This document shows positions 1 through 64,000 of a stretch of 64,000 nt of DNA, piece after piece. The notes under the pieces were generated by a model that made no database searches, had not been told where the DNA came from, and saw only the letters and a program-made list of their open reading frames with translations. Each line of letters opens with the position of its first letter. Positions within the stretch are counted from its first letter, which is position 1. A program made the position numbers and the translations under genes. The DNA comes from an uncultured delta proteobacterium (lineage in GTDB: Bacteria > Myxococcota_A > Polyangia > Polyangiales > Houyiibacteriaceae): assembly GCA_963704865.1 (NCBI GenBank), contig CAVPIE010000014.1, positions 69,937 to 133,936 of the forward strand. The letters run 5' to 3'.

Positions 1-166
1 CGTCCTCTTCGGGTAGGAACCAAACAGAAAGGACGATGGGGAAACCCGAGTCGGTGTTCGCGGCGAGCCGCATGGGGATGCGCGTCTCAGCGAGGAACTC
101 CTGAACGCGGGCCTGATTCCAGGGGCCGGAGAAACGTATCGATGGCGACGGCTCCGAGCTCATCAT
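1..166 (-). CDS. pyridoxamine 5'-phosphate oxidase-like (split-barrel FMN-binding) protein, N-terminal part only; gene runs off the window
   Basis: Own minus-strand translation from ATGATG at 161-166: MMSSEPSPSIRFSGPWNQARVQEFLAETRIPMRLAANTDSGFPIVLSVWFLPEED. The EFL..x..RLA...dG.P.v..vWF pattern is typical of PPOX-class proteins. Absent from the ORF track because it is truncated. Confidence 0.45.
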   Translation of the reverse strand, partial: MMSSEPSPSIRFSGPWNQARVQEFLAETRIPMRLAANTDSGFPIVLSVWFLPEED

Positions 167-336
167 CTCCATTCAGCTCATAGGTCGAGTTTCGCTTGGA
201 TGCAAAAACGGAAGACGGGAGCGCTCGTTGAGGGCGGGTTGGGTGACTTCGGACACGGCGTTTACAGCGCGAGTGCTGACTTTTCTTCTGAAGACCTTAC
301 GTTTCGACCATCCCAGCCCCAGATCCACTCCCAGCC

Positions 337-1398
337 ATGGCGTCGTCCCGAAACCAGCTTGGCCGCGTACTCGCAATCCTTGCGATGGCGCTGGTCTCTC
401 CCGCCGCTGCCTCCCCCTTCGAGGATGCCCTCGGCCCGGCCCCTCGCGAGGATGACGGTCGGTTCACGAACTTTGCCGGTCCGATGCCCGAGGTAAGCGC
501 TGCGGTGACGCTGCCCTTCTTCCTCCGGCGCATCACGAGCTCTTTCACGGAGATTCCGAGTGCGCTCGATCGGGTCGCCAACGATGGCGCCTGGCTGCGC
601 GAGAATGCCAAGCACAGCGAGCCCACGGTGACCTGGATTGGTCACGCGACGCTACTCGTTCAAATGGGTCACCTGACGTTTCTCACCGATCCGATCTGGT
701 CGGACCGGGCAAGTCCGGTCTCCTTCGCGGGGCCGCAACGACTCGTGGAGCCAGGTGTCGCGATCGATGATCTTCCGCCAATCGACTTCGTGATGGTCTC
801 GCACAATCACTACGATCACCTCGACCTTGCAAGCTTGGTCTTGCTGTCGGAGCGGGATCCCAACACGCGCTTCTTCGTTCCACTCGAGAACGGTGAGCTC
901 CTTCGCGAGAACGGAATCGAAAACGTCGAAGAGCTCGACTGGGGCCAGCACGTCGAGCACGAAGGGGTGCGCGTCTACTGCCTGCCCGCGCAGCACTGGA
1001 GCAAGCGGGGCATCGGCGACGACCGCGAAGCACTCTGGTCGTCTTGGGCCGTGGTCGGCGCGGAGCGAAAGTTCTTCTTCGCGGGGGACACCGGCTACTT
1101 CGACGGATTTGCCCGGATTGCCGAGGCGCTTGGGCCGTTCGACCTGGCCGCTGTGCCGATCGGCGCCTACGAGCCCAGTGAGATGATGAAGGCTTCACAC
1201 ATGAATCCCGAAGAAGCGGTGCAAGCGGCCATCGATCTTCGTGCCCGCGCCGCCGTCGCGATGCACTACGGCACGTTCAAGCTCTCCGACGAGCCTCTGG
1301 ACGAACCGCCCACGCGCTTCAAGAAAGCGGCATCCGAGGGAGCTCTCGGAGACGATGCCGCATGGTTGCTCCGCATCGGCGAAACCCACGCCTTTTGA
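337..1398 (+). CDS. secreted MBL-fold metallo-hydrolase, NAPE-PLD-like (Lactamase_B_2)
   Basis: N-terminal signal peptide (VLAILAMALVSPAAASP). WIGHATLLVQ and HNHYDHLD (HxHxDH) metal motif. Overall resemblance to N-acyl-phosphatidylethanolamine phospholipase D-type MBL hydrolases. Confidence 0.8.
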   Translation: MASSRNQLGRVLAILAMALVSPAAASPFEDALGPAPREDDGRFTNFAGPMPEVSAAVTLPFFLRRITSSFTEIPSALDRVANDGAWLRENAKHSEPTVTWIGHATLLVQMGHLTFLTDPIWSDRASPVSFAGPQRLVEPGVAIDDLPPIDFVMVSHNHYDHLDLASLVLLSERDPNTRFFVPLENGELLRENGIENVEELDWGQHVEHEGVRVYCLPAQHWSKRGIGDDREALWSSWAVVGAERKFFFAGDTGYFDGFARIAEALGPFDLAAVPIGAYEPSEMMKASHMNPEEAVQAAIDLRARAAVAMHYGTFKLSDEPLDEPPTRFKKAASEGALGDDAAWLLRIGETHAF

Positions 1399-1415
1399 GG
1401 GGGGTGAATCGACCT

Positions 1416-2342
1416 TCAGGCCGGCACCGGCGCCATGCCGGGGCCTGCGGAGATCGTTCGGTGGAGGATCGCAGGCGGGGCGATGCGGTGCTGCTCGAAC
1501 GCACGCATGACCCTGAGGTTCACGTCGGTCTCGAACGCCTTTTCGTATTGCGTATCGAGCACATAAGCCTTGAGCTGGAGCCGCACCGCGACGTAGTTGT
1601 CTTGGATGACCTGGTTGACGAGCACGACGACGGGTTTGGGAAGATGGACATAGCGGCTGGTCAGCCCGGCCTCGGTCACGATGTCACGCGCCTTGCTGAT
1701 GTCTTGGTCGAGCCCAATGTAGAAGTCCATGACGACCTGCATGTCGAGGGCGCCGTAGTTTCCGCATGACGTCATGTCGGTCAGGAACTTGTTGTTGGGG
1801 ATCGTCACGGTGTTGTCGCTCAACGTCTGTAGCCGTACCGATCGAAGCCCGATCGCGGTGATGTCTCCGTACTCTCCACCAAACGCGACCCGGTCCCCGA
1901 CCTGGAACGGCTGGTCGATCATGATCATGATGCCTGCGATGAACGAAGCGACGAGATCCCGAACGGCGAAGCCCACGGCGACGGCCGCGGTGCCACCCAG
2001 CAAGGTGAGGACCTTGGCATCGAAGTGAACACTCAGCGCGATGACCGTGCCGATGGTTCCGATGTAGACGAAGAACTGGACGATCGTGCCGAGCTTCTGG
2101 AAGAGCATTCGACGCGTCGTGAACTGGTTTCCCAGGTTTTCGATGAAGTTGTTGAAAAAACGAAGGCTAATCCAGACCCCGATGATGATGAAGACGGACG
2201 TGAGGACTCCGCCCCAGCGAATGGCTTCGCTGATTTGCGACATCACTTCATCTTCGCTCGGCTCCTGCGCGGCAGCCAGCGCCGGACCGAGCCACTGTCC
2301 GAGGATCGCGGCGGATAGAACGATTGCTTTGTATACTTTCAT
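1416..2342 (-). CDS. small-conductance mechanosensitive channel (MscS family)
   Basis: ORF 1416..2483 trimmed to the ATG at 2342 (MKVYKAIVLSAAILG.. signal-like N-terminus). MscS core motifs present (GGTAAVAVGFAVRDLVASFIAGIMIMIDQPFQVGDRV). GAGGTG Shine-Dalgarno lies 10 nt upstream. Confidence 0.85.
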   Translation of the reverse strand: MKVYKAIVLSAAILGQWLGPALAAAQEPSEDEVMSQISEAIRWGGVLTSVFIIIGVWISLRFFNNFIENLGNQFTTRRMLFQKLGTIVQFFVYIGTIGTVIALSVHFDAKVLTLLGGTAAVAVGFAVRDLVASFIAGIMIMIDQPFQVGDRVAFGGEYGDITAIGLRSVRLQTLSDNTVTIPNNKFLTDMTSCGNYGALDMQVVMDFYIGLDQDISKARDIVTEAGLTSRYVHLPKPVVVLVNQVIQDNYVAVRLQLKAYVLDTQYEKAFETDVNLRVMRAFEQHRIAPPAILHRTISAGPGMAPVPA

Positions 2343-2352
2343 GCCGAACACC

Positions 2353-5300
2353 TCAGAGCAGCAACAGATGCTTTCTGCGAAGGATACTGATGATCGCGCG
2401 ATACCACTGAAGGTCGATCTCGAAAAGATGACCGTGCCCCTCGATGTAGCCGTGGACGCGTGCGGCACGCAGGGCGTCTGCAACTTCAGCCGCGCTCAGG
2501 TCTGTGCAGGTCACCACATCCTCCTCGACCGCCAGCTCCAACTGTACGACTGTGCGTAAGACGAAGTAGAAGGTCGCGGGCAAATCGTCGAGCTGACCCG
2601 CGGACGGCCCCGAGAAGAGCCGGACGTGCACCGTCTCATCGTCGGGCCGCCGATACAGAGACTCCCTCCAAAAGTGGAGCGCCACCTCTGGATTGCCGTC
2701 TGAGTAGTCCCAGAGAATGCGATAGAAGTCGCGCTTCGTGCGCTCTTCGTCGGAAACGGGGGAGGTCCGCACCTGGCGCGGAACCACCAAGCGTTCGAAG
2801 CTAGGCACGACCCCCGCGGCCGCGCTGCGCTGCTCGATCAGCGACGCGATTTGATTTTCTTCCCAAGCTTGCAGCTTGATGACTTGGTCGAACGCGGCGC
2901 GGTCTCCGCGGGCCCGCCGAAGGTACTGCCAGGCAGGCATCCCAATGGCGATCAGCCACGAGGTCTGCGGGCTGACGCGGCGCGTGAGCTCAATGAGTTG
3001 GTCGATGGCTTCCAAGCCGCCGATGAGCGGCCGAACGAGCCTCTGCGCGTCGTCGACCTGGATCACATTGGGAGCGCGCTCACGCAAGGTCCCGGTGATC
3101 TCTTCTTCGGTTGCCGTCTCCGGGAGCCCAAGGGCGCGTGCAAACTCGACCAAGAGCGCGGCGAAGCCCCCCGGTTTGCATTGCACCGCATAGAGGCTGC
3201 CCGGTTCGAGGTCATTGGTGACGCGATTGAGAAAGGTGGTTTTCCCGAGCCCGCGTTCTCCAACCACCGCGACAATGGCATGACGTTCGGACCGAACGAG
3301 CGCGCGCATCGCATGAACGCTTTCTGACATGTACGACGTCAGAAGCTCGGGGGGAGTCTGAGGATGAGGTGCCAAGGCCTCGTAGACCTCGGTGGGAATT
3401 GGCTCGGTGCCGTACTCCGCGGGCGTGGCTGTCTTGCTTTTCTCGACGCCGCGTCGAAACAAGTAGGCGAAAACCCGACGGAGCGGCGCGAGGTCGCTCA
3501 CGCGGCGAACGACAAAGCCAGCGACTCCTTCGATCAGAAGATAAACGCCGCCGATCGCTGCAGCGGGGTAGGTCAGCAGCCCATGGTCGTGCCGCACGAC
3601 CCACTGCAATACGCGAGACGTCTCGCGGCCTTTCGCGCGCTCGAAGATCGTGTCCTTCCACCAATAAACCAAAACCAGGAACACTGGGATTGCGAGAAAG
3701 CCAAACGTACTGATGACCCAAGCGTAGATGGCGCCCTTGCCGACGGTGGCGACGGTCAACGACAGAATCAAGCCGACCGCGACGACGCTTACGCCGACCA
3801 AGCGCAGCGAGCGAAAGCGTAGCTTGGCGGACGACTCGCTCGAGAAACCCTGACGGCTGGCCGTCGCGTCGATCAGCTCGACGACGAAGGCACCTGCCAA
3901 GAGCCAGACAATGGTGATCTCGACGTACTTCGTCTCGGGTAGTCGGCCCCCTTTTGCGACCAACATCGTCAACACGGCAAAAAAGGCCAGCCACTCGAGT
4001 GGCTTTCGGATTCGACGCACGTACCAAACGAAAGTCGAAACTCCTCGGGTCAGATGCGTCTGAGGCCGTTTTTGGAGCCAAGACCGTCGCGATTGCTCGA
4101 GCGTATCGTCGGCCCGCTTTCGCCACCAGCGAAAGACGAGCACCAGCAGCAAGAGCTGAAATAGGCCGAAGACCACCGGCCGGGGTGAGGATTGGAGCTG
4201 CCGATACCGGCGAGCCGCTTCCCGCGGCACGACGAGCAAGTGGAAGCGGACCTCGAGAATGATCTGGTCGAGCTCGCGTTTGACCTGTGCGACGCCGTCT
4301 GGGCCGAACCCCTCGAGACTGTCACGCCGAGACTCGCTGAGCATCTCGAAGAGACGAAGTCGAGCGTGATTCATGATGACGATCGCATCACGAAGCGATT
4401 TCGCGCGATCCCATCTGAGCTCAGCCTCGAGGGCCTGAAGCGCAATCGCGGAACCGCGGAGTGAGGTTCGGAGCTCGCGTGTAGCGCCGCCGTCGATGTC
4501 GGCAGGAAGCTGGTCGGCATCCGCGTTGGGAAGCGGAGGGACTCCACTCGGATCGGATGTCACGGCATCGAGCGCGACGCGCAGATCGTGGCGCGCGTCG
4601 CCGAGATCCCTGGTGAGCCCCTGGTAGAGGTCATCGGCTTGATTTGCTCTTGCCTTTCCCGACGGCATCGCGCTTTGCAACTCTCGAACTCTTCGGTTCC
4701 ATGCGAGCGCGGACTCGGTCGTTGTCTCGATCTTTGCCCGACTGCTTGCAAGCTCCGCTTTGAACCGGGCTTGAGCCTCCTTCACGCTCAAAAGATGAGC
4801 ACGCCGGTCCGCGACCACTCGAAGTGACTCGGTCGTGGCCTCCTGGGAGTCGACGAGCGCTACTTCACGTTCCAAAGCAGCGTCCTTGGCCGCCTGCTCG
4901 GCGACACTTATCTGCTCGGCCAGCGCTTTGGAGGGTTCACCGCTGCGTTGCGCATGCTTGGACAGCAGGCGCTCACGCTCGGCGTCGTCGAGCTCGAGAA
5001 ATTGAAGCCAGAGCATATCGCGCCGTTGCTTCGCAGCGTTTAGTTGCCCGTCGACATCGTCCTCAGCGGCGGCTGGAATCGGCCTCCTCGAGTCCGGGTC
5101 TAAAAACCGTCGGCGCCGTTCAGGGTCTGCCGCAAGGTCAGCCAGCTCGTCTGGATCGATTTCGAGAAGCGGCCGAGGATCGATCGAAGGGTCCAAGTCC
5201 CCCGCAAGAAACGCTTTCAACTCCCCGATTTGCCCCTCGAGCCGGGCGAGCATCTCGGCCTTTCCCTCGGCCGAGATGGCTTGCGCCTCGGCCTCCCGGC

Positions 5301-5787
5301 GTCGGGCCTCGTGCCTGGCAAGAACCGCTGCGCGCTCCGAAAGCGGGAGAGAGAGAAACGCCGCCTGTGCTTCAACCAGCTCGCGACGCACCTTCCCCAA
5401 GGCGTCCTCGGAGCCTGGCGTGCGCGGCGCTCGCTTGCGGCCGGATGGACGCGCTGCTTGCTTGGTGTCTTGCTCGAGCTCTCGTAGAAGCAGCTCGAGA
5501 TCTGGATTGGCCTTTGGAGCGCCGAGGTCGACCATGAAGAGCGTCTGCGGGTCGACCGCTATATCCAAGCGCCCAACCATGAGTTGTCGGATCTGCTTCG
5601 TCTGGTCCCGTAGCTCCCGGATACTTGGAGCCTTGGCGTCCTGGACTTCGAGCGAAACAGTCGGGACCCCAGCATCCCCGCCCACCCCCTTTGCAGCAGG
5701 TGCTTGGGCGTCGGCAGAGGAGGCCCAGCAGCAACCGACCAGCGTCAGCATGAGCCACAGACGATCGCTGGAATTGGTCATCGGCAT
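2353..5787 (-). CDS. giant envelope protein: signal/lipobox, about 500 aa coiled coil, about 6 TM helices, C-terminal P-loop NTPase (ExeA/AAA_22-like)
   Basis: ORF 2353..5886 trimmed to MPMTNSSDRLWLMLTLVGCC (ATG 5787). Long E/R/A/L-rich heptad region. Hydrophobic helices such as FGLFQLLLLVLVFRWW and AWVISTFGFLAIPVFLVLVYWW. Walker A VVGERGLGKTTF, Walker B VIQVDDAQ, then WLIAIGMPAWQYL..LQAWEENQIASLIEQR as in ExeA-type ATPases. Confidence 0.8.
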   Translation of the reverse strand: MPMTNSSDRLWLMLTLVGCCWASSADAQAPAAKGVGGDAGVPTVSLEVQDAKAPSIRELRDQTKQIRQLMVGRLDIAVDPQTLFMVDLGAPKANPDLELLLRELEQDTKQAARPSGRKRAPRTPGSEDALGKVRRELVEAQAAFLSLPLSERAAVLARHEARRREAEAQAISAEGKAEMLARLEGQIGELKAFLAGDLDPSIDPRPLLEIDPDELADLAADPERRRRFLDPDSRRPIPAAAEDDVDGQLNAAKQRRDMLWLQFLELDDAERERLLSKHAQRSGEPSKALAEQISVAEQAAKDAALEREVALVDSQEATTESLRVVADRRAHLLSVKEAQARFKAELASSRAKIETTTESALAWNRRVRELQSAMPSGKARANQADDLYQGLTRDLGDARHDLRVALDAVTSDPSGVPPLPNADADQLPADIDGGATRELRTSLRGSAIALQALEAELRWDRAKSLRDAIVIMNHARLRLFEMLSESRRDSLEGFGPDGVAQVKRELDQIILEVRFHLLVVPREAARRYRQLQSSPRPVVFGLFQLLLLVLVFRWWRKRADDTLEQSRRSWLQKRPQTHLTRGVSTFVWYVRRIRKPLEWLAFFAVLTMLVAKGGRLPETKYVEITIVWLLAGAFVVELIDATASRQGFSSESSAKLRFRSLRLVGVSVVAVGLILSLTVATVGKGAIYAWVISTFGFLAIPVFLVLVYWWKDTIFERAKGRETSRVLQWVVRHDHGLLTYPAAAIGGVYLLIEGVAGFVVRRVSDLAPLRRVFAYLFRRGVEKSKTATPAEYGTEPIPTEVYEALAPHPQTPPELLTSYMSESVHAMRALVRSERHAIVAVVGERGLGKTTFLNRVTNDLEPGSLYAVQCKPGGFAALLVEFARALGLPETATEEEITGTLRERAPNVIQVDDAQRLVRPLIGGLEAIDQLIELTRRVSPQTSWLIAIGMPAWQYLRRARGDRAAFDQVIKLQAWEENQIASLIEQRSAAAGVVPSFERLVVPRQVRTSPVSDEERTKRDFYRILWDYSDGNPEVALHFWRESLYRRPDDETVHVRLFSGPSAGQLDDLPATFYFVLRTVVQLELAVEEDVVTCTDLSAAEVADALRAARVHGYIEGHGHLFEIDLQWYRAIISILRRKHLLLL

Positions 5788-5879
5788 CCGATTCGGCGCA
5801 AGTATAGACAGACCCCGAGCGGGGAGTAGCAGATGATTCCTTCCAGAGCGAGGGGCGAAAGCAACGAGACGAGCTTGAC

Positions 5880-7100
5880 ATGGCAAAGATGGCGACGTCA
5901 GATGACCCCGCGGAACGCAAGGAGACCCCCATCGCCAAGAAGGTACATCGAAAGCGAAAGCGCACCGCTTTGCGCAGGCGGCGACCCCAGACGCTCGGCT
6001 TGGCGCCGGGGAGCATCACCGCCGTCCCGGGCGCGCCGCCTGCCGTCATTCGCGCCATCTCCTACGACGCAGATCGGGTCGAGGAGCGCCCGATTGAGCA
6101 CGTTTCCGATCTGAAATCGCTTCACGACAGGCGCACAAGCGTCAGTTGGATCAACATCGATGGCCTCGGCGACCCTGACACCTTGTCTCAGCTCGGCGAG
6201 ATGTTTGGCCTTCATGCGCTCGCGTTGGAAGACGTGGTGAACCTCCATCAAAGGCCCAAGTTCGAGGACTACGGCGACATCGATTTCATCGTGCTTCGCA
6301 TGCCGTCGCTGGGCCCACACCTCGATCTCGAGCAAGTGAGCATGTTCGTTAGCGATCGCTTCGTGATCACCATTCAAGAGCGGCCGGGTGATTGCTTCGA
6401 CGCCCTCCGCGACCGAATCAGGAATGGGAAGGGGAGAATCCGCCAACGCGGGGGAGCCTACCTCGCCTATGCTGTGCTCGATGCGATCGTCGAGACCTTC
6501 TACCCGGTCGTAGAGAGCTATTCCGACCGGCTGGAAGAAATTGAAAGCAGACTGCTGGCAAACCAGACCGAGAATGTCGTCGCCGAGATTCACGCCGTTC
6601 GTCATGATTTGCGTGCCCTGCGTCGCGCGGTCGCCCCAACCCGAGAGGTCCTGGCCTCCATGGCCCGGGCAGACGCCAGCGATCCCCAAGGCGATACGCA
6701 CATCTTCCTCCGAGACTGTCACGATCACACCGTCCAGCTGATGGAGGCTCTCGACACGAACCGAGAGCTCGCCTCGAGCCTCATGGACATGCATCTGTCC
6801 AACGTGAGCATGCGAATGAACGAGGTCATGAAGGTCTTGACCATCATCGCGACGATCTTCATGCCGCTTGGCTTCATCGCGGGGCTTTATGGAATGAACT
6901 TCGATGGTGACCTTTCACGCTGGAACATGCCGGAGCTCCGATGGCGCTACGGCTATCTCTTCGCCCTCGGCGCGATGGGGCTCACCGCGATCGGGCTCGT
7001 GTTGTTTTTTCGTTCCAAGGGCTGGCTTGGTGACGACGGTCATGAAGCCAACCATGGGGCTGAGCCGGAACAAGATCCCCCCGCGGCTGGCGGGAGGTAG
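5880..7100 (+). CDS. corA: magnesium/cobalt transporter CorA
   Basis: C-terminal two-TM region with the canonical GMN motif (FIAGLYGMNFDG). CorA-like cytoplasmic domain. Basic N-terminal extension; the start could also be the ATG at 5889. Confidence 0.9.
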   Translation: MAKMATSDDPAERKETPIAKKVHRKRKRTALRRRRPQTLGLAPGSITAVPGAPPAVIRAISYDADRVEERPIEHVSDLKSLHDRRTSVSWINIDGLGDPDTLSQLGEMFGLHALALEDVVNLHQRPKFEDYGDIDFIVLRMPSLGPHLDLEQVSMFVSDRFVITIQERPGDCFDALRDRIRNGKGRIRQRGGAYLAYAVLDAIVETFYPVVESYSDRLEEIESRLLANQTENVVAEIHAVRHDLRALRRAVAPTREVLASMARADASDPQGDTHIFLRDCHDHTVQLMEALDTNRELASSLMDMHLSNVSMRMNEVMKVLTIIATIFMPLGFIAGLYGMNFDGDLSRWNMPELRWRYGYLFALGAMGLTAIGLVLFFRSKGWLGDDGHEANHGAEPEQDPPAAGGR

Positions 7101-7126
7101 CGCGTGATGGGCAATGGCGGCAAACG

Positions 7127-7561
7127 TCAGTCGGCGTCCGTTAGACCCAGGGCCGTGGAGATCTCTCGCAAGGTGGTTTCCTCGGCGGCCCGTACCCGAC
7201 CGTCCGCAGCGACAGCGATGGCTGCCGCGCCTCGGACCAGCTCGCTTTTGACCTCGTCGCCGGCCACGCGAGCGATGCAATCGAGGGCGCGTTGGCGGCC
7301 GTCGTCAGGGTTTGCGATCAAGGAGTCGCTCAGGTCCCGAAAGGTGCTTTCGAGCGCCTCGAAGTCCAGACCGGAAAATACATCTGTCTTACCCCGGAGC
7401 ATCTCGACGAACCCGTCGACCTCGGACCTCGCGAGCTCGCCGTCCGAAGCAGCCACCAATGCAAACGCTCCGGAAAGGGCACTCAGCAGAACATCCGGGA
7501 CCTCCTCGTTGAAACGAACCCAACTCGCGATGGCGTACGCCAGAGTCTCGTCTGCAACCAT
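7127..7561 (-). CDS. TerB-family (tellurite-resistance TerB-like) protein
   Basis: ORF 7127..7843 trimmed to MVADETL (ATG 7561). Two TerB-like repeats: LVAASDGELARSEVDGFVEML and AVAADGRVRAAEETTLREIS. Confidence 0.6.
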   Translation of the reverse strand: MVADETLAYAIASWVRFNEEVPDVLLSALSGAFALVAASDGELARSEVDGFVEMLRGKTDVFSGLDFEALESTFRDLSDSLIANPDDGRQRALDCIARVAGDEVKSELVRGAAAIAVAADGRVRAAEETTLREISTALGLTDAD

Positions 7562-7730
7562 TGATGCCTCCTCGGCTGAAGAGAGATTAGCGTGACCTGC
7601 TGGAGAATGCGAGGCATCTTGGACTCGCCCAGCAGGTTGCTGAGCGCAGTGACGTTCAGGGTCTGATTGGTTTTTGGTGACGGACGAGAAACCGGGGGCG
7701 CTCCAAGCGCTCGTTTGAATTGGAGGGCAC

Positions 7731-8618
7731 ATGAGTTTGAAGCAGATCATCGAAAATCTGAGCTCGCTACTGAGTACCGAGCTTTTTGAGATCGGGGGCA
7801 GGCATGTCAAATTGGGCACGCTGCTAGTCGCGGGCTTGGTCATCGGACTGACTTTCGGGATCTCCTCTCTGGCTCAGCGCGGGGTCCGGCGCGGAATGAC
7901 CCGGCGAGGTGTCGTCGACGAGGGTGTCATCGACGTCACCAACAAGCTCCTGCACTACGTGGCCCTGTTCGTCGGGTTCGGCATTGCCCTTCGCCTGGTT
8001 GGCTTCGACCTGAGCACCTTGTTTGCCGCAGGCGCCATCTTCGCGGTCGGTATCGGCTTTGCCATGCAGAACATCGCCCAGAACTTCGTTTCGGGCATCA
8101 TTCTTCTAGTGGAACGGGCGATTACGCCGGGGGATGTGCTCGAGGTCGACGGTCGGATCGTCCGGGTACTGCGCCTGGGAATCCGCGCGACCATCGCCAG
8201 ATCCCGGGACGGAGAAGACGTGATCGTGCCGAACTCGATGCTCGTGCAATCCCTGGTCAGGAACTTCACACTCGACGATGCTGCCTATCGAGTCCGTACT
8301 GAGGTTGGGGTGACCTATGGCTCCGATATGCGGCTCGTTCGCGAGACCCTCGAAGGAGTTGCGAAGCGCAACAGCACAGGCGTCCCCCGATACGAACCAC
8401 AGGTACTCATGCTGCGCTTCGGCAACAGCTCGGTGGACTTCGAGGTCGCGATCTGGATGGACGATCCCTGGCTCGCCCGCCGTCGGCTGTCCCAGCTCAA
8501 CGAGGAGATCTGGTTGGCGCTGAAGCGAGAAGGCGTCGTCATCGCGTTCCCACAGCTCGATGTGCACTTCGATGCCCCCGTCGAAGGGGGCCTAAGTCGG
8601 CTCGCAGCGGCTTCCTGA
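7731..8618 (+). CDS. mechanosensitive ion channel (MscS family)
   Basis: Three TM helices followed by an MscS beta-domain (FAVGIGFAMQNIAQNFVSGIILLVERAITPGDVLEVDG). Confidence 0.85.
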   Translation: MSLKQIIENLSSLLSTELFEIGGRHVKLGTLLVAGLVIGLTFGISSLAQRGVRRGMTRRGVVDEGVIDVTNKLLHYVALFVGFGIALRLVGFDLSTLFAAGAIFAVGIGFAMQNIAQNFVSGIILLVERAITPGDVLEVDGRIVRVLRLGIRATIARSRDGEDVIVPNSMLVQSLVRNFTLDDAAYRVRTEVGVTYGSDMRLVRETLEGVAKRNSTGVPRYEPQVLMLRFGNSSVDFEVAIWMDDPWLARRRLSQLNEEIWLALKREGVVIAFPQLDVHFDAPVEGGLSRLAAAS

Positions 8619-8636
8619 CGGGCGACAGAAAGACAT

Positions 8637-8681
8637 CGAGGGCCTTCCCTGACGCGGATCTCGCGGCCCTCGGGTTTTGCC
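8637..8681. terminator. candidate bidirectional terminator hairpin between convergent genes
   Basis: CGAGGGCC (8637-8644) pairs with GGCCCTCG (8665-8672) and is followed by GGTTTTGCC. It lies between the mscS stop (8618) and the TPR-protein stop (8686). The loop is long (20 nt), so the call is weak. Confidence 0.3.
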
Positions 8682-8685
8682 GGCG

Positions 8686-10776
8686 CTATTGGTCGAATCT
8701 GCGAAGCTGGTCGTCGAAGCTCCGGACGCCTTCCTTGGCTTTTGCAAGTTCGATGAAGCGTGGAAGTTCTCCGGAGTTGGCGCTCTGCTGCTCGAGCGTT
8801 GCGAGGTCGACGGGGGCGTTGGATTCGTATGCGCGAAGGGCATCCAAGACCGTTCGGAGCTCGGGAGGCAGTGCGGCAAGGTCGTTGGGCGTTTCACCAA
8901 ACCCGAGGGCATATCGGGCCAGCCGCGTTTTGGCGTCACTTGGGAGACTCGTCCGCGAAAGCGTTTCGCGCAGCGTTTCGAGCACGGCGCCTAGCTTGCC
9001 GGCGTCCGCGACGGATGGGTCCTGAGCCAACTCGCGCAGCGACTGCGCGATACGCCCCTGCGCCGCGACCAATCGGAGCCGAAGGTTCTCGGACAGGGGG
9101 TGCAGCGAAATGGAGCCAATGGCCTGGTCCTGCAGGATCTGCATGGCGGCGTCGATGTTGCCGAGGCGCGCTTCTACAGTGGCGCACGGAAGGGCATATT
9201 GAAAGTCGTCATTTAGAAAGTCGCCGGATTCCTGCGGTGTGAGCTGCATCAGCCAGGGCGGGCTTCCGCGATACGCGAACGCACCATCGCGGGCCATCTG
9301 AGCATACGCGCTCTGCAGTGCGAGCAAGGTGCTTTGTTCATCCGGGCTCGTCCGAAACGCAAGGGCCCAGGCGAGATCTTTGGTAGCCCGCAGCTGATCG
9401 TCGCGTACACAGCTGCGGGCCGCCAGCGCTTGCGCTTGCTCGAGGTACTCGAATCCGCTTTTTTGGAGGCCGGCGCGGGTTCGCGCAGTGCCAACGGCAT
9501 GCAGGGCGAACGGGTTGTCCGGGTTCCGCGTCACCTCGTATTCCCAAAGCGAAGACGACGAGGCGAAGACTCGCGAATGAAGTGACGTCACGACTGCAAA
9601 ACCCAAGACCACCACAGAAGCAACGATAGCGACCGTCTTCCCGAGCGTTGCGCGCTTCCGGAACATCATCAGGAGCCCGCGAGCGAAAAGCGACGCGACC
9701 CCGAGCATCGGAAGGTAGAGAAAACGGTCCGCCGTGAGATTTCGGCTGCCGAGGTCGATCAGGTTCGCCACCGGCAGCAGCGGAACGACCACCCATAGTG
9801 CGTCGGCGAACACCGGGCGCCATGCATGCCTGCGGTACGCGACGACGCCAAGCAGGATCACCACAGCGAGGACTACGGTCCCCCCGATCCACCACGCGGC
9901 CGGCAGGACCTCGCCGCCCTCGCATTCGTAGAGACGCATTCCAGGGAAGGCAGTCGGATTCCAAGGCGAGAAGATCTGCTGCGCGTACAAACCAAACGAC
10001 GCCAGAGCCCTCGGTAGCGCGCCGCGGGTCGGCCCGCTTGGAAGCGCGACGTCGATGATCCAAACGCGGGCGAGCAGCGCGACGACCACCGGCGCGATGA
10101 GTGCGATCGATGCCGAGCGCTCGCGACGTCCCTGCAGCAAGAATCGATCGGCCAAGAGCAAGGGTGCCCCGACGATCGCCGATTCCTTTGCGAACAGCGC
10201 CAGGGCGAGCAGAATCCCGGCGAGCCAACTGCGGCGCGAGTCAAACGCGAGGGCGGCCAAGAGGACCAGCGCGCACATCCAGAGCTCGGTGCTTCCCGAT
10301 ATCCACGAAACCGCCTCGGCGCGGCTTGGATGAAGCGCGAAGACGGCGGCGCCGAGGCCGACGGCAAGCAAGCGATGGGCCTCTTCGCCGGGCGGGATGC
10401 GTCGTCGCAGCCAGAAAAACGCGAGGACGCAGCAAAGTAAGTGAAGCGCCAGACTGACCGCACGGTACCCGGCGGCGTGCAGACCGAACAGGCGGAACTG
10501 AGCGATGTACGCGAACGTGACGATCGGCCTGTAGAGGTGATTGTAGGTCTCGTTGGCTTGCGCGGCGTCGCTCGAAACGTTCCAGAAGTGACTGGTCAGA
10601 GCTTCGCCATAGCGCTCGGGACTCTGAATGTTCTCGTTCGTACGGATCAGGCCGTTGTCATCCCAGGTGAACTCATCGCTGAGCCCCGGGATGAAAACCA
10701 AAACCGTGAGAAGAGCGAGAAGGATCGACGCAGCGCCCCACCAACGTTCCAAAGCCACCAGGCCATCGTATCTCAT
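8686..10776 (-). CDS. TMTC/PMT_2-like polytopic membrane glycosyltransferase-like protein with C-terminal TPR repeats
   Basis: N-terminal FTWDDNGLIRTNENIQSP motif, about 10 TM helices, C-terminal TPR-like helical repeats. Confidence 0.75.
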   Translation of the reverse strand: MRYDGLVALERWWGAASILLALLTVLVFIPGLSDEFTWDDNGLIRTNENIQSPERYGEALTSHFWNVSSDAAQANETYNHLYRPIVTFAYIAQFRLFGLHAAGYRAVSLALHLLCCVLAFFWLRRRIPPGEEAHRLLAVGLGAAVFALHPSRAEAVSWISGSTELWMCALVLLAALAFDSRRSWLAGILLALALFAKESAIVGAPLLLADRFLLQGRRERSASIALIAPVVVALLARVWIIDVALPSGPTRGALPRALASFGLYAQQIFSPWNPTAFPGMRLYECEGGEVLPAAWWIGGTVVLAVVILLGVVAYRRHAWRPVFADALWVVVPLLPVANLIDLGSRNLTADRFLYLPMLGVASLFARGLLMMFRKRATLGKTVAIVASVVVLGFAVVTSLHSRVFASSSSLWEYEVTRNPDNPFALHAVGTARTRAGLQKSGFEYLEQAQALAARSCVRDDQLRATKDLAWALAFRTSPDEQSTLLALQSAYAQMARDGAFAYRGSPPWLMQLTPQESGDFLNDDFQYALPCATVEARLGNIDAAMQILQDQAIGSISLHPLSENLRLRLVAAQGRIAQSLRELAQDPSVADAGKLGAVLETLRETLSRTSLPSDAKTRLARYALGFGETPNDLAALPPELRTVLDALRAYESNAPVDLATLEQQSANSGELPRFIELAKAKEGVRSFDDQLRRFDQ

Positions 10777-10877
10777 CGTCCAGATTGGCTAAGAAAAACT
10801 CGGTGGCTTCTCGCGCTAGCAGCGCCCCTGCGGCCTCGCCGTGTGCTTTGGGGAGTCTGTGCTACAAAAGCCGCTTC

Positions 10878-12617
10878 ATGTCTGAGTTACTTTCCCTAGA
10901 GCAGGCCCCCGCGGGCCTCGGCGCCGCCTTGCGCAACGCCGGTTTTGAGAGCTTCACCGCCATCCAGCAGGCCATTTTGGACCCCGGGTTGAAGGGTCGC
11001 GATTTGCGAATTTCCTCCCAAACGGGATCCGGAAAAACGGTGGCCCTGGGGCTGCTCCTGGCGCCCTCCGTCGCGATCGCCGCTGCCACGGCCAAGCCGA
11101 AGAAGTCCCGCAAGTCCATTGCGGCCGCCCCGGTGACTCTGCTCGTCGCCCCGACTCGCGAGCTCGCCGGCCAGCTCGGGCGTGAGCTTCGCTGGCTCTA
11201 CGAACCGCTCGGGGCCCGTGTCCTCGTGGTGACCGGTGGCACCAGCGTGATGCAGGAGCGATATCAGCTGTCCACCCTTCCCCAGGTCGTCATTGGCACT
11301 CCTGGTCGTCTTCTCGATCATCTGAAGGCCGGCGCCCTGAAGCTCGATCAGCTCAAGACCATCGCGCTCGACGAAGCCGATGAGATGCTCGATATGAACT
11401 TCGAGGAGGAGCTCGACGGCATCCTCGGCTTCGCGCCCGAGGCCCGTCGCACCCACCTGGTGTCGGCGACGTTTCCACGCGAAGTGGTGAGACTCGCGGA
11501 CCGGCTCCAGCAAGACGCCGTCTCGGTACAAGGTACGGCGCTCGGCAAGGCGAACGCCGACATCGAGCACCTCGTGATGCACGTCCGCCAAGCTGATCGA
11601 TTCCATGCGGCGATCAACGTCTTGCTCCGCTACCCGGATGACAAGACCCTTCTCTTCGTGCGAACCCGAACGGAAACGGTTCGACTTGCCGATGAGCTTT
11701 GCGCGGCCGGCCTCGCGGCGCGTGCGCTCAATGGCGAAATGACCCAGCGCGAGCGAACCGCGACATTCACTCAGTTTCGAAACGGCGCCGTTCGTTACCT
11801 CGTCGCCACAGACGTCGCGGCGCGCGGCCTCGACGTGCAAGACATCGGCCGGGTGATTCAAGTCGACCTCCCCGACAACGCCGACGTATTCACCCACCGG
11901 AGCGGACGCACCGGGCGAGCCGGACGGCGCGGCACCAACGTGCTGTTTGCGGCCGCGCACGCCGAGCGCCGAGTCCAGAGCACGCTGCGGGCCGCGCGCG
12001 TGGATGCGCGTCTGGTCCCCATTCCGACACCAGAGGAGATTTTCGCGGCCGCCGACGAGCGGACTGGTGAAAGCTTTCTTCGCGACCTCGCGAATCAGTC
12101 CAATGAGCCGGACGGCCGGGCGAAGGATCTAGCCGAACGCCTGCTCGCCGAGCATTCGCCCGCGGAGCTCGTGGCCTGCCTCCTGAAACGAGAAACGGAG
12201 CGCAGCCAAGGAACCCCAAAGCGCGTCCGAGACGATGCCAAGCCCGCACGCCACGAGCGCAGCCCTCGCAAGGTGGGTCCGAAGGGGCAATCGCGGCAGC
12301 GACCACAAGGCGATTTCATCACCTATCAAGTCAGCTGGGGCGGACAGGCGGGCGCTGACACGAGAAAGCTCCTAGCGATGGTCTGCCGGCGAGGCGACGT
12401 GTCGAGCGAAGTCGTGGGCGCGATTCGGGTCTCCCCGAAGAGCTCGACCGTAGACATCTCGGCCAGCGAGGCGCAGCGTTTCGAGCGAGCGGTGGCCCGG
12501 CCGGACAAGCGAAACCCTCGCGCGCAATTCCGGCGATGGGATCCACGCGCCAAGGTGAAACCAAGCGCGAAAGCGAAGCGCCCGCAGCAGAGTAGCAGCA
12601 GCGCCCGTTGCGCCTGA
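10878..12617 (+). CDS. DEAD-box ATP-dependent RNA helicase with DbpA-type C-terminal RNA-binding domain
   Basis: ORF trimmed to MSELLSLEQ (ATG 10878). Motifs SQTGSGKT, PTRELA, DEAD (LDEADEML), SAT, HRSGRTGRAG. C-terminal DbpA-like segment and basic tail. Confidence 0.9.
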   Translation: MSELLSLEQAPAGLGAALRNAGFESFTAIQQAILDPGLKGRDLRISSQTGSGKTVALGLLLAPSVAIAAATAKPKKSRKSIAAAPVTLLVAPTRELAGQLGRELRWLYEPLGARVLVVTGGTSVMQERYQLSTLPQVVIGTPGRLLDHLKAGALKLDQLKTIALDEADEMLDMNFEEELDGILGFAPEARRTHLVSATFPREVVRLADRLQQDAVSVQGTALGKANADIEHLVMHVRQADRFHAAINVLLRYPDDKTLLFVRTRTETVRLADELCAAGLAARALNGEMTQRERTATFTQFRNGAVRYLVATDVAARGLDVQDIGRVIQVDLPDNADVFTHRSGRTGRAGRRGTNVLFAAAHAERRVQSTLRAARVDARLVPIPTPEEIFAAADERTGESFLRDLANQSNEPDGRAKDLAERLLAEHSPAELVACLLKRETERSQGTPKRVRDDAKPARHERSPRKVGPKGQSRQRPQGDFITYQVSWGGQAGADTRKLLAMVCRRGDVSSEVVGAIRVSPKSSTVDISASEAQRFERAVARPDKRNPRAQFRRWDPRAKVKPSAKAKRPQQSSSSARCA

Positions 12618-12641
12618 GCGCCCACGCCAAGCGAACGACCG

Positions 12642-13136
12642 TCAGGCTGAAGCAGCCCCGAACGGATTGGGCTTCCACATGCGAATGCCCAGCAGGAATG
12701 GAACGACCCAGTAAGGCCCGTTGAACGCCCAAAAGATCAACGGCTTGCCCGGGGGAGGTCCTATCCAGTATTCGTAGATCAGGAACTCGGTGCAGCCGTG
12801 CAACATCGCGCCGACGTAGACGAGCGCCATCGGCCGGATCCAGTTCTTCCCCTTGATGAACGCGTAGACGAGCACGAGATAGAACGGCCCGAAGATCATG
12901 CCGGAGATGCCGGTGTTGACCCGGACGAATTGGTGATCGCCCTCGAAGAAATGGTCCTGCGCGAGTTCGCCGTACCAGCGGTTTGCGGCAGGCCAGAATC
13001 CGTCCCCTTCGAGCAGTCCGAGCGCATGCCAGGAGTCCGAGAAGAACGACGAAAACGCAAAGAACGAAAAGCAGAGGACGAAAAAGATGTCTTGCTTGCG
13101 TAGGCTCAGCGGGAGACCGGTACCTGATTCACTCAT
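12642..13136 (-). CDS. EXPERA-domain membrane protein, TMEM97 (sigma-2 receptor)/EBP-like
   Basis: ORF trimmed to MSESGT (ATG 13136, 1 nt after the WS/DGAT stop). Four predicted TM helices. From memory of human TMEM97: YAFIKGKNWIRPMALVY resembles YAFLKGSCKWIRTPAIIY, RWYGELAQD resembles KWYAKEFKD, and NGPYWVVPFLL resembles YAPYLLIPFIL. Confidence 0.65.
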   Translation of the reverse strand: MSESGTGLPLSLRKQDIFFVLCFSFFAFSSFFSDSWHALGLLEGDGFWPAANRWYGELAQDHFFEGDHQFVRVNTGISGMIFGPFYLVLVYAFIKGKNWIRPMALVYVGAMLHGCTEFLIYEYWIGPPPGKPLIFWAFNGPYWVVPFLLGIRMWKPNPFGAASA

Positions 13137-13137
13137 C

Positions 13138-14580
13138 TCAACTCCGGGTGGGGATTGCAGTCGATTTCTGGCTGCTGCAGGCTCGTACCTGCGCGGCGGT
13201 GTGAAGCTCGCGAAATTGCTCGCCGACGCCCTCAACGATGTTGTGAACGTCTGGCAGCGCGTCCCAATCCGAGTTGAAGCCCCAGAAAACCTTGCCCGCG
13301 TAGCTGAGCACGGCGAGCGCGAGCGCCTGATTGGGAAAGAGCGGCATCATGGGATAGATCGCCTGCATCTCGGAGCCCAGGAAGTAGAGCGGCATGGACG
13401 GGCCAGGGACGTTGGTGACGACGACATTGAACGGTCGGTTTCGAGTGGCCGAGCGACTGAGCTGGGCGAAGAAGCGGCCACCGATTCGATCGGCAAGGCC
13501 CTCGAGCCAGGCCACTCCGAGTGCTTGCTTGCTGTGCTTGAGCTCCTGTGTGGTCTCAATGACACACTCCAGACGGGCCGCCGGGTCGCGCTCACCGACC
13601 GGCAGCCGGGCCATGATCATCGCAACCCGATTGCCGATGCCCTTCTCCGTGTCCTTCCGGACGTTGACTGGAATCAGCGTTCGGAAGTCGATGTCGTCCG
13701 TGCTGGTCGCATGCTCGCGGAGGTACCGTCCAAACGAGCCCGCAGCCGTGGTCAACACCACGTCGTTGATCGTCCCGCCGAGACCGGACCTCACCTCTTT
13801 GATCTCGCGCATCGAGACTTCGGTCCAGTCGAAACGGCGATGCGGGCCAACGCCATCGGGATTGAAAGGCGTCTTGGTCGCAGCCCGCCAGCCCAGCTTC
13901 GAGGCCTCCACGAGACCTTGGACGACATCGCGCGCCTCCTGCAATGCGGCGCTCGGCCGCCTGAGCGGCGCGAGGAGCTCAAACGGCGCTTGGATGCGGC
14001 GAACGAGCTCGGTTGCGAAGAGCTCCGTGCGCTGCGGCGCGGGACGGGGTTTCCATGGCTTCGGCCGGCCCTCGCGCTCGAAGGGACGGCGGCCCAGCAG
14101 AGTCTGGATGATGCTCACGCCCGAGATGCCGTCGGCCATGCAGTGATGGATCTTCGTGACCAGCGCAAACCTGTCGTTCTCGAGGCCGTCGACCACCCAG
14201 ACTTCCCAAGGCGGCTTGTCGATATCGAGCGGGAGCTCCAGCAAATACCCACAGACGCGTTTTAGGACGCGCTCATCGGCGGGTCGCGGGAGCGCGATTT
14301 GTCGAACGTGATAGCGCACGTTGAAGCTCTCGTCGTCGACCCAAATGGGATGGTCGAAGAGGGGAATCTTGACGAGTCGTTGGCGATAGCGTGGAACCCG
14401 GTCGAAACACCACTCGTAGTTGTGGACGATCTTTTCGAAATCGAGCCCACCGTTCTCGGTCCGTAGGGGGCCCGCGTCGAAGACCATGACCGCTGCTTCG
14501 TGCCAGCGCGTGTTCTGCTCCTCGAAACCGAGGAAGGAGGCATCCAAAGCGGAAAGGCGTTCGTAGAAGGTGTGCGACAT
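13138..14580 (-). CDS. wax ester synthase/diacylglycerol acyltransferase (WS/DGAT)
   Basis: ORF trimmed to MSHTFYERLSALDASFL (ATG 14580). Catalytic HHxxxDG motif (KIHHCMADGISG). Typical WS/DGAT C-terminal NVPGP motif (VVVTNVPGP). Confidence 0.9.
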   Translation of the reverse strand: MSHTFYERLSALDASFLGFEEQNTRWHEAAVMVFDAGPLRTENGGLDFEKIVHNYEWCFDRVPRYRQRLVKIPLFDHPIWVDDESFNVRYHVRQIALPRPADERVLKRVCGYLLELPLDIDKPPWEVWVVDGLENDRFALVTKIHHCMADGISGVSIIQTLLGRRPFEREGRPKPWKPRPAPQRTELFATELVRRIQAPFELLAPLRRPSAALQEARDVVQGLVEASKLGWRAATKTPFNPDGVGPHRRFDWTEVSMREIKEVRSGLGGTINDVVLTTAAGSFGRYLREHATSTDDIDFRTLIPVNVRKDTEKGIGNRVAMIMARLPVGERDPAARLECVIETTQELKHSKQALGVAWLEGLADRIGGRFFAQLSRSATRNRPFNVVVTNVPGPSMPLYFLGSEMQAIYPMMPLFPNQALALAVLSYAGKVFWGFNSDWDALPDVHNIVEGVGEQFRELHTAAQVRACSSQKSTAIPTRS

Positions 14581-14606
14581 CGGCAGGGGGCGGCTCTCAA
14601 GCTCTT

Positions 14607-15752
14607 CTACCCTTGGAAGGCTTTGACCGACAACCCCCTTTTGCGATTCGATCCCAGCACTTTGCGACGAAACTCCCGGATCACGGGAATCGGGTCGAGC
14701 CAAGCCGACGCATCCGCGCGATCGTTGTCGTGCTCACACAATTCCCCGGCAAACCCCTCTGGGATTTGACTGAAGTGCTCCGAGGCATCGGCGTCTTCGT
14801 CGAAGTAGTGATACTCGAAGCCCGGCACGAACAAGTCTTCGTCCGCAACGACATCGATGGTGCGAACCCCGAACGACGAGAGCTCGGTCGTCGTGGCCTG
14901 AGGGGGAATGATCCACACGTGCTTGGGGGCTGCCACAAACAGGTACTGCACCTTTCGGTTGCGCGAGAGGATGCGAAACCTCTGAAGGTTTCCGCCGTAC
15001 ATCGCACTCCTGAGCTCGCTGATCTCCAAGATGCCTTCTGCGAAGTCCGGCTCGAAGCCAGCAACGATCTCGAGCGAGGTTGGGTCGTTCTTCCGCGTGA
15101 ACCGAGCGATGCTGCGGCCGCCGTTGATGAGGTTCCGGCGATTGGCCGCGGCCTTGCGTCGGGGCTCGGCGAAATCTCGATACGGCCTTGTCCGCGAGCT
15201 CGGCGCGCTCCGGAGCAGAAGGTAGAGCGCTTCCTCGTCGTTTAGCGCGTGTCGCGTCCTGCGGTTGAGCGTTTCGAGCGCGGTTTGCATCTCAAAAGGC
15301 AGATCTGTGGTCGACTCGACGCACTCCGTGATTTCATAACCGCCGCGAGCCAGTACCTTGACGTCGCCTTTGCCGATCCAGAAATCACCATCGGTTGCGA
15401 TCACATGCGAGGCGGCGCGCCAGATCAGAGACAAGTCTTTGTAGAAGATGCGGGGAAAGATCTCCTCTCGGCCTGTCCTCGGGTGACGCTGCACGACGTA
15501 GGCTACGAAGAAACGCAGTGCGGGATTCTGCCGAACGTTCGTCAAAAAGAACCGAGTGTCGAAAAGCGAGATCTCATACTTGGGCGTGTACCCAGAAGAC
15601 AGGAGCCCGTTCGGGTCGTCTTTCGCTTCTCCTGCTGGACGTAGCTTCGCGCCTGAATCGAGAAGCTTGTGGAATTCCTGGGCCACTTGGCGAGGGGTCC
15701 GATCGGCGGGCCCGACGCTCGGCACGATGCGAGTGGGAATGGCTGCAGTCAT
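14607..15752 (-). CDS. conserved-looking hypothetical protein (381 aa), first gene of the WS/DGAT-EXPERA operon
   Basis: Long ORF with a clean ATG and no better-supported alternative in other frames. I recognise no domain. The acidic C-terminal part (EYHYFDEDADASEHF) and absence of TM segments suggest a cytoplasmic protein. Confidence 0.55.
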   Translation of the reverse strand: MTAAIPTRIVPSVGPADRTPRQVAQEFHKLLDSGAKLRPAGEAKDDPNGLLSSGYTPKYEISLFDTRFFLTNVRQNPALRFFVAYVVQRHPRTGREEIFPRIFYKDLSLIWRAASHVIATDGDFWIGKGDVKVLARGGYEITECVESTTDLPFEMQTALETLNRRTRHALNDEEALYLLLRSAPSSRTRPYRDFAEPRRKAAANRRNLINGGRSIARFTRKNDPTSLEIVAGFEPDFAEGILEISELRSAMYGGNLQRFRILSRNRKVQYLFVAAPKHVWIIPPQATTTELSSFGVRTIDVVADEDLFVPGFEYHYFDEDADASEHFSQIPEGFAGELCEHDNDRADASAWLDPIPVIREFRRKVLGSNRKRGLSVKAFQG

Positions 15753-15926
15753 GGCTGGTAGCGGGGTAGCGTACTCACCAGGCTTAGACCAGGAATACCG
15801 GGCGTTCCCGTCAACGCGTGCTCAGCAACGTCGATGTTCCGCTCGACGCTGCGTAGCGGATGCATCCAGACGCAGCAATTGCGGGCCCTGCGCGGCCCAT
15901 TCCCATGTAAACGGAGCGTTTACCGA

Positions 15927-15941
15927 TGGCACGCGACTTGC
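15927..15941 (+). promoter_or_regulatory. sigma-54 (RpoN) -24/-12 promoter
   Basis: TGGCACgcgacTTGC exactly matches TGGCAC-N5-TTGC (GG-N10-GC). It lies 24 nt upstream of the RCC1-lipoprotein ATG (15965), with an AAGGGGAGG Shine-Dalgarno in between. Confidence 0.5.
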
Positions 15942-15964
15942 GTTGTTTCACAAGGGGAGGATTT

Positions 15965-16804
15965 ATGCGCGTGCTCACGAAAATATCGATGCTGCTGGTG
16001 CTCACGTTTGTGTTGGCGACCGGTTGCGGCGGCTCGGCGGAGGATGGCCCAGCTGGCAGCGGCGGCGCTGGGGGGAGCGCCGGTGGCAGCGGTTCGGGCG
16101 GAGACGGAGGCGCGGGCGGAGCCGTCGGCCCTCGGTTCTCACAGTTGGCGGCTTGGGGAGAGCACAGCTGCGGGCTCTTGCTGGACGGAAGCGCCCGGTG
16201 TTGGGGGTCCGATGCGCACGCGGATGTCGAGCCGCCAGCAAACAATACGTTCCGAGAGATCCATACCGCAAACGCGTACTCCTGCGGTGTCCTCGAGAAC
16301 CAGTCGGTCGCTTGTTGGGGCGAAAGCCAGGAGACCGCAGTTCCGGACGGAGAGTCGTTCGCGACCCTCGCGCTCGGCTTCGACCATGCCTGCGGTTTGC
16401 GTGCCAATGGCACGGTCCTTTGCTGGGGCGGCCAAACGAACGACGAGGAATGCGCAATCAATGAGTACAATTGCGGCCAAGGTCTGTCGCCCACTGGCAC
16501 ATTCATGCAGATCGCTGCGGGGCACTACAGCAATTGCGGACTGCGCGAAGGTGGGACGGTCGAATGCTGGGGCGCCGGCCGAACGGATGATTCCATTTCA
16601 CCGAATTGGGGCCAGGCTATTGCGCCCTCGGGGAGCTTTGTCAGTTTGTTCGCTGGAGTTTGGCACTATTGCGCGCTCGATGCTGCCGGCGAGGCGACCT
16701 GCTGGGGCGCGGGTACGCGGAACGTCTGTAGCGGTCCCAACTTGCACTGCGGCCAAGCGACCCCACCGGAGGGTCAAACCTTCAAGAACGTCGCGCTGGG
16801 CTGA
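15965..16804 (+). CDS. RCC1-like beta-propeller repeat lipoprotein, blades 1-5, ending at an in-frame TGA
   Basis: ORF trimmed to MRVLTKISMLLVLTFVLATGCGG (lipobox). Gly/Ser linker, then five repeats of the form ..H.CGL...G...CWG. Confidence 0.8.
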   Translation: MRVLTKISMLLVLTFVLATGCGGSAEDGPAGSGGAGGSAGGSGSGGDGGAGGAVGPRFSQLAAWGEHSCGLLLDGSARCWGSDAHADVEPPANNTFREIHTANAYSCGVLENQSVACWGESQETAVPDGESFATLALGFDHACGLRANGTVLCWGGQTNDEECAINEYNCGQGLSPTGTFMQIAAGHYSNCGLREGGTVECWGAGRTDDSISPNWGQAIAPSGSFVSLFAGVWHYCALDAAGEATCWGAGTRNVCSGPNLHCGQATPPEGQTFKNVALG

Positions 16805-17020
16805 CTTCATAGCTGCGGAATCCGCGCAGATGACAGCACGACTTGCTGGGGCCTCGATCGACTCGGTTCCGGCGATCTCGATCCACCTTCGGGAGAGGTC
16901 TTCGAACGGCTCACGGCCGGCCAAAATCATAGTTGCGGTCTTCGCGCCGACGGCGTCGGGATCTGCTGGGGCTACGTCCCTTGCGGAAGCGTCGGCGAAG
17001 AACCTTGCGGAACCCCGTGA
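16805..17020 (+). pseudogene. same-frame continuation of the RCC1-like gene (blades 6-7) beyond the TGA at 16802-16804
   Basis: Own translation directly after the TGA: LHSCGIRADDSTTCWGLDRLGSGDLDPPSGEVFERLTAGQNHSCGLRADGVGICWGYVPCGSVGEEPCGTP, stop at 17018-17020. This gives two more perfect H.CG...CWG repeats in the same frame. Confidence 0.7.
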
Positions 17021-17255
17021 CCGTCATCTGAAGGACCCTTCGATCATACACTTCGTGTTAGCCAGCGATGGGCATTCACCAGCTCGCAAACAAGAGCGCA
17101 GCGGAGAGGCAATTCGAAGGCTGAACAGCGATCCGGGGTTTGCAGCGAACCCTTTGCTCGCTCGGCCGTTTGGACGGTGCGCTACGAGTCCAAGGACACC
17201 CGCACGATCGGCTAGTTCTAGCGCGCAGGCGGGCGACGGCTCAAGATACGGGAAT

Positions 17256-18422
17256 ATGAACATGACCCGACCGATGTTGCGCTTCGTTGCTCAGTTCCTC
17301 CTCTCGCTGTGCTTCCTGATCACGAGCTGCGGCGGTGATGGCTGCGGCGCCGGAGGCTGCAGCGGCCCCGGCGGGCCGACCGACATCGATTTGGAGGTGG
17401 ACGACTTCATCGTCGGCCTCGAAAAGCCCTGGGACATCGCCTGGCTTCCCAACGGGACTGTCTTGGTGACCGAGCGGCCCGGCCGTCTGCATGTCTACGT
17501 CGATGGCGTCGGCGCCGCGCCCTTCGTCGTGGCACCAGACGACGTCGTGCCGCGGGGCGAAGGCGGCATGATGGGGCTCGAGGTCGACCCGGACTTCGCC
17601 AACAACGGCTACGTCTACGTTTGCACCACGTCAAACGCGGGCGGCGACAACGATGTTCGATTGCTGCGGCTCACATTGCGCACCCCCGACGGAGGCGCCG
17701 TGCTTGCGCGCGAGGACATCGTGACGGGGATGCCCTACAGCACGGGACGGCACAGTGGATGTCGGCCGCGCTTCGGGCCGGATGGTTTTCTGTGGATCGG
17801 CACTGGCGATGCGGCAATTGGGACGAACCCGCAAGATGACGACTCCCTTGGCGGAAAAGTGCTCCGCGTCGATCGGGAAGGTGCAGCCGCTCCCGACAAC
17901 GCTGGCGGGTTTCGATGGTACTCGAACGGGCATCGCAACATCCAAGGGATGGCATTTCGATCCGACGGAATCGGGATGTCGGCTGAGCACGGTCCGTCGA
18001 TTGACGACGAAATCAATCGGCTCGTCGCTGGCAACTTCGGCTGGGATCCGGTGCCAGGGTACAACGAGTCGGTGCCGATGACCGATCTAGAGAAGTTCCG
18101 AGCTGCGGTGCCCGCGGTCTGGTCGAGCGGCTCGCCCACCCTCGCGCTGGCGGGGGCGACGTTCCTCGAAGGCAGTGCCTGGGGCAACTGGGCTGGGGCC
18201 CTCGCGGTGGCCACTTTGAAGGCCGAGCACCTGCACATCTACTTCGTCGACGCCGAGGGCGAGGTGACCGGCGAAGAACGCGCCATCGATGACCAAGGCC
18301 GCCTCCGCACACCCCGGCAGGGCCCGGACGGCTTACTCTACATTACCAACGACGGCGGGAGCGGTGATGGCAAAGTCCTGCGCGTGAAACCGGTACCTGC
18401 GGCAAGCTCTGACGCACCGTGA
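17256..18422 (+). CDS. PQQ-dependent sugar dehydrogenase (soluble glucose/sorbosone dehydrogenase family) lipoprotein
   Basis: C-terminal 388 aa of ORF 15834..18422, starting at MNMTRPMLRF..LITSCGG (lipobox). GSDH motifs KPWDIAWLPNGTVLVTERPGRL, GGMMGLEVDPDF, GGKVLRV, NGHRNIQGMAF. Confidence 0.85.
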   Translation: MNMTRPMLRFVAQFLLSLCFLITSCGGDGCGAGGCSGPGGPTDIDLEVDDFIVGLEKPWDIAWLPNGTVLVTERPGRLHVYVDGVGAAPFVVAPDDVVPRGEGGMMGLEVDPDFANNGYVYVCTTSNAGGDNDVRLLRLTLRTPDGGAVLAREDIVTGMPYSTGRHSGCRPRFGPDGFLWIGTGDAAIGTNPQDDDSLGGKVLRVDREGAAAPDNAGGFRWYSNGHRNIQGMAFRSDGIGMSAEHGPSIDDEINRLVAGNFGWDPVPGYNESVPMTDLEKFRAAVPAVWSSGSPTLALAGATFLEGSAWGNWAGALAVATLKAEHLHIYFVDAEGEVTGEERAIDDQGRLRTPRQGPDGLLYITNDGGSGDGKVLRVKPVPAASSDAP

Positions 18423-19312
18423 GCGACGCCTACTACGCAATCGTCAACCGAACGGCGGCTGGCGGACGGTGCGCAAAAGCCGCACCGGAGGCCCTCGATG
18501 CATTGGAGCATCGCGGACTGTCGCTGAAGGTCGCGTTTACCGAGGAGCCGAAGCACGCGACTGAGCTCGCAAGGCGCGCAGCCAGTAACGGTTGTCGGCG
18601 TTTTCTTTCGGTCGGCGGTGATGGAACTGCCGCCGAGGTCGTCAACGGACTCATCGCCTCCGGCGTTGCTGGCGAATGCGCGCTGGCCATGCTTCCGCTC
18701 GGAACGGGCAACTCCTTTTTGCGCGACTTCGGTATCGCCGACCTTCAAGTCGCCGCCGATGCGATCGTTCGAGGCAAGAGCACCCCCATCGACGTGCTCC
18801 GCCTGACGCACGAAGACGGCGTCCTGCATTTCATCAATACGATGGGGACCGGTTTCGTCGCGCGCGCCGGCGAGCTCACCAACGAGCGCTTCAAATTTCT
18901 CGGTGCAGCGGGGTATGTTGCTGCAGTCCTGGTTTGCGTCGTGCGGCTCCGGTACGAAGAGAACACGCTTCGCTATGCGGGCGCGACCGATGAGGCGCGC
19001 ACGGTCCTCAGCTCGTTCTCCAACAGCCAGTACACGGGTGGTTCGATGCGGATGGCGCCGGATGCTCGAGTCGCCGACGGCCTGCTCGACGTCGTTCGGG
19101 CCGGGCCGCTCCGCAGAGCTGCCCTCGTGAGCGCGTTCGCCCGCATCTTTTCGGGAACGCACACCGATCTCGATCAGGTCTGGACGCGGCAAGTCGACCG
19201 GGTGGAATTCGTGAACCCCGCATTTCAAGCCGTGCTGATCGACGGCGACCTCTACCACCTGACGCCCCTTGCGATCGATGTCCTTCCTTCGGCAATCCAG
19301 CTCATCGCATGA
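18419..19312 (+). CDS. diacylglycerol-kinase-family lipid kinase (YegS/BmrU-like)
   Basis: GTG start overlaps the upstream stop (GTGA). GGDGT motif (SVGGDGTAAEVVNGL). LPLGTGNSF. Confidence 0.85.
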   Translation: MSDAYYAIVNRTAAGGRCAKAAPEALDALEHRGLSLKVAFTEEPKHATELARRAASNGCRRFLSVGGDGTAAEVVNGLIASGVAGECALAMLPLGTGNSFLRDFGIADLQVAADAIVRGKSTPIDVLRLTHEDGVLHFINTMGTGFVARAGELTNERFKFLGAAGYVAAVLVCVVRLRYEENTLRYAGATDEARTVLSSFSNSQYTGGSMRMAPDARVADGLLDVVRAGPLRRAALVSAFARIFSGTHTDLDQVWTRQVDRVEFVNPAFQAVLIDGDLYHLTPLAIDVLPSAIQLIA

Positions 19313-20055
19313 CGGAGACCACGACAGCTCGGGATCGAATCGTGAGCCTGTTCATCTGGGTTTTCGCCGGCGGCTTCCTGGTGCTGAGCCTGTCATTTTT
19401 GACGATCCTCTACCAGTTCGTGAAGCCGGACCGCGTTCAGCCCCTCGAACGCCTCTACTGCAAGCTCCAACTCGCACTCACGTTCAACCGGCAGCGCCAC
19501 GACGTGCATCCCGACGTCGACCCCGGCACCGCGTACATTTTCATTCAGAATCACAGCAGCCATCTCGATCACGTCGCGATGTACACGTCTACACCGCATT
19601 TCAAACAAGGCATCGAGCTCGAGAGCCACTTCGACTACCCCTTCTACGGCTGGTTCATGAAGGCGCGCGGAACCATTCCTGTTCCCAAGGATCGAGCAGG
19701 CGCACTCGACGCGCTCCGCGAGGCGGTTCATACCGAAGTCGATGCCGGGCATTCGATCCTCGGCTTTCCGGAGGGACACCGAACCAAGACCGGTCACGTG
19801 GGCCCCTTTTACGACGGCCTGTTTCGAATCGCGATCGAGCTCGGCGTGCCCATCGTGCCCGTCGCGGTGACAGGCCTTTTCGAAGTGCTTCACAAGGGCT
19901 CGCTCGTCATTCGCGCCGGCAACGAAATCAGCGTTTGCGTAGAAGAGCCGATTGCCACCGAAGGTCTCACCGAGCAGGACATCGCGAGCCTACGGGACCG
20001 AGTGCGGGACGCGATTGCAAGCAGGGTCGACGCGCATTTGGAGGCGCTCGCTTGA
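19309..20055 (+). CDS. plsC: 1-acyl-sn-glycerol-3-phosphate acyltransferase family (PlsC-like)
   Basis: ATGA overlap with the lipid kinase gene. HxxxxD box (NHSSHLDH) and FPEGHRT box. Confidence 0.85.
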   Translation: MTETTTARDRIVSLFIWVFAGGFLVLSLSFLTILYQFVKPDRVQPLERLYCKLQLALTFNRQRHDVHPDVDPGTAYIFIQNHSSHLDHVAMYTSTPHFKQGIELESHFDYPFYGWFMKARGTIPVPKDRAGALDALREAVHTEVDAGHSILGFPEGHRTKTGHVGPFYDGLFRIAIELGVPIVPVAVTGLFEVLHKGSLVIRAGNEISVCVEEPIATEGLTEQDIASLRDRVRDAIASRVDAHLEALA

Positions 20056-20065
20056 GCCAGCCGAC

Positions 20066-21145
20066 CTATTCGGCCGCGGCCGCTTCGACCGCCTGAAGCA
20101 AGCTCTTTGGAAAGACGCGCCCCGTCATTCGGTCCCGCACTTTTTTGGCAGCTGCGTCCCACTCGGCCTTGTACTGGCTCGTATCGGTCGCAGTGATCCC
20201 CTTGGTGAGGACGACATCGTAGGCCTTCTGGTCGTCGCGGCGAATCGTCTTGCTGAGCAAGACCTCAACGCGCTCGCAGGTCCGCAAGAACGTTGCCTTG
20301 AGGTCCGCCGGAAGCGCGTTGACCTTCTCTTTACGCATCACCATGCCACCCGCGATGATCGCCGAGTTGTGAGCCGTCATGTACTTGACGCGCGTGTACC
20401 ACTGAAGTGCAACCGCCGTGAGCGCGGAAGACGTCACCACGTCGACCATCTTGGTCTGAAGCCCGGGGTACACTTCGTTTACGCCCAGTCGAACGCCATT
20501 GGCTCCGATCACGTCGTAGAACTCGATGAAAACCAGGTCGTCTTTCCACATCCATGGTCGCATCGACTTGATGTCCGAGGGCTTTTCGATCGCCTTTTGT
20601 GAAAAGAGCCGCGTCTTTCCCGCGTCTCCCCAGGCCAACATCATGAAGCCTTCGTCGTCGAAGAGCTTCTCGAAGTCCGCGGCCATCTTGGTTCGCACTC
20701 GGTCCAGCTTCTCGTAGGTATCGAGGAAGTTCGGCAGGACCAAGATCACCATTGGCCTCACAAGCATGCTCATTCCGGTCATCGTGACGACGCCGCCGTC
20801 GAGCTGCCCCACGCGCATCTTTCGAACGAAGTCACGCTCATCGCCTTGCGCGCCGCCCGGGTAGAAACGCAGCTTCAACCGACCTTCCGTCTCGCTTTCG
20901 AGAGTCTTCTTCCAGGCGTTGAGGACCTTCATCCACGACGAGCCGGCAGGCGCGAGGGAGGCAATACGGAAGGTGACGGCCTCTTCGGCGCGACTGCTCG
21001 GGACGCTACCTGGCAACCCCACGAGGACGACCGCCAGAAGTACGACAAACGCGAAACCTCGGTTCACGGAACGGCATATACCCGGACCTGGCCGCCCGCG
21101 TCCAGCGTGGGGTGCACCAGGCTGTCCGCCGCGCCCTTCTTGCAC
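20066..21145 (-). CDS. TRAP-type periplasmic solute-binding protein (DctP family), orphan
   Basis: DctP-like sequence throughout. The true start is probably the GTG at 21067 (VNRGFAFVVLLAVVLVG signal peptide). No dctQ/dctM adjacent. Confidence 0.8.
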   Translation of the reverse strand: MQEGRGGQPGAPHAGRGRPGPGICRSVNRGFAFVVLLAVVLVGLPGSVPSSRAEEAVTFRIASLAPAGSSWMKVLNAWKKTLESETEGRLKLRFYPGGAQGDERDFVRKMRVGQLDGGVVTMTGMSMLVRPMVILVLPNFLDTYEKLDRVRTKMAADFEKLFDDEGFMMLAWGDAGKTRLFSQKAIEKPSDIKSMRPWMWKDDLVFIEFYDVIGANGVRLGVNEVYPGLQTKMVDVVTSSALTAVALQWYTRVKYMTAHNSAIIAGGMVMRKEKVNALPADLKATFLRTCERVEVLLSKTIRRDDQKAYDVVLTKGITATDTSQYKAEWDAAAKKVRDRMTGRVFPKSLLQAVEAAAAE

Positions 21146-21193
21146 GCCCCGAACTTTGACGGAATACTCTACCGTCTAGGGGGTTGAGAGGCT

Positions 21194-21577
21194 GTGATGG
21201 TCACGGAACCGGTGCTGGATTGGAGCGTTGCGAGGTGTCGGCCAGGCCGGCGCATTGCGCTATCCGCGCTCCTTCTGGTGTCTGTGCTGGGTTTCTCTCC
21301 CCGTGCGGAGGGCGATCTCACGGCAGATCGGAGCGCCGAGGCGAAGCCCTCGGCAGCCCCATCTCACGCGCACCCGGGCTCTGCCGTGGTGCGCTTCGCC
21401 GCAAGCGTCGACGAGCTCATCGACCCGGTCGAGGATGACCACCTTGGCTCCGAGCCCCTAGCCGCGCCATCTTTCGAGGCTCCCGAATCTCCTGCGAGCT
21501 ATGGCTGCCTCTCAGCCCCGCTCGACAGCCAATCGCTAGTTTCGTCGAATCCGGCTCGCGGTCCGCCTTCCAGCTGA
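21194..21577 (+). CDS. small hypothetical secreted protein
   Basis: Signal-like segment (RIALSALLLVSVLGFSPRAEG) and mostly G/C at third codon positions. No recognisable domain. Weak call. Confidence 0.35.
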   Translation: MMVTEPVLDWSVARCRPGRRIALSALLLVSVLGFSPRAEGDLTADRSAEAKPSAAPSHAHPGSAVVRFAASVDELIDPVEDDHLGSEPLAAPSFEAPESPASYGCLSAPLDSQSLVSSNPARGPPSS

Positions 21578-21666
21578 CGAAGCCCCCGAGGGTTTCGTCT
21601 CCCGTGTGTGTGATTGCCCCAGATCTCCGGGGCAACGTTGTGTTCTGAGCACGAAGGCGGATTGTC

Positions 21667-23268
21667 ATGTCGAATGTTGTATCGAAGGAAGGGCCACGCA
21701 GCCCGTTCCCAGTTGCCGATTTGAAGGCAGGTTTCTTAGTTTTCCTGATCGCCCTTCCCCTCTCCCTGGGGATCGCGATGGCCAGTGGATTCCCCCCGAT
21801 CGCGGGCGTTCTGACCGCGATCATCGGAGGGGTCATCGTCACGTTTCTCGGTAGCGCACGCCTGACGATCAAGGGGCCCGCGGCCGGACTCATCGTCATC
21901 GCATTGGGGGCGGTACAAGAGCTTGGGGGAGGAGATCCGATGCTCGGCTACCGTCGAGCCCTAGCGGTCGGGACGGTCGCCGCAGGCGTGCAAATTGCGT
22001 TCGCCCTCCTTGGCGCCGCCTCGATCGGCGTAGCGATGTCTCCCTCTGTGGTCCACGGCATGTTGGCCGCCATCGGTGTGATCATCATCTCGAAGCAAGT
22101 GCACACCCTGTTGGGCGTAGCGCCGGAGGCCAAGGAACCATTGGAGTTGCTCGCCGAAATTCCGAAGAGCATCGCGCATGCCAATCCCGAGATACTGATC
22201 CTTGGTGCTCTCTCGCTACTCATCCTTTTTGGATGGCCTCTGATTCGGACGCGATGGGCAAAAGCCATCCCGGCTCCGGTGCTGGTCCTCGCGGTGGCAG
22301 TGCCACTGAGCTTGTGGCTCAATTTGGACCACTCGCACGCCTATCAGTTTCTATCGCACCAGTTCCACGTTGGGCCGGAGTTCCTGGTGCAACTACCGGG
22401 CTCGCTCCTCGACGCGTTCGTATTCCCGGATTTTTCGATGGTGTTCAGTGCCGCGTCCCTGAAATACGTAGTGATGTTCGCCCTGGTCGGAACGATCGAG
22501 TCGACCTTGAGCGTGCTCGCAGTCGACTCGATGGACCCGGAGAAGCGCCCGTCGAATCTGAATCGTGATCTCCTGGCTCTTTCTTTGGGGAACCTCTGTT
22601 CGTCTCTGGTCGGCGGGCTTCCGATGATTTCCGAGATCGTTCGAAGCAAAGCGAACGTCGATGCTGGCGCGCAGTCCCGATGGGCGAACTTTTTTCATGG
22701 CGCATTTCTGCTGACATTCGTCGCTCTGGCTCCCGGCTTGCTGCACGAAATTCCGCTCGCGGCCTTGGCGGCAATGCTGGTCTACACCGGCGCACGACTC
22801 GCATCACCCCGTGAGCTGTGGCACGTCAAACAGATCGGTCTGGATCAGCTCGCCCTCTTCGTCACTACACTCATCATCACTCTCGCGACCGACCTTCTAA
22901 TTGGCGTCGCAGCCGGCCTCGTGCTCAAGGTCATTTTGCACCGCGTCCGCGGGGCGACTTTCAGCCAGATCTTCCGTGCGCGCGTCGAGAAGAGTCAGCA
23001 AGGCTCCGAATTGCGCTTGACGCTGCACGGTGCAGCGGCTTTCACGAGCCTCATCTCGGTCAGGAAGTCCCTCGCGGATCTCGATCCTTCCTGCCGGAAA
23101 GTGGTGATCGATGTGAGCGACGCCGCGATCGTTGACCATACGTTCTTGAGTCGCCTCGAGGGTCTATCCAACGAGTGGCCGAATGTGGAATTGGAGGTGG
23201 TGGGGATCGAGGCACTGACGCCGCATTCGCCGCATCCGCACTCAACCCGTCGAAGGACCGCTTCATGA
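21667..23268 (+). CDS. SulP-family anion transporter with C-terminal STAS domain (sulfate/bicarbonate permease type)
   Basis: Typical SulP N-terminus (DLKAGFLVFLIALPLSLGIAMASGFPPIAGVLTAIIGG), about 10-12 TM helices, STAS-like tail (ELRLTLHGAAAFTSLISVRKSL..VVIDVSDAAIVDHTFL). The stop overlaps the dabA ATG. Confidence 0.9.
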   Translation: MSNVVSKEGPRSPFPVADLKAGFLVFLIALPLSLGIAMASGFPPIAGVLTAIIGGVIVTFLGSARLTIKGPAAGLIVIALGAVQELGGGDPMLGYRRALAVGTVAAGVQIAFALLGAASIGVAMSPSVVHGMLAAIGVIIISKQVHTLLGVAPEAKEPLELLAEIPKSIAHANPEILILGALSLLILFGWPLIRTRWAKAIPAPVLVLAVAVPLSLWLNLDHSHAYQFLSHQFHVGPEFLVQLPGSLLDAFVFPDFSMVFSAASLKYVVMFALVGTIESTLSVLAVDSMDPEKRPSNLNRDLLALSLGNLCSSLVGGLPMISEIVRSKANVDAGAQSRWANFFHGAFLLTFVALAPGLLHEIPLAALAAMLVYTGARLASPRELWHVKQIGLDQLALFVTTLIITLATDLLIGVAAGLVLKVILHRVRGATFSQIFRARVEKSQQGSELRLTLHGAAAFTSLISVRKSLADLDPSCRKVVIDVSDAAIVDHTFLSRLEGLSNEWPNVELEVVGIEALTPHSPHPHSTRRRTAS

Positions 23269-26246
23269 CCTCCGTTGCAAGCGAGTCTCTCAGCCTGTCC
23301 AGCTCGAAATCGACTGCGAACGCGACGCTTGGTGAGCTGCTCGACCACGCAGCGGACCTGCTTCCTCAGCAGTCTCCGCTGCATATGTTCGTTCATCACA
23401 ACACCTTGCATGCCTTTGAGCACCTTCACTTCGAAGAAGCCGTCGTCGAGGCCGCTGCGCGCTTCGGTACCGAGCCTTACCAGTCCGAAGCAGCCTTCGA
23501 CGAGTGCATCGAGTCGGCGAGAATTCGTTCGGCCGACATTGAAAACGTAGTCAACGCGTCCATCGAGGACTCAGGAGGCCCTGTGATAGCCGGAGGGCCG
23601 ACGCGACGGGAGATGCGGGCCATACGTCTGAGCAATCTCTTCGAGATCCCACAGGGTCCTGCGCTCAACTGGATGCTCGAAGAGACGGGGACGCTGTTTC
23701 GCTTCCACCGTCGCGTGCCGGAGTCGGCCCGGGCTGCGATCCTACAGTCCGCCGAGCGTGTCTCCCTCGGCGGGAACTCCAGCACGCCAGAGGCGCGTGA
23801 AGAGCAGGCCCTCGAGCAGATCTGGAGGGAGCTGCTCGCCGTCGCTCCGACCTCCCCCCGCGCCCGCACCGGCATCAGGCGGCGCGACCAGATCCTCGAA
23901 GTCTGCGGCATTGATACCGATCACTTCGTCCACCCCCTTCTGATTCGTGTCTGCGCCGCTTTCGTCGATCAGGGGATCGCGTATTGGGAGATGCCGGGAC
24001 GAGATGCGGGTTTGCTCGAAGTCTTCCGCTCTCTCTACGGAATCGGGTCGGGTCCTTCCGATCGCTGGATGGAAGGGCTTTCAAAGCAGCTGAGACTCCA
24101 GCAAAGCGAGCGATGGGACGCAGACCGGACGGTGCGCTGGGCACTGGAAGAGCTCGATGTCCCCCACGCGCAATGGGCTGGGTACATCGAAGAGACCCTG
24201 TTGTCGCTTCCAGGTTGGGCGGGCATGATTCGGCAGCTGGAGCTGCGTCCCGACACGGCGCCCGTCGACCCTCCCCGCGCCCGACTCCTCGACTACCTCG
24301 CGCTGCAGCTCAGCCTCGACCTGCACGCCGCTCGCTTCGTCATTCGAACACGGGCTGGTGGGCCGGACGCGTTCGCTGAGATGCTATCGCTTCGGACGGA
24401 CGCCAAACGAGAGAGCGACCTCGATCTCGAGCTCGTCTACGAAGGCTTCATCACGGCCCAGCTCGCCGGACTCGGGCCGGCGGAGCTTGGAGGACGGGAA
24501 GCAGCGAAGCGCTGGCTCGAAGAGGTCGGCGGATTCGATTCGAACGAACGGCGCCGGCTCTTGCACCTCGCGTATGAAAGAAGGCACCGCATCGGGGTGC
24601 TCGACGGAATCGTGGGTCACTGCCGATTCAAACGCAGGCAAGCGGCACAACCTCGCTTTCAAGCCGTATTCTGTATCGACGATCGCGAGGAGTCGCTTCG
24701 CAGGCACCTCGAAGAGATTCGGCCGGACGTCGAGACCTTCGGATACGCGGGCTTCTTTGGCATCGCGATGGCGTATCAGGGCATCGAGGACATTCGTCCG
24801 AGGCCGCTATGCCCTGTGGCCGTTCTCCCAAGCCACTACGTCAGGGAACGCGCCCTCGACGAGGGCGAAGCTGCCGTGTTTGCCGAGAAGCGTCGCAGAC
24901 GAGGACAAATGACTCACTCGATCGGACTCGGAAGCAGAATGCTGACCCGCGGCGGGGTCCTCTCTGCCTTGTTCGGATTCTTGGCGATCATCCCACTTCT
25001 TGGGAGGAGCCTGTTTCCTCGCGCCACGGAGCGTCTAGCGCACAGGATCTCGCACAGGACAGCACCCATGCCTCCGACGCGCTTGTGCCTCGAACGCGCT
25101 CCAGGCGAGCGACCCGACGGGCTCGCGTTGGGCTACACGATCGATGAAATGGCGGATGTCGTGTCCGGAGCACTTACGACGATGGGGATGGCGGGACAGT
25201 TGTCGTCGCTGGTCCTGATCGTCGGGCATGGCTCCTCGAGTCTCAACAACCCTCACGAAGCGGCACACGACTGCGGTGCGACGGGTGGGGGACGCGGGGG
25301 CCCCAACGCGCGTGCCTTCGCTGAGATGGCCAATGAACCACGGGTTCGAGAACGGCTTCGAAGCAGAGGACTCGTCATCCCTGATTCGACCTGGTTCGTC
25401 GGCGCATATCACAACACCTGCGACGACTCGATGACGTACTACGAAGAAGATCGGGTCCCGGCAGAGTCGCTGGAGGCGCTGGCGGACGCGAAGCGCGCGT
25501 TTGCAGACGCCTGCCGACTTGATGCGCACGAGCGCTGTCGCCGTTTCGAGTCAGCGCCCCTGGGTCTGGATCCCGAGGCAGCGCTGGCACACGCCGAGGC
25601 GCACGCCTACGATCTCGCGCAGCCAAGGCCCGAGTATGGGCATGCAACCAACGCCGTTTGCATCGTGGGCCGCCGAGCACGGACACGTGGGTTGTTTCTA
25701 GATCGGCGGGCCTTTCTCGTGTCGTATGATCCCGAGAGCGACTCGACCGGGGCGATTCTGGCTCAGCTCCTTCGCTCGGTTGGACCGGTCGGCGCCGGGA
25801 TCAACCTGGAATATTACTTCAGCTTCGTCGATCCCACGGGCTACGGTTGCGGGACCAAGCTTCCCCACAACATCGTCGGGCTCGTCGGTGTGATGGATGG
25901 GCACGCATCGGACTTGAGAACGGGTCTTCCTTGGCAAATGGTGGAGATCCACGAGCCGGTTCGGCTACTCACGATTGTCGAGGCGGAAACCGAGGAGTTG
26001 GTGCGCATTCTCGAACGCGACTCGGCACTTGCGAACTTGGTGAACAACGAGTGGATCCAACTGGTCGCTTGGGACCCAAGAAGCGACGCCTTGGCGGTCT
26101 ACGAGAATCGGCGATTTCAGCCGTATGTTCCGGAAAATCCCGCCATCGCCGTAGTTGGCCGTTCCGTCGACTTCTACTCCGGCCGGCGAGGGCATTTGAG
26201 CCCGGCCCACGTCAAGGCCGGGTTGCTCGAATACGGTGCGGCATGA
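23265..26246 (+). CDS. dabA: DabA (DUF2309/PF10070) beta-carbonic-anhydrase-like subunit of a DAB inorganic-carbon pump
   Basis: ORF trimmed to MTSVASES (ATG 23265, ATGA overlap with sulP). DUF2309 hallmark SPLHMFVHHNTLHAFE. CxDxR-type site FCIDDRE and GHGSSSLNNPHEAAHDCGATGG. Confidence 0.85.
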   Translation: MTSVASESLSLSSSKSTANATLGELLDHAADLLPQQSPLHMFVHHNTLHAFEHLHFEEAVVEAAARFGTEPYQSEAAFDECIESARIRSADIENVVNASIEDSGGPVIAGGPTRREMRAIRLSNLFEIPQGPALNWMLEETGTLFRFHRRVPESARAAILQSAERVSLGGNSSTPEAREEQALEQIWRELLAVAPTSPRARTGIRRRDQILEVCGIDTDHFVHPLLIRVCAAFVDQGIAYWEMPGRDAGLLEVFRSLYGIGSGPSDRWMEGLSKQLRLQQSERWDADRTVRWALEELDVPHAQWAGYIEETLLSLPGWAGMIRQLELRPDTAPVDPPRARLLDYLALQLSLDLHAARFVIRTRAGGPDAFAEMLSLRTDAKRESDLDLELVYEGFITAQLAGLGPAELGGREAAKRWLEEVGGFDSNERRRLLHLAYERRHRIGVLDGIVGHCRFKRRQAAQPRFQAVFCIDDREESLRRHLEEIRPDVETFGYAGFFGIAMAYQGIEDIRPRPLCPVAVLPSHYVRERALDEGEAAVFAEKRRRRGQMTHSIGLGSRMLTRGGVLSALFGFLAIIPLLGRSLFPRATERLAHRISHRTAPMPPTRLCLERAPGERPDGLALGYTIDEMADVVSGALTTMGMAGQLSSLVLIVGHGSSSLNNPHEAAHDCGATGGGRGGPNARAFAEMANEPRVRERLRSRGLVIPDSTWFVGAYHNTCDDSMTYYEEDRVPAESLEALADAKRAFADACRLDAHERCRRFESAPLGLDPEAALAHAEAHAYDLAQPRPEYGHATNAVCIVGRRARTRGLFLDRRAFLVSYDPESDSTGAILAQLLRSVGPVGAGINLEYYFSFVDPTGYGCGTKLPHNIVGLVGVMDGHASDLRTGLPWQMVEIHEPVRLLTIVEAETEELVRILERDSALANLVNNEWIQLVAWDPRSDALAVYENRRFQPYVPENPAIAVVGRSVDFYSGRRGHLSPAHVKAGLLEYGAA

Positions 26247-27610
26247 TGGAAACGCTTGTCGATGGCTTGGTGATTGGCATCGTAGGCTTTCCGGTGCTCG
26301 CCGTCTTCGTGCTCGGCTTGCGGGCCTGGCTCGATCGAGCGTGGAGCGAGCGAGCGACCGTCACGATCGTAGGTTTGGCGTTCAGCGCTTCCCTAGCCTC
26401 ATCTACGCTGACTGCGGGATGGCTTCTGCTGCGCGATTTCGCGGAAGTCCGCGTGCACTTGGGCAGCTGGTTCTCTGCCAAACACTATTCGTTCGATTGG
26501 AGTCTCGTCGCCGATCATCTGTCGATCCCGTTTGCAATCTTCTCGGCTGCTTTGCTCGGCCTGGTCGCGGCATTCTCGCGGAGGTATTTGCACCGCGAGC
26601 CGGGTTTCTCACGGTTCTACCTGCTGCTGACCATTTTTGGCGCTGCGGTCGAGTTCGTCGTCCTCGCGGGAAGCCTGGACTTGGCCTTTATCGGATGGGA
26701 GCTCGTCGGCCTGACGTCAGCTCTCTTGATCGCGTTCTTCCACGAGAGGCGCGCGCCGGTCGAGCACGGCCTCCGTGCCTTCGTCACCTATCGGCTCTGT
26801 GATATCGGTTTGCTCTCCGCCGCCGTTGCACTTCACCAGATGGTCGGTACCTCCGATGTCGTACCTTCCCCGACGGGTCCATGGGCGAGCTTCGTCGTTC
26901 CGGACACCGTGCTCGGGGCGACCGTGGTCGGCTTGCTCCTTCTCTGGGCGTCGATGGGCAAAGCGGCCCAAGTGCCCCTGTCGGGATGGCTGCCCCGTGC
27001 GATGGAAGGTCCCACTCCTTCGAGCGCCGTCTTTTATGGGGCGCTCTCCATTCATCTCGGGCCCTATCTCCTGCTTCGCGCCACATCGATTCTCGAGTTC
27101 TCCGGGGTCGCAGCGGGCTCGGTAGTCGCCGTGGGAGCGCTCACGGCGCTGCACGCGACGTTCGTGGGCCGCACGCAAAGCGACATCAAAAGCGCCCTCG
27201 CATACGCGTCGATGACCCAAGTTGGGCTGATCTACGTGGAGATCGGCCTTGGCTTCTACCACCTCGCCGTGGCCCATATCGTCGGCCATGCCGCCATTCG
27301 AACGCTCCAGATCCTCCGTTCGCCGAGTCTCCTTCACGACTACCATCATCTCGAACAAGCGATGGGAAAGCAGCTCCCCCGAACCGGCGGACATCTCGAA
27401 CGCCTAGTGCCGACGGCACTGCAGCCCTGGCTCTATCGCGTCGCTCTAGAGCGCGGGGGCTTCGACGCTTTTCTCAAAGACCACGTCATTGGGCGAGCGC
27501 TAGCCGTGCTCTCGTGGCTGGATCGACTGGACCGGGCCTGGGTTGACTATCTCACGAAACCAACACCGGCCAAGAAGTCACGTCAGCAGCGGGACGAGGT
27601 GACGTCATGA
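26243..27610 (+). CDS. dabB: DabB, NuoL/MrpA-like proton-conducting membrane subunit (PF00361)
   Basis: ORF trimmed to MMETLVDG (ATG 26243, ATGA overlap with dabA). GWELVGLTSALLIAFF and PLSGWLPRAMEGPTPSSAVFYGAL motifs of NuoL/MrpA-type subunits. Confidence 0.85.
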   Translation: MMETLVDGLVIGIVGFPVLAVFVLGLRAWLDRAWSERATVTIVGLAFSASLASSTLTAGWLLLRDFAEVRVHLGSWFSAKHYSFDWSLVADHLSIPFAIFSAALLGLVAAFSRRYLHREPGFSRFYLLLTIFGAAVEFVVLAGSLDLAFIGWELVGLTSALLIAFFHERRAPVEHGLRAFVTYRLCDIGLLSAAVALHQMVGTSDVVPSPTGPWASFVVPDTVLGATVVGLLLLWASMGKAAQVPLSGWLPRAMEGPTPSSAVFYGALSIHLGPYLLLRATSILEFSGVAAGSVVAVGALTALHATFVGRTQSDIKSALAYASMTQVGLIYVEIGLGFYHLAVAHIVGHAAIRTLQILRSPSLLHDYHHLEQAMGKQLPRTGGHLERLVPTALQPWLYRVALERGGFDAFLKDHVIGRALAVLSWLDRLDRAWVDYLTKPTPAKKSRQQRDEVTS

Positions 27611-28992
27611 CACTCGTATTTGCGGCTCTGCAACTCCTTCTTCTCCTCCCCATGGCCTGGTTCGTCGCGCGCTCGCCCTCGTCACGAACAGCCCGTCACC
27701 GCGCTAGCTACGCGATGGGTCTCACCGGCTTGCTTGCGCTCACCCACGTCAGCTGGCGCGTACTAGGAGCTCCCATGCTCGAGCGATCCGCCGACTGGGT
27801 CGCGATGGAGGACCCGCACTCCTGGGCTCCCGCATTCTCGTTGATTACCTGCCTGATCGGCTATGCCGCGATCGTCCTCAGTCCAATTCGTGGAACGCGT
27901 CCAAAGACATTCGCGAGGATTTTGCTTCTCATCGCGATCGCGTTGGTCTTCCTGGTCATTCGCCATCCGATCGGGCTTGCCGTCCTCTGGGGCGCTTCGG
28001 CGCTCATCGTGTGGCTCGAGTTACGAGAGATGCGACGAACTCGAAGTACGGCGAGGTTATTCGCCATTTATCATGTGCCGAGTGTCGTCGCGCTTGGAAT
28101 CGGCGCGGTGCTGCTCAGTCGAGGCGAGTCCACGGTTGGGCTCGTGTTTCTCCTCGCCGGCATCGGAATTCGCGAAGCCGTGATCCCGCTCCACAGTTGG
28201 TTCCCCCCGTTCGTGCAATACGCACCCATGGGACTCGTTGTGGCGTTCTTTGCACCACAACTGGGCGTCTATGCGCATCTCGAGTTGCTCCGAGGGGAGC
28301 TCCCGTCGCAACTTGCTCACGGGGTGGCGTCTCTCGGTGCGATCACTGCGGTGGTCGCCGCAGCTCTCGGCATTGCACAAACGGACGCGCGGCGCGCGCT
28401 CGCATTCTTGATAATGAGCCAGACAGGGCTCGTGGCCTTCGGCCTGGATACGAGCTCTCCCGTTGCCCAGATTGGCGCATTGCTCACATGGCAAGTGATA
28501 GGGGTGGCAACCGCCGGCTTCGCAATGACGCTCGCCTCTCTCGAAGCCCGGCGTGGGAATCTTTCGGTCAATGTCCCGGGCGGGAGTTTCACCCGAACGC
28601 CGCGCATGGCTGTCGCTTTTCTCTTCATGGGTTTTGCAAGTGTGGGCCTGCCGCTGACGCTCGGTTTCGTAGCCGAAGACCTCTTGGTTCAGGGATCGGT
28701 CGATGAGTTCCCACTACTTGCCTTTGCATTGATCGCCGCGACGGCGCTCAACGGGATCGCTGTGATGCGAGCGTTCTTCACGTTGTTCAGCGGATCTTCC
28801 AAGCACATTGGGGAACGTGACCTGACCAGACGTGAAGCAGCCGTACTGACGATGTTGATGGCCACGCTCCTCATCATGGGTCTGTTTCCGGGGCAGACCG
28901 TTCGGCGGCTCGAGCGCGTCACCGAGGGTGATGCCCAGCCCGTTACCGTCGTCCAGACGCTCGACGTCTCGCCCGACGCGCAACGGCCTTGA
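27607..28992 (+). CDS. second, divergent NuoM/N- or MrpD-like antiporter-type membrane subunit
   Basis: ATGA overlap with dabB. About 13 TM helices. Degenerate version of the PF00361 core (IPLHSWFPPFVQYAPMGLVVAFFAPQLG in place of ..LH.WLP.AMEGPTP..). Confidence 0.7.
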   Translation: MTLVFAALQLLLLLPMAWFVARSPSSRTARHRASYAMGLTGLLALTHVSWRVLGAPMLERSADWVAMEDPHSWAPAFSLITCLIGYAAIVLSPIRGTRPKTFARILLLIAIALVFLVIRHPIGLAVLWGASALIVWLELREMRRTRSTARLFAIYHVPSVVALGIGAVLLSRGESTVGLVFLLAGIGIREAVIPLHSWFPPFVQYAPMGLVVAFFAPQLGVYAHLELLRGELPSQLAHGVASLGAITAVVAAALGIAQTDARRALAFLIMSQTGLVAFGLDTSSPVAQIGALLTWQVIGVATAGFAMTLASLEARRGNLSVNVPGGSFTRTPRMAVAFLFMGFASVGLPLTLGFVAEDLLVQGSVDEFPLLAFALIAATALNGIAVMRAFFTLFSGSSKHIGERDLTRREAAVLTMLMATLLIMGLFPGQTVRRLERVTEGDAQPVTVVQTLDVSPDAQRP

Positions 28993-29860
28993 ACACGCGC
29001 TGAAACATCGCGGCGTCGCCGCTTGCCGGCTTGCGCTGGTCTTTTTTGTCACCCGACTCTGGGTAGAGCTGGTATGCGGCGTTCAGGATGCGATCGACGG
29101 CATTCGGCGCCACCCCATAGGCGAATTCGAATAGATTTCCGACAGGGGTGGCCACCCGTTTTGGCTGACGGACGATGCCGTCCGCCACTAGGTCGGCAGC
29201 TTCTTGGGCGCTCCGCATCGGAAACGAGTCGTAGATCGTCGTCGATTTCATCATCGGCGTCTTGACCAACGGCATGTAGATCGTCGTGACCTTGACCCCG
29301 TCCTTCAGCGCTTCGACTGCCAGGACTCGGCTAAATGCGTCGAGTGCCGCTTTGCTCGCGATGTAAGCGCCGTAGCGCGGAACGTTCACCTGGACCCCGA
29401 TCGTCGACACGTTGAGGATCTGCCCGCTCTTCTGTGCGCGCATACCCGGAAGAAATCCCATGATGAGACGCACCGCGCCCAAGAAATTGAGAGCGAGCGT
29501 CCGCTCGAAGTCGTGCACCCGATCGTAGGACTTGGCGACACTTCGGCGAATCGAAATTCCTGCATTGTTGACGAGGATGTCGACTTGGCCGTGGTCAGCA
29601 AGAATGGCGGCGATCAGACGCTCGGTGTCCTCGGCGTTCGATAAGTCGCCAGGATACGCGAATGCCGTTCCGCCGCGCCCCTCGATGCTCTTCTTCATAT
29701 CTTCGAGCTTGTCGGCGGATCGGGCGACGAGCAGGACCTTTGCCCCGGCGTCCCCCAATCGATTGGCCAGCGCTTCCCCAATCCCGCTCGAAGCGCCGGT
29801 GATCGCGACGGCACGGCCGGAAACCCGTTCGCGCAAGGCGCTATCTTCGGAGTCGGTCAC
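28943..29860 (-). CDS. short-chain dehydrogenase/reductase (SDR), classical family with C-terminal extension
   Basis: C-terminal 305 aa of ORF 28943..30376, with a GTG at 29860 (or a TTG at 29836). ITGASSGIGEAL, NNAG, YGAYIASKAAL (YxxxK). The 3' end overlaps the convergent 27607..28992 gene by 50 nt. Confidence 0.8.
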   Translation of the reverse strand: MTDSEDSALRERVSGRAVAITGASSGIGEALANRLGDAGAKVLLVARSADKLEDMKKSIEGRGGTAFAYPGDLSNAEDTERLIAAILADHGQVDILVNNAGISIRRSVAKSYDRVHDFERTLALNFLGAVRLIMGFLPGMRAQKSGQILNVSTIGVQVNVPRYGAYIASKAALDAFSRVLAVEALKDGVKVTTIYMPLVKTPMMKSTTIYDSFPMRSAQEAADLVADGIVRQPKRVATPVGNLFEFAYGVAPNAVDRILNAAYQLYPESGDKKDQRKPASGDAAMFQRVFKAVARRARRRASGRR

Positions 29861-30629
29861 CGGCGAAGCGTAGCCCAGTCGATGCGCTCTGCGGCGAAAA
29901 ACATTTGTTAATCGTCGATCTCGCGGCCATGCAGGCGTTGAATGTGTCGGGCGTTGTCGCCCTCGACGAGGTGAATGCGTTTGTCTGAGCCGGCCCGGCG
30001 TCGACGCTCTGCACATCCAAGCCCGGACCAAGCACGTCTTCGACAAACACCCCCTCGAGCTCTGCCGAACGGCCTTCCTCCGTCGGAATGGCATCGAGGA
30101 ACTCATCGATGAATTGATTCGACTTCCCCATCCGAAAGAGAAGTGCAACGACCAAGTAGTTGGGCGGATCATCGGCCGAAAGACCAGGACGTGAATGCAC
30201 CAAGTGCATCTCCATGGGATAGGTGATGCCGTCGACGAGATGCTCAGAAGGCGTGTGAAAATGAAGCTGCATGAACTCGTAGCTGTTGCCGTCGAACTCC
30301 GTCGTGGTGCCCGTGCGGAAGTCGAGCTGCACGGTGTGTCCGAGATTCTGTACCTGGTCTGCGCCATCTCCAGCATTGAGATGGATGGTGTGCCTCCCCT
30401 CTTCGGCCTCGCCGGAAAGGATGTTCACGGGGGACTGGAGTAGTCCATGCTCCAGGCCGGGAAGCGCGTAGTAGTGACCAGATGCCGACTCGCCGCCCGA
30501 GCCCTTGGACTTCTTCGCAGATACGACTGCCGCGTCGCATGGGGGACAAGACTTGGAAGCACAGCCCATGCCAGTCATGAAGACCATCAGCGTTCCGAGG
30601 GCGCTGCCGAGGACACTTCGTGAGCTCAT
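29841..30629 (-). CDS. alpha-carbonic anhydrase lipoprotein, with a possibly frameshifted or decayed 3' end
   Basis: Lipobox MTGMGC. Exact alpha-CA signature SEHLVDGITYPMEMHLV with the HFH..H zinc histidines. No GSLTTPPC/Thr199 loop downstream in this frame (see findings). Confidence 0.75.
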   Translation of the reverse strand: MSSRSVLGSALGTLMVFMTGMGCASKSCPPCDAAVVSAKKSKGSGGESASGHYYALPGLEHGLLQSPVNILSGEAEEGRHTIHLNAGDGADQVQNLGHTVQLDFRTGTTTEFDGNSYEFMQLHFHTPSEHLVDGITYPMEMHLVHSRPGLSADDPPNYLVVALLFRMGKSNQFIDEFLDAIPTEEGRSAELEGVFVEDVLGPGLDVQSVDAGPAQTNAFTSSRATTPDTFNACMAARSTINKCFSPQSASTGLRFAGDRLRR

Positions 30630-30715
30630 CGGAGGATTGTAGGGGAAGAAGGGTCCTATGCGTCAACCCACTTGCTTGTGTCGATCCGCCAGCACAATTT
30701 TCCAATAGGCGGCGC

Positions 30716-32431
30716 TCAGGGCAAGCGGCGTTGGTCATCGGGCAGGTCGAGCGCGAGGGTGCCGCCTGGGTTGAGCACGTTCCGGGGATCGAAGTGCCGC
30801 TTGAGGGCCCGAAACACCTCGAGCTCATTGCGTCCGATCTGGCCTTCCAGCCATGGCGCGGTCATTTTTCCGATGCCGTGGTGGTGACTCATCGTGGCGC
30901 CGGAAGCCTGGACGGCATCGAGGATGCCGCGGTGAAACTCCAAGAACTCCTGGTGACCCATTTTCGCGATGAAGATGAAGTATAGATTCGCGCCCTGCGG
31001 ATAACAGTGGGACATGTGCGTCATGCAGACGGTCTGCGGTCGGCTCTTGACGTACGCCCGAACGTGCTGGTGCACTTTCGGAAGCTCGTCCCAATTGGTG
31101 GCGCACTCGAGGGTGTCGATGAGAATGCCGTAATCCTGCAGGTCCTCGCGCATGTACGGATCGGTAAAGCGGCCGTGCTCCCACTTCTTGGTGATGAACC
31201 CGGTGGTGTACATCCCGCCATGCGCGCTGCAGACTTGTCGGAGTCGGCGTTTGACCATTGCCGTATAGGCGCGGTCTCCGTCGACCGTTCCGAGCATCAG
31301 GCAACGCTCGCCCTTTTTGAAACCCCGCAGGCTGACGAGCGTGTCGATCGGCGTGCCCTCGACCCCATAGAGCTTGAAGGCGACGTCGGTTTCCTCGGGG
31401 TCGGAAAGTCGAAAGACCGATGGAACACCAAACTGACCCTGCATGATCTCTCGGACCGCAGCCGTCCCGCTCTGCCAATTCGGAAAGATAAAGCTGAAGC
31501 GGCGCGTGTTCTCAGGCTGATAGCGAAAAATTTTCAGGGTCACCGCCACCAAAATCCCGTACGCCCCTTCGCTTCCGATCATGATCTGATCGAGGTTGGG
31601 GCCGGTCGAATACGCGGGGACATCGACGGTTTTGATCGTGCCAACGGGTGTGATGTACTCCTGGCTCAGCACCAGATCTTCGGCCTTGCCGTAGTACGTC
31701 GAATTCTGCCCGGCGCCGCGTGTCACCACCCAGCCTCCTGCCGACGAAAACTCGAACGACTGCGGGAAATGACCGCAGGTATACGCATGCGGTGCGTTGA
31801 AACCCTCGCGCGCACCGTTGAGGGCTGCTTCGAGATCGGGCCCTAGAATACCGGGCTCCACCGTGACCGTTTGATTCACGACATTGAGGGACAGGATGCG
31901 CTTCATATGCGTGCCGAGATGGATTGAAACCCCGGCTCTCACGCACTCGGTGCCGCGGGTGACACTCGAGCCCGCCGCGTAAGTGTAGAGAGGAATTTCC
32001 TGCTCGTGGCAGTAGCGAACGATCTGCTCGACATCGTCGCGGTCGCGCGGGTGCAGCACCAGGTCGGGAAGATTCTCTACTTCGTGGTCACGCAGGCGAA
32101 GCGCGTCGACCATCGTCTTGCCGTACGACACGCGGAGCCTCGAGTAGACATCGTCGCTCACGTTCTCATCACCCAGCAAACGGCGGAAGAAGCCAACCTG
32201 CTCGGAGCTGAGCGAAATCGGAGCGTCCGCTGTCACCTCTTCGAGGCCTAGCTTCTGTGGCTTCTCGAAGTGCTCGTCCCCGATTCCGAACGTCTCTTTC
32301 ATCAAGGCGTAGAGTCGCGGATTCGGGTGCTTGTAGGCCTCTGGCGCTCCCCACTTGAACGCCGAACGATAAGAGCGCTTTGGAAGCGTTCCCTCGAACC
32401 ACTGCGGAGTGAAGGAATCCTGGTCCGTCAT
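30716..32431 (-). CDS. alkyl-dihydroxyacetonephosphate synthase-like FAD-linked oxidase (AGPS)
   Basis: ORF trimmed to MTDQDSF (ATG 32431, ATGA overlap with the upstream gene). FAD_binding_4 region. AGPS-type motifs SVFRLSD, SHCYPQGANLYFIF, HHHGIGK. Confidence 0.85.
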   Translation of the reverse strand: MTDQDSFTPQWFEGTLPKRSYRSAFKWGAPEAYKHPNPRLYALMKETFGIGDEHFEKPQKLGLEEVTADAPISLSSEQVGFFRRLLGDENVSDDVYSRLRVSYGKTMVDALRLRDHEVENLPDLVLHPRDRDDVEQIVRYCHEQEIPLYTYAAGSSVTRGTECVRAGVSIHLGTHMKRILSLNVVNQTVTVEPGILGPDLEAALNGAREGFNAPHAYTCGHFPQSFEFSSAGGWVVTRGAGQNSTYYGKAEDLVLSQEYITPVGTIKTVDVPAYSTGPNLDQIMIGSEGAYGILVAVTLKIFRYQPENTRRFSFIFPNWQSGTAAVREIMQGQFGVPSVFRLSDPEETDVAFKLYGVEGTPIDTLVSLRGFKKGERCLMLGTVDGDRAYTAMVKRRLRQVCSAHGGMYTTGFITKKWEHGRFTDPYMREDLQDYGILIDTLECATNWDELPKVHQHVRAYVKSRPQTVCMTHMSHCYPQGANLYFIFIAKMGHQEFLEFHRGILDAVQASGATMSHHHGIGKMTAPWLEGQIGRNELEVFRALKRHFDPRNVLNPGGTLALDLPDDQRRLP

Positions 32432-33609
32432 GCTTTCTCTCTTTCCGTCGGTTTGACCGGCATGTCCCACGGCGTTCCCATGAGCGCCAGCTTCATTCGC
32501 ATGAGCCTCGAAGGCTGGACGCGATTGGGCCGTAGCGGCAACTGATGCTCCTCGATGAGCCCCGAATCGAGCCCGTCGACCAGCTCGATCGAGCCGTAGG
32601 GCCGCAACAACTCGTCGACCGCCTTCCGATTGGGCTCGCTGAGACGCCGATACTCGTTTTGAAGCACTTCGAGACAATACACGCGGTAGCGCACGACCTT
32701 GAGATTGCGATACGTGACGCCGTGCGCTTGGTGGTCGACTCGTGCTTGCCCAGCTGCCCAGGCGCGCGCATTCCGCAAGAGGAATGGCCAGTAGCTCTGT
32801 GCGATCTCGCGCAGGAAGTACTCCCACCCCGGTTGTGAAAAATCGCTCAGGATAGGCTCCCGCCCAAGGCGATGCGCCCGCGCGTTCCACACTCGCCCGA
32901 CCCAGGCGTAAACCGCTGGCGCGCGCTCCATCATGACGCGGCTCGGCGTGGGGTCCTGCGCGTAGTGCCGAAACATCGGCCCGAACACGCCGATGTCGAC
33001 GAGTGTCGGATGACTACCAAGCAGATACGGCTGCGCCTCGAGGAGCTCGCTCATGGCGTCGAGCAGGTCGAGGTACTGTTGCTTCACCTCTGGCTCCGTT
33101 TCGGCGCTCAGACCGTCACCGCGCAAGTATGTCGCCATCTGGCGGCGTCCGTAATACCAGCCGGCGAACCACTTGGGCGCCGGGAAATCGGCCAGCACCT
33201 CGTGCCCGATGCGATGCATGAGAAGCTTTCGTGACTCAACCGGTTGCCAGCGCCAATAGAGCGCCGCCCGCCAGCACCATTCGTCCGCGTAGTCCTCGAC
33301 CAGCTTCGACATGAAGCGGAGGACGGGGTCCCGGGGGATCACCGGCGACTCTGGATACGCCGAGTCGAGCCAGTCGATCATCGGCGTCGTGTCTTTGAGC
33401 CACTGCCCATTGGCCAGGCGCAGCACCGGCACCTTCATGAGCCCGGTGGCCGGAAGGATCTCGTTGCGCATGACTTTCATGTCGACGACCCGTCGCTCGA
33501 AGGGAATCTCCTTGTAACGAAGGTAAGCTTCCATCTTCCCGCTGAAATACGACATGTCCGCGACGTACGCGGTGATCGGCTCCCAATCGGGATGTCGTGA
33601 CTCAGCCAT
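32428..33609 (-). CDS. glutathione S-transferase-like protein with an extra C-terminal domain
   Basis: ORF trimmed to MAESRHPDWEP (ATG 33609). GST-N-like thioredoxin fold (SYFSGKMEAYLRYKEIPFERRVVD..KVPVLRLANGQWLKDTTPMIDWL) and GST-C-like helices. About 150 additional C-terminal residues of unknown type. Confidence 0.65.
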   Translation of the reverse strand: MAESRHPDWEPITAYVADMSYFSGKMEAYLRYKEIPFERRVVDMKVMRNEILPATGLMKVPVLRLANGQWLKDTTPMIDWLDSAYPESPVIPRDPVLRFMSKLVEDYADEWCWRAALYWRWQPVESRKLLMHRIGHEVLADFPAPKWFAGWYYGRRQMATYLRGDGLSAETEPEVKQQYLDLLDAMSELLEAQPYLLGSHPTLVDIGVFGPMFRHYAQDPTPSRVMMERAPAVYAWVGRVWNARAHRLGREPILSDFSQPGWEYFLREIAQSYWPFLLRNARAWAAGQARVDHQAHGVTYRNLKVVRYRVYCLEVLQNEYRRLSEPNRKAVDELLRPYGSIELVDGLDSGLIEEHQLPLRPNRVQPSRLMRMKLALMGTPWDMPVKPTEREKA

Positions 33610-33714
33610 GGGTGTTCCTCCAGCTATTCCGGATCGAGTCTTGAGAGAGGCACGGTAACATGTCACAGGACTCGCGGATGCTCTTGCAGGAATGCGAGCG
33701 CTAGGGAGCCAAGC

Positions 33715-34494
33715 ATGGACCAACGAGAAACGGCATTGATCACCGGCGCCTCGATGGGCATCGGCAAAGAGCTGGCAAGGATCTTCGCATCGGACGGCCG
33801 GGACCTGGTGCTGGTCGCGCGCAGCGAAGACAAGCTTCAAGGCTTGGCGCAGGAGCTCGAGGGCGCGCATGGAATTCGCGCACACGTCGTGCCCGCGGAC
33901 CTCACCGACCCAGGCGCGCCGGCCCGCATCTTTGCCGTACTCCAAAGCGAGGGGCTCGAGGTCGACTATCTGGTCAACAATGCCGGCTTCGGCGCGAACG
34001 GCCCGTTCGCGGGGCTTCCCCTCCAGTCACAGATGGACATGCTCCAGGTCAACATCGATGCGTTGGTCGCGCTCACTCACCTTGCCCTGCAAGGCATGCT
34101 CGCTCGCAAAAGGGGACGAATCTTGAACATCGCATCGACTGCCGGCTTTCAACCAGGGCCAGACATGGCAGTGTACTACGCGACCAAGTCATTCGTGCTC
34201 CTGTTCTCCGAAGCAGTTGCAGAAGAGGTCAAGGACGCCGGCGTCACGGTGACCGCGCACTGTCCCGGCGCGACGGTGACCAACTTTGCTGGCACCGCGG
34301 GGAACGACAAGAGCATCCTTTTCAAGCTCGGGGCCGCGCCGGCCGACAGAGTGGCCAGGCATGCCTACCGTTCGATGATGAAGGGCAAAGTCGTCGCCAT
34401 CGAGGGCTGGCTGAACTGGCTGACTGCATTCAGCGTGCGGTTCAGCCCACGATTTCTGGTTCGCAAACTCGCCCGCTGGATGAACAAAACATGA
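33715..34494 (+). CDS. SDR-family oxidoreductase with a hydrophobic C-terminal tail
   Basis: ITGASMGIGKELA, NNAGFG, YYATKSF (YxxxK). C-terminal WLNWLTAFSVRFSPRFLV amphipathic or membrane segment. Confidence 0.85.
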   Translation: MDQRETALITGASMGIGKELARIFASDGRDLVLVARSEDKLQGLAQELEGAHGIRAHVVPADLTDPGAPARIFAVLQSEGLEVDYLVNNAGFGANGPFAGLPLQSQMDMLQVNIDALVALTHLALQGMLARKRGRILNIASTAGFQPGPDMAVYYATKSFVLLFSEAVAEEVKDAGVTVTAHCPGATVTNFAGTAGNDKSILFKLGAAPADRVARHAYRSMMKGKVVAIEGWLNWLTAFSVRFSPRFLVRKLARWMNKT

Positions 34495-35198
34495 TCGACA
34501 CGCGATTCTTTTCACTTCTGGGGCCGCTGGCGCTGCTTCTTTTCGGTTCGGTGGCATCGGCGCAGGGAGCCTGGTCCTACGAGCCCTCTCAAACTTCGCC
34601 CTACACGACTCGCCCGGTTGAACAGTACCCGCCTCAGCCATCCGCCGAGCAGCGAGCCTCGCACCGGGGCTATCAGGGCTCTTTCAGCCTTGGGGTCCCC
34701 ATATGGTTGAAGGCCGACAGAGACGTGGTCCGACCGGGCGCGGATCTGAACGGCTTCGGCGGCTTCGACATGGGCTACGTGGTTTTCGGCCTCGGGCTCG
34801 GCGCAATGTGGACGCCGATCAACTTCTACAACATCCCCGGCATCGACCCGGGCTTTGACCGTCGGCCGATGACCCGCCTCTACCTCGCGCCCGAGGTGCG
34901 CGTTCAGGTGCCAAACAACACCCCTCTCCTGCCGTATCTGGGCATCAGCTTCGATGCGAACTGGTGGCGCGTAGCGGAAACGAACGTGGTCTGCACCGGC
35001 AACTTTTACTATTACTGCGCACGAATCGCAGTCTTCCGCTTCACTCCCGGCATGACCGCGAAGATAGGTCTCGCGATCCGGGTAGCGAGCGGAAGCTACA
35101 TCGACCTCGGCGTCAAATACTCGCTGACGGGGCCTGGTAGCTTTTTCTTTCAGCGCGAGCAGTGGGTCACGCCGTACGTGGGCTTGCTCTTTCGCTGA
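34491..35198 (+). CDS. hypothetical secreted protein, possibly an outer-membrane beta-barrel
   Basis: ATGA overlap with the SDR gene. Signal peptide (LLGPLALLLFGSVASAQG). Alternating aromatic/Gly beta-strand-like pattern ending in ..PYVGLLFR. Confidence 0.5.
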   Translation: MIDTRFFSLLGPLALLLFGSVASAQGAWSYEPSQTSPYTTRPVEQYPPQPSAEQRASHRGYQGSFSLGVPIWLKADRDVVRPGADLNGFGGFDMGYVVFGLGLGAMWTPINFYNIPGIDPGFDRRPMTRLYLAPEVRVQVPNNTPLLPYLGISFDANWWRVAETNVVCTGNFYYYCARIAVFRFTPGMTAKIGLAIRVASGSYIDLGVKYSLTGPGSFFFQREQWVTPYVGLLFR

Positions 35199-35200
35199 GC

Positions 35201-36409
35201 CTAGACGTACTTCTTGAGCTCGAGCCGCGCGACCATGCCGCGGTGCACTTCATCCGGGCCGTCGGCAATTCGTAGAGCGCGCGCCATCGCCAGCAGGCGC
35301 GTGAGCTCGAGGTCGGACATACCCTCACCGCCATGGATCTGAATCGCCGCATCGACCACCGACTGCAGCACATTGGGCGCGATGACTTTGATGGCGGAGA
35401 TGTCGACCAAGGCGCCGAAGGTGCCCATCGTGTCGAGCGCCCAGGCGGCCTTCATCGTCAGGAGACGGGCCTGGTCGATCGCCATGCGGCTGTTCGCAAT
35501 GATGTCTCGGTTGCCGCCGAGGTTCGAAAGCGGTTTGCCGAAAGCGACCCGAAGCACGGCGCGCTGGCAGAGGCGCTCGAGGGCTCGCTCCGCCGCGCCG
35601 ATCGCCCGCATGCAGTGATGGATGCGTCCAGGCCCGAGGCGGCCTTGGGCGATTTCGAAGCCACGGCCCGGCCCTGCGACGATGGCGCTCACCGGAAGAC
35701 GCACGTCGTCGAAAAGCACCTCGGCGTGCCCGTGTGGCTCATCGAGGTGACCGAACACGGGCAACATTCGCAGAACCTTCACGCCCTTGGCGTCGGCGGG
35801 CACCAGCACCATCGAATGACGTTCGTGGCGGCTGGCATTTGCATCGGTGACGCCCATGAAAATGTAAAAGCCGCAGCGGGGATCACCGGCCCCACTCGTC
35901 CACCACTTTTGGCCGTTGAGCACGACTTCGTCACCAACGACCTCGCAAGTGGCTTGCATGTTGGTCGCATCGCTCGATGCGACTGCCGGTTCTGTCATGG
36001 CAAAGGCGGAACGGATTTTCCCATCGAGGAGCGGCTCGAGCCACCGTTTCTTCTGCTCGTCAGAACCGTACTTCACCAGGACCTCGGCGTTGCCCGTATC
36101 GGGCGCGCTGCAGTTGAACACCTCCGGCGCCAGAAAGCTTCGCCCAGTGATCTCGGCGACGGGCGCGTAGTCGCGGTTGTCCAGGCCGGCACCGTACTCC
36201 TCGTCGGGCAAGAAGAGGTTCCAAAGCCCGAGCTCTTTTGCTTCGGCTTTTAGCTCTTCGACGATTGGGGGAATCTTCCAGTCTCGCCAATCGTCGGTGC
36301 CGACGAGCTGGTCGAGATAGGTCTGCTCGTTGGGCACGACGCGCTCGCGGACGAAACGCTCCGCCTGCGCCATCACGTTTTGAGCCCGCTCGGAATGCGT
36401 GAAATCCAT
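35201..36409 (-). CDS. acyl-CoA dehydrogenase (ACAD10/11-FadE2-like)
   Basis: [18 protein letters not shown], and the three typical ACAD domains are readable. Confidence 0.9.
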
Positions 36410-36502
36410 AGTTGGGGTTGATACCGCATGCGTCGAGACAATTCACGCGGGAAGTATGCAGTTCCGGTGCTAGGTTTCGCCGAACTGAGGAAGCCGAAGC
36501 AC

Positions 36503-38287
36503 ATGGCAACACGAAGCAATCCCCTGATCGACGATGGTCTCGTCGATTTTCTTCTCTACTCGGTGCTCGACGCCGAGTCGCTCTGCGAGCTCGAAGCCTA
36601 TCGGCAGCACTCCAAGGAGACGTTCGACCTCTACATCGACAGCGTCCGGCGATTCTCGCGTCAGGACCTCCTGCCTACATACAAGCCGATGGATGAAGAG
36701 CCTCCGGTGTTCCGCGACGGGCGAATCCGTACCCATCCCGCACTGCCCGAGCTTTACGAAAAGATGATCGACCTAGGGGTGCTCACCGCGACCCGCCCCG
36801 AATCGCTCGGTGGTCAGCAGATGCCCATGCTGATCCACTGGATGGCGAGCGCGTACCTCATGGCGGCCAACCTGAGCGCGTACGGTTACATCGGTCTGAC
36901 CTTGGGGGCGGGGCATTTGATCGAAGCCTTTGGTTCCGATGAGGTCAAAGAGCTCTTCTTGGCGCGCATGTATGAAGGTGAGTGGACCGGGACAATGGCC
37001 CTCACCGAGCCACAGGCCGGAAGCAGCCTCGGCGACATCAACACGACGGCAACGCCTACGAACGACGGTCACTACCTGATCAAGGGCAGTAAGATCTTCA
37101 TCTCCGGTGCGGATCACGGCATCACCGACAACGTCGTCAACCTCACCCTGGCCCGAATCAAAGGCGCGCCCGAGGGGACCAAGGGGATTTCTTTGTTCGC
37201 AATCCCGAGGCTTCGTGAAGAAGACGGTCGCCTCGTCTCCAACGACGTGACGGTGGCCGGCATGATTCACAAGATCGGTTGGCGGGGACTTCCAAGCCTG
37301 GCGTTGGAGTTCGGCGACGAAGGCGACTGCAGGGGCTGGCTCGTCGGAGAACCCAATCAAGGCCTTCGCTGCATGTTTCAGATGATGAACGAGGCCCGCA
37401 TCATGGTGGGCGTCAACGGCTTTGCTACGGCTTCGGCTGCGTATCACGAGTCGCGACTTTACGCGCTCGACCGCAAGCAGGGGCGCACGCCGGGCCGGCG
37501 CGACGGCGAACAGGTATCGATCGTCGAGCACGCCGACGTTCGTCGGATGCTGTTGCGCCAAAAAGCAATCATCGAGGGCAGCCTGGCCTTGCTAGGCACC
37601 GTCTCGCGCTACGCGGACGTCGCTGCGCATGGCGCATCGGAAGAGGACCGGGAGCGCGCTGGTCTGTTGCTCAACTTGCTCACCCCAGTTGCGAAGACCT
37701 TTCCCGCCGAGCGAGGCTTCGAATCCAATGTGCTCTCTGTTCAAATCCACGGCGGCTACGGCTACACGAGCGAATACCTTCCCGAAGCCTACATGCGTGA
37801 TCAGAAGCTGAACACGATTCATGAAGGAACCAATGGGATCCAAAGCATGGATCTGCTCGGCCGGCAGGTCATGTCCAAAGGCGGTGCCCCGCTGCGGGCG
37901 TTGGCCGAGGAGATCGGCCTTACGATTGCTCGTGCGCGGGAAGCGGGCTGCGATCCGGCGCTTTGTTCACCCCTCGAAGACGCGGTCGCCACGGTCGGCG
38001 CCATCACCATGGAGCTCGGCCAGCGCGGCATGGCCGGAGATGCGGACGGCATGCTCGGCCACAGCTGGGACTACCTCGACATGTTCGCAACCCTCGTCAT
38101 CGGCTGGCAATGGCTCAAGATGGCCGCTTCGGCGCGTACCGCGCCTATTTCCGAGAAGCGCAGACATGGGACCGACGCAGCGGCGCAGTATTGGATCCGG
38201 ACTGAGGTCCCACGCATCCCACTGCTCGCGGAGCTCTGCCGCTCCAACGAGGACTCTTACATCCGGGCGGAACAGGACTGGTTCTAG
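36503..38287 (+). CDS. long acyl-CoA dehydrogenase with extra C-terminal domain
   Basis: ORF trimmed to MATRSNPL (ATG 36503). [49 protein letters not shown]. About 170 aa C-terminal extension. Confidence 0.85.
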
Positions 38288-38290
38288 GGC

Positions 38291-38758
38291 TCAGCGCGAC
38301 TTCTTCTCGGCAATCTTTCGGCGGCACACTTTGTTGATGAGCCGCAGCTCTTCAATCTTTTCGTCGATCTGCCGCTTCTTGTCTTGGAGCTCGGCGATCA
38401 TCTCTGCGCTTCGCGCCGCCGAAATCTCGAGTTGCTTCAGGCGGCCCTCACCGTGTTGGCCATAGAGGTCGAGGTAGTCCTTGGTCTCCTCGAGCGTATA
38501 GCCGAGCGACTTCGCGCGAACGATGATGTGCAGGCGCGCACGATCGCGACGCGCGTAGATTCGAGCGCCGTTCAGCCTCTTTGGCGAAAGCAAGCCTTTG
38601 GACTCGTAGAAACGGATCGCACGATGGCTGATCGCAAACTCGTCTGCGAGGTCCGAAATCGAGAACAATTCGGTCTTCTGACCCTCCCCGTGGGCCTCGA
38701 CGAACGCCTTTACCGTGTCGTTCCGAGCAGTTCTCTTCGAAGCCGAGGCCATCGGCAC
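38291..38758 (-). CDS. MerR-family transcriptional regulator (LiuR-like)
   Basis: HTH FSISDLADEFAISHRAIRFYESKGLL, followed by a coiled-coil dimerisation helix. Confidence 0.85.
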   Translation of the reverse strand: MPMASASKRTARNDTVKAFVEAHGEGQKTELFSISDLADEFAISHRAIRFYESKGLLSPKRLNGARIYARRDRARLHIIVRAKSLGYTLEETKDYLDLYGQHGEGRLKQLEISAARSAEMIAELQDKKRQIDEKIEELRLINKVCRRKIAEKKSR

Positions 38759-38816
38759 CGAGCATAGCGCGACGGGCTTGCTGTATCAACAGATGACTTA
38801 CGTTGCTGGGTGCAGA

Positions 38817-38832
38817 TTGACGTATACGTAAA
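38817..38832. promoter_or_regulatory. candidate MerR/LiuR-type operator palindrome
   Basis: TTGACGTATACGTAAA: a perfect 10-bp core palindrome ACGTATACGT, with 14 of 16 symmetric positions. It sits in the divergent merR/BKACE intergenic region. A related half-site CTTACGT lies about 20 nt upstream. Confidence 0.4.
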
Positions 38833-38877
38833 CCTAGACTAGGAATGCGCTGAATCTCTCGAAGCCGGAGGACGGAG

Positions 38878-39735
38878 ATGGACAAGGCGATCATCACCTG
38901 TGCGCTGAACGGCGTGCTCACCAACCCGAAACAGCACCCTGTGCCCGTGACTCCCGAAGAAATGGCCACATCGGCGCGGGACGCTTACAACGCGGGCGCC
39001 TCGATCGTGCACATCCATTTTCGCCGCCAGGAGCCGGGCATGGGGCACTTTCCGTCCTGGGATCCGGGAGTTGCCGCGGCAGCGAGCGATGCCATCCGCG
39101 AGGCCTGCCCTGGCATCATCATCAATCAGACGACGGGCGTGATCGACGAGGATGTCTCGGGGCCGATCGCCTGCCTTCATCGAATCAAGCCAGAGATCGC
39201 CGCCTGCAACGCGGGCAGCCTCAACTACCTGAAGCTCAAGAGGGACAACACCTGGGCCTGGCCTCCGATGGTGTTTCTCAACAGCGTCGACAAGGTCCAA
39301 AAGATGCTGGATGCGATGAAAGAGACGCACACCACCGCAGAGATGGAGTGCTTCGACGTGGGCATCGTTCGTTCGGTCGGGCTCTATCTTAGAGCCGGGA
39401 TGGCCAAGGAGATGCACTACAACTTCGTCATGGGTGTCGCATCGGGGATGCCTTGCGATCCAGAGCTGCTCGAGCTCCTCATGAAGTACAAGAGCGGCGA
39501 CGCCCACTGGCAAGCGACGCTCATCGGCCGCGAAGACATCTGGAAAACGCACCAGCGGGCCGCCGAGCTCGGAGGCATGCTCCGAACTGGCGTCGAGGAC
39601 ACCTTCTACCTGCCGAACGGTGACAAAACGACCGGCAACGGACAGCTGATCGAAGCGCTGGCCGAGTGCGCGCGCAATGCTGGCCGAGAGGTCGCATCAC
39701 CGACCGAAGCCAGAGAGATGCTGGGCTTCAACTAG
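38878..39735 (+). CDS. beta-keto acid cleavage enzyme (BKACE/DUF849, 3-keto-5-aminohexanoate cleavage family)
   Basis: Hallmark N-terminus MDKAIITCALNGVLTNPKQHPVPVTPEEMA and IVHIHFR. Confidence 0.85.
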   Translation: MDKAIITCALNGVLTNPKQHPVPVTPEEMATSARDAYNAGASIVHIHFRRQEPGMGHFPSWDPGVAAAASDAIREACPGIIINQTTGVIDEDVSGPIACLHRIKPEIAACNAGSLNYLKLKRDNTWAWPPMVFLNSVDKVQKMLDAMKETHTTAEMECFDVGIVRSVGLYLRAGMAKEMHYNFVMGVASGMPCDPELLELLMKYKSGDAHWQATLIGREDIWKTHQRAAELGGMLRTGVEDTFYLPNGDKTTGNGQLIEALAECARNAGREVASPTEAREMLGFN

Positions 39736-39779
39736 GGTTCGAGATTGTCAGCCGCCGAAGCCGGAGGTAAAGACCAGCC

Positions 39780-40484
39780 ATGGCCAGCAAGGTGTACCCA
39801 GACGCGATCTCCGCCCTCGATGGGCTGCTCCGCGACAAGATGACCCTCATGTCCGGAGGTTTCGGCCTGTGCGGAATCCCCGAGGCGCTGATCGAAGCCG
39901 TTGCGAAGTCAGGTGTAAAGGGCCTGACGGTGATCTCCAACAACGCGGGTGTCGATGGCATCGGCCTCGGCGTGATGTTGGAAACCCGGCAGATCGTGAA
40001 GATGGTTTCATCGTACGTGGGTGAAAACAAGCTCTTCGCCAAGCAGTTCCTCGACGGCGATTTGACGGTGGAGTTCAACCCACAGGGCACCCTGGCCGAG
40101 CGGATCCGCGCTGGTGGCGCTGGGATACCGGCGTTTTTCACGAAGACCGGTGTCGGGACCTCGGTCGCCGAGGGCAAAGAGGTGCGCGAGTTCGACGGCG
40201 AGTCGTACGTGATGGAGCGCGGCCTCGTCGCGGACCTGGCGATCGTGCATGCGTGGAAAGGCGATACGGAAGGCAATCTCATCTACCGAAAGACCGCACG
40301 AAACTTCAACCCCATGATGGCCACCGCCGGCAAAGTGACGGTTGCCGAAGTCGAGCATCTCGTCGAGCCGGGCGAGCTGGCGCCCGATCAGATCATGACC
40401 CCGGGCATCTACGTCGATCGCATCATTCACTACCCAGCTCCCTCGAAGCACATCGAGCAACGGACCACGCGCCCGCGCGCCTGA
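39780..40484 (+). CDS. scoA: 3-oxoacid CoA-transferase subunit A
   Basis: [11 protein letters not shown] and VSSYVGENK motifs; length is typical. Confidence 0.9.
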
Positions 40485-40494
40485 GGAGAAGACG

Positions 40495-41142
40495 ATGGCT
40501 TGGACCCGCGACCAAATGGCTGCACGTGCCGCGCGAGAGCTTCGCGACGGCTTCTACGTGAATCTCGGAATCGGCATACCGACCCTCGTCTCGAACCACA
40601 TTCCGGCGGGGATGACCGTGCAGCTGCAAAGCGAAAACGGCATGCTCGGAATGGGCCCGTTCCCTTACGAAGGCGACGAGGACGCGGACTTGATCAACGC
40701 CGGAAAGCAGACGGTGACCGAGCTGCCCACCACGAGCTTTTTCTCGAGCGCCGAGTCGTTTGCCATGATTCGTGGCGGGCACATCGATCTTTCGATCCTC
40801 GGGGCGATGCAGGTTGCGGAAAACGGCGACCTCGCGAACTGGATGATCCCCGGAAAGATGGTGAAGGGGATGGGCGGCGCCATGGATCTGGTCGCGGGCG
40901 TGCCTCGGGTTGTCGTCGTGATGGAGCACACGGCCAAGGGAAAGCCCAAGCTCCTGAAGCGCTGCACCCTGCCACTTACCGGCACCCACGTGGTCGACTT
41001 ACTCATCACCGACCTGGGTGTCTTCGAAATCGACAAGAAGGGCGGCGGGGGCATGACCCTCGTCGAGCTGGCGGACGGCGCCACCCTCGAGCAAATCGCC
41101 GAGACCACCGAGGGGGCGTACAGCGTCGCCGCTGGGCTCTAA
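40495..41142 (+). CDS. scoB: 3-oxoacid CoA-transferase subunit B
   Basis: VNLGIGIPT, catalytic-Glu motif [18 protein letters not shown]. Confidence 0.9.
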
Positions 41143-42464
41143 CCAAAAAGCCAAAGAACCAAGCCGACGTAGAGCCCCATGCCGATCGCGAGAATTGCGG
41201 TGTAGCCGGCGATCTGGCGAGCCTTGAGGCCGGTGATCGCAAGCAGCGGCAGGGCCCAAAACGGCTGTAAGAGGTTCGTCCACTCGTCGCCATAGGCAAA
41301 GGCCATGACGGTGCGCGCGGGATCGAGCTCGAGGGAGGCAGCCGTGGTGAGCAACACGTCACTTTGGAGCGCCCACTGACCTCCGCCCGAGGGCACGAAG
41401 AAATTCACCAAGCCCGCACTCAGGAACGTCAGCAGGGGAAAGGTGCTGCTGGACGCGATGGAAGCCATGGCCGATGAAAGCCGCTCGATCATTCCGCTCG
41501 CCTGCATCACGCCGAGGATGCCGAAATACAAAGGGAACTGAACGATGATGGCCCCCGCGCCGCGCGCCCCGTCCGAGACCGAATCGAGAAAACTCCGAAT
41601 CGAGCCGTGCGCGGCAAGCGCCAGCGCCAAGAAGAAGAGATTCACGGAGTTGAGATCGAACGCGACTTCCCCACGAACCCAGCCGTAGCCGACGAGCAGC
41701 ACGGCCGCGCCGCCAACGCCGAGTACCAGAACCGAGTGCTTACCCCGTTGCGATGCGACGGCACGCACCACTGGGACCTCTGGAACCAGTGCGGTTTTCG
41801 GTGCAAGCGCAATGCACATCAGTGGCAACAAGATCAGTAAGCCACCGGTGACGACGAGATTCAGCGACGAGAAGAGCGTTTCGCTGACGGGGATCCCCTG
41901 CGTCGTGCCCTGCGTGAACTGCGCCGATTCGGCCGCCTTCAAGGGAGCCGAGCCGCTGAGGCCGCCATGCCATACCGCGAGCCCAGCGTACGCAGCAGCT
42001 CCGAGCACGGGAATGTCCATCGGCCGGCCGTCTTCTGCAGCGCTGTGCGCGATCTCCCGAACCACGAACGCGGCGACGACGGCTCCGAGACCCCATTGGA
42101 TGACGCCGGTTAGGCAGGCGATGAGCGCGACCAAGCCAGCGGCCTGCGGCGTCCGCTTGGGCACGCGTGCGACCGCCCGGACCACGCTCTGCACCGGGGG
42201 GCTCGCCGCCAAGGCCTGGCCGGTCACCAAGATCAGGCACATTTGCAGCGCAAAGGCGAGTAGCGGCGTGCTCGAAAAGCCTCCGTACCAGCCCTGAAGC
42301 ACCGTCGCGACGGACCCCGAGAGCACGAAGCCTCCGAGAAGCGCAATCGAGGTCAGCGCGAGCACGAGGACGAATGGATCGGGAACCCAACGTTCGGCCC
42401 ACCGGCTGAAAACCTCACCAAGCCGAGCCAGCATGGCACGGACCATAGCACCAAGCGCCACCAT
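41139..42464 (-). CDS. atoE: short-chain fatty acid transporter (AtoE family)
   Basis: Strong resemblance to E. coli AtoE along its length ([15 protein letters not shown].., [44 protein letters not shown]). The ATG at 42464 overlaps the PP2C stop (TGATG). Confidence 0.85.
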
Positions 42465-43270
42465 CAACGGCGGCGGCGAATTGCGATGAAGGTCAGGTCG
42501 TCGGGCTTCGAGGGAGCGCCTTCGGTCGGCGCCTCCATGCGTCGACGCCCGAGGGTGGCCAAGTCGTCGACGGCCCTCGAAAGCGGCCCTTTGCGCAGGT
42601 GCTCCACAATCTCGTTCACGTGAAGGTTGTCACTGAGCCCGTCGCTGGCCAAAACGACCGTATCGCGCCGCGCCAAACTGAGCGTCGCACCGAGCTCGAT
42701 TCGCATCTCCTTCGCGCCCAAGAGGTTGGATACGATGTGAAGGTCTTCGTGGTGCAGTGCGTCTCCCGCATCCAGCAAGCCCGCCTCGACTGCGTAGCCA
42801 ACCGGAGAGTGCGGGATGGTCCGCCACTTGATGCGTCCGCGCTGCCCGGTCACGAGCACCATTGAGTCGCCCGCGTGATAGGACCGCATCTTGTGGCCCT
42901 GCACTTCGACGACCGCGAGGGTGGCCGCGGCGCCCGTTCCGAGCGCAGAGATCGCACGATCCGCCGATTCGAAGCCGTTGATGATTGCTCCGCGCAGGTC
43001 CGCGGGCTCTGCACCGAGCTTCGCAACGGATTCACAGACCGCCTGCACCGCGAGCTTCGCCGCTTCGGCGCCGCCCGGATGACCACCGGCCCCATCGGAC
43101 ACCACCGCGACACCGGCCTCGTCGCCAATCGAGATCAAGCCCGCGGCGTCCTCGTTCGGGCCCTCTCGTTCGGGTTTCCGAATGCTGAGCACCACCGCCT
43201 CGCAGCCGCCAAGCTCGAAGCGCTCTCCCTGCGCCATGTCCACATCTACGAAGATGTGGGCTTTGCTCAC
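42464..43270 (-). CDS. PP2C-family Ser/Thr protein phosphatase
   Basis: GPNEDA, VSDGAGGHPGG, LASDGLSD motifs. The GTG start overlaps the kinase stop (GTGA). Confidence 0.85.
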   Translation of the reverse strand: MSKAHIFVDVDMAQGERFELGGCEAVVLSIRKPEREGPNEDAAGLISIGDEAGVAVVSDGAGGHPGGAEAAKLAVQAVCESVAKLGAEPADLRGAIINGFESADRAISALGTGAAATLAVVEVQGHKMRSYHAGDSMVLVTGQRGRIKWRTIPHSPVGYAVEAGLLDAGDALHHEDLHIVSNLLGAKEMRIELGATLSLARRDTVVLASDGLSDNLHVNEIVEHLRKGPLSRAVDDLATLGRRRMEAPTEGAPSKPDDLTFIAIRRRR

Positions 43271-44127
43271 AGCGACGCTCTCTTGCTTCGTGTGGTGCTT
43301 CGAAGCGCCTTGGGCGCCACCGCTTGAAACGCCCGCTGCATCTGCACGCCGTCCCGAAATCGTTTGCGCTCCCGAACTTCAATCGCCCGGCGAAGAAAAC
43401 CGATGAAATCCCGGCTGACCGTGCGGCGAAGCCTTTCGGCCCCGGGCAGCGGCCAATCAAACGGCCAGGCGGGGAGCTCGCCGGCAAACATGCGATAGAT
43501 CAGCAGGCCCATCGAGAACACATCCGATCGAAACGACGGCTTGCCCATCGCTTGCTCGGGCGCGATGTAGCCAACGGTGCCTTGCCCGGAACCCATGATC
43601 GTTCGCGTCCGCAGCGCGACCTTCGCGATGCCGAAATCGGACAGGCGCACGTGCCCCTCCGGAAAGAGGATCACGTTGTCAGGCTTGATATCGCAGTGAA
43701 TGACTCGAACCTCGTGGGCGTACGCGAGAGCATCGACCAGCTGCTCGGTGTACGAAAGCGCGGTTTTCGCGCCGAGGCGGTAGTGCAAGCGGTCGGTCAG
43801 CGTCTGCTCCCCGAGCGGAGTCGCAAGCACCAAATGACCATCGATCATCATGGCATTTCGGAGCGGCAGGATGTTCTCGTGGTCCAGGCGTGCGGTGAGA
43901 CGGACCTCACGCTGGATGGCGTTCAGCGATTCCTTGTCGAGATGGTCGAGGTTCGGAACTTTGAGCGCGATGGGAATGCCCTCGATCGTGTCGTACGCCT
44001 CGTACACGGTCGCAAACCCACCGGCGCCGATTCGGCGTCGAATGCGGTACTTTCCAAGCACCTGCCGGGCTTTGAGTGGCTGAGTCGGTACGGCGATGTG
44101 CTTGCCGTGAAGAACGTGAGGTTTCAT
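43267..44127 (-). CDS. Ser/Thr protein kinase, kinase domain only, non-RD type
   Basis: GAGGFATVYEA..IALK, HCDIKPDNV (Cys in place of the RD Arg), SDFGIAK, YIAPEQ. No TM or sensor domain. Confidence 0.9.
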   Translation of the reverse strand: MKPHVLHGKHIAVPTQPLKARQVLGKYRIRRRIGAGGFATVYEAYDTIEGIPIALKVPNLDHLDKESLNAIQREVRLTARLDHENILPLRNAMMIDGHLVLATPLGEQTLTDRLHYRLGAKTALSYTEQLVDALAYAHEVRVIHCDIKPDNVILFPEGHVRLSDFGIAKVALRTRTIMGSGQGTVGYIAPEQAMGKPSFRSDVFSMGLLIYRMFAGELPAWPFDWPLPGAERLRRTVSRDFIGFLRRAIEVRERKRFRDGVQMQRAFQAVAPKALRSTTRSKRASL

Positions 44128-44137
44128 GGGCGAACGC

Positions 44138-45145
44138 TCAGAATGTCTTACGGATCGCCTTCAAGAGTGCAACCCCCTCGGGGCCCATCTCTTTCGCGAT
44201 ACGGTCCGGAACGCCCTTCTGCTTCGCCTTGAAGGCCGCAAGCTCCGCCTCCGTGGGCTCGTAGATTTCGTACCCGTAGCGCGCCAAGTTCTTGAGCAAG
44301 ACCGGCTCTATCTTTCGGACTTGGTCTCGCCCCCACACGGTGAGGTCGTGGGGCATGGTGGTGATTACTTCCTGGATGTCCTTTGGAAGGGTGTCGAACC
44401 ACTTTTTGGAGTAAACGAGCAGCGCGGGCTGGTAGCAATGGCGGCTGAGGAAGATGTGGCGCTCGCCTTCCTTGAGACCCTGGTACCAACTGGCCGCCAT
44501 CGCAAAGAGCGGCGTGTTGTCGAAACCGTCGACGACTCCGGTCTGCACACTCATCAGCGTATTGCCGTTGTCGATCGGGACCGGAGTCGCGCCGAATGCC
44601 TCGTAGGTTTCGACATGCACCATCGATTCTTGCGAACGGAACCGAATCCCGGCCATGTCGCTGGGTTTGCGGATTTTCTGGTTACTGAAGTAGGACCGGT
44701 ATCCGTTCTCTGCCCATATCCCGAAGATGAGCCCTCGCTTTGCAAGGACCTTCTTGACCTGTTCGGTGACCTCGGGCGTGTCGAGCGCCTTATCCGCGCT
44801 GGCAAAGGTCTCGAAGACGTACGGGGCCTCGATGACATTGACCTCTCGAACGATCGAGCTCATGCCGCCGACGGAGCCAGCAAACGCTTGCATGCTGCCC
44901 ATCTGAACCCTGCGCGCCATCGACCGCTCGTTGCCGCGCCCGAGCCGAAGCTTCACTTTCAACCGACCGTTGGTCTTTTCCTGGACCTCGGCCTTGAAAC
45001 GTTGAAGCTGTTCGGCCCATGGGCTTCCTTTTGGAGCCACGGTGCCGACCTCCATGATGAACTCCGGATCTTCCGCGGTCGCGGGGCCGACGATGGTCAA
45101 GGATAGGGCGAGCAGCGCTCCGGAAAAGAAGATCGATCTACGCAT
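44138..45145 (-). CDS. TRAP-type periplasmic solute-binding protein (DctP family), orphan
   Basis: Signal peptide MRRSIFFSGALLALSLTIVGPATA. DctP-like sequence. No dctQM present. First gene of the kinase/phosphatase/atoE operon. Confidence 0.85.
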   Translation of the reverse strand: MRRSIFFSGALLALSLTIVGPATAEDPEFIMEVGTVAPKGSPWAEQLQRFKAEVQEKTNGRLKVKLRLGRGNERSMARRVQMGSMQAFAGSVGGMSSIVREVNVIEAPYVFETFASADKALDTPEVTEQVKKVLAKRGLIFGIWAENGYRSYFSNQKIRKPSDMAGIRFRSQESMVHVETYEAFGATPVPIDNGNTLMSVQTGVVDGFDNTPLFAMAASWYQGLKEGERHIFLSRHCYQPALLVYSKKWFDTLPKDIQEVITTMPHDLTVWGRDQVRKIEPVLLKNLARYGYEIYEPTEAELAAFKAKQKGVPDRIAKEMGPEGVALLKAIRKTF

Positions 45146-45297
45146 GAGGCACTTTCTAGTCAGTTGGGGAGGGGAAATAAAGAACCAAAGTCTTTGGGCG
45201 GCTCACGGATCGCTGACCTTAGCGGAATTCTCAGCGCCCGTCTTGCGCCGGGCGTGTCTGGATTTGACCGCCGCGTCGTCTGGCCCAGAATCTCCGC

Positions 45298-45843
45298 ATG
45301 GCATTCTCCGGACCCCGAATCCTGGGCCTCTCGCTCCTTCTACTCGCGGCCGCCACCCCGGCCACCGCGGACAGCGCGAGCGACGCCCAACTGGCAGCTG
45401 ACGTCCGGGATGCGATTGGACGGTTCCAGGAAAAGGACAGCACGTTCAAGGCCAGCCTCGAAAAGCTGGTCGGCTACGCGATCTTCCCCGAGGTCGCCAA
45501 AGGCGGGTTCATCGTGGGCGGCGCCGGGGGCCGGGGCGAGGTGTATGAAGGGGGCAAGCTCATCGGACACGCAAAGCTCTCCCAAGGGACCATAGGCGCG
45601 CAGATCGGCGGACAGAAATTCGCCGAGATCATCCTCTTCAAGACCAAGTCGGCGCTCAACCGCTTCAAAAAGAACAGACTCGAGCTCAGCGCCCAGGCAA
45701 CGGCCAACGCGGCCGACCAAGGAGCCGCGGCCAAAGCCAAATACGCGGACGGCATAGCGATCATCATCCTTCCGACCGCCGGGCTGATGGCGGAAGCGAG
45801 CGTCGGCGGACAGAAGCTCAAATTCGCGCCGCTAAAGGAGTGA
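45298..45843 (+). CDS. SYLF-domain (Ysc84-like, DUF500) lipid-binding protein, secreted
   Basis: Signal peptide, then YAIFPEVAKGGFIVGGAGGRGEVY..GTIGAQIGGQKFAEIILF, typical of SYLF. Confidence 0.75.
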   Translation: MAFSGPRILGLSLLLLAAATPATADSASDAQLAADVRDAIGRFQEKDSTFKASLEKLVGYAIFPEVAKGGFIVGGAGGRGEVYEGGKLIGHAKLSQGTIGAQIGGQKFAEIILFKTKSALNRFKKNRLELSAQATANAADQGAAAKAKYADGIAIIILPTAGLMAEASVGGQKLKFAPLKE

Positions 45844-45848
45844 CCGTG

Positions 45849-46262
45849 ATGGATGAGGCAATCGGAGGATCCTGCGTCTGCGGCGCCGTGGCCTTTCGCA
45901 TCGAACACCCGTTCCGTGGGTTTCAGTACTGCCACTGCAGCCGGTGTCGGAAAAAGACCGGCTCTTCGCACGTGGCCAACATCTTCGTCCCCGTCGGTCA
46001 GTTCCACTGGGAGCGGGGAGAAGACAAGGTCCGCCGATTCGAGCTGCCCACCGCGAAGTATTGGTCCACGGCTTTTTGTACGGACTGCGGCTCGGCGATG
46101 CCCTGGCTGACGAGGAACGGCAAAGTGATGGTCGTCGGCGCTGGTGCGCTCGACGGCGATCCGGGAGTCAAACCCAAATTCAGCGTCCACTACGACTCCC
46201 GGGCCCCCTGGTACGTACACGTTTCCGATCTCGAAATGCACGGGACGATCCCTGCATCCTAA
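45849..46262 (+). CDS. GFA-family protein (glutathione-dependent formaldehyde-activating/CENP-V-like zinc protein)
   Basis: CVCGAVAF..YCHCSRCRKKTGSSH..FCTDCGS Cys clusters. ATG 45849 lies 9 nt after AAGGAG; the ORF track starts at the GTG at 45840. Confidence 0.8.
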   Translation: MDEAIGGSCVCGAVAFRIEHPFRGFQYCHCSRCRKKTGSSHVANIFVPVGQFHWERGEDKVRRFELPTAKYWSTAFCTDCGSAMPWLTRNGKVMVVGAGALDGDPGVKPKFSVHYDSRAPWYVHVSDLEMHGTIPAS

Positions 46263-46300
46263 GTTACCCTCGCAGCCTGGTGTCGAGTGGAGGTGTACGG

Positions 46301-47362
46301 ATGGCGCGTGCGTGTGCGGGATGGGTCGGGTTGTTGCTCTTTGCGTTTGGCTGCGGGTCTTCCTCGGGGGCTGCGCCCATCGACCCGGTGGCAACCGCAT
46401 ACTGCGCGGCGTGCTCCGAATTCCCGAACTGCGAGCGTGTGGTCAACGAGACGATCAACGTCAACTGCACCGAGGAGACCCGCGCCTGGTATTCTTGTGC
46501 AACGGAAAACGCCTGTGACAGTACGGCGTGCGACGCCGAGTGGGACGAACGAGAGATTTGTATGGGAGATTCACCCGCAGACCTGGTGCGCGATCGAATC
46601 AGGCTTCTCGCGCCGTCCGCCAACCTCGGTCATCGTGGCACTGGGAAGACACGGGCGGGCCATCCATTCCCGGAGAACTCGATTTCTTCGTTCCGCGCAG
46701 CGATGGACGCAGGGGCCGATGGCCTCTCGCTCGACGTGGAGATCACACAGGACGGGCAGGTGATCGTGATGCACGACGATACGCTCGATCGAACCACCAA
46801 TTGCGCCGGCTGCGTCAGCGCAATGACCTTCGACGAAATCCGGGCCTGTCGCTTGCGCGATGGCGCCGGCGCCGTGACGGAAGAACGGCCGCCGACGTTG
46901 CTCGAGGTCTACAGCGCGATCGGCGGGAACGCGATCATGGACGTTGAGCTAAAGGTCTTCGACTCCGAGTGTTTGACCGATACGACCGGGCCCGAGCAGT
47001 TGGTTGCGGCTGTACTCGATGAAGTCACGCTCATCGGTGGAGAAGATCGAACCATCTTCTCCTCGTTCGATGAAACCGTCGCGGAGCTCGTCAAGACGGC
47101 GCGCCCCGGGTACTACTCCGCCCTCCTCTCGTCGAATCCAGGCCCGGAGCTCGTCGGAACGGCGTTGCGCCTGGAGCAAGACGCGATCCATCCGCTCTTC
47201 TCCATCACGGCCGAGACGGTTCAAGCCGCGCTTGATGCTGGCCTGCAGGTCAACGTTTGGACGGTGAATACGGCCGAATTCATGCAGGCCCAGCTCGACA
47301 AGGGCACGACCGCGATCATCACCGACGACCCCGCTGTCTTGGCCGAGCTGCTCGGACGCTAG
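46301..47362 (+). CDS. glycerophosphodiester phosphodiesterase lipoprotein with Cys-rich N-terminal domain
   Basis: ORF trimmed to MARACAGWVGLLLFAFGCG (lipobox). Eight further Cys in about 60 aa. GDPD motifs LGHRGTG..PENS and DVEITQDGQVIVMHDDTLDRTT. Confidence 0.85.
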   Translation: MARACAGWVGLLLFAFGCGSSSGAAPIDPVATAYCAACSEFPNCERVVNETINVNCTEETRAWYSCATENACDSTACDAEWDEREICMGDSPADLVRDRIRLLAPSANLGHRGTGKTRAGHPFPENSISSFRAAMDAGADGLSLDVEITQDGQVIVMHDDTLDRTTNCAGCVSAMTFDEIRACRLRDGAGAVTEERPPTLLEVYSAIGGNAIMDVELKVFDSECLTDTTGPEQLVAAVLDEVTLIGGEDRTIFSSFDETVAELVKTARPGYYSALLSSNPGPELVGTALRLEQDAIHPLFSITAETVQAALDAGLQVNVWTVNTAEFMQAQLDKGTTAIITDDPAVLAELLGR

Positions 47363-48783
47363 GCGCCAATCCGAGGCCAGGGCGCTGCCGCTTCGATCTC
47401 CAGCGCCAGCTCGAGAAGCGTTCGTTCATCACCGAGCGGCGATGCGAGCTGCACGCCCAAAGGCATTCCATCTTCACTACGGCCCAGGGGTAGCGAGATC
47501 GCAGGGCCTCCCGACACGTTCTGGGTCGGGGTGAACGGGATGAACCATTTCAGTCGCTCCAACGCCGTGTCGAACGGGACAGAGGGGCCGATGTAGCCGT
47601 GCTCCGGCGATGGCATGGCGACGGTGGGGTTCATCAAGACGTCGTACTGATCGAAGCAGCGTCCGTATTGATGAGCGAACTTCCTCAAACGCCAAATGGC
47701 CGCGGGCGCCTTTTGCATGTTTGCTTTGAAGTAGTCCGCGAGACCACTGGTGAAGTCCTCGACCTTCGACGCGTCGAAATCCGGATGAACGACTCGCGTT
47801 CCAAATCGAGTGACTGCGAAACTGAGCATCGACCAAAACAAGAAAAAGTCCTCGAGAAACCCATCGTCGAACGGTCGCACGACCCGCTCGACCGAATGGC
47901 CAAGACCTTCGAGCAGCTTGGCCGCGTCGGTCACGGCCGCCACGCAGTCCGGGTGTGATGGCGTGCTTTCATCGAGGTCCGTGAAGAAGCCAACCCGCAG
48001 CCGCCGGCCAGGGTGAGTCACCAGCCCGATCTCGGGCAGCTTGGGATTGCGATAGTAACGCTCCGCGGCGTGGTAGAAGACGGCCGTATCGCGCACCGAG
48101 CGGCTCAGGATCCCTTGGTGGACGATCTTGACCGGGAATAGTCTGGCTCCATCCATATCGACGAGCCGACCGCGCGAGGGTTTGAGGCCGACCAGCCCAC
48201 AACACGACGCAGGAATCCGCGTCGAGCCTCCCCCGTCGTTCGCGTGCGCGATTGGAACGACCCCTGCAGCCACGAGCGCGGCAGACCCACCGGAAGAGCC
48301 ACCAGGAGAGAACCCCAATCGCCACGGATTGTGGGTGGCGCCATAGACCAGCGCCTCGGTAGTTCCAGTGAGCCCGAACTCGGGCATGGTGGTCTTGCCG
48401 AGGTTGATCAGACCAGGAGACAAGAACTGCTCTACGAAGGGCGAGTTCTTCTCCGAAGGGCGATTCGGGAGCCCGCGCGAACCATGCAAGAGCGGCGCGC
48501 CTGCGACGGCTTCGTTGTCCTTGATGAATGAGGGCACGCCGGCGAGGGCCCCCGACCGAAACCGCCCGGCTTCTTTTCGAGCAGCATCGAAAAGCGGGGT
48601 AGCGATCGCATTGAGAGATGGGTTCACCCGCTCCGCTCGGGCGATGGCCGCGTCGACGGCCTCGTGCGCGTTGATCTCGCGGCTTTCAATGCGCCGCGCG
48701 ATTTCTACCGCATCGGCCGTCCCGAGAACATCCTCGCAGAATGCGCTTACACGCCTTCTTTCCTTCACTCGCTCAGCTCGCAC
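47359..48783 (-). CDS. amidase (amidase-signature family)
   Basis: [14 protein letters not shown] and catalytic Ser-cisSer-Lys context (KDN..., GGSTRIPAS). Confidence 0.9.
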
Positions 48784-48812
48784 ATCGAGCCATTATCACA
48801 TAGCCTCGCGCC

Positions 48813-49748
48813 ATGGCATCCGGATCTACCAAGGCGATTTTAGCCGCCCTTTTCGCCAATCTCGGCATCGCGATCGCAAAGTTCGTCGGTTACGCTTTCA
48901 CTTCTTCCTCGTCGATGCTGGCCGAAGCCATCCACTCGGTCGCCGACACCTCCAATCAGGCGCTGCTGCTGCTCGGAGGCCGGCGAGCCAGCATGGATGC
49001 AACCCCCGAGCATCCGTTCGGATTCGGACGGGAGCGCTATTTCTGGTCGTTCATCGTCGCGCTCGTGCTCTTCACGCTGGGCGGGCTCTTTGCGATCTTC
49101 GAAGGCGTGCACAAGCTGGGTGAGGCAAGCCACGAGGTCTCCAACGTCGAGTGGGCGATCGGGATTCTCACATTCGCCATCATTCTGGAAGGATACTCGT
49201 TTTACACGGCCGTCAAGGAGTCGCGAGCGCTCAAGGGGCAGGCTTCCTGGTGGGAGTTCATTCGCCACTCGCGTACGCCGGAGCTTCCGGTCGTGCTCCT
49301 CGAGGACTTTGGGGCGCTGCTGGGCTTGGCGCTTGCGTTGCTCGGCGTATCGCTGGCGGCCATCACCAGCGACTCCCGTTGGGACGCGTACGGCACCATC
49401 TCGATCGGGGTGCTCCTGGTCGTGATTGCAGCGGTCCTCGTCTTCGAGATGAAAAGCCTGTTGATCGGCGAATCGGCGCTCGGGAGCATGCGAAGGACGA
49501 TCGTCCGGGCCATCGAAGAGACCCCGGACGTGAAACGACTCCTTCACATGCGTACCCAGCACATCGGTCCCGACGAGCTTTTGGTCGCGGCCAAAGTTCA
49601 GCTCGAGCCGGGCCTCGACACCAGGAGGGTCGCGGCCGCGATCAACCAAACCGAAAAACACATCCGCGAAGCGGTTCCAATCCGCTGCATGATCTATCTC
49701 GAGCCCGACGTATTCGACCCCGATCACCCCGAGCTCGCCCGGGGCTGA
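48813..49748 (+). CDS. cation diffusion facilitator (CDF) family metal efflux transporter
   Basis: Six TM helices, SMLAEAIHSVADTSNQ (HxxxD), C-terminal cytoplasmic CDF domain. Confidence 0.9.
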   Translation: MASGSTKAILAALFANLGIAIAKFVGYAFTSSSSMLAEAIHSVADTSNQALLLLGGRRASMDATPEHPFGFGRERYFWSFIVALVLFTLGGLFAIFEGVHKLGEASHEVSNVEWAIGILTFAIILEGYSFYTAVKESRALKGQASWWEFIRHSRTPELPVVLLEDFGALLGLALALLGVSLAAITSDSRWDAYGTISIGVLLVVIAAVLVFEMKSLLIGESALGSMRRTIVRAIEETPDVKRLLHMRTQHIGPDELLVAAKVQLEPGLDTRRVAAAINQTEKHIREAVPIRCMIYLEPDVFDPDHPELARG

Positions 49749-49755
49749 GCTCGAG

Positions 49756-50787
49756 CTACCAGTCGATGATCGCGGCGCCCCAAGTGAAGCCAGAGCCAAA
49801 AGCCACGGTGGCGATCTTCATTCCGCGCTCGAGCCTGCCCTCGCCCTGTGCTTCAGCCAGCATGATCGGGATGGTCGCGGCCGTGGTATTGCCATAGCGC
49901 TCGATGTTGTGGAAGAGCTTGTCTTCGGGAATGCCGAGTTGCTTCGCAACGTACTGATTGATTCTCAGGTTCGCCTGATGAAAGAAGAACAGGTCGACGT
50001 CGTCCAGGGTCAGGCTCTGCTTCTGGAACTCTTTCATGAGGGCGCCGATCATGCGCTCGACCGCGTTCTTGAAGACCAGACGCCCCGACATGCGTGCGTA
50101 CATGTGAGTGGGGTCGACCTGCCCGACGCCTTCTTCATTGCGCGGAATGAAGGGTCGCTTGCTGATATCCCAGATCTTTTGAGAAAGTGCATCGGCATGA
50201 CGCCCATCTGCCCCGAGGTGCCAGCTCCGAACGCCGCGGTCTTCGTCCGTCGCGCTGACGATGACTGCGCCTGCACCGTCGCCGAACAGCGAGGCGACGT
50301 CGCGCCCGTCCGTGCTCAGATCGAGTGCCGCCGAGTGAACCTCGGCGCCGACGACGACGACGTTGTCGACGGAGCCGGACTGCACCATCGATGCTGCGGT
50401 CACGAGGCCGTACAAGAACCCGGAGCACTGGTTTCTCACGTCCAGGCAGCCGACGAAGTGGCCGACGTCATCGTCGGTCAGCCCGAGCTTGGTTTGAAGA
50501 TAGACCCCCGACCCCGGAAAGGCGTGGTCTGGGGACAGCGTCGCAAAAACGATCATCCCGATGTCGGTCTTCGCAAGCCCCGCTCGTTCGAGCGCCATCT
50601 GGACGGCGGGAACCGCTAGATCCGACGTGCCGACCCCCGCGGGTGCGAAACGGCGCGCTGCGATGCCCGTGCGCTTCTCGATCCATTCGTGGCTGGTGTC
50701 GATCCCGTAGCGTTTCGAGAGATCGTCGTTGCTGACAACGTCGTCAGGCACGTAGAAGCCGGTTCCAGAAATGTACGCGTTCGGCAA
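49756..50787 (-). CDS. fabH: 3-oxoacyl-ACP synthase III
   Basis: FabH-type sequence with active-site Cys context (NQCSGFLYGL), FHQANLRI, and GNTTAATIP (Asn). Confidence 0.9.
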   Translation of the reverse strand: MPNAYISGTGFYVPDDVVSNDDLSKRYGIDTSHEWIEKRTGIAARRFAPAGVGTSDLAVPAVQMALERAGLAKTDIGMIVFATLSPDHAFPGSGVYLQTKLGLTDDDVGHFVGCLDVRNQCSGFLYGLVTAASMVQSGSVDNVVVVGAEVHSAALDLSTDGRDVASLFGDGAGAVIVSATDEDRGVRSWHLGADGRHADALSQKIWDISKRPFIPRNEEGVGQVDPTHMYARMSGRLVFKNAVERMIGALMKEFQKQSLTLDDVDLFFFHQANLRINQYVAKQLGIPEDKLFHNIERYGNTTAATIPIMLAEAQGEGRLERGMKIATVAFGSGFTWGAAIIDW

Positions 50788-50913
50788 GGTTCCTCCAGGG
50801 CCTCTTCTCGTGCCAGTATGCCAGCAATCGCAGCCCGTCTGGCCGGAATTCCGAGTGGTCGACGGCGCGAATCCCGTCTGGCAGGGTCGCTGCTTCCGGG
50901 GAGAGGGTTAGTC

Positions 50914-51747
50914 GTGAAAAGCTTCGAAAACAAGGTGGCCGCCATCACAGGCGCCGGCTCTGGCATCGGCCGCGCGCTCGCCATCGAGCTAGGTCGCCAC
51001 AAATGCGACGTCGCGCTATCCGACGTGAACGAGGAAGGATTGCTTGACACCGTCGAGCAAGTGCGAAGGCTCGGCGTTCACGTGACGTCTCAGAAGGTGG
51101 ACGTAGCCGATCGTGAAGCAGTCCATGCTTGGGCAGACCAGGTCGTGGACGAGCACGGCAAGGCAAACCTCATCTTCAACAACGCCGGCGTGGCACTTGC
51201 TAGCACGGTCGAAGGCATGAGCTATGGCGACTTCGAATGGCTGATGGATGTGAACTTTTGGGGTGTCGTCCACGGCACCAAGGCGTTTTTGCCGCATCTC
51301 AAAGCCTCGGGTGACGGACACATCATCAACATCTCGAGTGTGTTCGGCTTGGTAGGGATTCCAAGTCAGAGCGCCTACAACTCGGCCAAGTTTGCCGTGC
51401 GCGGCTTCACCGAATCACTGCGCCAAGAGCTTGACATGATGAGCTACGGCGTCAGCGCATCGAGCGTCCACCCTGGCGGAATCAAGACGGGGATCGCCCG
51501 CTCCTCCCGGATCGACCGCAGCGTATGCGACCTCGGCATCAGCGATATCGACAGTAGGGAGAAATTCGAGAAATCATTCATCACTGGCGCCGACAAAGCG
51601 GCGCGTGTGATCCTCGACGGCGTACGGCGCAATCAACGACGAATTTTGGTCGGCCCGGACGCGAGAGTATTCGACTGGATCGTGAGGCTGCTACCTTCCA
51701 CCTACCAGCGAATCACCATCGGTTATTCCAAGTTCAGCGCCAAATAG
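50914..51747 (+). CDS. SDR-family oxidoreductase
   Basis: ORF trimmed to a GTG at 50914 (VKSFENKVAAITGAGSGIGRALA). NNAG, YNSAKFAV. Confidence 0.8.
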   Translation: MKSFENKVAAITGAGSGIGRALAIELGRHKCDVALSDVNEEGLLDTVEQVRRLGVHVTSQKVDVADREAVHAWADQVVDEHGKANLIFNNAGVALASTVEGMSYGDFEWLMDVNFWGVVHGTKAFLPHLKASGDGHIINISSVFGLVGIPSQSAYNSAKFAVRGFTESLRQELDMMSYGVSASSVHPGGIKTGIARSSRIDRSVCDLGISDIDSREKFEKSFITGADKAARVILDGVRRNQRRILVGPDARVFDWIVRLLPSTYQRITIGYSKFSAK

Positions 51748-51763
51748 CTCCGTCGGATCCCCA

Positions 51764-52315
51764 GTGAAGCTCAAATACATCCCCAACGTGATTTGCGTCC
51801 TGCGCATCATCTTGGTAGCGCCGATCGTCTGGACCCTATTGCAGGGGCGCTATGGACTGGCCTTGGGTTTGATCCTGCTGGCGGGCTTCTCGGACGCTCT
51901 GGATGGATTTTTGGCCCGGCGTTTCGACTGGCGGACGCGTTTGGGCGGCCTTCTCGACCCCGCGGCGGACAAACTGCTGATGTTCGCCGCATACGTCACG
52001 CTAGCCTGGATTGGACTGGTGCCGATTTGGTTCTCGGCGATCGTCATCGGTCGCGACATCATCATCATCACCGGAGCCATCGTCTACCAACTCTACGTGG
52101 CGCCGGTCCGCGGCGAACCGACCGGCGCCAGCAAGCTAAACACCGTCCTCCAGATCCTCTTCGCCCTATTCACAATCAGCCACGCCTGGCGCGGCCAACC
52201 CCCCATGCTCGCATTGCAGCTCCTGGGCGCCGCCATCCTCGCGACGATCGCCATCAGCACCATCCAATACGTAACCACGGGCCTCACCCGCGCCCGCCAA
52301 AAGGGGACACGCTAG
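51764..52315 (+). CDS. CDP-alcohol phosphatidyltransferase family protein
   Basis: DALDGFLARRFDWRTRLGGLLDPAADK matches D-x2-DG-x2-AR-x8-G-x3-D-x3-D. Polytopic membrane protein. Confidence 0.85.
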   Translation: MKLKYIPNVICVLRIILVAPIVWTLLQGRYGLALGLILLAGFSDALDGFLARRFDWRTRLGGLLDPAADKLLMFAAYVTLAWIGLVPIWFSAIVIGRDIIIITGAIVYQLYVAPVRGEPTGASKLNTVLQILFALFTISHAWRGQPPMLALQLLGAAILATIAISTIQYVTTGLTRARQKGTR

Positions 52316-52339
52316 GGACCGACCTGAAACGCAATGTCC

Positions 52340-53023
52340 CTATGGCTGCGGCAGTTGCGTGCCGGGGGTTTTGCCTTCCATTCGGTGGGAGACGAAGGCT
52401 TCTAGGGTCTGGTGTTGGAGATAGGGGTTTTCTTTGAGCTCTTCGTCGAGGGTCGAGACCGTGACGGGGCCATAATTGTGGCCCGGGTACATGCGGGTGT
52501 CTCTGGGGAGTGCTTCGGTGAGGCACTTGAGCGTTTGGTACATGACCTCCGGGTCGCCGCCGACGAAGTCGCAGCGTCCGCAGCCTTGGATGAAAAGTGT
52601 GTCGCCGGTGACGATGGCGTCCCGAAGGCGAAACGTGGTCGAACCCGGCGTGTGACCGGGCGTATGCACCATCGTGACCTCGAGATGGTCGCCGATCCGC
52701 AGGATGTCGCCCGGGCTGTGACGCTGCAGGTTCTCGCAGCGAAAACCTGAGAAGTCGATTTCTTCACCGAGCATGTGCACCGGCACGTCTCGCTTCTCGA
52801 GAATTTCGTCCACGCGATTCACGTGGTCGAAGTGACTGTGAGTGCAGAGAATGTTGCTGATCTCGACGTCGAGCCGCTTGGCCTCTTCGAGAATGAAACC
52901 CGCATCCCACGCCGGGTCGACGACCGCGCATTCCCGCGTGGCCTTGTCGCCAACGAAGTAGATGAAATTGTCCCAGGGGCCAAGCTCGAACTGATGCACG
53001 AAAACCTCGGACTCGGTGCTCAT
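52340..53023 (-). CDS. MBL-fold thioesterase, hydroxyacylglutathione hydrolase (GloB)-like
   Basis: THSHFDHV, TPGHTPGS, GDTLFIQGCGRCDF. One nucleotide downstream of the adhC stop. Confidence 0.8.
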   Translation of the reverse strand: MSTESEVFVHQFELGPWDNFIYFVGDKATRECAVVDPAWDAGFILEEAKRLDVEISNILCTHSHFDHVNRVDEILEKRDVPVHMLGEEIDFSGFRCENLQRHSPGDILRIGDHLEVTMVHTPGHTPGSTTFRLRDAIVTGDTLFIQGCGRCDFVGGDPEVMYQTLKCLTEALPRDTRMYPGHNYGPVTVSTLDEELKENPYLQHQTLEAFVSHRMEGKTPGTQLPQP

Positions 53024-53024
53024 T

Positions 53025-54134
<1,110 letters not shown>

Positions 54135-54153
54135 GCGTTTCTCCCTTTGTGCC

Positions 54154-54909
54154 TCAGGCACACCTCTCGGCAGCCTCGAACCGGCCTCTCATCTTTCCCA
54201 TCCACAAGCTCATCAGTGCTGGCTTCGGAAGACCGAGCGAACGCAGCTCGTCCGCGATTGGGTGTGCACCCAGCGCCATTTTCACGCCGCCAAGCCGAAC
54301 GCCGAGATTTTCAGCGCTCGATATGAACGGCGTCCGATACAGCGTCCCGTCGATGTAGCTGTAGGTGCAAAGCTCCTGCTCAGGAAAGGCGCGATTTCCG
54401 CCGATCGGGAAACTGATCTTCAGCACGTTTTGCCCGTCCTTGTTCCACACGCATCGGGCGCGGTCGCCGCTCGTGTCGAAATCGATTTCATCGACCGTCT
54501 TGGGAAACCCCCAAATCGTTTGCCCGGCCTCGCAGGTGAAGGGCTGATTCACCGGAAGATGAATGATGTGCGTTGGGAGAACCCCCCGAATCATGTCGAT
54601 TCCCGCGCCCATGAACGGAACGCCCTTGCGATCACCACGCTTGCGAACGAAGAACGCAATCGAAACCTCATTGTAGTCGCCTAGGTCATTGTCGCGGTAG
54701 TCGATGCACGCGATACTGAGCAGCCCGCGCCCTGGGAGCACTTGGGCGATCTCGAGCTCGGGCCCGGGGAGCAGCGCCTGGGCCGCCTGCGCGCTGACGA
54801 GCCAAGTCGCCGTCGCAGAGCATGCATCCCGAACGACACATGGCATCGTCACGTTGCGGCCCTGAATCAGATAATGGCTGGGTTGGCGCTCATGCCGTTC
54901 GGCTTTCAT
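54154..54909 (-). CDS. acetoacetate decarboxylase (ADC)-family protein
   Basis: ORF trimmed to MKAERHE (ATG 54909). [21 protein letters not shown] resembles the ADC-family core (LPV..e.....GreiWGfPK). Confidence 0.6.
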
Positions 54910-54962
54910 TGCCGCGGAGTATATGGAAGGCTCCCGCCACCTGCCACGCAAAGCGCAACACG

Positions 54963-56024
54963 ATGACCAGCCAGCAGCGCCGCCTTTCATTTCTCGACCG
55001 TTACCTGACGCTGTGGATCTTCGTCGCCATGGCGCTCGGCATTGGCCTGGGCTACCTCGTACCGGGATTTGCCGATGCGCTGAACGCCATGAGCATCGGT
55101 ACGACGTCCATCCCAATCGCGGTGGGCTTGATTCTAATGATGTACCCGCCCCTCGCGAAAGTCCGGTACGAGGAGATGGGGCGCGTCTTCACCAACAAGA
55201 AGGTCCTGACGCTGTCGCTGATTCAGAACTGGGTCATCGGCCCAGTGCTCATGTTTGCCTTGGCGGTCACATTGTTGCCCGACAAGCCGGAGTACATGGT
55301 CGGGCTGATCATCATCGGGCTGGCACGCTGCATCGCCATGGTCATCGTCTGGAATGATCTCGCGCTCGGAGACCGCGAATTCGCAGCAGGATTGGTCGCT
55401 TTCAATTCGATCTTTCAGATTCTGTTCTTCTCGGTCTATGCATGGTTCTTCGTCACCTGGCTGCCGGCACAGCTGGGCCTCGAAGGAGTGGTCGTCGACA
55501 TCACGATCACCGAAATCGCCAAGAGCGTCGCGATCTATCTCGGCATCCCCTTCGCTGCTGGCTTCCTGACACGAACAGGGCTCATCAAGGCGAAGGGACG
55601 CGACTGGTACGACGAGTCCTTTGCGCCGCGCATCGGTCCGATCACGCTAGTCGCCCTTCTCTTCACGATCGTCGTCATGTTCTCGCTCAAGGGAGACACG
55701 ATCGTCGCCCTACCGTTCGACGTGGTTCGCATCGCCATACCGCTTCTCATCTACTTCGTGGCCATGTTCTTCATCTCGTTCTGGCTCTCGAAGGCTGCAG
55801 GGGCCGACTACCCGGTGGCGACGACGCTGTCTTTCACGGCTGCCTCGAACAACTTCGAGCTCGCGATCGCGGTTGCCGTCGCGACCTTTGGCATTCATCA
55901 CGGAGCCGCCTTTGCGGCGGTCATCGGCCCCTTGGTCGAGGTGCCGGTCATGATCGCCCTGGTCAGCGTCGCCCTCGGGATTCGGAAGAGATACTTCGCT
56001 CCCCCCGCCGTGCTAGAAGCATAG
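54963..56024 (+). CDS. acr3: ACR3-family arsenite efflux transporter
   Basis: ORF trimmed to [20 protein letters not shown] (ATG 54963). ACR3 hallmarks [15 protein letters not shown] and [13 protein letters not shown]. Confidence 0.9.
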
Positions 56025-56028
56025 CGCC

Positions 56029-56904
56029 ATGAACGGGAGCCACGAGAGAGTCGCCGTCATCACCGGTGCAAGCCGCGGCGTCGGGAAGGGAATTGCCATC
56101 GCCCTCGGTGCTTCAGGTGTCACGGTGTACGTCAGCGGACGGAGCCAGAAAAGCGGCAAGGAGCATCCGCTGGGCGGGACGGTGCAGGCCACGGCTTCGG
56201 CGGTCACCGAGGCTGGCGGCCGAGGCATCGCCGTCACTTGCGACCACTCCGACGACGAGCAGGTTCGCCAGTTGTTCGCACGCGTCGGCGACGAGCAGGG
56301 GCGCCTCGACATCCTGGTCAACAACGCGACCGCGGTGCCGAGGGAGCTCGCCAAGCCCGGTCCGTTTTGGGAGAAGTCCCTCGACCTTTTGCGCATTCTC
56401 GACGTGGGGCAACGCTCACACTACGTCGCCAGCTATTTTGCTGCGCCGATCCTGCTTCGAACCGGAGGTGGCCTCGTCGTGTTCACCTCGAGCTACGGTG
56501 GGCGCTGCTACATGCATGGCCCCGCTTACGGTGCGGGCAAAGCAGGAGTCGACAAGATGGCGATGGACATGGCCGTCGACTTTCGCGATCACGACGTGGC
56601 CGCCATGAGCCTGTGGCTGGGTTTCGTTCGAACCGAGCGGAACGAGCCGCTCTTTCAGCATCCCGATGCCATGAAGGGCCCGTATGGAAAGTTTCTCGCC
56701 AACGCGGAGAGTCCCAATCTGATCGGCCGCGTCATCGAGGCACTGCATTGCGACGAGAAGCGGATGGAGCGCTCGGGCCGCGTTCTCATCGTCGCGGAGC
56801 TTGCACGGGAGTATGGGATCTCCGAGGCCGACGGACGGCAGCCAAAGTCGAACCGAGACGTGCTGGCTGCCCCGCCCGAACCCAGCTCCGTCATCGTCCG
56901 CTAG
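56029..56904 (+). CDS. SDR-family oxidoreductase (DHRS1-like), co-transcribed with acr3
   Basis: VITGASRGVGKGIA, NNA, YGAGKAGV. Starts 4 nt after the acr3 stop. Confidence 0.8.
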   Translation: MNGSHERVAVITGASRGVGKGIAIALGASGVTVYVSGRSQKSGKEHPLGGTVQATASAVTEAGGRGIAVTCDHSDDEQVRQLFARVGDEQGRLDILVNNATAVPRELAKPGPFWEKSLDLLRILDVGQRSHYVASYFAAPILLRTGGGLVVFTSSYGGRCYMHGPAYGAGKAGVDKMAMDMAVDFRDHDVAAMSLWLGFVRTERNEPLFQHPDAMKGPYGKFLANAESPNLIGRVIEALHCDEKRMERSGRVLIVAELAREYGISEADGRQPKSNRDVLAAPPEPSSVIVR

Positions 56905-57533
56905 GCGACCCGCGCGAATACGTAGAGCATCTCCGTCGCGATCTGCAGGCAACGCGCATCATAGGCCAACGCCTCGTCCGGCGTTCCGTCGGCGACTTTG
57001 GGGTCATCGTAACGAATCGGCGCGCGAAGGGCCGCGCCCTTGATCACGGGACAGGCCTCGTCCGCATCGGAGCAGGTCATGATGGCCGCGAAGCCGGTCG
57101 CGGGATTGACAGGGTCATCATAGATCTTCGAGAAGCATTCGATGACCGGACCCTCTTCGTCGAACGTCACCTGGTAGCACGGATTGTCGCCTCCCGGGTT
57201 CTCGATGATGAAACCCGCGCGCTGCATCGCGGCCGCTGCGCGCGGGTTGAACGCCGTTGCTTCGGTGCCACCCGAGTACGTGCGCACATGCTCTATTCCA
57301 AAGTGCGCGGCGGCCGCCGCGGCCCAAAGTTGCCCCATCTGGCTCCGCCGGGAGTTGTGCGTACAGACGAACGTCAGCTCGGCGACTTGCCCTGCCCGAT
57401 GCTTGGCCGCAACGAACGCGGAGACTTCTCGTAGCGCGCGCTTCCGCTCGTCAACAACCTCATCGATATGCGGCAGCGCGCGGCTGATGTAGGCTTCGAG
57501 CCTAGGGTGCATCTGACCGTTCCCTACCTTCAA
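56901..57533 (-). CDS. arsC: arsenate reductase, low-molecular-weight phosphatase (thioredoxin-coupled) type
   Basis: CX5R(S) P-loop FVCTHNSRRSQMG. Downstream Cys pair (MTCSDADEACP). Alternative start at 57512. Confidence 0.8.
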   Translation of the reverse strand: MKVGNGQMHPRLEAYISRALPHIDEVVDERKRALREVSAFVAAKHRAGQVAELTFVCTHNSRRSQMGQLWAAAAAAHFGIEHVRTYSGGTEATAFNPRAAAAMQRAGFIIENPGGDNPCYQVTFDEEGPVIECFSKIYDDPVNPATGFAAIMTCSDADEACPVIKGAALRAPIRYDDPKVADGTPDEALAYDARCLQIATEMLYVFARVA

Positions 57534-57583
57534 TAGCGCCGCAAAGCCATGTTTTTTATCGCGTCCCGTGTTGCCGTCGGGGG

Positions 57584-57899
57584 GTGTCCCATTCGTACGA
57601 CCGCTATCACGACTTCGAGCGAACGATGGAGCTCAACTACTTCGGCTCGCTCAAGCTCATCTTGGGCCTCTTGCCGACCATGCGTGAGCGCAAAGGCGGC
57701 CAAATCGTCACCATCTCTAGCATCGGTGTTCAAACCAATGCGCCACGGTTCAGCGCCTACGTCGCGAGCAAGGCCGCCCTCGATGCCTTTAGCCGTTCAA
57801 TTCCCGGATTCGCCAAAGAAGGGCGAGGAAGGCGATCACCGACCGCCGGGGCCCGAAGCAGTGGCCTTCGCACACATCATGCACGGGATTCACTGGTAG
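57584..57899 (+). pseudogene. SDR gene remnant, paralogous to 28943..29860: lacks the NAD(P)-binding N-terminus and is frameshifted at the 3' end
   Basis: SYDRYHDFERTMELNYFGSLKLILGLLPTMRERKGGQIVTISSIGVQTNAPRFSAYVASKAALDAFSRS aligns with SYDRVHDFERTLALNFLGAVRLIMGFLPGMRAQKSGQILNVSTIGVQVNVPRYGAYIASKAALDAFSRV of the intact SDR. No TGxxxGxG segment upstream. Homology is lost after 57799. Confidence 0.65.
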
Positions 57900-58012
57900 G
57901 ACGCGGCGCTGCGCCGGGTTCCACCGAGCTCACACAACGACGTGATCGCGCTGCGAGGCTCGCGCATGCCAGTGTGATCACCTTCGCGTAACGAGCGAGG
58001 TCGAGCCGTACG

Positions 58013-60256
58013 TTAGATCTGCAAGCGGCGCAGACGCAACGAGTTCGCGATCACGGACACGGAGCTGAAGCTCATCGCTCCCGCCGCGATCATCGGGCTG
58101 AGAAGGAGGCCGAACACCGGATAGGCCACGCCAGCAGCAATTGGCACCCCCAAGCTGTTGTAGACGAAGGCAAAGAACAGGTTCTGTTTGATGTTGGCCA
58201 TCGTCGCCCGACTGAGCTTTCGGGCACGAACGATTCCGCGCAGGTCGCCTTTGACCAGAGTTACGCCGGCGCTCTCCATCGCCACGTCGGTGCCGGTGCC
58301 CATGGCGATTCCGACATGCGCCTGCGCTAGCGCCGGGGCGTCGTTGATCCCGTCGCCCGCCATCGCCACGACGCTTCCGCCGTCCTGCAGGCGCTTGATG
58401 ACCTCTGCCTTTTGATCGGGCAGCACCTCGGCGATCACCTCGTCGATCGACAGCTTCGCGGCGACTGCGTCGGCGGTCTTGCGGTTGTCGCCAGTGAGCA
58501 TCACGACGCGCACCCCCTCCGCATGCAAGGCGGCAATGGCGTCTGGCGTATTGTCTTTGATGGGGTCGGCCACGCCGAGGATCCCGGCGACCGATCCATC
58601 GACCACGACGAACATGACGGTTTGCCCTTGGCCGCGTAACTCGTCTGCCCGGCGAGCCTGCGCACCCGCGGATAGGCCGAGTCCTTCGAGCAGCTTGAGA
58701 TTCCCAAGCGCCACGTCACGGGCCGCAACACGGCCGAGCACGCCCTGACCCGTGATCGACTCGAACGATTCCGCATGCGGTATGGAAACACCTCGTTCTA
58801 GAGCACCGGCCACGATCGCTTCCGCCAAGGGATGCTCGCTTGCACGCTCGAGACCGGATGCAGCGCTGAGCAGCTCGGTCGCGTCGAACCCAGGGGCCGT
58901 CTCCACGATCACCAGCGCGGGTCGGCCCGCCGTGAGTGTTCCCGTCTTGTCCACGACGAGGGTGTCTACTTTGCGCAAGACTTCGATCGCTTCGGCATCC
59001 TTGAAGAGAACGCCGACACTCGCCCCTTTGCCCATGGCGACCATGATCGACATCGGGGTCGCCAGGCCGAGCGCACAAGGGCACGCGATGATGAGGACGG
59101 CAACCGCGTTGATCAAACCATGCGCCATGCGTGGCTCCGGGCCGACCAGCCCCCAAATCGCGAACGTCACGATGGCTACACTGATTACGATCGGCACGAA
59201 GTAGCCGGACACCACGTCCGCAAGCTTCTGGATCGGAGCCCGGCTTCGTTGCGCTTCGGCGACCATCGCGACGATCCGGGACAAAAGCGTATCCGAGCCA
59301 ACCTTTTCGGCCCGTATGATGAGCATTCCGGTACCATTGATCGTTGCTCCAATGACCTGATCTCCCTCGTGCTTCTCGATTGGAATCGGCTCGCCAGTCA
59401 CCATCGACTCGTCGATGGAGCTTGCCCCTTCAAGAACGACCCCGTCGACTGGCACTTTCTCACCAGGGCGCACACGCAAGCGATCCCCAGCGTGAACGTG
59501 CTCCAACGGTACGTCCTCGTCACTTCCGTCCTCGCGAATGCGTCGCGCCGTTTTTGCCGCGAGGCCGAGGAGCTTCTTGATTGCGGCCCCCGTCTGACCA
59601 CGCGCGCGAAGCTCCAAAACTTGCCCCAACAAGATCAGCGTGACGATTACCGCAGCCGCCTCGAAGTACACCGCGACTTCTCCACCCTCGTTTCGAAACG
59701 ACTTGGGAAAGATTTGGGGCGCGAGCGCCGCGACGACGCTGTAGCCATATGCAACGCTCACACCCAAGCCGATCAGCGTGAACATGTTCAGGCTCTTGTT
59801 TTTCAACGACTGTGCGAAGCGAACATAAAAAGGCCAGGCTGCCCAGAGGCAAACGGGTGTTGCGAGTGCAAGCTCCAACAGAGTCCGCGCCCTCGGGGTA
59901 AAAATCTGTGAGATCGGCTCTCCGGGAAGCAGGTCGCCCATCGCAATGACAGCCACCGGAATGGCGAACGCGGCCGCCACCCAAAAGCGGCGCGTCATAT
60001 CGACGAGCTCCGGGTTCGCAGCATCGTCATCTGCCGAGACGTCGCGTGGCTCGAGCGCCATCCCGCAAATCGGGCAGCTTCCCGGCTCGACCCTCACGAT
60101 CTCCGGGTGCATCGGGCAGGTCCACTCGACCTGCGCTCGTGGTGGCGGTGGCGCGACGGGTTCGAGCGCCATTCCGCAGATCGGGCAGGACCCGCTGTGA
60201 TCTTGTCGGACCTCCGGATGCATGGGACAGGTGTACAGTTCGTTCGAGATAGGCAT
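58013..60256 (-). CDS. copA: copper-translocating P1B-type ATPase with two N-terminal CPxHP...CPICGM metal-binding modules
   Basis: CPC ([13 protein letters not shown]), [19 protein letters not shown]. Two tandem copies of CPMHPE(V/I)..[12 protein letters not shown] at the N-terminus. No GMTCxxC HMA domain. Confidence 0.92.
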
Positions 60257-60322
60257 GGCTTCCTACCCTCCCCGCTATGGGGCAAAAACGACGCGACCGC
60301 ACCTGGCGGGCGCTGTGCTAGA

Positions 60323-60718
60323 ATGGAGTTCCGAATGCTGCGAGCAGCCACAGCCCTTTTGACGCTCATGTTCGTGGCCACCACCGGGGTGGCTGGGGCG
60401 GCGCTGCATCTGTGCGCCATGGAAGGCCTCATCGTGAGGACCTGCTGCTGCCACGGCGAACACGAGGGGCCTCCCGTCCAGCTCGAGCCTGTCGACGATT
60501 GCTGCGGCGCGCTGATCTCGAAGAGCGAGCATCCGCCGGTCGCGACCGGAAGCGACAAGGCCGGCGTGGATGCGCCCCTTTTGATTTCCTTGGCCGTCCA
60601 GATGGACGAGCCCGGCGATGCACCCCCCACCGACGCGGGGTGGATTCCGCTGGCGCGCGGCTCTCCTGGAGTACACGGCCCACCTCTGTTTGTTTGGAAC
60701 TGCTCCTATCTGATTTGA
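60323..60718 (+). CDS. small secreted Cys/His-rich protein of unknown function
   Basis: ORF 60107..60718 trimmed to MEFRMLRAATALLTLMFVATTGVAGA (ATG 60323 or 60335). HLCAMEG, TCCCHGEHEG, DDCCG clusters. Divergent from copA and directly upstream of cusCBA. Confidence 0.5.
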   Translation: MEFRMLRAATALLTLMFVATTGVAGAALHLCAMEGLIVRTCCCHGEHEGPPVQLEPVDDCCGALISKSEHPPVATGSDKAGVDAPLLISLAVQMDEPGDAPPTDAGWIPLARGSPGVHGPPLFVWNCSYLI

Positions 60719-60816
60719 GCCCTCTGCGCGTCTTGGGCTGAGCGGCGGTCATCGCCGTTCGAGGCGGGTCTGTGTTCAAAGCAGGCCCTGGGTATGTGCA
60801 GAGGAGCAAGGGAGCA

Positions 60817-62205
60817 ATGAATCGAATACCAATGGCCGCGGCCGTGGTGCCTTGGCTCGTATGGAGTATGGGCCTCAGTGGCTGCGCGCACGGCCAGCGC
60901 GGTGAGTACCATGCGCAAAAAAGCGCGCTCGACGCAGCAAAGCAACGAAACGGTGCCGACGGGGAGGAGCTCGAGGAGCAATCATCGTTCCGCAGCGACA
61001 CCGCTCTAGAACGGGAGGCGCTCGTTCGCGCCGTCCTCGCGCGAAACCCCAACTTGGAAGCGGCGAGGCAGGCTTGGCGGGCCACGCTGGCGGAACACCC
61101 CCAGGCACGCTCCCTCGAAGATACCTTGGCGAGCTATTCGCTTGCGCCACTGAGCATACGCTCGGACGTGGTGCGGTTTGGCCAGGTCGTTCGGCTCGAG
61201 CAACGCTTCCCCACGCCCGGTAAGTTCAGGTTTGCCGGAGAGGTTGCGCTCGCAGAGGCCGAGGCGATGCGCGGCGGCTACGAAGCGGTGCGGCTGACGC
61301 TTGCCCTGATGGCTTCGTCCCTGTTCGACGACTACCACCGAGTGACGCGTGTCCTCACGCTCAATGACGAGCATCGTGAGCTGATCGAGGACATCAAAGC
61401 AAGCGCGATGGTGCAATACGAATCAGGACGCGCTTCTCAGCAAGATGTCCTGCAAGCCGAGGTGGAGCTGGCGCACATCATCCATCAACGCGTCATGCTC
61501 GAATCGGAGCGGAGGGTGATTATGGCGCAGATCAACGGCCTGCTCCATCAGCGCCCCGAGCTGGAGCTCCCTGCGCCGCCTCGAAGGACGACACCACCCT
61601 CGATCGAAGTGCCTCAGACGGAAGAATTGCAGCGAGACGCGCTGGAGCATCGGCCCGAGCTTCATGCCGCGCAATCTCAGTTGCGGGCTGCGGACTCCGC
61701 GGTCGGGCTCGCCAAACGCAACTACTCACCCGCAATAGGACTCATGGGAGAATACAACTCGATGTGGGCCCGAACGGAGCATCAATGGATGACCGGGGTT
61801 TCGCTGAACCTGCCACTGCAGATCAGGTCGCGGAAGGGCGCCGTCGACGAAGCGCAGGCCCGTGCCGAGCAGGCCTCCGCCGAGCTCTCTGTGAAGCGAG
61901 ACGAGGTGCGGGTCGAGGTCGATCAAGCACGCCAGCGCGTGCTCGAAGCGGAGCATGTGGTTCGGTTGTATGAGACGCGACTGATCCCGGCGGCGCGGGC
62001 GCAAATCGACGCAGCCGGGTTCGGTTACGACACCGGACGGAATAGCTTTCAGGCGCTGATCGACGCCGAACGTTCGCTTCGAACACTCGAGATCGAATAC
62101 GAGCAGGTTTTGGCCAGCCTCGGGCAGCGGGCTGCAGAGCTCGATCGGGCACGCGGAATCTTACCGGGCCTGGGAAATCAAGGAGGGCCGAATGAGCTTC
62201 CGTGA
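60817..62205 (+). CDS. cusC: TolC-family outer-membrane efflux lipoprotein (CusC-like)
   Basis: ORF trimmed to MNRIPMAAAVVPWLVWSMGLSGC (lipobox; GGAG Shine-Dalgarno). Two OEP repeats with coiled-coil character. Confidence 0.85.
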   Translation: MNRIPMAAAVVPWLVWSMGLSGCAHGQRGEYHAQKSALDAAKQRNGADGEELEEQSSFRSDTALEREALVRAVLARNPNLEAARQAWRATLAEHPQARSLEDTLASYSLAPLSIRSDVVRFGQVVRLEQRFPTPGKFRFAGEVALAEAEAMRGGYEAVRLTLALMASSLFDDYHRVTRVLTLNDEHRELIEDIKASAMVQYESGRASQQDVLQAEVELAHIIHQRVMLESERRVIMAQINGLLHQRPELELPAPPRRTTPPSIEVPQTEELQRDALEHRPELHAAQSQLRAADSAVGLAKRNYSPAIGLMGEYNSMWARTEHQWMTGVSLNLPLQIRSRKGAVDEAQARAEQASAELSVKRDEVRVEVDQARQRVLEAEHVVRLYETRLIPAARAQIDAAGFGYDTGRNSFQALIDAERSLRTLEIEYEQVLASLGQRAAELDRARGILPGLGNQGGPNELP

Positions 62206-63460
62206 ACCTACTGGAAAGCGACGCTACTGGGCGCTCCTCGGCCTGCTGCTTCTCGGAATGGCTGGCGCCGCGATTTGGATGTTCAGCCGGGACACCGGGC
62301 AGCCGGAGGCAAGCCAGGAAGAGGTCGATCATCACGCGCACGAAGAGGGCGTCGCGTATTACACCTGTCCCATGCACCCTTCTGTGCAGCAGCCGTCGCC
62401 AGGGAAGTGTCCGATATGCGGCATGGACCTCACGCCGGTGAAGCAGGAGGACTTGAAGAGTGGGATCATCGTGGTCGACGAAGTGCGCCGGCAGCAGATT
62501 GGGGTCAGGACGGCAGCCGTGGAGCGGCGAAACGTCTCGCGTCAGATTCGTGCCGTGGGCCAAGTCAAGGTCGACGAGACACGTCTCTCGGACGTGAACC
62601 TTCGCATGAGTGGCTGGGTGCACCGGCTCCATGTCGAGGAGACCGGGCAACGTGTCAAGCGAGGGCAAGTCCTGTTTACACTTTACAGCCCCGAGCTCTA
62701 CGCGGCCGAACGCGAATACCTGACCACGTTGAAACGGGACCGTGAGGCTCGTTCGGTCACGAGCTCGGAGCTGACGCGCGCCTCCGAACAACGGCTTCGT
62801 CTGCTCGGCATGAGCCAAGCACAGATTCGCGAGCTCGCACGGCGGGACGAGGCCTGGGAGAACGTTCCTGTGGTGGCTCCAGCTACCGGATACGTCATCC
62901 ACAAAGATGTGGTGGAGGGCGGGCGCATCGAGGTCGGCACACGCGTCTACCGAATCGCCGACCTGAGCCGTCTCTGGGTCGATGCGGAAGTGTATGAATC
63001 CGATCTGGCCCAGGTGAAGAAAAATCAACCGGTGTCCGTGCAACTTCCCTATGTGCCCGGACAGAGCTTTGAGGGCACGGTGGACTATATCTACCCAACG
63101 CTGGACGCAGTCACACGGACGGGTCGTGTGCGTGTGGCGCTCGACAACCCAGGCTTGACGCTCAAGCCCGACATGTACGCTGATGTCGAGCTCGCTGTAG
63201 ACCTCGGGGAACGACTCGTGATTCCCAGTTCGGCGGTGATCTACACGGGGCCCCGCCGCCTGGTATTCGTCGACCTCGGCGAAGGAAGGCTTCGTCCGCA
63301 AGAGATCGAAGTCGGCGTACGGGCAGGCGATTACGTCGAAGTGACGCACGGCCTCGAACCGGGCGATGTCGTCGTGACTTCCGGGAATTTTCTCATCGCG
63401 GCCGAGAGCCGCATTCGATCCGCCACCGGGTATTGGGGAGGCGGGCATGGCGCTCACTGA
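62192..63460 (+). CDS. cusB: RND efflux periplasmic adaptor (CusB-like) with N-terminal CPxHP...CPICGM module
   Basis: TM anchor, YTCPMHPSVQQPSPGKCPICGMDLTPV, then HlyD/CusB-type barrel-sandwich and beta-barrel regions. 14-nt overlap with cusC. Confidence 0.85.
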   Translation: MSFREPTGKRRYWALLGLLLLGMAGAAIWMFSRDTGQPEASQEEVDHHAHEEGVAYYTCPMHPSVQQPSPGKCPICGMDLTPVKQEDLKSGIIVVDEVRRQQIGVRTAAVERRNVSRQIRAVGQVKVDETRLSDVNLRMSGWVHRLHVEETGQRVKRGQVLFTLYSPELYAAEREYLTTLKRDREARSVTSSELTRASEQRLRLLGMSQAQIRELARRDEAWENVPVVAPATGYVIHKDVVEGGRIEVGTRVYRIADLSRLWVDAEVYESDLAQVKKNQPVSVQLPYVPGQSFEGTVDYIYPTLDAVTRTGRVRVALDNPGLTLKPDMYADVELAVDLGERLVIPSSAVIYTGPRRLVFVDLGEGRLRPQEIEVGVRAGDYVEVTHGLEPGDVVVTSGNFLIAAESRIRSATGYWGGGHGAH

Positions 63461-64000
63461 AGACGAGGCGAGCCCGAAGCCTACTTTGATTGCCCGCCTC
63501 ATCGAGGCGAGTGCGCGTCAGCCTTTCATGACGCTCTTGTTCGCAATCGTGGCGGGTGTTTGGGGCTACTACTCGCTCCGGAACGCGCCGCTCGACGCGA
63601 TTCCAGATCTCTCGGACACGCAGGTCATCATCTTCACGGAGTGGCAGGGCCGAAGCCCCGACTTGGTCGAAGATCAGATCACTTACCCGATTTCGACCTT
63701 TCTGCTGGCAGCACCGAAGGTCAAGTTCGTGCGAGGCCAGTCTTTCTTCGGGCTCTCGTTCGTTTCGGTGATCTTCGAAGACGGGACCGACATGTACTGG
63801 GCGCGAAGCCGAGTCCTGGAATACCTCAACTCCGCGCTCGCCGACCTGCCGGACCGCGTGCGCCCCACCCTAGGCCCGGATGCGACCGGCGTGGGCTGGG
63901 TGTTCCAGTACGCCTTGGTGGACAGGAGCGGTAAGCACGACCTGCAAGAGCTGCGCTCGTTCCAGGACTGGAATCTGCGGTACGCGCTCGAGAGCGTGCC
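63447..64000 (+). CDS. cusA: heavy-metal RND efflux pump CusA/CzcA family, N-terminal part; runs off the window end
   Basis: Own translation from ATG 63447: MALTEDEASPKPTLIARLIEASARQPFMTLLFAIVAGVWGYYSLRNAPLDAIPDLSDTQVIIFTEWQGRSPDLVEDQITYPIS..GPDATGVGWVFQYALVD. Classic CusA N-terminus. 14-nt overlap with cusB. Absent from the ORF track because it is open-ended. Confidence 0.9.
   Translation, partial: MALTEDEASPKPTLIARLIEASARQPFMTLLFAIVAGVWGYYSLRNAPLDAIPDLSDTQVIIFTEWQGRSPDLVEDQITYPISTFLLAAPKVKFVRGQSFFGLSFVSVIFEDGTDMYWARSRVLEYLNSALADLPDRVRPTLGPDATGVGWVFQYALVDRSGKHDLQELRSFQDWNLRYALESV

What the first reader, a model, noticed from the sequence alone, without database searches (positions are those of the whole stretch)
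27607..28992. Extra antiporter-like subunit with a degenerate PF00361 core downstream of dabB
Seen in sequence:
- The 461-aa product has about 13 hydrophobic helices and overall NuoM/N- or MrpD-like organisation.
- The most conserved segment reads IPLHSWFPPFVQYAPMGLVVAFF. The expected pattern, present in the neighbouring DabB, is ..H.WLP.AMEGPTP.S.
- The GWE motif of helix 5 is not evident.
- Its ATG overlaps the dabB stop.

Inference: it may be a specialised, possibly non-pumping or differently gated partner of DabB, analogous to MrpA/MrpD or NuoL/M/N pairing. I am not aware of such a partner being part of the described two-component DAB systems.
Basis: partly seen in the sequence, partly recalled or inferred. 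Interest (0 to 1): 0.6.

Follow-up and report, generated by a model that had tools for sequence, protein, structure and literature searches.

The report
NuoM-like third subunit of DAB pump
The gene encodes a full-size but partly disabled complex-I NuoM-type membrane protein that is always encoded behind dabA and a shortened dabB in many bacterial phyla, so it is very probably the dedicated third subunit of a little-studied class of membrane-energised CO2-hydrating (DAB) pumps.

Summary
Bases 27607-28992 encode a 461-aa protein with 14 transmembrane helices (TM), here called X. Its ATG overlaps the dabB stop (ATGA).

X has a confident NuoM/ND4/NdhD fold. Three canonical channel residues are lost, and the substitutions are conserved across its family:
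- TM5 Glu is replaced by Gly/Ala.
- TM7 Lys is replaced by Arg (88/89).
- TM8 Lys is replaced by Gln.
- The TM12 acidic pair (E357/D358) is kept.

X is not a stray nuo or mrp gene. The genome has complete sets of those elsewhere.
- In 401 Myxococcota genomes, 41 of 42 X homologs lie just downstream of dabA.
- In 68 "long-DabA" loci from at least six phyla, 66 read dabA-dabB-X, often with sulP.
- X and DabB trees are congruent, and one in-frame DabB-X fusion exists.
- Some homologs carry C-terminal alpha- or beta-carbonic-anhydrase domains.

The partner DabB is cut back to 11 TM. It keeps the NuoL-type TM5 Glu gating ion pairs, which two-gene DabB lacks (45/45 versus 0/20).

Most likely X sits where NuoM sits beside NuoL, the position of DabC in DAB1. 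There it would gate or feed DabB through its TM12 acids rather than pump by itself.

The neighbourhood was already noted in 2017 (COGNAT "clade C"), and a third subunit, DabC, is known. I rate this a new variant of a known kind, of moderate interest.

The parts
21667..23268 (+). sulP: a SulP-family anion transporter (533 aa) and the first gene of the operon. It is a frequent but not obligate companion of this DAB class.
   Evidence: PF00916 at 182 bits, with weak BicA/DauA similarity. SulP lies within +/-8 kb in 32 of 80 related loci, either upstream, downstream of X, or on the opposite strand.
23265..26246 (+). dabA: the 'long' form (993 aa) of the beta-carbonic-anhydrase-like cytoplasmic subunit.
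   Evidence: PF10070 at 810 bits. It matches DabA2 of PDB 9rd0 with E 4e-70. It is the only dabA in the genome. An ATGA overlap with sulP lies at 23265-23268.
26243..27610 (+). dabB: a shortened NuoL-like subunit (455 aa) with 11 TM helices and C-terminal amphipathic helices. It keeps the NuoL-type residues E153, R184, D187 and K240.
   Evidence: PF00662 and PF00361 hits, and NuoL profile positions 5-362. AlphaFold2 gives pLDDT 89.6. The ATGA overlap with dabA is shown.
26699..26701 (+). Codon of DabB Glu153, the TM5 Glu equivalent to NuoL E144. It is retained in this class and absent from two-gene DabB.
   Evidence: Glu is present in 41/41 DabB of this class plus 4/4 with a reduced third subunit, against 0/20 in dabB-dabA two-gene loci. 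In DabB2 this position is Ile151, and re-introducing Glu halves activity (paper).
27607..28992 (+). X, the finding itself: a 461-aa, 14-TM NuoM-derived third membrane subunit.
   Evidence: AlphaFold2 gives pLDDT 92.9 and pTM 0.92. Foldseek top hits are NuoM/ND4/NdhD with TM-score about 0.82. The family profile aligns end to end with NuoM chains in the PDB. The X clade has 99* support and is separate from genuine NuoM.
27991..27993 (+). Codon of G129, at the position of the NuoM TM5 Glu (E. coli E144). The Glu is lost.
   Evidence: The position is non-acidic in 47 of 48 members of the broad X clade.
28171..28173 (+). Codon of R189, at the position of the NuoM TM7 Lys (E. coli K234). This Arg is the family hallmark.
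   Evidence: Arg in 88/89 family members and in 45/48 of the broad clade.
28675..28680 (+). Codons of E357-D358 on the broken helix TM12, at the position of NuoM E407. The acidic pair is retained.
   Evidence: E in 57/89 at position 357 and D/E in 87/89 at position 358. Both are invariant in the reduced, Pfam-less sister family.
29025..29050 (+). Terminator-like hairpin followed by a T-run, 33 nt after the stop codon of X. It is a possible operon end.
   Evidence: The number of such sites in the scanned region is not above chance, so this is weak evidence.
29841..30629 (-). Alpha-carbonic-anhydrase lipoprotein ORF and the only alpha-CA gene in the genome. It is related to the CA domain fused to X in relatives. 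Its C-terminal third is missing or decayed.
   Evidence: PF00194 at 67 bits, covering model positions 15-177 of 254. It is 38-40% identical to the CA domains of P0019 and P0020. It is the single alpha-CA hit in the genome.

Best explanation
X is the dedicated third membrane subunit of a distinct, widespread class of DAB pumps. These are membrane-energised, vectorial CO2-hydrating complexes, encoded here as [sulP]-dabA(long)-dabB(short, 11 TM)-X.

Shown:
- X has the full 14-TM NuoM fold.
- X forms its own clade next to genuine NuoM.
- X is co-inherited and co-diversified with its DabA and DabB.
- X is fused in-frame to DabB in at least one genome.

Inferred from the architecture of complex I, and from the DAB1 structure in which DabC occupies the NuoM position:
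- X docks on the TM4-8 face of DabB, as NuoM docks on NuoL.
- X's own N-terminal half-channel is inactive: there is no TM5 Glu, TM7 Lys is a fixed Arg, and TM8 Lys is Gln. X is therefore not an independent pump.
- The C-terminal half (TM7-14) faces DabB and is strongly conserved. It keeps the TM12 acidic pair E357/D358.
- In complex I the equivalent residue (NuoM E407) talks to the TM5-Glu/TM7-Lys ion pairs of NuoL. DabB of this class keeps exactly those residues (E153, R184, D187, K240), and two-gene DabB has lost the Glu.

I therefore propose that X gates, or relays protons to, DabB's lateral proton path through E357/D358. That would couple proton-motive force to the conformational cycle of DabA. 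In short, X would be a still-communicating version of the vestigial DabC.

The periplasmic C-terminus of X can also carry or recruit a carbonic anhydrase. This host has no RuBisCO, so the system most likely supplies bicarbonate for carboxylases.
For: Fold:
- AlphaFold2 gives pLDDT 92.9 and 14 TM helices, with broken TM7 and TM12.
- Foldseek top hits are NuoM/ND4/NdhD, including NdhD3 of the CO2-uptake complex NDH-1MS (6tjv_D), at TM-score 0.82.
- The family profile aligns to NuoM chains over positions 4-445.

Residues:
- The family-wide substitutions are tabulated.

Linkage:
- All seven metagenome contexts of homologs down to 32% identity have DabA and/or DabB directly upstream.
- 41 of 42 homologs in 401 Myxococcota genomes lie 1.4-3.4 kb downstream of dabA.
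- 66 of 68 long-DabA loci carry DabB and X. They come from Myxococcota, Planctomycetota, Acidobacteriota, Verrucomicrobiota, Armatimonadota and others.
- None of 20 two-gene dabB-dabA loci has X.
- Roseiconus has only three PF00361 genes, two of which are this DabB-X pair.

Partnership:
- X and DabB trees are congruent, and both clades are well supported.
- There is an in-frame DabB-X fusion of 1070 aa in L009.
- A DabB with a ~190-aa X-like tail occurs in L152.

Functional hot-spot:
- A Pfam-less sister family of ~385 aa sits in the same operon slot. It keeps only TM10-14 of X, with 'GFVAEDLL' invariant. hhalign gives Prob 98.4 and E 4e-15.

DabB:
- It has 11 TM helices.
- E153, R184, D187 and K240 are invariant.
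- Glu is present in 45/45 of this class against 0/20 of two-gene DabB. This matches Ile151 in DabB2 (paper).

Link to inorganic carbon:
- Alpha-CA fusions occur in P0019, P0020 and P0025, and a beta-CA fusion in P0157 lies inside a sulP-dabA-dabB-X operon.
- The genome's only alpha-CA gene lies about 850 bp from X.

Expression:
- Estuary metatranscriptome contigs cover sulP through X at 90-99% identity.

Literature:
- DabC aligns with the NuoL-proximal helices of NuoM and is essential.
Against: - No physical or functional datum exists for any member of this class. The docking geometry, and the proximity of X E357/D358 to DabB E153, are inferred by homology and were not modelled. No multimer prediction or model coordinates were available.
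- The perfect DabB-Glu versus X co-occurrence separates two clades. It may reflect a single evolutionary event rather than repeated co-variation.
- Position 357 is not invariant (E 57/89, with Q, A and others). In Planctomycetota only the following D/E is kept.
- TM8 is hydrophobic in some lineages.
- DabC, the only characterised analogue, has hydrophobic channel positions and no water chain, which argues for a purely structural role.
- Carbonic-anhydrase fusions are rare. There are none among the 80 genome loci, and the 8 nearest Myxococcota genomes checked (6 same genus, 1 same family, 1 same order) have no CA domain near X.
- Metatranscriptome contigs can contain DNA.
Confidence: 0.68

Rival explanations
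1. X is a purely structural or assembly scaffold, like DabC. It stabilises the shortened DabB and the DabA interface but takes no part in proton sensing or transfer. Its conserved polar residues serve folding and packing only.
For: - DabC in DAB1 is essential, yet has hydrophobic channel positions and no water chain.
- X has lost the TM5 Glu, TM7 Lys and TM8 Lys.
- The N-terminal third is poorly conserved.
- Reduced and fused forms show that much of X is dispensable.
Against: - The TM12 acidic pair is nearly invariant in X. It is strictly invariant in the reduced family even after everything N-terminal to TM10 has diverged.
- TM7 Arg is kept in 88/89 members.
- DabB of this class retains the inter-subunit gating Glu that partner-less DabB has lost. 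This is hard to explain if the neighbour is electrostatically silent.
Confidence: 0.2
2. X is a fully active second ion-translocating subunit (H+ or Na+). It would raise the ion/CO2 stoichiometry, as the 2017 COGNAT paper suggested for operons with several membrane subunits.
For: - X has the full 14-TM fold with both broken helices.
- The TM12 Glu is retained.
- One related locus (L023) carries an X paralog with all four canonical residues, E/K/K/E.
- The COGNAT paper proposes this idea.
Against: - Three of the four canonical residues are replaced family-wide.
- The TM5 Glu is absent in 47/48 members.
- TM7 Lys is replaced by a non-titratable Arg.
- The connecting His residues are replaced by Gln or hydrophobic residues.
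Confidence: 0.07
3. X mainly serves substrate handling. It would form a CO2 or HCO3- path, or a docking platform for a periplasmic carbonic anhydrase and SulP, so that external bicarbonate is dehydrated, enters as CO2 and is trapped by DabA.
For: - C-terminal alpha-CA and beta-CA fusions to X occur.
- The predicted periplasmic C-terminus follows from 14 TM helices with a positive-inside first loop.
- An alpha-CA lipoprotein gene lies next to the operon.
- sulP is frequently linked.
- CO2 channels through NdhF3 are proposed for NDH-1MS (paper).
Against: - CA fusions and CA neighbours are rare.
- No conserved hydrophobic or anion-binding tunnel could be examined.
- The residues conserved in X are those of the proton-path positions.
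Confidence: 0.05

Closest known systems
DabC of DAB1 (Halothiobacillus neapolitanus Hneap_0908; Thermocrinis albus, fused to DabB). Phillips et al., bioRxiv 10.64898/2026.05.01.722082 / PNAS PMC13684180.
   Same: - It is a third membrane subunit of a DAB complex with a long DabA (DabA1 is 1046 aa; 993 aa here).
- It occupies the NuoM position beside the NuoL-like DabB.
- It has lost canonical proton-path residues.
- It can be fused to the C-terminus of DabB, compared here with L009 and L152.
   Different: [quoted passage not shown]
- X is full length (14 TM) and is detected by PF00361. It keeps TM7 Arg and the TM12 Glu/Asp pair.
- The gene order differs. In H. neapolitanus it is dabA-dabC-dabB.
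- DabB1 is 559 aa, against 455 aa here.
- Direct sequence homology between X and DabC was not tested, because no usable DabC sequence was available.
COGNAT 'clade C' operons: ybcC (COG3002) upstream of a nuoL homolog, with COG1008 (NuoM) and COG0659 (SulP). Klimchuk et al. 2017, PMC5700660.
   Same: This is the same gene neighbourhood. It is the earlier published sighting of this operon class.
   Different: It was described only as a neighbourhood pattern, before DabA was known to be a carbonic anhydrase. The paper gives no residue, fold, fusion or distribution analysis. It proposed an outward ion pump driven by an unknown exergonic reaction.
DAB2 / MpsAB two-component complexes (DabA2-DabB2, PDB 9rd0; S. 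aureus MpsAB; B. subtilis NdhF-YbcC).
   Same: They share the catalytic DabA (PF10070) and a NuoL-like DabB with TM1-11 as the proton half-channel.
   Different: - They have two genes, in the order dabB-dabA in the Myxococcota examples.
- DabB is 530-560 aa with extra helices TM12-15.
- The TM5 Glu is replaced (Ile151).
- There is no third subunit.
NdhD3/NdhF3/CupA module of cyanobacterial NDH-1MS (PDB 6tjv).
   Same: It pairs a NuoM-type subunit (NdhD3) with a NuoL-type subunit (NdhF3) and a CO2-hydrating cytoplasmic protein. 6tjv_D is among the best fold and sequence matches of X.
   Different: The NdhD3/F3 module is attached to a redox-driven NDH-1 core and keeps the canonical charged residues. 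CupA is unrelated to DabA. No nuo or ndh core genes lie beside X.
NuoM / ND4 of respiratory complex I, and MrpD.
   Same: They share the fold, the 14 TM helices, the broken TM7 and TM12, the TM12 Glu and the NuoM-type 'H.W.P....AP' motif. X is the sister clade of genuine NuoM in the tree.
   Different: X lacks the TM5 Glu, TM7 Lys, TM8 Lys and the connecting His residues. It scores 100 bits against the 264-bit cut-off of TIGR01972. It is not in a nuo or mrp operon.

Membership tests
PF00361 antiporter-like superfamily (NuoL/M/N, MrpA/D) | Pfam gathering score reached | tested here: met
   68.5 bits against a cut-off of 21.5, but only model positions 74-286 are matched.
PF00361 antiporter-like superfamily (NuoL/M/N, MrpA/D) | 14-TM fold with two inverted repeats and discontinuous helices TM7 and TM12 | tested here: met
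   The AlphaFold2 model has pLDDT 92.9, with breaks at 190-198 and 345-351. Foldseek gives TM-score 0.8 to NuoM/ND4/NdhD/MrpD.
Genuine NuoM (complex I subunit M) | Score above the curated NuoM model cut-offs | tested here: not met
   TIGR01972 scores 100.5 against 263.8, and NF004500 scores 93 against 550.
Genuine NuoM (complex I subunit M) | Canonical charged residues: TM5 Glu, TM7 Lys, TM8 Lys, TM12 Glu | tested here: not met
   X has G129, R189, Q218 and E357. Only the TM12 Glu is kept, and this holds family-wide.
Genuine NuoM (complex I subunit M) | Encoded within a nuo (or mrp) operon | tested here: not met
   X follows dabA-dabB. Intact nuoL/M/N lie on contig C19 and a separate three-gene Mrp-like set lies at C14:1787-5552. 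In the tree X is a separate clade from NuoM.
DAB complex, third membrane subunit (operational class) | Conserved, same-strand adjacency to dabA (PF10070) and dabB across distant taxa | tested here: met
   41/42 homologs in Myxococcota. 66/68 long-DabA loci from at least six phyla. Start/stop overlaps in the window.
DAB complex, third membrane subunit (operational class) | Co-evolution or fusion with the partner subunit | tested here: met
   The X and DabB subtrees are congruent. L009 has an in-frame DabB-X fusion. L152 has a DabB with an X-like tail.
DAB complex, third membrane subunit (operational class) | Physical presence in the purified complex and requirement for Ci uptake | not testable with these tools
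   This needs co-purification or cryo-EM, and complementation of a carbonic-anhydrase-free E. coli with and without X.
DabC (DAB1) | Small protein (about half of NuoM) with no Pfam domain | tested here: not met
   X is 461 aa with a PF00361 hit. A related Pfam-less family of ~385 aa does exist in the same operon slot.
DabC (DAB1) | Proton-path positions hydrophobic | tested here: inconclusive
   The TM5 position is Gly/Ala and the TM11 His position is Ile/Val. However, TM7 is Arg, TM8 is Gln and TM12 is Glu-Asp.
DabC (DAB1) | Sequence or structural homology to T. albus / H. neapolitanus DabC | not tested
   No DAB1 chain was found in the PDB copy. The only available sequence, a machine-read supplement, was too corrupted to use.
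NdhD3/NdhD4 of cyanobacterial CO2-uptake NDH-1 | Association with an NDH-1 core and a CupA/CupB protein | tested here: not met
   No ndh or nuo core genes, and no Cup gene, lie beside X. The partner is DabA.

The most novel reading that the evidence does not exclude
The dabA-dabB-X operons are the least reduced, near-ancestral form of all DAB machines. In this reading a NuoL-NuoM (complex I/Mrp-type) pair captured a beta-carbonic anhydrase.

X would still communicate electrostatically with DabB, through the TM12 Glu/Asp of X and the TM5 Glu ion pair of DabB. It would act as the gate that makes CO2 hydration vectorial.

Three other forms would then be successive reductions of X:
- the Pfam-less ~385-aa proteins,
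- the X-like tails fused to DabB,
- DabC of DAB1.

The two-gene DAB2/MpsAB type would have lost both the partner and the gating Glu. In some lineages X would additionally tether a periplasmic carbonic anhydrase, forming a bicarbonate-to-CO2-to-bicarbonate relay together with SulP.
Probability: 0.3. Interest if true: 0.7.

Novelty: new variant of a known kind. Interest (0 to 1): 0.55.

Why it matters
DAB complexes are the main CO2-uptake machines of non-cyanobacterial autotrophs, and many heterotrophs and pathogens have them too. Their first structures (DAB1 and DAB2) appeared only in 2026, and how proton flow is coupled to one-way CO2 hydration is still open.

This class is common in Planctomycetota (including anammox Kuenenia), Myxococcota (including Sorangium cellulosum So ce56), Acidobacteriota and Verrucomicrobiota. 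It offers a natural contrast to the studied systems:
- It keeps a full NuoM-type neighbour with a conserved TM12 acid pair.
- Its DabB keeps the complex-I gating Glu, which DAB2 replaced by Ile and tolerates poorly when it is restored.

This makes three questions directly testable by a handful of point mutants in an E. coli complementation assay:
- whether the third subunit gates DabB,
- what DabC is a remnant of,
- how DABs descend from complex-I/Mrp modules.

It also flags thousands of genes now annotated 'NADH-quinone oxidoreductase subunit M' or 'hypothetical protein' that belong to an inorganic-carbon system.

Tried and rejected
1. Direct comparison with DabC.
- The PDB copy holds DabA2 (9rd0) but no DAB1 chain.
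- The T. albus DabB-DabC insert printed in the DAB1 preprint's Supplementary Table 5 is machine-read and too corrupted: 2224 of 2317 nt were recovered. It has 22-35 stops in each forward frame, and even DabB gives no tblastn hit. I abandoned this route.

2. Half-size homologs. The ~260-330-aa hits in the representative search looked like natural half-size forms. The two whose contigs were checked (P0203, P0204) start at the edge of ~1.5-kb contigs and still hit PF00361. They are truncated gene calls.

3. C-terminal extensions of long homologs. P0160, P0167, P0173, P0190, P0195 and P0223 have low-complexity, Arg/His/Asp-rich tails without Pfam hits. These are probably read-through or gene-call artefacts, not domains. 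Only the alpha-CA and beta-CA fusions are credible.

4. CA fusion within the window's own genus. The 8 nearest Myxococcota genomes checked (6 same genus, 1 same family, 1 same order) have no CA domain near X.

5. The ORF downstream of DabB in L155 shows no similarity to X.

6. 'Fragmented nuo/mrp operon' is rejected.

7. The sigma-70 promoter scan found nothing. Terminator-like sites are not above chance.

8. A model of the DabB-X interface could not be made. Only single-chain prediction is offered and no coordinates are returned.


Full report
**1. What is there**

The + strand of the window carries four translationally coupled genes:
- sulP, 21667-23268 (PF00916).
- dabA, 23265-26246 (PF10070, 810 bits, 993 aa).
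- dabB, 26243-27610 (PF00662 + PF00361, 455 aa).
- The finding itself, 27607-28992 (461 aa), called X here.

All three junctions are ATGA start/stop overlaps. X ends 50 nt inside the 3' end of a convergent SDR gene. A terminator-like hairpin follows at 29025, but such sites are not above chance in this region.

X hits PF00361 with only 68.5 bits, over model positions 74-286. NuoM equivalog models score far below their cut-offs, for example TIGR01972 at 100 bits against 264.
- The protein has 14 TM helices, not about 13.
- Its 'HSWFPPFVQYAP' segment fits the NuoM-type motif.
- DabB itself reads PLSGWLP, not ..H.WLP.

**2. Fold and residues**

- With an 89-sequence family alignment (A1), AlphaFold2 gives pLDDT 92.9 and pTM 0.92. 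The model has 14 TM helices, and both discontinuous helices are present: TM7 at 175-189/199-205 and TM12 at 332-344/352-367.
- Foldseek's best PDB matches are NuoM/ND4/NdhD chains at TM-score about 0.82. They include NdhD3 of the cyanobacterial CO2-uptake complex NDH-1MS.
- The family profile aligns end to end with NuoM chains, positions 4-445 against 6-509.

Mapping the canonical NuoM residues onto X gives the following.

| NuoM position | Residue in X | Across the family |
|---|---|---|
| TM5 Glu (E. coli E144) | G129 | non-acidic in 47/48 of the broad clade |
| TM7 Lys (K234) | R189 | Arg in 88/89 |
| TM8 Lys (K265) | Q218 | Gln in 74/89; His or hydrophobic in some phyla |
| TM10 His | Q272 | - |
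| TM11 His | hydrophobic | - |
| TM12 Glu (E407) | E357, followed by D358 | acid at 358 in 87/89 |

Conservation is lopsided. Only 6 of 58 positions that are at least 80% conserved lie in residues 1-171, which span TM1-6.

By the positive-inside rule, the loop after TM1 (RSPSSRTARHR) is cytoplasmic. With 14 TM helices both termini are then periplasmic, as in NuoM. This is an inference.

**3. X is not a stray nuo or mrp gene**

- The 98.9%-complete genome has eight PF00361 genes. They are a nuoL/M/N set on contig C19, a separate three-gene Mrp-like set at C14:1787-5552, and dabB and X.
- In a maximum-likelihood tree of 121 antiporter-like proteins, X sequences form a supported clade (99*). It is sister to, but separate from, genuine NuoM.
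- The partner DabB sequences form their own clade (100*) next to two-gene DabB and NuoL.
- The internal branching of the X and DabB clades matches group by group.

**4. Linkage to DAB**

- All seven metagenome contexts of homologs down to 32% identity show DabA and/or DabB directly upstream.
- In 401 Myxococcota genomes, 42 have an X homolog at E <= 1e-55. Of these, 41 lie 1.4-3.4 kb downstream of a dabA on the same strand. The 42nd is on a fragmented assembly.
- Two dabA types exist.
  - The short type (about 810-860 aa) has the gene order dabB-dabA and never has X. This holds in 20 of 20 loci.
  - The long type (about 950-1050 aa) has the order dabA-dabB-X.
- A scan of 185,579 species genomes with a DabA alignment returned the 80 best loci, all of the long type. 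They come from Myxococcota (including Sorangium cellulosum So ce56), Planctomycetota (Kuenenia, Gemmata, Pirellulales), Acidobacteriota, Verrucomicrobiota, Armatimonadota and others. Of 68 loci with at least 3 kb downstream, 66 carry DabB and X.
- sulP lies nearby in 32 of the 80 loci. It can be upstream, downstream of X, or on the opposite strand.
- Roseiconus has only three PF00361 genes. Two of them are this pair and the third is a two-gene-type DabB.
- Estuary metatranscriptome contigs cover sulP through X at 90-99% identity. This is weak evidence of expression.

**5. The partner DabB is special too**

- AlphaFold2 (pLDDT 89.6) gives 11 TM helices and then amphipathic helices, including a 32-residue helix at 407-438. 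The TM12-15 helices described for DabB2 are missing.
- All 41 DabB of this class keep the NuoL-type TM5 Glu (E153), the R184/D187 pair and the TM7 Lys (K240). They have Tyr at the TM8 His position and Arg at the TM11 Lys position.
- Two-gene DabB never has the TM5 Glu: 0 of 20 do, and V/M/L/T/I/S/F/G occur instead. This agrees with the DAB2 structure paper, where the position is Ile151 and re-introducing Glu halves activity.
- In complex I this Glu belongs to the ion pairs at the subunit interface. Those pairs respond to the TM12 residue of the preceding subunit (established knowledge, summarised).
- The Glu therefore survives exactly where a NuoM-like neighbour with a conserved TM12 acid is present. 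The caveat is that this splits two clades, so it may be a single evolutionary event.

**6. Fusions and reduced forms**

- L009 encodes DabB and a full-length X in one 1070-aa open frame.
- L152 encodes a DabB with a ~190-aa tail that matches X TM12-13, including 'WGEDLIV' (hhalign E 2.4e-7).
- In other Myxococcota the slot after dabA-dabB holds a 380-394-aa membrane protein with no Pfam hit.
  - This family has more than 120 clusters.
  - Profile-profile comparison with X gives Prob 98.4% and E 4e-15. The match covers X 274-447 only (TM10-14), with 'LPGTxGFVAEDLL' invariant.
- At the other extreme, L023 has dabA-dabB followed by two X paralogs. One of them keeps all four canonical residues.
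- The third subunit thus spans a series from canonical to vestigial. The part that always survives is the DabB-facing C-terminal half with its TM12 acid pair.

**7. Link to inorganic carbon beyond DabA**

- Three homolog clusters (P0019, P0020, P0025; 71-75% identical to X) carry a C-terminal alpha-carbonic-anhydrase domain with no extra TM helix in between. It is therefore predicted to be periplasmic.
- P0157 carries a beta-CA domain and sits in a sulP-dabA-dabB-X operon.
- In the window, the genome's only alpha-CA gene is a lipoprotein ORF at 29841-30629 (-). It lies about 850 bp from X and is 38-40% identical to those fused domains. Its C-terminal third is missing.
- Such associations are rare elsewhere.
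- The genome has no RuBisCO and has two beta-CAs. The system most likely supplies bicarbonate for carboxylases in a heterotroph, as has been proposed for DABs of heterotrophs.

**8. Comparison with what is known**

- DAB2/MpsAB are two-subunit complexes.
- DAB1 has a third subunit, DabC. It is small, essential and has no Pfam match. It aligns structurally with the NuoM helices next to NuoL, its channel positions are hydrophobic, and in Thermocrinis it is fused to DabB.
- X is the full-size, still partly polar counterpart in a different operon layout.
- The neighbourhood itself was reported in 2017 as 'clade C' of ybcC operons: ybcC upstream of nuoL, plus NuoM and SulP. That was before DabA's function was known and included no analysis of the NuoM-like protein.
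- I found no DAB paper that treats this class.
- Notes by other agents of this scan describe the same class in other genomes. They are leads, not evidence.

**9. Mechanism**

Shown:
- X has the NuoM fold.
- X is a dedicated, co-evolving and occasionally fused partner of DabB in DabA operons.
- X has a family-specific residue pattern.

Inferred:
- X docks on DabB as NuoM docks on NuoL.
- Its N-terminal half-channel is dead.
- Its TM12 Glu/Asp communicates with the retained E153/R184/K240/D187 network of DabB and gates, or feeds, the proton path that drives DabA.

I give about 0.85 to 'dedicated third subunit of a DAB complex' and about 0.5 to the gating detail. The rivals are listed separately: a pure scaffold, a full second pump, and a substrate or CA platform.

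**10. Verdict**

I rate the finding a new variant of a known kind and of moderate interest. It gives the DAB field a natural, widespread, full-length version of the enigmatic third subunit and a testable hypothesis for inter-subunit gating.

Noticed in passing
window 29841-30629 (-): This alpha-carbonic-anhydrase lipoprotein ORF is the only alpha-CA in the genome. It matches Pfam positions 15-177 of 254 only. The C-terminal third, including the 'YRGSLTxPP' region seen in the fused homologs, is missing. It may be a decayed gene or an assembly error.
   Followed up: partly
L023 (G050:C4:88000-100000), minus strand: The locus reads [antiporter-like gene]-dabA-dabB-X-X'. One X paralog keeps all canonical residues (FWE, K, K, GE). 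The other is degenerate. This is a larger membrane arm than in the window.
   Followed up: partly
L009 2847-6056 (-) (G205): A single 1070-aa open frame holds DabB (aa 67-440) and a full-length X (aa 594-1062). The linker between them contains extra hydrophobic segments. This is a natural DabB-X fusion.
   Followed up: partly
L153, L154, L164, L165; alignment A4: A family of more than 120 clusters of 375-410-aa 'hypothetical' membrane proteins, with no Pfam domain, always follows dabA-dabB. Only the C-terminal ~150 residues resemble X, with GFVAEDLL invariant. This is probably an intermediate between X and DabC.
   Followed up: yes
window 26243-27610 (dabB): DabB of this class has only 11 TM helices. 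It carries invariant Tyr at the NuoL TM8 His position and Arg at the TM11 Lys position. It ends in a long amphipathic helix (residues 407-438) that could act like the lateral helix HL of NuoL.
   Followed up: partly
L005 7030-9129 (P0157): An X homolog is fused to a beta-class carbonic-anhydrase domain (PF00484), with no extra TM helix in the linker. By topology the domain would be periplasmic, which is unusual for beta-CAs.
   Followed up: no
G401 (Sorangium cellulosum So ce56) C1:12210493-12212744 and 6734384-6736611: So ce56 appears to have two DabB-X pairs. Its X proteins match PF00361 over the whole model (about 120 bits), so they are less degenerate in the N-terminal half than the window's X.
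   Followed up: no
L057 (Kuenenia), L104 (Gemmataceae), L069: In these loci X, and in L104 also dabA, is split into two or three open frames. This indicates frameshifts, pseudogenes or assembly errors in some members.
   Followed up: no
L063 (uncultured 'Spirochaetaceae' MAG): dabA stands alone. dabB-X lie about 4.4 kb away on the opposite strand, so this is a rearranged version of the operon.
   Followed up: no
Record titles of L030, L058, L063 and P0267: Several loci and proteins of clearly myxobacterial or planctomycete type carry NCBI titles such as Spirochaetaceae or Akkermansia muciniphila. These MAG taxonomic labels are probably wrong.
   Followed up: no

Follow-up and report, generated by a model that had tools for sequence, protein, structure and literature searches.

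An AGPS-like flavoenzyme in a conserved operon with GST-like and acyl-CoA-reductase-like genes: a possible glycerolipid module in a sediment myxobacterium

In the 64,000 nucleotides of DNA analysed here (the window), from a sediment myxobacterium (Polyangiales), a relative of AGPS lies in a tight operon with genes for GST-like and fatty-acyl-CoA-reductase-like proteins. The conserved core of the locus consists of three co-directional genes on the minus strand, which encode, in order, a 393-residue GST-like protein (32428-33609), a 571-residue AGPS-like FAD enzyme (30716-32431) and an Acr1/AcrB-like SDR that we term SDR2 (28943-29860). Seventeen related contigs (designated by L numbers below) show this gene order as well, and the arrangement is therefore more than chance; because only close relatives supply this synteny, it may nonetheless reflect shared ancestry more than selection. 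Our tentative reading, in which we place somewhat less than even confidence, is that the operon forms a lineage-specific glycerolipid module around the AGPS-like flavoenzyme, most likely making alkyl-DHAP, the ether-lipid precursor.

The flavoenzyme itself contains SHCYPQGANLYF and HHHGIGK, together with the Pfam domains FAD_binding_4 and FAD-oxidase_C, and its earlier identification as a genuine AGPS homologue stands: the Dictyostelium AGPS structure (PDB 2uuu) matches it over its full length (residues 29-556, E 1.4e-65, approximately 30% identity), as does guinea-pig AGPS (E 4e-53), while glycolate and D-lactate oxidases reach only about 1e-24. Common to the window protein and eukaryotic AGPS/ADPS (EC 2.5.1.26; Dictyostelium 2UUU, guinea pig 4BBY) are the fold, the length and the N-terminal extension, the catalytic Tyr of the SHxY motif (here SHCY; Y508 in Dictyostelium), the HHH loop (HHHGIG) and the catalytic Arg, found here in KWEHGRF (PMC3509576). 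The identity is nevertheless only about 30%, the window protein is not peroxisomal, and the proteins encoded beside it are not orthologous to FAR and GNPAT.

A parallel in gene content is offered by Myxococcus xanthus, in which MXAN_1676-1675-1674 encode AGPS, a FAR-GNPAT fusion ('FARAT') and an NAD epimerase-family protein, and in which genetic work has demonstrated a role for MXAN_1676 in ether lipids (PMC9131029, PMC13012113). In both loci a myxobacterial AGPS homologue is accompanied by an enzyme of the acyl-CoA-reductase type and an acyltransferase of the PlsC/GNPAT type; in the window, however, an Acr1/AcrB-type SDR is found instead of the FAR-type domain, the AGPS-FARAT arrangement is absent, the acyltransferase is a protein of its own, encoded alongside a lipid kinase, and a GST-like gene heads the operon. 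MXAN_1676, which is 42% identical to human AGPS (PMC9131029), is also much closer to the animal enzyme than is the window protein, at about 30% to validated AGPS. The enzyme is not of the validated MXAN_1676/eukaryote type and belongs instead to a broad bacterial AGPS-like family associated with GlpD, FGGY and YegS proteins (PMC8151288; PMC9131029). In other bacteria, members of that family usually occur beside genes for a GlpD-like dehydrogenase, an FGGY kinase that is not GlpK, FadR-like regulators and a YegS kinase (56/78 loci). The GliR regulon of P. aeruginosa (PA3026-PA3025-PA3024-PA3023: an AGPS-like oxidoreductase, a GlpD homologue, an FGGY kinase and a YegS kinase; PMC8151288) looks like part of the same broad family, a likeness drawn from gene context and not from sequence; by comparison, the window clade is without the GlpD-like and FGGY genes and has gained the GST-like protein, the Acr1-like SDR and a PlsC-like acyltransferase.

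The gene that closes the operon, SDR2 (305 residues, GTG start), is found downstream of AGPS in every relative whose contig reaches that far (it is truncated in L090), with gaps of 14-77 nt in L010, L018 and L002. Its entire sequence aligns with the reductase half of the AcrB profile (NCBIfam NF005539, PRK07201; positions 360-648 of 657, E 7e-109) and also with PRK05866 (E 9e-81), a likeness that extends to Acr1 of Acinetobacter, to FCR2/Rv1543 and to the C-terminal half of AcrB/Maqu_2507 and FCR1/Rv3391 (PMC3522743, PMC11948995); SDR2 differs from AcrB-type reductases in having no N-terminal aldehyde-reductase domain and in scoring below both curated cut-offs. PRK07201 serves as the profile of alcohol-forming acyl-CoA reductase, although Acr1-like SDRs vary in function (PMC11948995), and the single-domain relatives Rv1543 and Acr1 reduce acyl-CoA (PMC3522743). 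SDR2 could equally be an acyl/alkyl-DHAP reductase instead of an acyl-CoA reductase. Between AGPS and SDR2 lies an alpha-carbonic-anhydrase ORF (29841-30629, minus strand) that is truncated relative to the Pfam Carb_anhydrase model, covering only positions 15-177 of 254; it occupies the same position in L004, L019, L089, L093 and L094, is missing in L002, L005, L007, L010, L018 and L091, and is a remnant that interrupts the operon here and probably stands outside the lipid module.

Two further genes of lipid metabolism, which had been overlooked in the preliminary description, are found together at 18419-20055 on the plus strand. They encode a YegS/Rv2252/BmrU-family lipid kinase (18419-19312; Pfam DAGK_cat and YegS_C), which scores 149.8 bits against TIGR00147, above its cut-off of 118.65, and a 248-residue PlsC-type acyltransferase (19309-20055; Pfam Acyltransferase, E 5e-20; below the cut-off of TIGR00530), the two genes overlapping by 4 nt (19309-19312). 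The acyltransferase orthologue in L004 displays the HxxxxD (NHTSHLDH) and FPEGHRT motifs. In relatives the acyltransferase is 66-78% identical and adjoins SDR2, and the pair abuts SDR2, convergent with the operon, in L004, L005, L009, L018 and L090. In the ancestral layout the kinase/PlsC pair converged on the operon, and insertion of a DctP gene and a SulP-DAB segment has displaced it by 9 kb in the window.

On the other side of the operon, the junctions are as they had been described. The ATG of the AGPS-like gene, at 32431, overlaps the stop codon of the GST-like gene as ATGA (string GCATGACG); a spacer of 105 nt (33610-33714) separates the GST-like gene, whose own ATG is preceded 7 nt upstream by GGAGG, from a divergent SDR gene (33715-34494, plus strand); and that gene is coupled, again through ATGA, to an ORF of 235 codons (34491-35198, plus strand). 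No sigma-70 consensus promoter was found in the 105-nt spacer. The divergent SDR is a classical one of 259 residues with an amphipathic C-terminal tail (adh_short, E 1.7e-47), and its best NCBIfam match is a mycolate reductase (161 bits, against a cut-off of 380). The 235-residue protein, correctly recognized as secreted and beta-rich, has a signal-peptide-like N-terminus (..VASAQG) and no match in Pfam or among PDB sequences; its model is all-beta but of low confidence (pLDDT 56), and the best PDB folds are all 8-stranded outer-membrane barrels (NspA, OmpA, PagL, OmpX and OmpW), making it a probable 8-stranded outer-membrane beta-barrel (OMP).

This divergent cassette is a dispensable later insertion, often lost, that stands outside the module. 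Among 18 relatives, the SDR is intact in 10, fragmented in 4 (L002, L088, L089 and L133) and absent from 4 (L001, L004, L018 and L091); the OMP gene is absent from L005, L009, L018 and L090; and in L018, the most basal relative, an acyl-CoA dehydrogenase (ACAD) gene, GST, AGPS and SDR2 are contiguous, with neither the divergent SDR nor the OMP. The proposal that the divergent SDR supplies the alkyl/acyl-DHAP reductase is weakened by its decay or absence in 8/18 relatives, and SDR2, which lies beyond the region that the preliminary description covered, is the better candidate.

With the operon of GST-like protein, AGPS-like enzyme and SDR2 as the functional unit, a pathway can be envisaged in which SDR2 would convert acyl-CoA to a fatty aldehyde or alcohol, the PlsC-like enzyme would acylate DHAP (or 1-alkyl-G3P), the AGPS-like enzyme would use its flavin, Tyr and HHH loop to replace the acyl group at C1 by the alcohol, and the YegS-type kinase would phosphorylate an (alkyl)acylglycerol. 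Animals, with FAR, GNPAT and AGPS, and M. xanthus, with MXAN_1676/1675, have parallel sets of reductase, acyltransferase and AGPS (PMC9131029, PMC13012113). Of the ether-lipid module first suggested for this region, a role in lipid or ether-lipid metabolism stays plausible around a real AGPS homologue, while its SDR/OMP arm is not conserved and its GST-like member is no general AGPS factor.

The GST-like protein comprises a GST core (residues ~12-242), to which the Pfam matches GST_N_3 and GST_C_2 are confined (residues 15-240 of 393), and, as had been noticed, an extra C-terminal domain (~245-393), which is private to this family. Its AlphaFold model (pLDDT 94) matches only GSTs in the PDB, and these over the core only, with LigF at the top (E 2.5e-7), although the fold scores do not separate LigF from other GST classes and the beta-etherase model yields 24.5 bits against a cut-off of 440. 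With the Ser-type cytosolic GSTs (Tau class; the LigF/LigE beta-etherases) it shares the thioredoxin-like and helical fold, a Ser at the catalytic position (the invariant Ser20, aligned with that of the Tau class), the cis-Pro (P61) and a GSH-site Thr (T75), the latter two also invariant; it differs from them in its roughly 150 additional C-terminal residues. Because the catalytic-type Ser and the GSH-site residues are kept and the protein is co-translated with AGPS, it probably is active as a thiol-dependent partner that was recruited a single time, in one subclade of the Polyangiales.

The distribution of the pairing bears on that role. GST and AGPS genes are adjacent in 17/17 contigs in which AGPS is at least 84% identical, with a junction that is always a 4-nt overlap or a gap of at most 55 nt, and the pairing is confined to a single subclade of the Polyangiales. 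AGPS genes of the next closest relatives (65-76% identity) have no GST gene beside them and function without it, and 66/83 GST-family loci have no AGPS, their immediate neighbours being a mixture of SDRs, metallo-beta-lactamase-fold proteins, sulfatases, alkylsulfatases and LysR regulators; the GST is therefore not the general AGPS accessory factor that had been envisaged. These same observations, and a GST tree on which about one gain and one loss suffice to explain the linkage, are what would be expected if the AGPS-like enzyme and SDR2 (alone or together with the kinase and acyltransferase) were the unit and the GST a co-transcribed but unrelated passenger of general detoxification or redox function, placed upstream by chance in one lineage. 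We consider this unlikely: adjacency persists in all 17 contigs despite insertion of the carbonic-anhydrase gene, the DctP gene and the DAB operon nearby and decay of the SDR/OMP cassette, and the uniformly short junctions argue for maintained co-expression.

A different objection concerns the direction of metabolism, as the family's partners (GlpD-like, FGGY, FadR-like and YegS proteins) and an associated phospholipase C fit glycerolipid turnover at least as much as synthesis. The module might accordingly serve salvage, remodelling or catabolism and not de novo ether-lipid synthesis, with the YegS-type kinase phosphorylating acyl- or alkyl-glycerol, SDR2 running the acyl/alkyl-DHAP reductase reaction backwards to oxidize the lyso-lipid phosphate to acyl/alkyl-DHAP, and the AGPS-like enzyme exchanging or removing the C1 substituent, so that the freed fatty alcohol or acid passes to neighbouring acyl-CoA dehydrogenases. 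Two such dehydrogenases flank the locus in all relatives; one, ACAD1 (35201-36409, minus strand, as is the GST; Pfam Acyl-CoA_dh_N/M/1), is 90-97% identical across all of them and in L018 (6760-7965) precedes the GST, which starts at 8001, by 36 nt. One AGPS homologue of 73% identity adjoins a gene of the YhhN family, which we take to be the lysoplasmalogenase family. Across the wider family, kinases and a GlpD-like dehydrogenase are found nearby, in some cases joined by a FadR-like regulator (185 bits against a cut-off of 189), and in P. aeruginosa the homologous operon is induced together with a phospholipase C and a YegS kinase while being dispensable for growth on glycerol (PMC8151288). 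Against this stand the absence of GlpD-like and FGGY genes from the window and from every GST-linked locus, the best match of SDR2, which is to acyl-CoA reductases that act on thioesters and so accords with a supply of alcohol for synthesis, and the anabolic type of the PlsC-like acyltransferase, and on balance turnover seems a rather doubtful alternative. Less probable still is a soluble substrate, a C1-substituted DHAP or polyol phosphate, to which the FGGY/GlpD setting in other loci might point, with the lipid-like neighbours coincidental; while the FGGY kinases of AGPS-like loci score best as xylulokinase-like and not GlpK (240-272 bits, below the cut-off), YegS-type lipid kinases and FadR-like regulators recur with the family (PMC8151288), and in this clade an Acr1-like reductase is present as well, along with a PlsC-like acyltransferase.

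Whether its flux runs toward alkyl-DHAP, as we tentatively favour, or toward turnover, the locus is an undescribed variant, narrow in its distribution, of a set of bacterial lipid genes.

A GST-like gene, an AGPS-like gene and an Acr1-like SDR gene (here termed SDR2) form a conserved operon on the minus strand of the window. The 393-aa GST-like gene (32428-33609, minus strand), preceded by a GGAGG sequence 7 nt 5' of its ATG, runs into the 571-aa AGPS-like gene (30716-32431, minus strand), which contains SHCYPQGANLYF and HHHGIGK and whose ATG overlaps the TGA of the GST-like gene in the junction sequence. Across a 105-nt spacer (33610-33714) lie a divergent SDR gene of 259 aa (33715-34494, plus strand; Pfam adh_short) and a 235-aa ORF (34491-35198, plus strand) that overlaps it by ATGA. 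The ORF map and the junctions agree with every sequence statement of the preliminary description, including the genes, their ATGA couplings and the length of the spacer. A promoter and terminator scan returned no promoter-like sites, and terminator-like sites at the rate of shuffled sequence; the only metatranscriptome linked to a sample containing the stretch shared none of the sampled words with it. The stretch occurs in metagenomes of marine and estuarine sediment.

The AGPS-like protein carries the domain pair of VAO/PCMH-type flavoenzymes (Pfam FAD_binding_4, E 1.3e-28; FAD-oxidase_C, E 1.6e-33), and its best match among solved structures is Dictyostelium AGPS (2uuu, E 1.4e-65, query residues 29-556), with guinea-pig AGPS matching at E 4e-53. 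Glycolate and D-lactate oxidases trail, with E values near 1e-24 and alignments that begin only at residue ~121, and the AGPS-specific N-terminal extension is present, the start of the 2uuu alignment pairing residue 29 of the query with residue 41 of the chain. The HHHGIG sequence aligns with HHHGVG of the Dictyostelium enzyme, in a loop that we take to be a catalytic feature of AGPS. SHCY aligns with SHTY, which contains Tyr508, and KWEHGRF aligns with TWAEKRY, placing an arginine opposite Arg447; these two Dictyostelium residues are, respectively, the proposed base and the catalytic arginine (PMC3509576). For Arg352 of that enzyme, an inconsistent offset in chain numbering left no unambiguous counterpart in the alignment. 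The structure matches and the conserved SHxY, arginine and HHH residues mark the protein as a true AGPS homologue. With an identity to Dictyostelium AGPS of about 30% over 515 columns, it appears to be more distant from validated AGPS than is MXAN_1676, which is ~42% identical to human AGPS (PMC9131029).

In the GST-like protein, the Pfam N-domain (GST_N_3) and C-domain (GST_C_2) are restricted to residues 15-240 of 393, and the last ~150 residues constitute a domain that, in a library-wide search, turned up nowhere but at the C-terminal end of members of this family. In the AlphaFold model (pLDDT 94), helices follow a beta-alpha-beta-alpha-beta-beta-alpha domain, and a PDB fold search gave 457 matches at E <=0.001, the best 50 of which all belong to the GST superfamily and cover the core only. 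The beta-etherase LigF is the top fold match (E 2.5e-7), with a lead over other GSTs that is not meaningful; identity as a LigE/LigF beta-etherase was rejected, given these unspecific fold scores and a score of 24.5 bits against the NF042997 cut-off of 440. Across an alignment of 60 sequences, Ser20, Tyr21, Ser23, Lys59, Pro61 and Thr75 do not vary, nor does an EDYADEW block, and the marks of the superfamily are present among these residues: a serine at the catalytic position (Ser20, which aligns with the catalytic Ser13 of the Tau-class GST 4j2f in a profile alignment), a cis-proline (Pro61) and a GSH-site threonine (Thr75). Because of these invariant residues, the Ser20 match and the confident GST model, the protein looks like an active, GSH-using enzyme, as a prediction from sequence and model.

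The family to which it belongs, some 390 aa in length and well conserved, comprises at least 1208 clusters and occurs in more than 584 species genomes, with hosts in Myxococcota, marine and soil Gamma- and Alphaproteobacteria, Leptospirales, Solirubrobacterales and others. Clustering of the ORFs in 80 loci and a Pfam tally of 90 immediate neighbours revealed no consistent partner for the family, and the immediate neighbours of GST genes that are not linked to AGPS are heterogeneous. Alkylsulfatase neighbours are restricted to Nevskiales-type genomes and some other Pseudomonadota: in six loci (L027, L032, L037, L041, L077 at approximately 9170-10890, and L039), an SdsA-type alkylsulfatase with metallo-beta-lactamase and Alkyl_sulf_dimr/Alkyl_sulf_C domains lies directly before or after the GST-family gene, and enzymes of this type, too, set long-chain alcohols free.

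The reach of the GST-AGPS pairing was delimited from both sides. Among 80 GST-family genome loci (comparison contigs and loci here carry handles from L001 to L170), AGPS follows GST in L002-L010, L018 and L019 alone; this order is absent from L011-L017, although their GST proteins are still 74-77% identical, and from all of about 60 more distant loci. Conversely, the GST gene is present in all 17 upstream-reaching contigs whose AGPS is at least 84% identical (both sets counted), and AGPS homologues at 65-76% identity are found without it: two of these loci (L086, L168) have a divergent GlpD-like gene, one (L170) a GlpA-like/FGGY set, and one (L169) YhhN and PcrB neighbours. A maximum-likelihood tree built from 84 proteins of the GST family groups the AGPS-linked members in one nearly monophyletic subclade of Polyangiales, and the AGPS-linkage label requires two changes on that tree. 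The adjacency counts, the tree and the heterogeneous neighbours of unlinked GST genes together argue that the pairing is real and stably kept, and that it had a single recent origin through recruitment of a stand-alone enzyme that already existed. Full-text searches of the literature yielded no account of such a GST-AGPS linkage, and the ether-lipid papers concerned are silent on glutathione.

An HSP-level comparison of synteny across 21 related contigs placed SDR2 (305 aa, GTG start; 28943-29860, minus strand) downstream of AGPS in every relative with coverage, truncated only in L090 and separated from AGPS by 14-77 nt in L010, L018 and L002. In the window its start overlaps the tail of an alpha-carbonic-anhydrase ORF (29841-30629, minus strand), which lies between AGPS and SDR2 there and in five relatives and is absent from others; this limited presence and a partial match (Pfam model positions 15-177 of 254 only) suggest that the ORF is an insertion that came along with the DAB module and is now decaying. 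SDR2 matches NCBIfam NF005539/PRK07201 over positions 360-648 (E 7e-109; 365 bits against a cut-off of 549, the C-terminal half being all of the model that it can match) and PRK05866 at E 9e-81 (271 bits against a cut-off of 368). PRK07201 is a profile that has been applied to AcrB, an alcohol-forming fatty acyl-CoA reductase (PMC11948995), and the single-domain enzymes Acr1 and Rv1543 correspond in alignment to the reductase portion at the C-terminal end of Rv3391 and Maqu_2507 (PMC3522743). A homologue search with SDR2 returned only generically named SDRs, all of them 83-95% identical.

A further gene pair belongs to the ancestral arrangement. In relatives, a lipid kinase of ~297 aa and an acyltransferase of ~250 aa converge on SDR2, which they abut in L004, L005, L009, L018 and L090; in L008, L091 and L094 one or two genes intervene, including one that is DctP-like. 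The window encodes proteins 76% and 75% identical to that pair: a YegS/Rv2252/BmrU-family lipid kinase (18419-19312, plus strand), above the TIGR00147 cut-off, and a PlsC-type acyltransferase (19309-20055, plus strand), which has a PlsC domain, scores below the subfamily cut-off and overlaps the kinase gene by 4 nt. A DctP gene and a SulP-DAB operon sit between them and SDR2 in the window, and the pair is ancestrally linked to the GST-AGPS-SDR2 operon.

The divergent SDR had been proposed as the alkyl/acyl-DHAP reductase of the module, and a check of the synteny of GST, AGPS and SDR separated the two halves of that description: while the GST-AGPS linkage was kept in all 17 close relatives, the linkage to the divergent SDR failed. 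The gene is intact in 10 relatives, fragmented or internally deleted in L002, L088, L089 and L133, and absent from L001, L004, L018 and L091 (that is, degraded or missing in 8 of 18), its linkage to AGPS being less conserved than that of SDR2; its best NCBIfam match, a mycolate reductase, falls well under the cut-off. Its candidacy as the pathway's alkyl-DHAP reductase (EC 1.1.1.101) was rejected because of this decay. The companion gene for the 235-aa protein is missing from L005, L009, L018 and L090, and only a stub of it remains in L001. Pfam and PDB sequence searches with that protein were empty; its N-terminus, which resembles a signal peptide, and a model of low confidence that is all-beta and for which the best folds are 8-stranded outer-membrane barrels make the earlier designation 'putative outer-membrane protein' reasonable, and a link to the lipid genes was not upheld. 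Since ACAD1, GST, AGPS and SDR2 are contiguous and on the same strand in L018, which is the most basal of the linked lineages, the SDR/OMP cassette, which is decaying in several lineages, is suggested to be a later insertion.

Beyond the cassette, two acyl-CoA dehydrogenase genes (ACAD1 and ACAD2; window 35201-38287) are the most conserved flank, 90-100% identical in relatives, and in L018 the first of them adjoins the GST gene and reads in the same direction. Two contigs of a single MAG (L002 and L019) each carry the whole ACAD2-ACAD1-OMP-SDR-GST-AGPS-SDR2 block, which could reflect mixing within the bin or a genuine duplication; L019 is near-identical to the window in places, with a GST identity of 66% over residues 87-393 that is perhaps due to masking.

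The AGPS-like protein is itself a member of a far larger bacterial family, with thousands of homologues of ~570 aa recovered in a protein search and identities of 62-65% persisting in unrelated phyla; M. tuberculosis Rv2251 presumably belongs to it as well. Family context was examined in 87 loci around AGPS-like homologues, by clustering of neighbour ORFs and annotation of representatives. Outside the window's clade, a GlpD-like FAD dehydrogenase neighbours the AGPS-like gene in 38 loci and an FGGY kinase recurs in 31, the latter being, by its scores, not GlpK, because its best score is xylulokinase-like and under every curated cut-off. Clostridia-type loci carry a GlpA-like/DUF1667 set, a DAGK/YegS kinase is an occasional neighbour, and GntR/FadR-type regulators are sometimes nearby (one scoring 185 bits against a FadR cut-off of 189). 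By tblastn, a GlpD-like or FGGY gene was found in 56 of 78 AGPS-like loci outside the GST-linked set, and neither in the 64-kb window nor in any GST-linked locus. One AGPS-like gene of 73% identity (L169:5187-9368) is flanked by the region of a PcrB-family gene, of the prenyl-glyceryl-phosphate ether synthase type, and by a convergent gene of the YhhN family, which we take to be that of lysoplasmalogenase; this lone example hints at turnover of ether lipids.

The prevailing arrangement of AGPS-like, GlpD-like and FGGY genes is also that of P. aeruginosa PA3026-PA3023, a set under GliR that has been described without a function and with which phospholipase C is co-induced (PMC8151288). A lipid kinase of the YegS/Rv2252 family is common to the window and to P. 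aeruginosa (PA3023, PMC8151288). Unlike that arrangement, the genetically validated operon of M. xanthus pairs AGPS with a FAR-GNPAT fusion (PMC9131029, PMC13012113).

Against this background, the interpretation in the preliminary description needs to be re-centred on GST-AGPS-SDR2 and the kinase/acyltransferase pair. Because the combination of reductase, acyltransferase and AGPS mirrors that of FAR, GNPAT and AGPS, synthesis of alkyl-DHAP-derived lipids, for which SDR2 would supply the fatty alcohol, is the preferred function by analogy, and is put forward tentatively, at somewhat less than even chances. The partners of the wider AGPS-like family and the acyl-CoA dehydrogenases flanking the locus leave room for a role in salvage or catabolism, which is considered rather unlikely. 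The GST-like protein, earlier envisaged as an accessory factor to AGPS, may act as a thiol-dependent partner integrated into the module, or may be a passenger.

A chemically suggestive but quite improbable further scheme takes its lead from the lignin beta-etherase (Lig) pathway, in which an SDR acts ahead of a GST, and regards the operon as a GSH-dependent system that cleaves or exchanges the ether or ester linkage at C1 of glycerolipids, with the keto-ether alkyl-DHAP as the object of a similar SDR-then-GST order. The SDR would oxidise 1-alkyl(acyl)-glycerol-3-phosphate to its 2-keto form (alkyl/acyl-DHAP), the AGPS-like enzyme and the Ser-type GST would open the bond beside the ketone, with GSH serving as the nucleophile or resolving a flavin-DHAP adduct, and the freed fatty alcohol would enter the adjacent acyl-CoA dehydrogenase route. 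If true, this would constitute the first function for the GST-like family, and a bacterial cleavage of ether lipids independent of oxygen and pterin.

While bacterial AGPS-type clusters are already known, the GST-AGPS-SDR2 form is new and narrowly distributed, and annotators should not assign the neighbouring SDR and OMP genes to its pathway. Bacterial ether-lipid formation is poorly understood beyond the Myxococcus elb and AGPS/FARAT systems, and the bacterial AGPS-like family typified by P. aeruginosa PA3026 is very widespread and without known function. In the Polyangiales form, the usual kinase and dehydrogenase partners are exchanged for an acyl-CoA-reductase-like SDR, an acyltransferase/lipid-kinase pair and a conserved GST-like enzyme, a compact set of five genes that could be expressed in order to probe what AGPS-like enzymes do. 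For the ~390-aa GST family, which marine and soil bacteria carry in more than 580 species genomes, the locus provides the only functional lead so far.

Follow-up and report, generated by a model that had tools for sequence, protein, structure and literature searches.

A compact DctP-kinase-PP2C-AtoE operon in an uncultured Polyangiales bacterium, probably a clade-specific union of three separable modules

Organization of the operon

The window, a stretch of 64,000 nucleotides, carries the operon of an uncultured marine-sediment Polyangiales bacterium (a myxobacterium), which is comprised of four co-directional minus-strand open reading frames encoding a DctP-type binding protein, a Ser/Thr kinase (STK) with an HCD motif, a PP2C phosphatase and an AtoE-type carrier (Table 1). 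The domain-profile matches agree with the four families named in the original prediction, and the junctions described there are exact in the sequence: the ATG of STK lies 10 nt past the TGA of DctP, the STK stop and the GTG start of PP2C overlap in GTGA (43267-43270), and TTGATG (42462-42467), which includes the predicted TGATG, contains the PP2C stop and the AtoE start. The ATG at 42464, which has one base in common with the PP2C stop, is the likely AtoE start and would give a protein of 441 aa. The convergence on scoAB/BKACE is likewise as described, since the AtoE stop codon (TAG, 41139-41141) and that of scoB (TAA, 41140-41142) produce a tail-to-tail overlap of 4 nt. The promoter is presumably located in the intergenic region upstream of DctP, where a simple scan of the minus strand returned no sigma70-like site; no internal minus-strand terminator was found by scan in the operon.

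Table 1. Features of the operon and of the convergent unit, with window coordinates.
Feature	Coordinates	Strand	Length	Profile matches and remarks
MerR-family regulator	38291-38758	-		MerR_1 E 1.4e-14; divergent from BKACE
BKACE	38878-39735	+		BKACE E 2e-82
scoA	39780-40484	+		TIGR02429/TIGR02428 for the scoA/scoB pair, 248 and 314 bits, both above cut-offs
scoB	40495-41142	+		TIGR02429 248 bits and TIGR02428 314 bits for the scoA/scoB pair, both above cut-offs
AtoE	41139-42467	-	442 aa	SCFA_trans E 7.6e-102; secondary DcuC match
PP2C	42464-43270	-	268 aa	PP2C_2 E 2.4e-14; Stp1/IreP-like E 3e-23, below that model's cut-off
STK	43267-44127	-	286 aa	Pkinase E 1.1e-39
DctP	44138-45145	-	335 aa	PF03480 E 1.5e-54; NF037995 TRAP_S1 208 bits (cut-off 50)
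Intergenic region	45146-45297		152 nt	Between DctP and a divergent SYLF lipoprotein gene

The four-gene set is a real, expressed and compact operon, with in-situ transcription across two of its junctions. The DctP/STK junction is spanned by metatranscriptome contigs of close relatives (44078-44488, 43913-44159 and 44061-44311), and the STK/PP2C junction by one such contig (43223-43373); no metatranscriptome contig clearly spans the PP2C/AtoE junction.

Conservation of gene order

A module map was drawn over 80 genome loci and six further contexts. The complete order DctP-STK-PP2C-AtoE occurs in the window and in 11 other species-level genomes, all from one Polyangiales crown clade. The order is therefore not unique to this genome, which had been the point to check, but its conservation is limited to a single clade and is repeatedly broken; the only invariant linkages are STK-PP2C and AtoE/scoB-scoA-BKACE-MerR. 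DctP-STK-PP2C is found without AtoE in three loci (L010, L023, L025), 4-8 kb are inserted between DctP and STK in four (L020, L022, L031, L032), and DctP directly abuts scoB in L033. STK-PP2C and, further on, AtoE/scoB are present without DctP in L086-L088, and AtoE/scoBA-BKACE-MerR stands without any of the other three genes in L089 and L090. The modularity of the locus is plain from this map.

Some linkage nevertheless persists. About 20 of the 30 crown-group loci that are informative have DctP next to STK, and three subclades still show the four-gene order, which counts against a purely modular reading and makes selection for co-expression, with some functional link, possible. In the DctP tree, which is partly unresolved, the compact form occurs in several subclades of one crown group of 38 rows, while in ten earlier-branching or more divergent orthologues (72-77% identity, two clades) DctP stands alone.

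DctP and its TatT-linked paralogue

DctP has a Sec signal peptide, with cleavage between MRRSIFFSGALLALSLTIVGPATA and ED. Its residues R170 and N210 are invariant in the orthologues and correspond in the alignment to the Arg and Asn of 4pdd, a TRAP binding protein of solved structure; we take them to form a carboxylate clamp like that of SiaP. The protein shares 63-70% identity with a paralogue, the P-component of a TatT-type (fatty-acid-linked) TRAP system, whose gene follows one for TatT in 34 of 36 loci (PF16811, E 8e-25; match to PDB 8g52, E 6e-43). DctP and this TatP (the TPAT P-component) are sister paralogues, and the genomes that carry DctP also retain the TatT-TatP pair. None of the 60 top solved-structure matches listed for the DctP profile is T. 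pallidum TatP.

A gene for a FadD11-like acyl-CoA synthetase, i.e. a fatty-acid-CoA ligase (E 5.5e-123), lies upstream of DctP and co-directional with it in 16 relatives, at the position taken in the window by the upstream intergenic region; as the usual partner in the operons of relatives, it lends DctP a fatty-acid or hydrophobic ligand theme. TatT proteins bind long-chain fatty acids, and the P-components of TPAT systems have hydrophobic clefts (PMC11713862; PMC5812351). The ligand of DctP is most likely a fatty or otherwise hydrophobic carboxylate.

As originally predicted, the window holds neither dctQ nor dctM: its other multi-TM proteins belong to different families (SulP, Mrp-like, SBF, P-type ATPase, CDF, MscS, CDP-alcohol transferase) or, for one of 696 aa, match no family. 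Neither TatT nor DctQM accompanies the window DctP, and neither DctM nor DctQ was found within 10 kb of some 76 DctP loci (about 1.2 Mb of flanking sequence), so that a local QM is missing for every DctP-type gene seen in the lineage, orthologue or paralogue. DctP might, like TatT-TatP, serve a DctQM or TatQM permease encoded elsewhere in the genome, for which we see a little less than an even chance. The conservation of the TatT-TatP pair in the same genomes is consistent with this, as are the acknowledged existence of lone TRAP binding proteins (PMC12344293), the published figure that places about three quarters of TatTs alongside TRAP PQM components (PMC11713862), and the TTT family, where lone binding proteins sharing scarce membrane subunits are documented, e.g. 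many Bug/TctC for few TctAB (PMC5812351). On the other hand, the same 1.2 Mb of flanking sequence is devoid of QM, and about 25% of TatTs have non-PQM partners (PMC11713862). Were a genome to lack QM altogether, its DctPs would have to work with a non-TRAP partner.

AtoE and the convergent scoAB/BKACE/MerR unit

AtoE has approximately eight hydrophobic segments as counted from hydropathy. The best fold matches of its AlphaFold model (pLDDT 81, pTM 0.82) are YdaH/MtrF, VcINDY/DASS, ArsB and TRAP IseQM/SiaQM; a central loop (approximately residues 225-262) is the least conserved part and is modelled with low confidence. AtoE/scoB-scoA-BKACE-MerR is the most conserved unit of the locus, retaining 70-75% identity even where DctP, STK and PP2C are missing. 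The tail-to-tail overlap of AtoE and scoB is kept as well (4 nt in L085, L086, L088 and L090; 17 nt in L089), and MerR still adjoins BKACE in L089, L090 and most crown-group loci.

According to the model, AtoE would share the elevator fold of the IT superfamily with TRAP-M, making a coupling with DctP plausible. The original prediction had proposed exactly this, namely that the DctP/TatP-type protein delivers its ligand to AtoE in a new binding-protein-dependent secondary transporter, analogous to TAXI-GltS. The fold is common to TRAP SiaQM/IseQM, and Jaques et al. propose that it permits the use of a binding protein (PMC12344293); moreover, DctQM is missing within 10 kb of all orthologues and paralogues, DctP and AtoE remain neighbours in L035, where the kinase pair is missing, and the substrate themes fit, with a binder of fatty or short-chain acids alongside an SCFA carrier and enzymes of CoA activation. 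The comparative evidence speaks against it. Whereas the case for TAXI-GltS was built on translationally coupled genes, on an arrangement that recurs across diverse bacteria and on natural fusions (PMC12344293), DctP and AtoE are never adjacent and never translationally coupled, their arrangement is confined to one clade, and no fusion was present among the best 150 diverse AtoE representatives (317-542 aa) or 120 close homologues. Each gene is also kept without the other: four loci (L010, L025, L033, L040) have an intact DctP, 81-94% identical to that of the window, in the same syntenic block devoid of AtoE, AtoE is kept without DctP in L086-L090, and in GCA_039177115.1 they lie on separate contigs. 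Finally, the TatT-TatP paralogue has neither QM nor AtoE nearby, so that the missing local partner is a trait of the lineage and not specific to AtoE. We therefore consider a DctP-AtoE transporter quite improbable.

The kinase/phosphatase pair

The predicted replacement of HRD by HCD in STK (a non-RD kinase) was borne out and is invariant across 27 orthologues, which also retain the G-loop, catalytic Lys, DFG and APE. STK has neither a TM segment nor an extra domain and is a minimal Hanks-type Ser/Thr kinase consisting of the catalytic domain only; all of the 120 homologues listed are at least 81% identical. PP2C, with conserved metal-binding motifs (NED, DGxGG, DG), lies directly 3' of STK in every locus that reaches past the kinase gene. 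The pair has the features expected of a self-contained, translationally coupled and catalytically intact non-RD kinase/phosphatase switch. Genes for kinases and phosphatases are otherwise seldom organised together in myxobacteria (PMC2887360), and a conserved pair of this kind is therefore likely to be a dedicated switch.

The original prediction had this switch reversibly phosphorylate AtoE, or else ScoAB/BKACE or the regulator, gating the uptake of short-chain or keto acids in step with the adjacent CoA-transferase pathway. The match between AtoE and that pathway stands, as it forms the most conserved unit; the gating part we regard as unlikely. In the window the two genes of the pair are transcribed together upstream of AtoE, the pair lies directly before AtoE or separated from it by one hydrolase gene in 13 loci (the window, the 11 other genomes and L031), both enzymes are strongly conserved and appear catalytically intact, and the myxobacterial kinase gene pkn4 is in an operon with pfk, the gene of its substrate (PMC2887360). 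However, the only constant neighbour of each enzyme is the other. In other loci the pair adjoins a divergent sigma54 activator (L020, L022, L031, L088) or has AstE/GshB-like genes downstream (L022, L025, L032, L086-L088), with AtoE then about 4.6 kb off or absent; it occurs without any AtoE in L010, L023 and L025, and AtoE/scoBA occurs without the pair in L035, L089 and L090. Nor does the variable AtoE loop suggest a conserved phospho-acceptor site there. Gene context does not fix the target of the pair.

A probable union of three modules

The operon is, in our view, rather probably a clade-specific juxtaposition and co-expression unit of three separable modules, and not a dedicated machine. 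AtoE, as an elevator-fold carrier of short-chain or keto acids, would belong with BKACE-scoA-scoB-MerR: BKACE would form acetoacetate out of a beta-keto acid and acetyl-CoA, and ScoAB, following the logic of E. coli atoDAE, would turn acetoacetate or short acids into CoA thioesters. STK-PP2C would be a switch carried alongside, and DctP would hand over a periplasmic ligand to a membrane component whose gene lies elsewhere, with which the unlinked TRAP permease considered above is compatible. In the clade of the window, loss of the acyl-CoA synthetase, sigma54 activator, AstE/GshB-like and hydrolase genes may have joined the modules in a single transcription unit, and the modules would be co-expressed because these intervening genes were lost. 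From parsimony on the partly unresolved tree we infer deletion rather than insertion as the direction of change, and we likewise infer that the modules are not obligately coupled in physical terms. Against this reading, AtoE is the only carrier of the IT superfamily that recurs near this DctP, and it belongs to the fold class of TRAP-M. The common theme of the modules would be the capture, import and CoA-activation of organic acids.

Comparison with known systems

The sister paralogue of DctP, the TatT-preceded P-component, links it to the TPAT systems (T. pallidum TatT-TatP(T)-TatQM; Enhygromyxa salina TatT, PDB 8G52). In a canonical TPAT, one operon encodes T, P and QM (PMC5812351), whereas the window DctP has neither TatT nor TatQM alongside, and the paralogous T-P pair has no adjacent QM either. 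Similar to TAXI-GltS (BP0403-BP0402 of Bordetella pertussis), a secondary transporter that depends on a binding protein but is not a TRAP system, a TRAP-family binding protein is found without local TRAP membrane genes near an elevator carrier of another family (PMC12344293); here, however, two genes separate DctP from AtoE and their linkage is often broken. The TTT family, with the lone Bug/TctC proteins in Bordetella and AdpC in R. palustris, likewise provides several periplasmic binding proteins per genome without a nearby membrane partner (PMC5812351), but these are of the TctC and not the DctP family, and in the present lineage no more than a few copies per genome have come to light so far.

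Myxococcus xanthus pkn4-pfk resembles the locus in having a Hanks-type kinase in an operon with a metabolic protein that it could regulate (PMC2887360). In both pkn4-pfk and the pair named next, the kinase-substrate link is experimental, and pkn4 is syntenic across myxobacteria, whereas here the sole constant neighbour is PP2C. That second pair, M. tuberculosis PknF-Rv1747, places a Hanks-type kinase in an operon with a transport protein that it could regulate.

AtoE linked with a CoA transferase is the layout known from the classical ato genes of E. coli. As in atoDAEB (acetoacetyl-CoA transferase AtoDA) and with scoAB-linked AtoE-like carriers, a PF02667 carrier is tightly linked to both subunits of a 3-oxoacid/acetate CoA-transferase. 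The genes are co-directional in atoDAEB and convergent with overlapping tails here; thiolase AtoB and AtoSC are replaced by BKACE and a MerR regulator, and genes for a binding protein and a kinase/phosphatase pair lie upstream of AtoE in this clade.

Organization and expression of the operon

The four minus-strand ORFs of the original prediction were all recovered by ORF calling and family models, and the junctions, a 10-nt gap between DctP and the kinase (STK), a GTGA overlap between STK and PP2C and a TTGATG junction between PP2C and AtoE, were read directly in the sequence, as was the tail-to-tail convergence of AtoE on scoB with a 4-nt overlap (41139-41142). The kinase indeed consists of a catalytic domain alone, in which HCD replaces HRD (non-RD). 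The reported absence of dctQ and dctM from the 64-kb window also stood, the multi-TM proteins there comprising SulP, Mrp-like, SBF, P-type ATPase, CDF, MscS and other proteins, with DctQ and DctM not among them.

Coordinates of the operon genes and of other genes discussed (positions in the window, unless preceded by the L handle of a relative's locus)
Feature	Position	Strand	Family match or remark
DctP	44138-45145	-	PF03480, E 1.5e-54; NF037995, 208 bits (cut-off 50)
STK, 286 aa	43267-44127	-	Pkinase, E 1.1e-39
PP2C	42464-43270	-	PP2C_2, E 2.4e-14
AtoE-family carrier	41139-42467	-	SCFA_trans, E 7.6e-102
Third DctP-family protein, 359 aa	20066-21145	-	PF03480, E 1.1e-34
PlsC-like acyltransferase gene	19309-20055		
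SulP permease gene	21667-23268		
Membrane protein, 696 aa	8686-10776	-	about nine predicted TM segments; no Pfam match
TatT-TatP pair (example)	L064:8969-11014		
FadD11-like ligase gene (example)	L085:8098-9951		
SulP-STAS permease gene convergent with a DctP orthologue	L038:10660-12420		

The four genes are co-expressed and their theme is coherent. In metatranscriptome data of close relatives (90-99% identity), which are assembled contigs with possible DNA carry-over, all four genes are covered, DctP most deeply; three contigs cross the DctP/STK junction and one crosses the STK/PP2C junction, while at the PP2C/AtoE junction contig ends and partial matches were found and no clear crossing. A promoter and terminator scan gave no informative signal on the minus strand. 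Homologues and sequencing runs place the window among uncultured Polyangiales/Myxococcota of marine and estuarine sediment.

Conservation of gene order

A scan with the DctP alignment, restricted to one genome per species, yielded 80 loci, onto which the homologues of 17 neighbourhood genes were mapped, and nine contexts were added via homologues of DctP, the kinase and AtoE. The block of the crown group reads GFA-SYLF-(ACS)-DctP-(..sigma54 EBP)-STK-PP2C-(AstE-GshB-like-U5)-(hydrolase)-AtoE/scoB-scoA-BKACE-MerR-ACAD, where brackets mark optional genes, all of which are gone from the window and its nearest relatives.

Arrangements of the operon genes and their neighbours among the loci of relatives
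Arrangement	Loci
DctP-STK-PP2C-AtoE in order	11 other loci: L005-L008, L012-L014, L017, L019, L021, L047
DctP-STK-PP2C without AtoE, flanks kept	L010, L023, L025
DctP and STK set apart by 4-8 kb of other genes	L020, L022, L031, L032
DctP with AtoE, kinase pair absent	L035
DctP immediately next to scoB	L033
STK-PP2C...AtoE/scoB without DctP	L086-L088
AtoE/scoB-scoA-BKACE-MerR without DctP, STK and PP2C; AtoE 70-75% identical	L089, L090
FadD11-like ligase (ACS) gene with DctP	L013, L015, L017-L021, L024, L027-L032, L035, L047

In the maximum-likelihood DctP tree the compact form occurs in several subclades of one crown group of 38 rows, and DctP stands alone in two clades, with 10 orthologues that branch earlier or are more divergent (72-77% identical). 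The four-gene order, which is limited to one crown clade, is disrupted in at least 13 loci; in the genome of L090 the DctP orthologue sits on a different contig. Given these arrangements and the tree, the order, whose conservation the original prediction had made its first check, is not unique to the genome of the window but is confined to a single clade, and every junction between modules is breakable, the only invariant linkages being STK-PP2C and AtoE/scoBA. Two contigs labelled 'uncultured Coxiellaceae bacterium' (L034 and L058) carry DctP genes that nest within Myxococcota clades of the tree; these contigs are probably mis-binned, or their bin is mislabelled.

The operon probably arose as a clade-specific fusion through the loss of intervening genes. 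The first of its three modules would be an ato-like AtoE/ScoAB/BKACE/MerR unit, with a predicted role in taking up and activating keto or short-chain acids; the second would be an autonomous non-RD kinase/PP2C switch; and the third would be an acid-binding protein derived from a TatP, with no membrane partner among the neighbouring genes. The clade of the window probably brought them together by losing the genes in between, and would then illustrate how gene loss can join independent modules so that they look like a purpose-built, translationally coupled operon.

The kinase/phosphatase pair

The HCD motif, G-loop, catalytic Lys, DFG and APE of STK are conserved in 27 orthologues, the metal-binding motifs of PP2C are retained, and so is the GTGA overlap of the two genes in relatives. 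Myxobacterial kinases and phosphatases are rarely co-organized, and the synteny of the kinome is poor (PMC2887360); since STK and PP2C nevertheless form a translationally coupled pair, with a kinase identity of at least 81% across the 120 closest homologue clusters, they appear to constitute a genuine conserved switch.

The neighbours of this pair vary. DctP lies upstream of it, or AtoE downstream, in only part of the clade, AstE/GshB-like genes follow it in L022, L025, L032 and L086-L088, and it is found both with and without AtoE, DctP and scoAB nearby. A receiver-type sigma54 activator (Response_reg, Sigma54_activat and HTH_8 domains) is divergently adjacent to STK-PP2C in L020, L022, L031/L085 and L088, and the annotated 8-10 kb flanks of L085 and L088 contain no called histidine kinase; this activator is a candidate for the ancestral partner or target of STK.

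The original prediction also proposed that Ser/Thr phosphorylation gates short-chain or keto-acid uptake, which, if true, would be a rare bacterial case of such gating of a carrier. That a myxobacterial kinase and its substrate may share an operon is shown by pkn4-pfk (PMC2887360). An operon of that type would keep the kinase with one substrate gene from species to species. STK-PP2C has no such lasting companion: its neighbours change, and no single substrate candidate gene tracks the pair across loci. Comparative evidence thus lends the gating of AtoE no support, and we consider it unlikely.

The DctP binding protein and its predicted ligand

DctP belongs with the TRAP (TC 2.A.56) binding proteins by its family match and by an N-terminal Sec-type signal read from the sequence. 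Its R170 and N210, invariant in 13 orthologues, align to the Arg and the Asn (DGxxN motif) of 4pdd; by analogy with SiaP, they are predicted to be the clamp for the substrate carboxylate, the Arg being the equivalent of SiaP R147. The solved structures closest to DctP, at about 30% identity, are those of generic TRAP binding proteins, so assignment of the ligand from them was rejected. A structure model of DctP from the 13-sequence alignment was discarded (pLDDT 53).

The same genomes carry a DctP paralogue (63-70% identical) in a housekeeping neighbourhood, identified at L064 by ORF calling and Pfam. The co-directional gene upstream of it encodes a TRAP T-component in 34 of 36 loci (PF16811, E 8e-25), which matches the palmitate-bound TatT of Enhygromyxa salina (8g52, E 6e-43). 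The resulting TatT-TatP pair (L050-L084) is flanked by rimP/nusA-like and enolase-like genes in 34 genomes. TatT (PF16811) adjoins only this paralogue, and no match was found in the window. In 16 loci the DctP orthologue immediately follows, in the same direction and after about 50 nt, a gene for a FadD11-like fatty-acid-CoA ligase, which has been lost in the closest clade of the window.

TatT proteins have long-chain fatty acids as ligands, and the clefts of TPAT P-components are hydrophobic (PMC11713862; PMC5812351). On the strength of this literature, the TatT-linked paralogue and the ligase partner, the ligand of DctP is predicted to be a fatty or otherwise hydrophobic carboxylate. This offers a functional prediction for widespread, uncharacterized proteins of marine-sediment myxobacteria as TatP-like and likely fatty-acid-binding, with a FadD11-like ligase partner in relatives.

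DctP-type proteins without a local permease

Of the 26 clusters of membrane proteins encoded within 10 kb of the DctP orthologues and paralogues, at about 76 loci, none was DctQ or DctM. A 586-aa protein (about 13 TM segments) beside DctP in L038 and L039, suspected to be a fused DctQM, proved to be SulP-STAS, its gene being convergent with the DctP orthologue. In the window itself, a third DctP-family protein, 24% identical to the operon DctP and with Met at the canonical Arg position in the pairwise alignment, is encoded convergently with a PlsC-like acyltransferase gene and near a SulP permease gene, and likewise has neither DctQ nor DctM nearby. SulP carriers, too, are of the elevator type; their proximity to DctP in L038/L039 and to the distant copy in the window is probably coincidence. 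The TatT-TatP pair differs from canonical TPAT systems, which form a single operon, in having no TatQM within 10 kb.

Because the DctP orthologue, the TatT-TatP paralogue and the third, distant DctP all lack DctQ/DctM within reach, the missing local permease is a feature of the DctP genes of this lineage and not peculiar to the four-gene operon. That none of the DctP-type proteins seen in it has a local permease is a potential lead on non-TRAP partners. One improbable reading is that this marine Polyangiales lineage has no TRAP QM at all and that its DctP/TatP binders feed acids to a non-TRAP elevator carrier, for which AtoE is the best candidate; the binders would then be the operon DctP, the TatT-TatP pair and the third copy, their ligands would be fatty or short-chain acids, and the co-transcribed non-RD kinase/PP2C pair might sense whether the carrier is occupied, in the manner of a trigger transporter.

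The AtoE carrier and the proposed use of a binding protein

AtoE matches PF02667 over its full length (residues 12-439 of 442; 342 bits, cut-off 27) and TIGR00366 at 340 bits, under the cut-off of 575.75 of that model. Its linkage to a 3-oxoacid/acetoacetate CoA-transferase, through the convergent overlap with scoB, is kept down to 70% identity. The overlap of the stop regions measures 4 nt in the window, L085, L086, L088 and L090, and 17 nt in L089, an unusual stability for genes that converge.

By sequence, AtoE matched no solved structure even at E <=1. A model built from 36 homologues (pLDDT 81, pTM 0.82) gave as its best fold matches YdaH/MtrF, VcINDY and other DASS, ArsB, IseQM and SiaQM, with TM scores of 0.5-0.63, on which basis AtoE is predicted to be an elevator-type carrier of the IT superfamily, of a fold class shared with TRAP-M. 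Jaques et al. proposed the elevator fold as a structural precondition for the use of a binding protein (PMC12344293). The modelled AtoE would possess it, and the fold by itself is no evidence of such use.

Direct coupling of DctP to AtoE, the original prediction's permease using a TRAP-type binding protein, gained nothing from the comparative evidence and is in our view very unlikely; a literature search on DctP plus AtoE returned nothing relevant. The 120 close AtoE homologues carry PF02667 only, with or without PF03606, and no DctP-AtoE fusion was found among the best 150 of 2303 AtoE representatives (317-542 aa). The case for TAXI-GltS rests on genes that are translationally coupled, on an arrangement that recurs in diverse bacteria and on fusions found in nature (PMC12344293). 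In contrast to that translationally coupled pair, DctP and AtoE are separated by two genes, and their linkage is confined to one clade. What is shared with the TAXI-GltS type is a carrier with a predicted elevator-type fold, and DctP-AtoE, if true, would follow TAXI-GltS as a second case in which another carrier family has recruited a TRAP-family binding protein.
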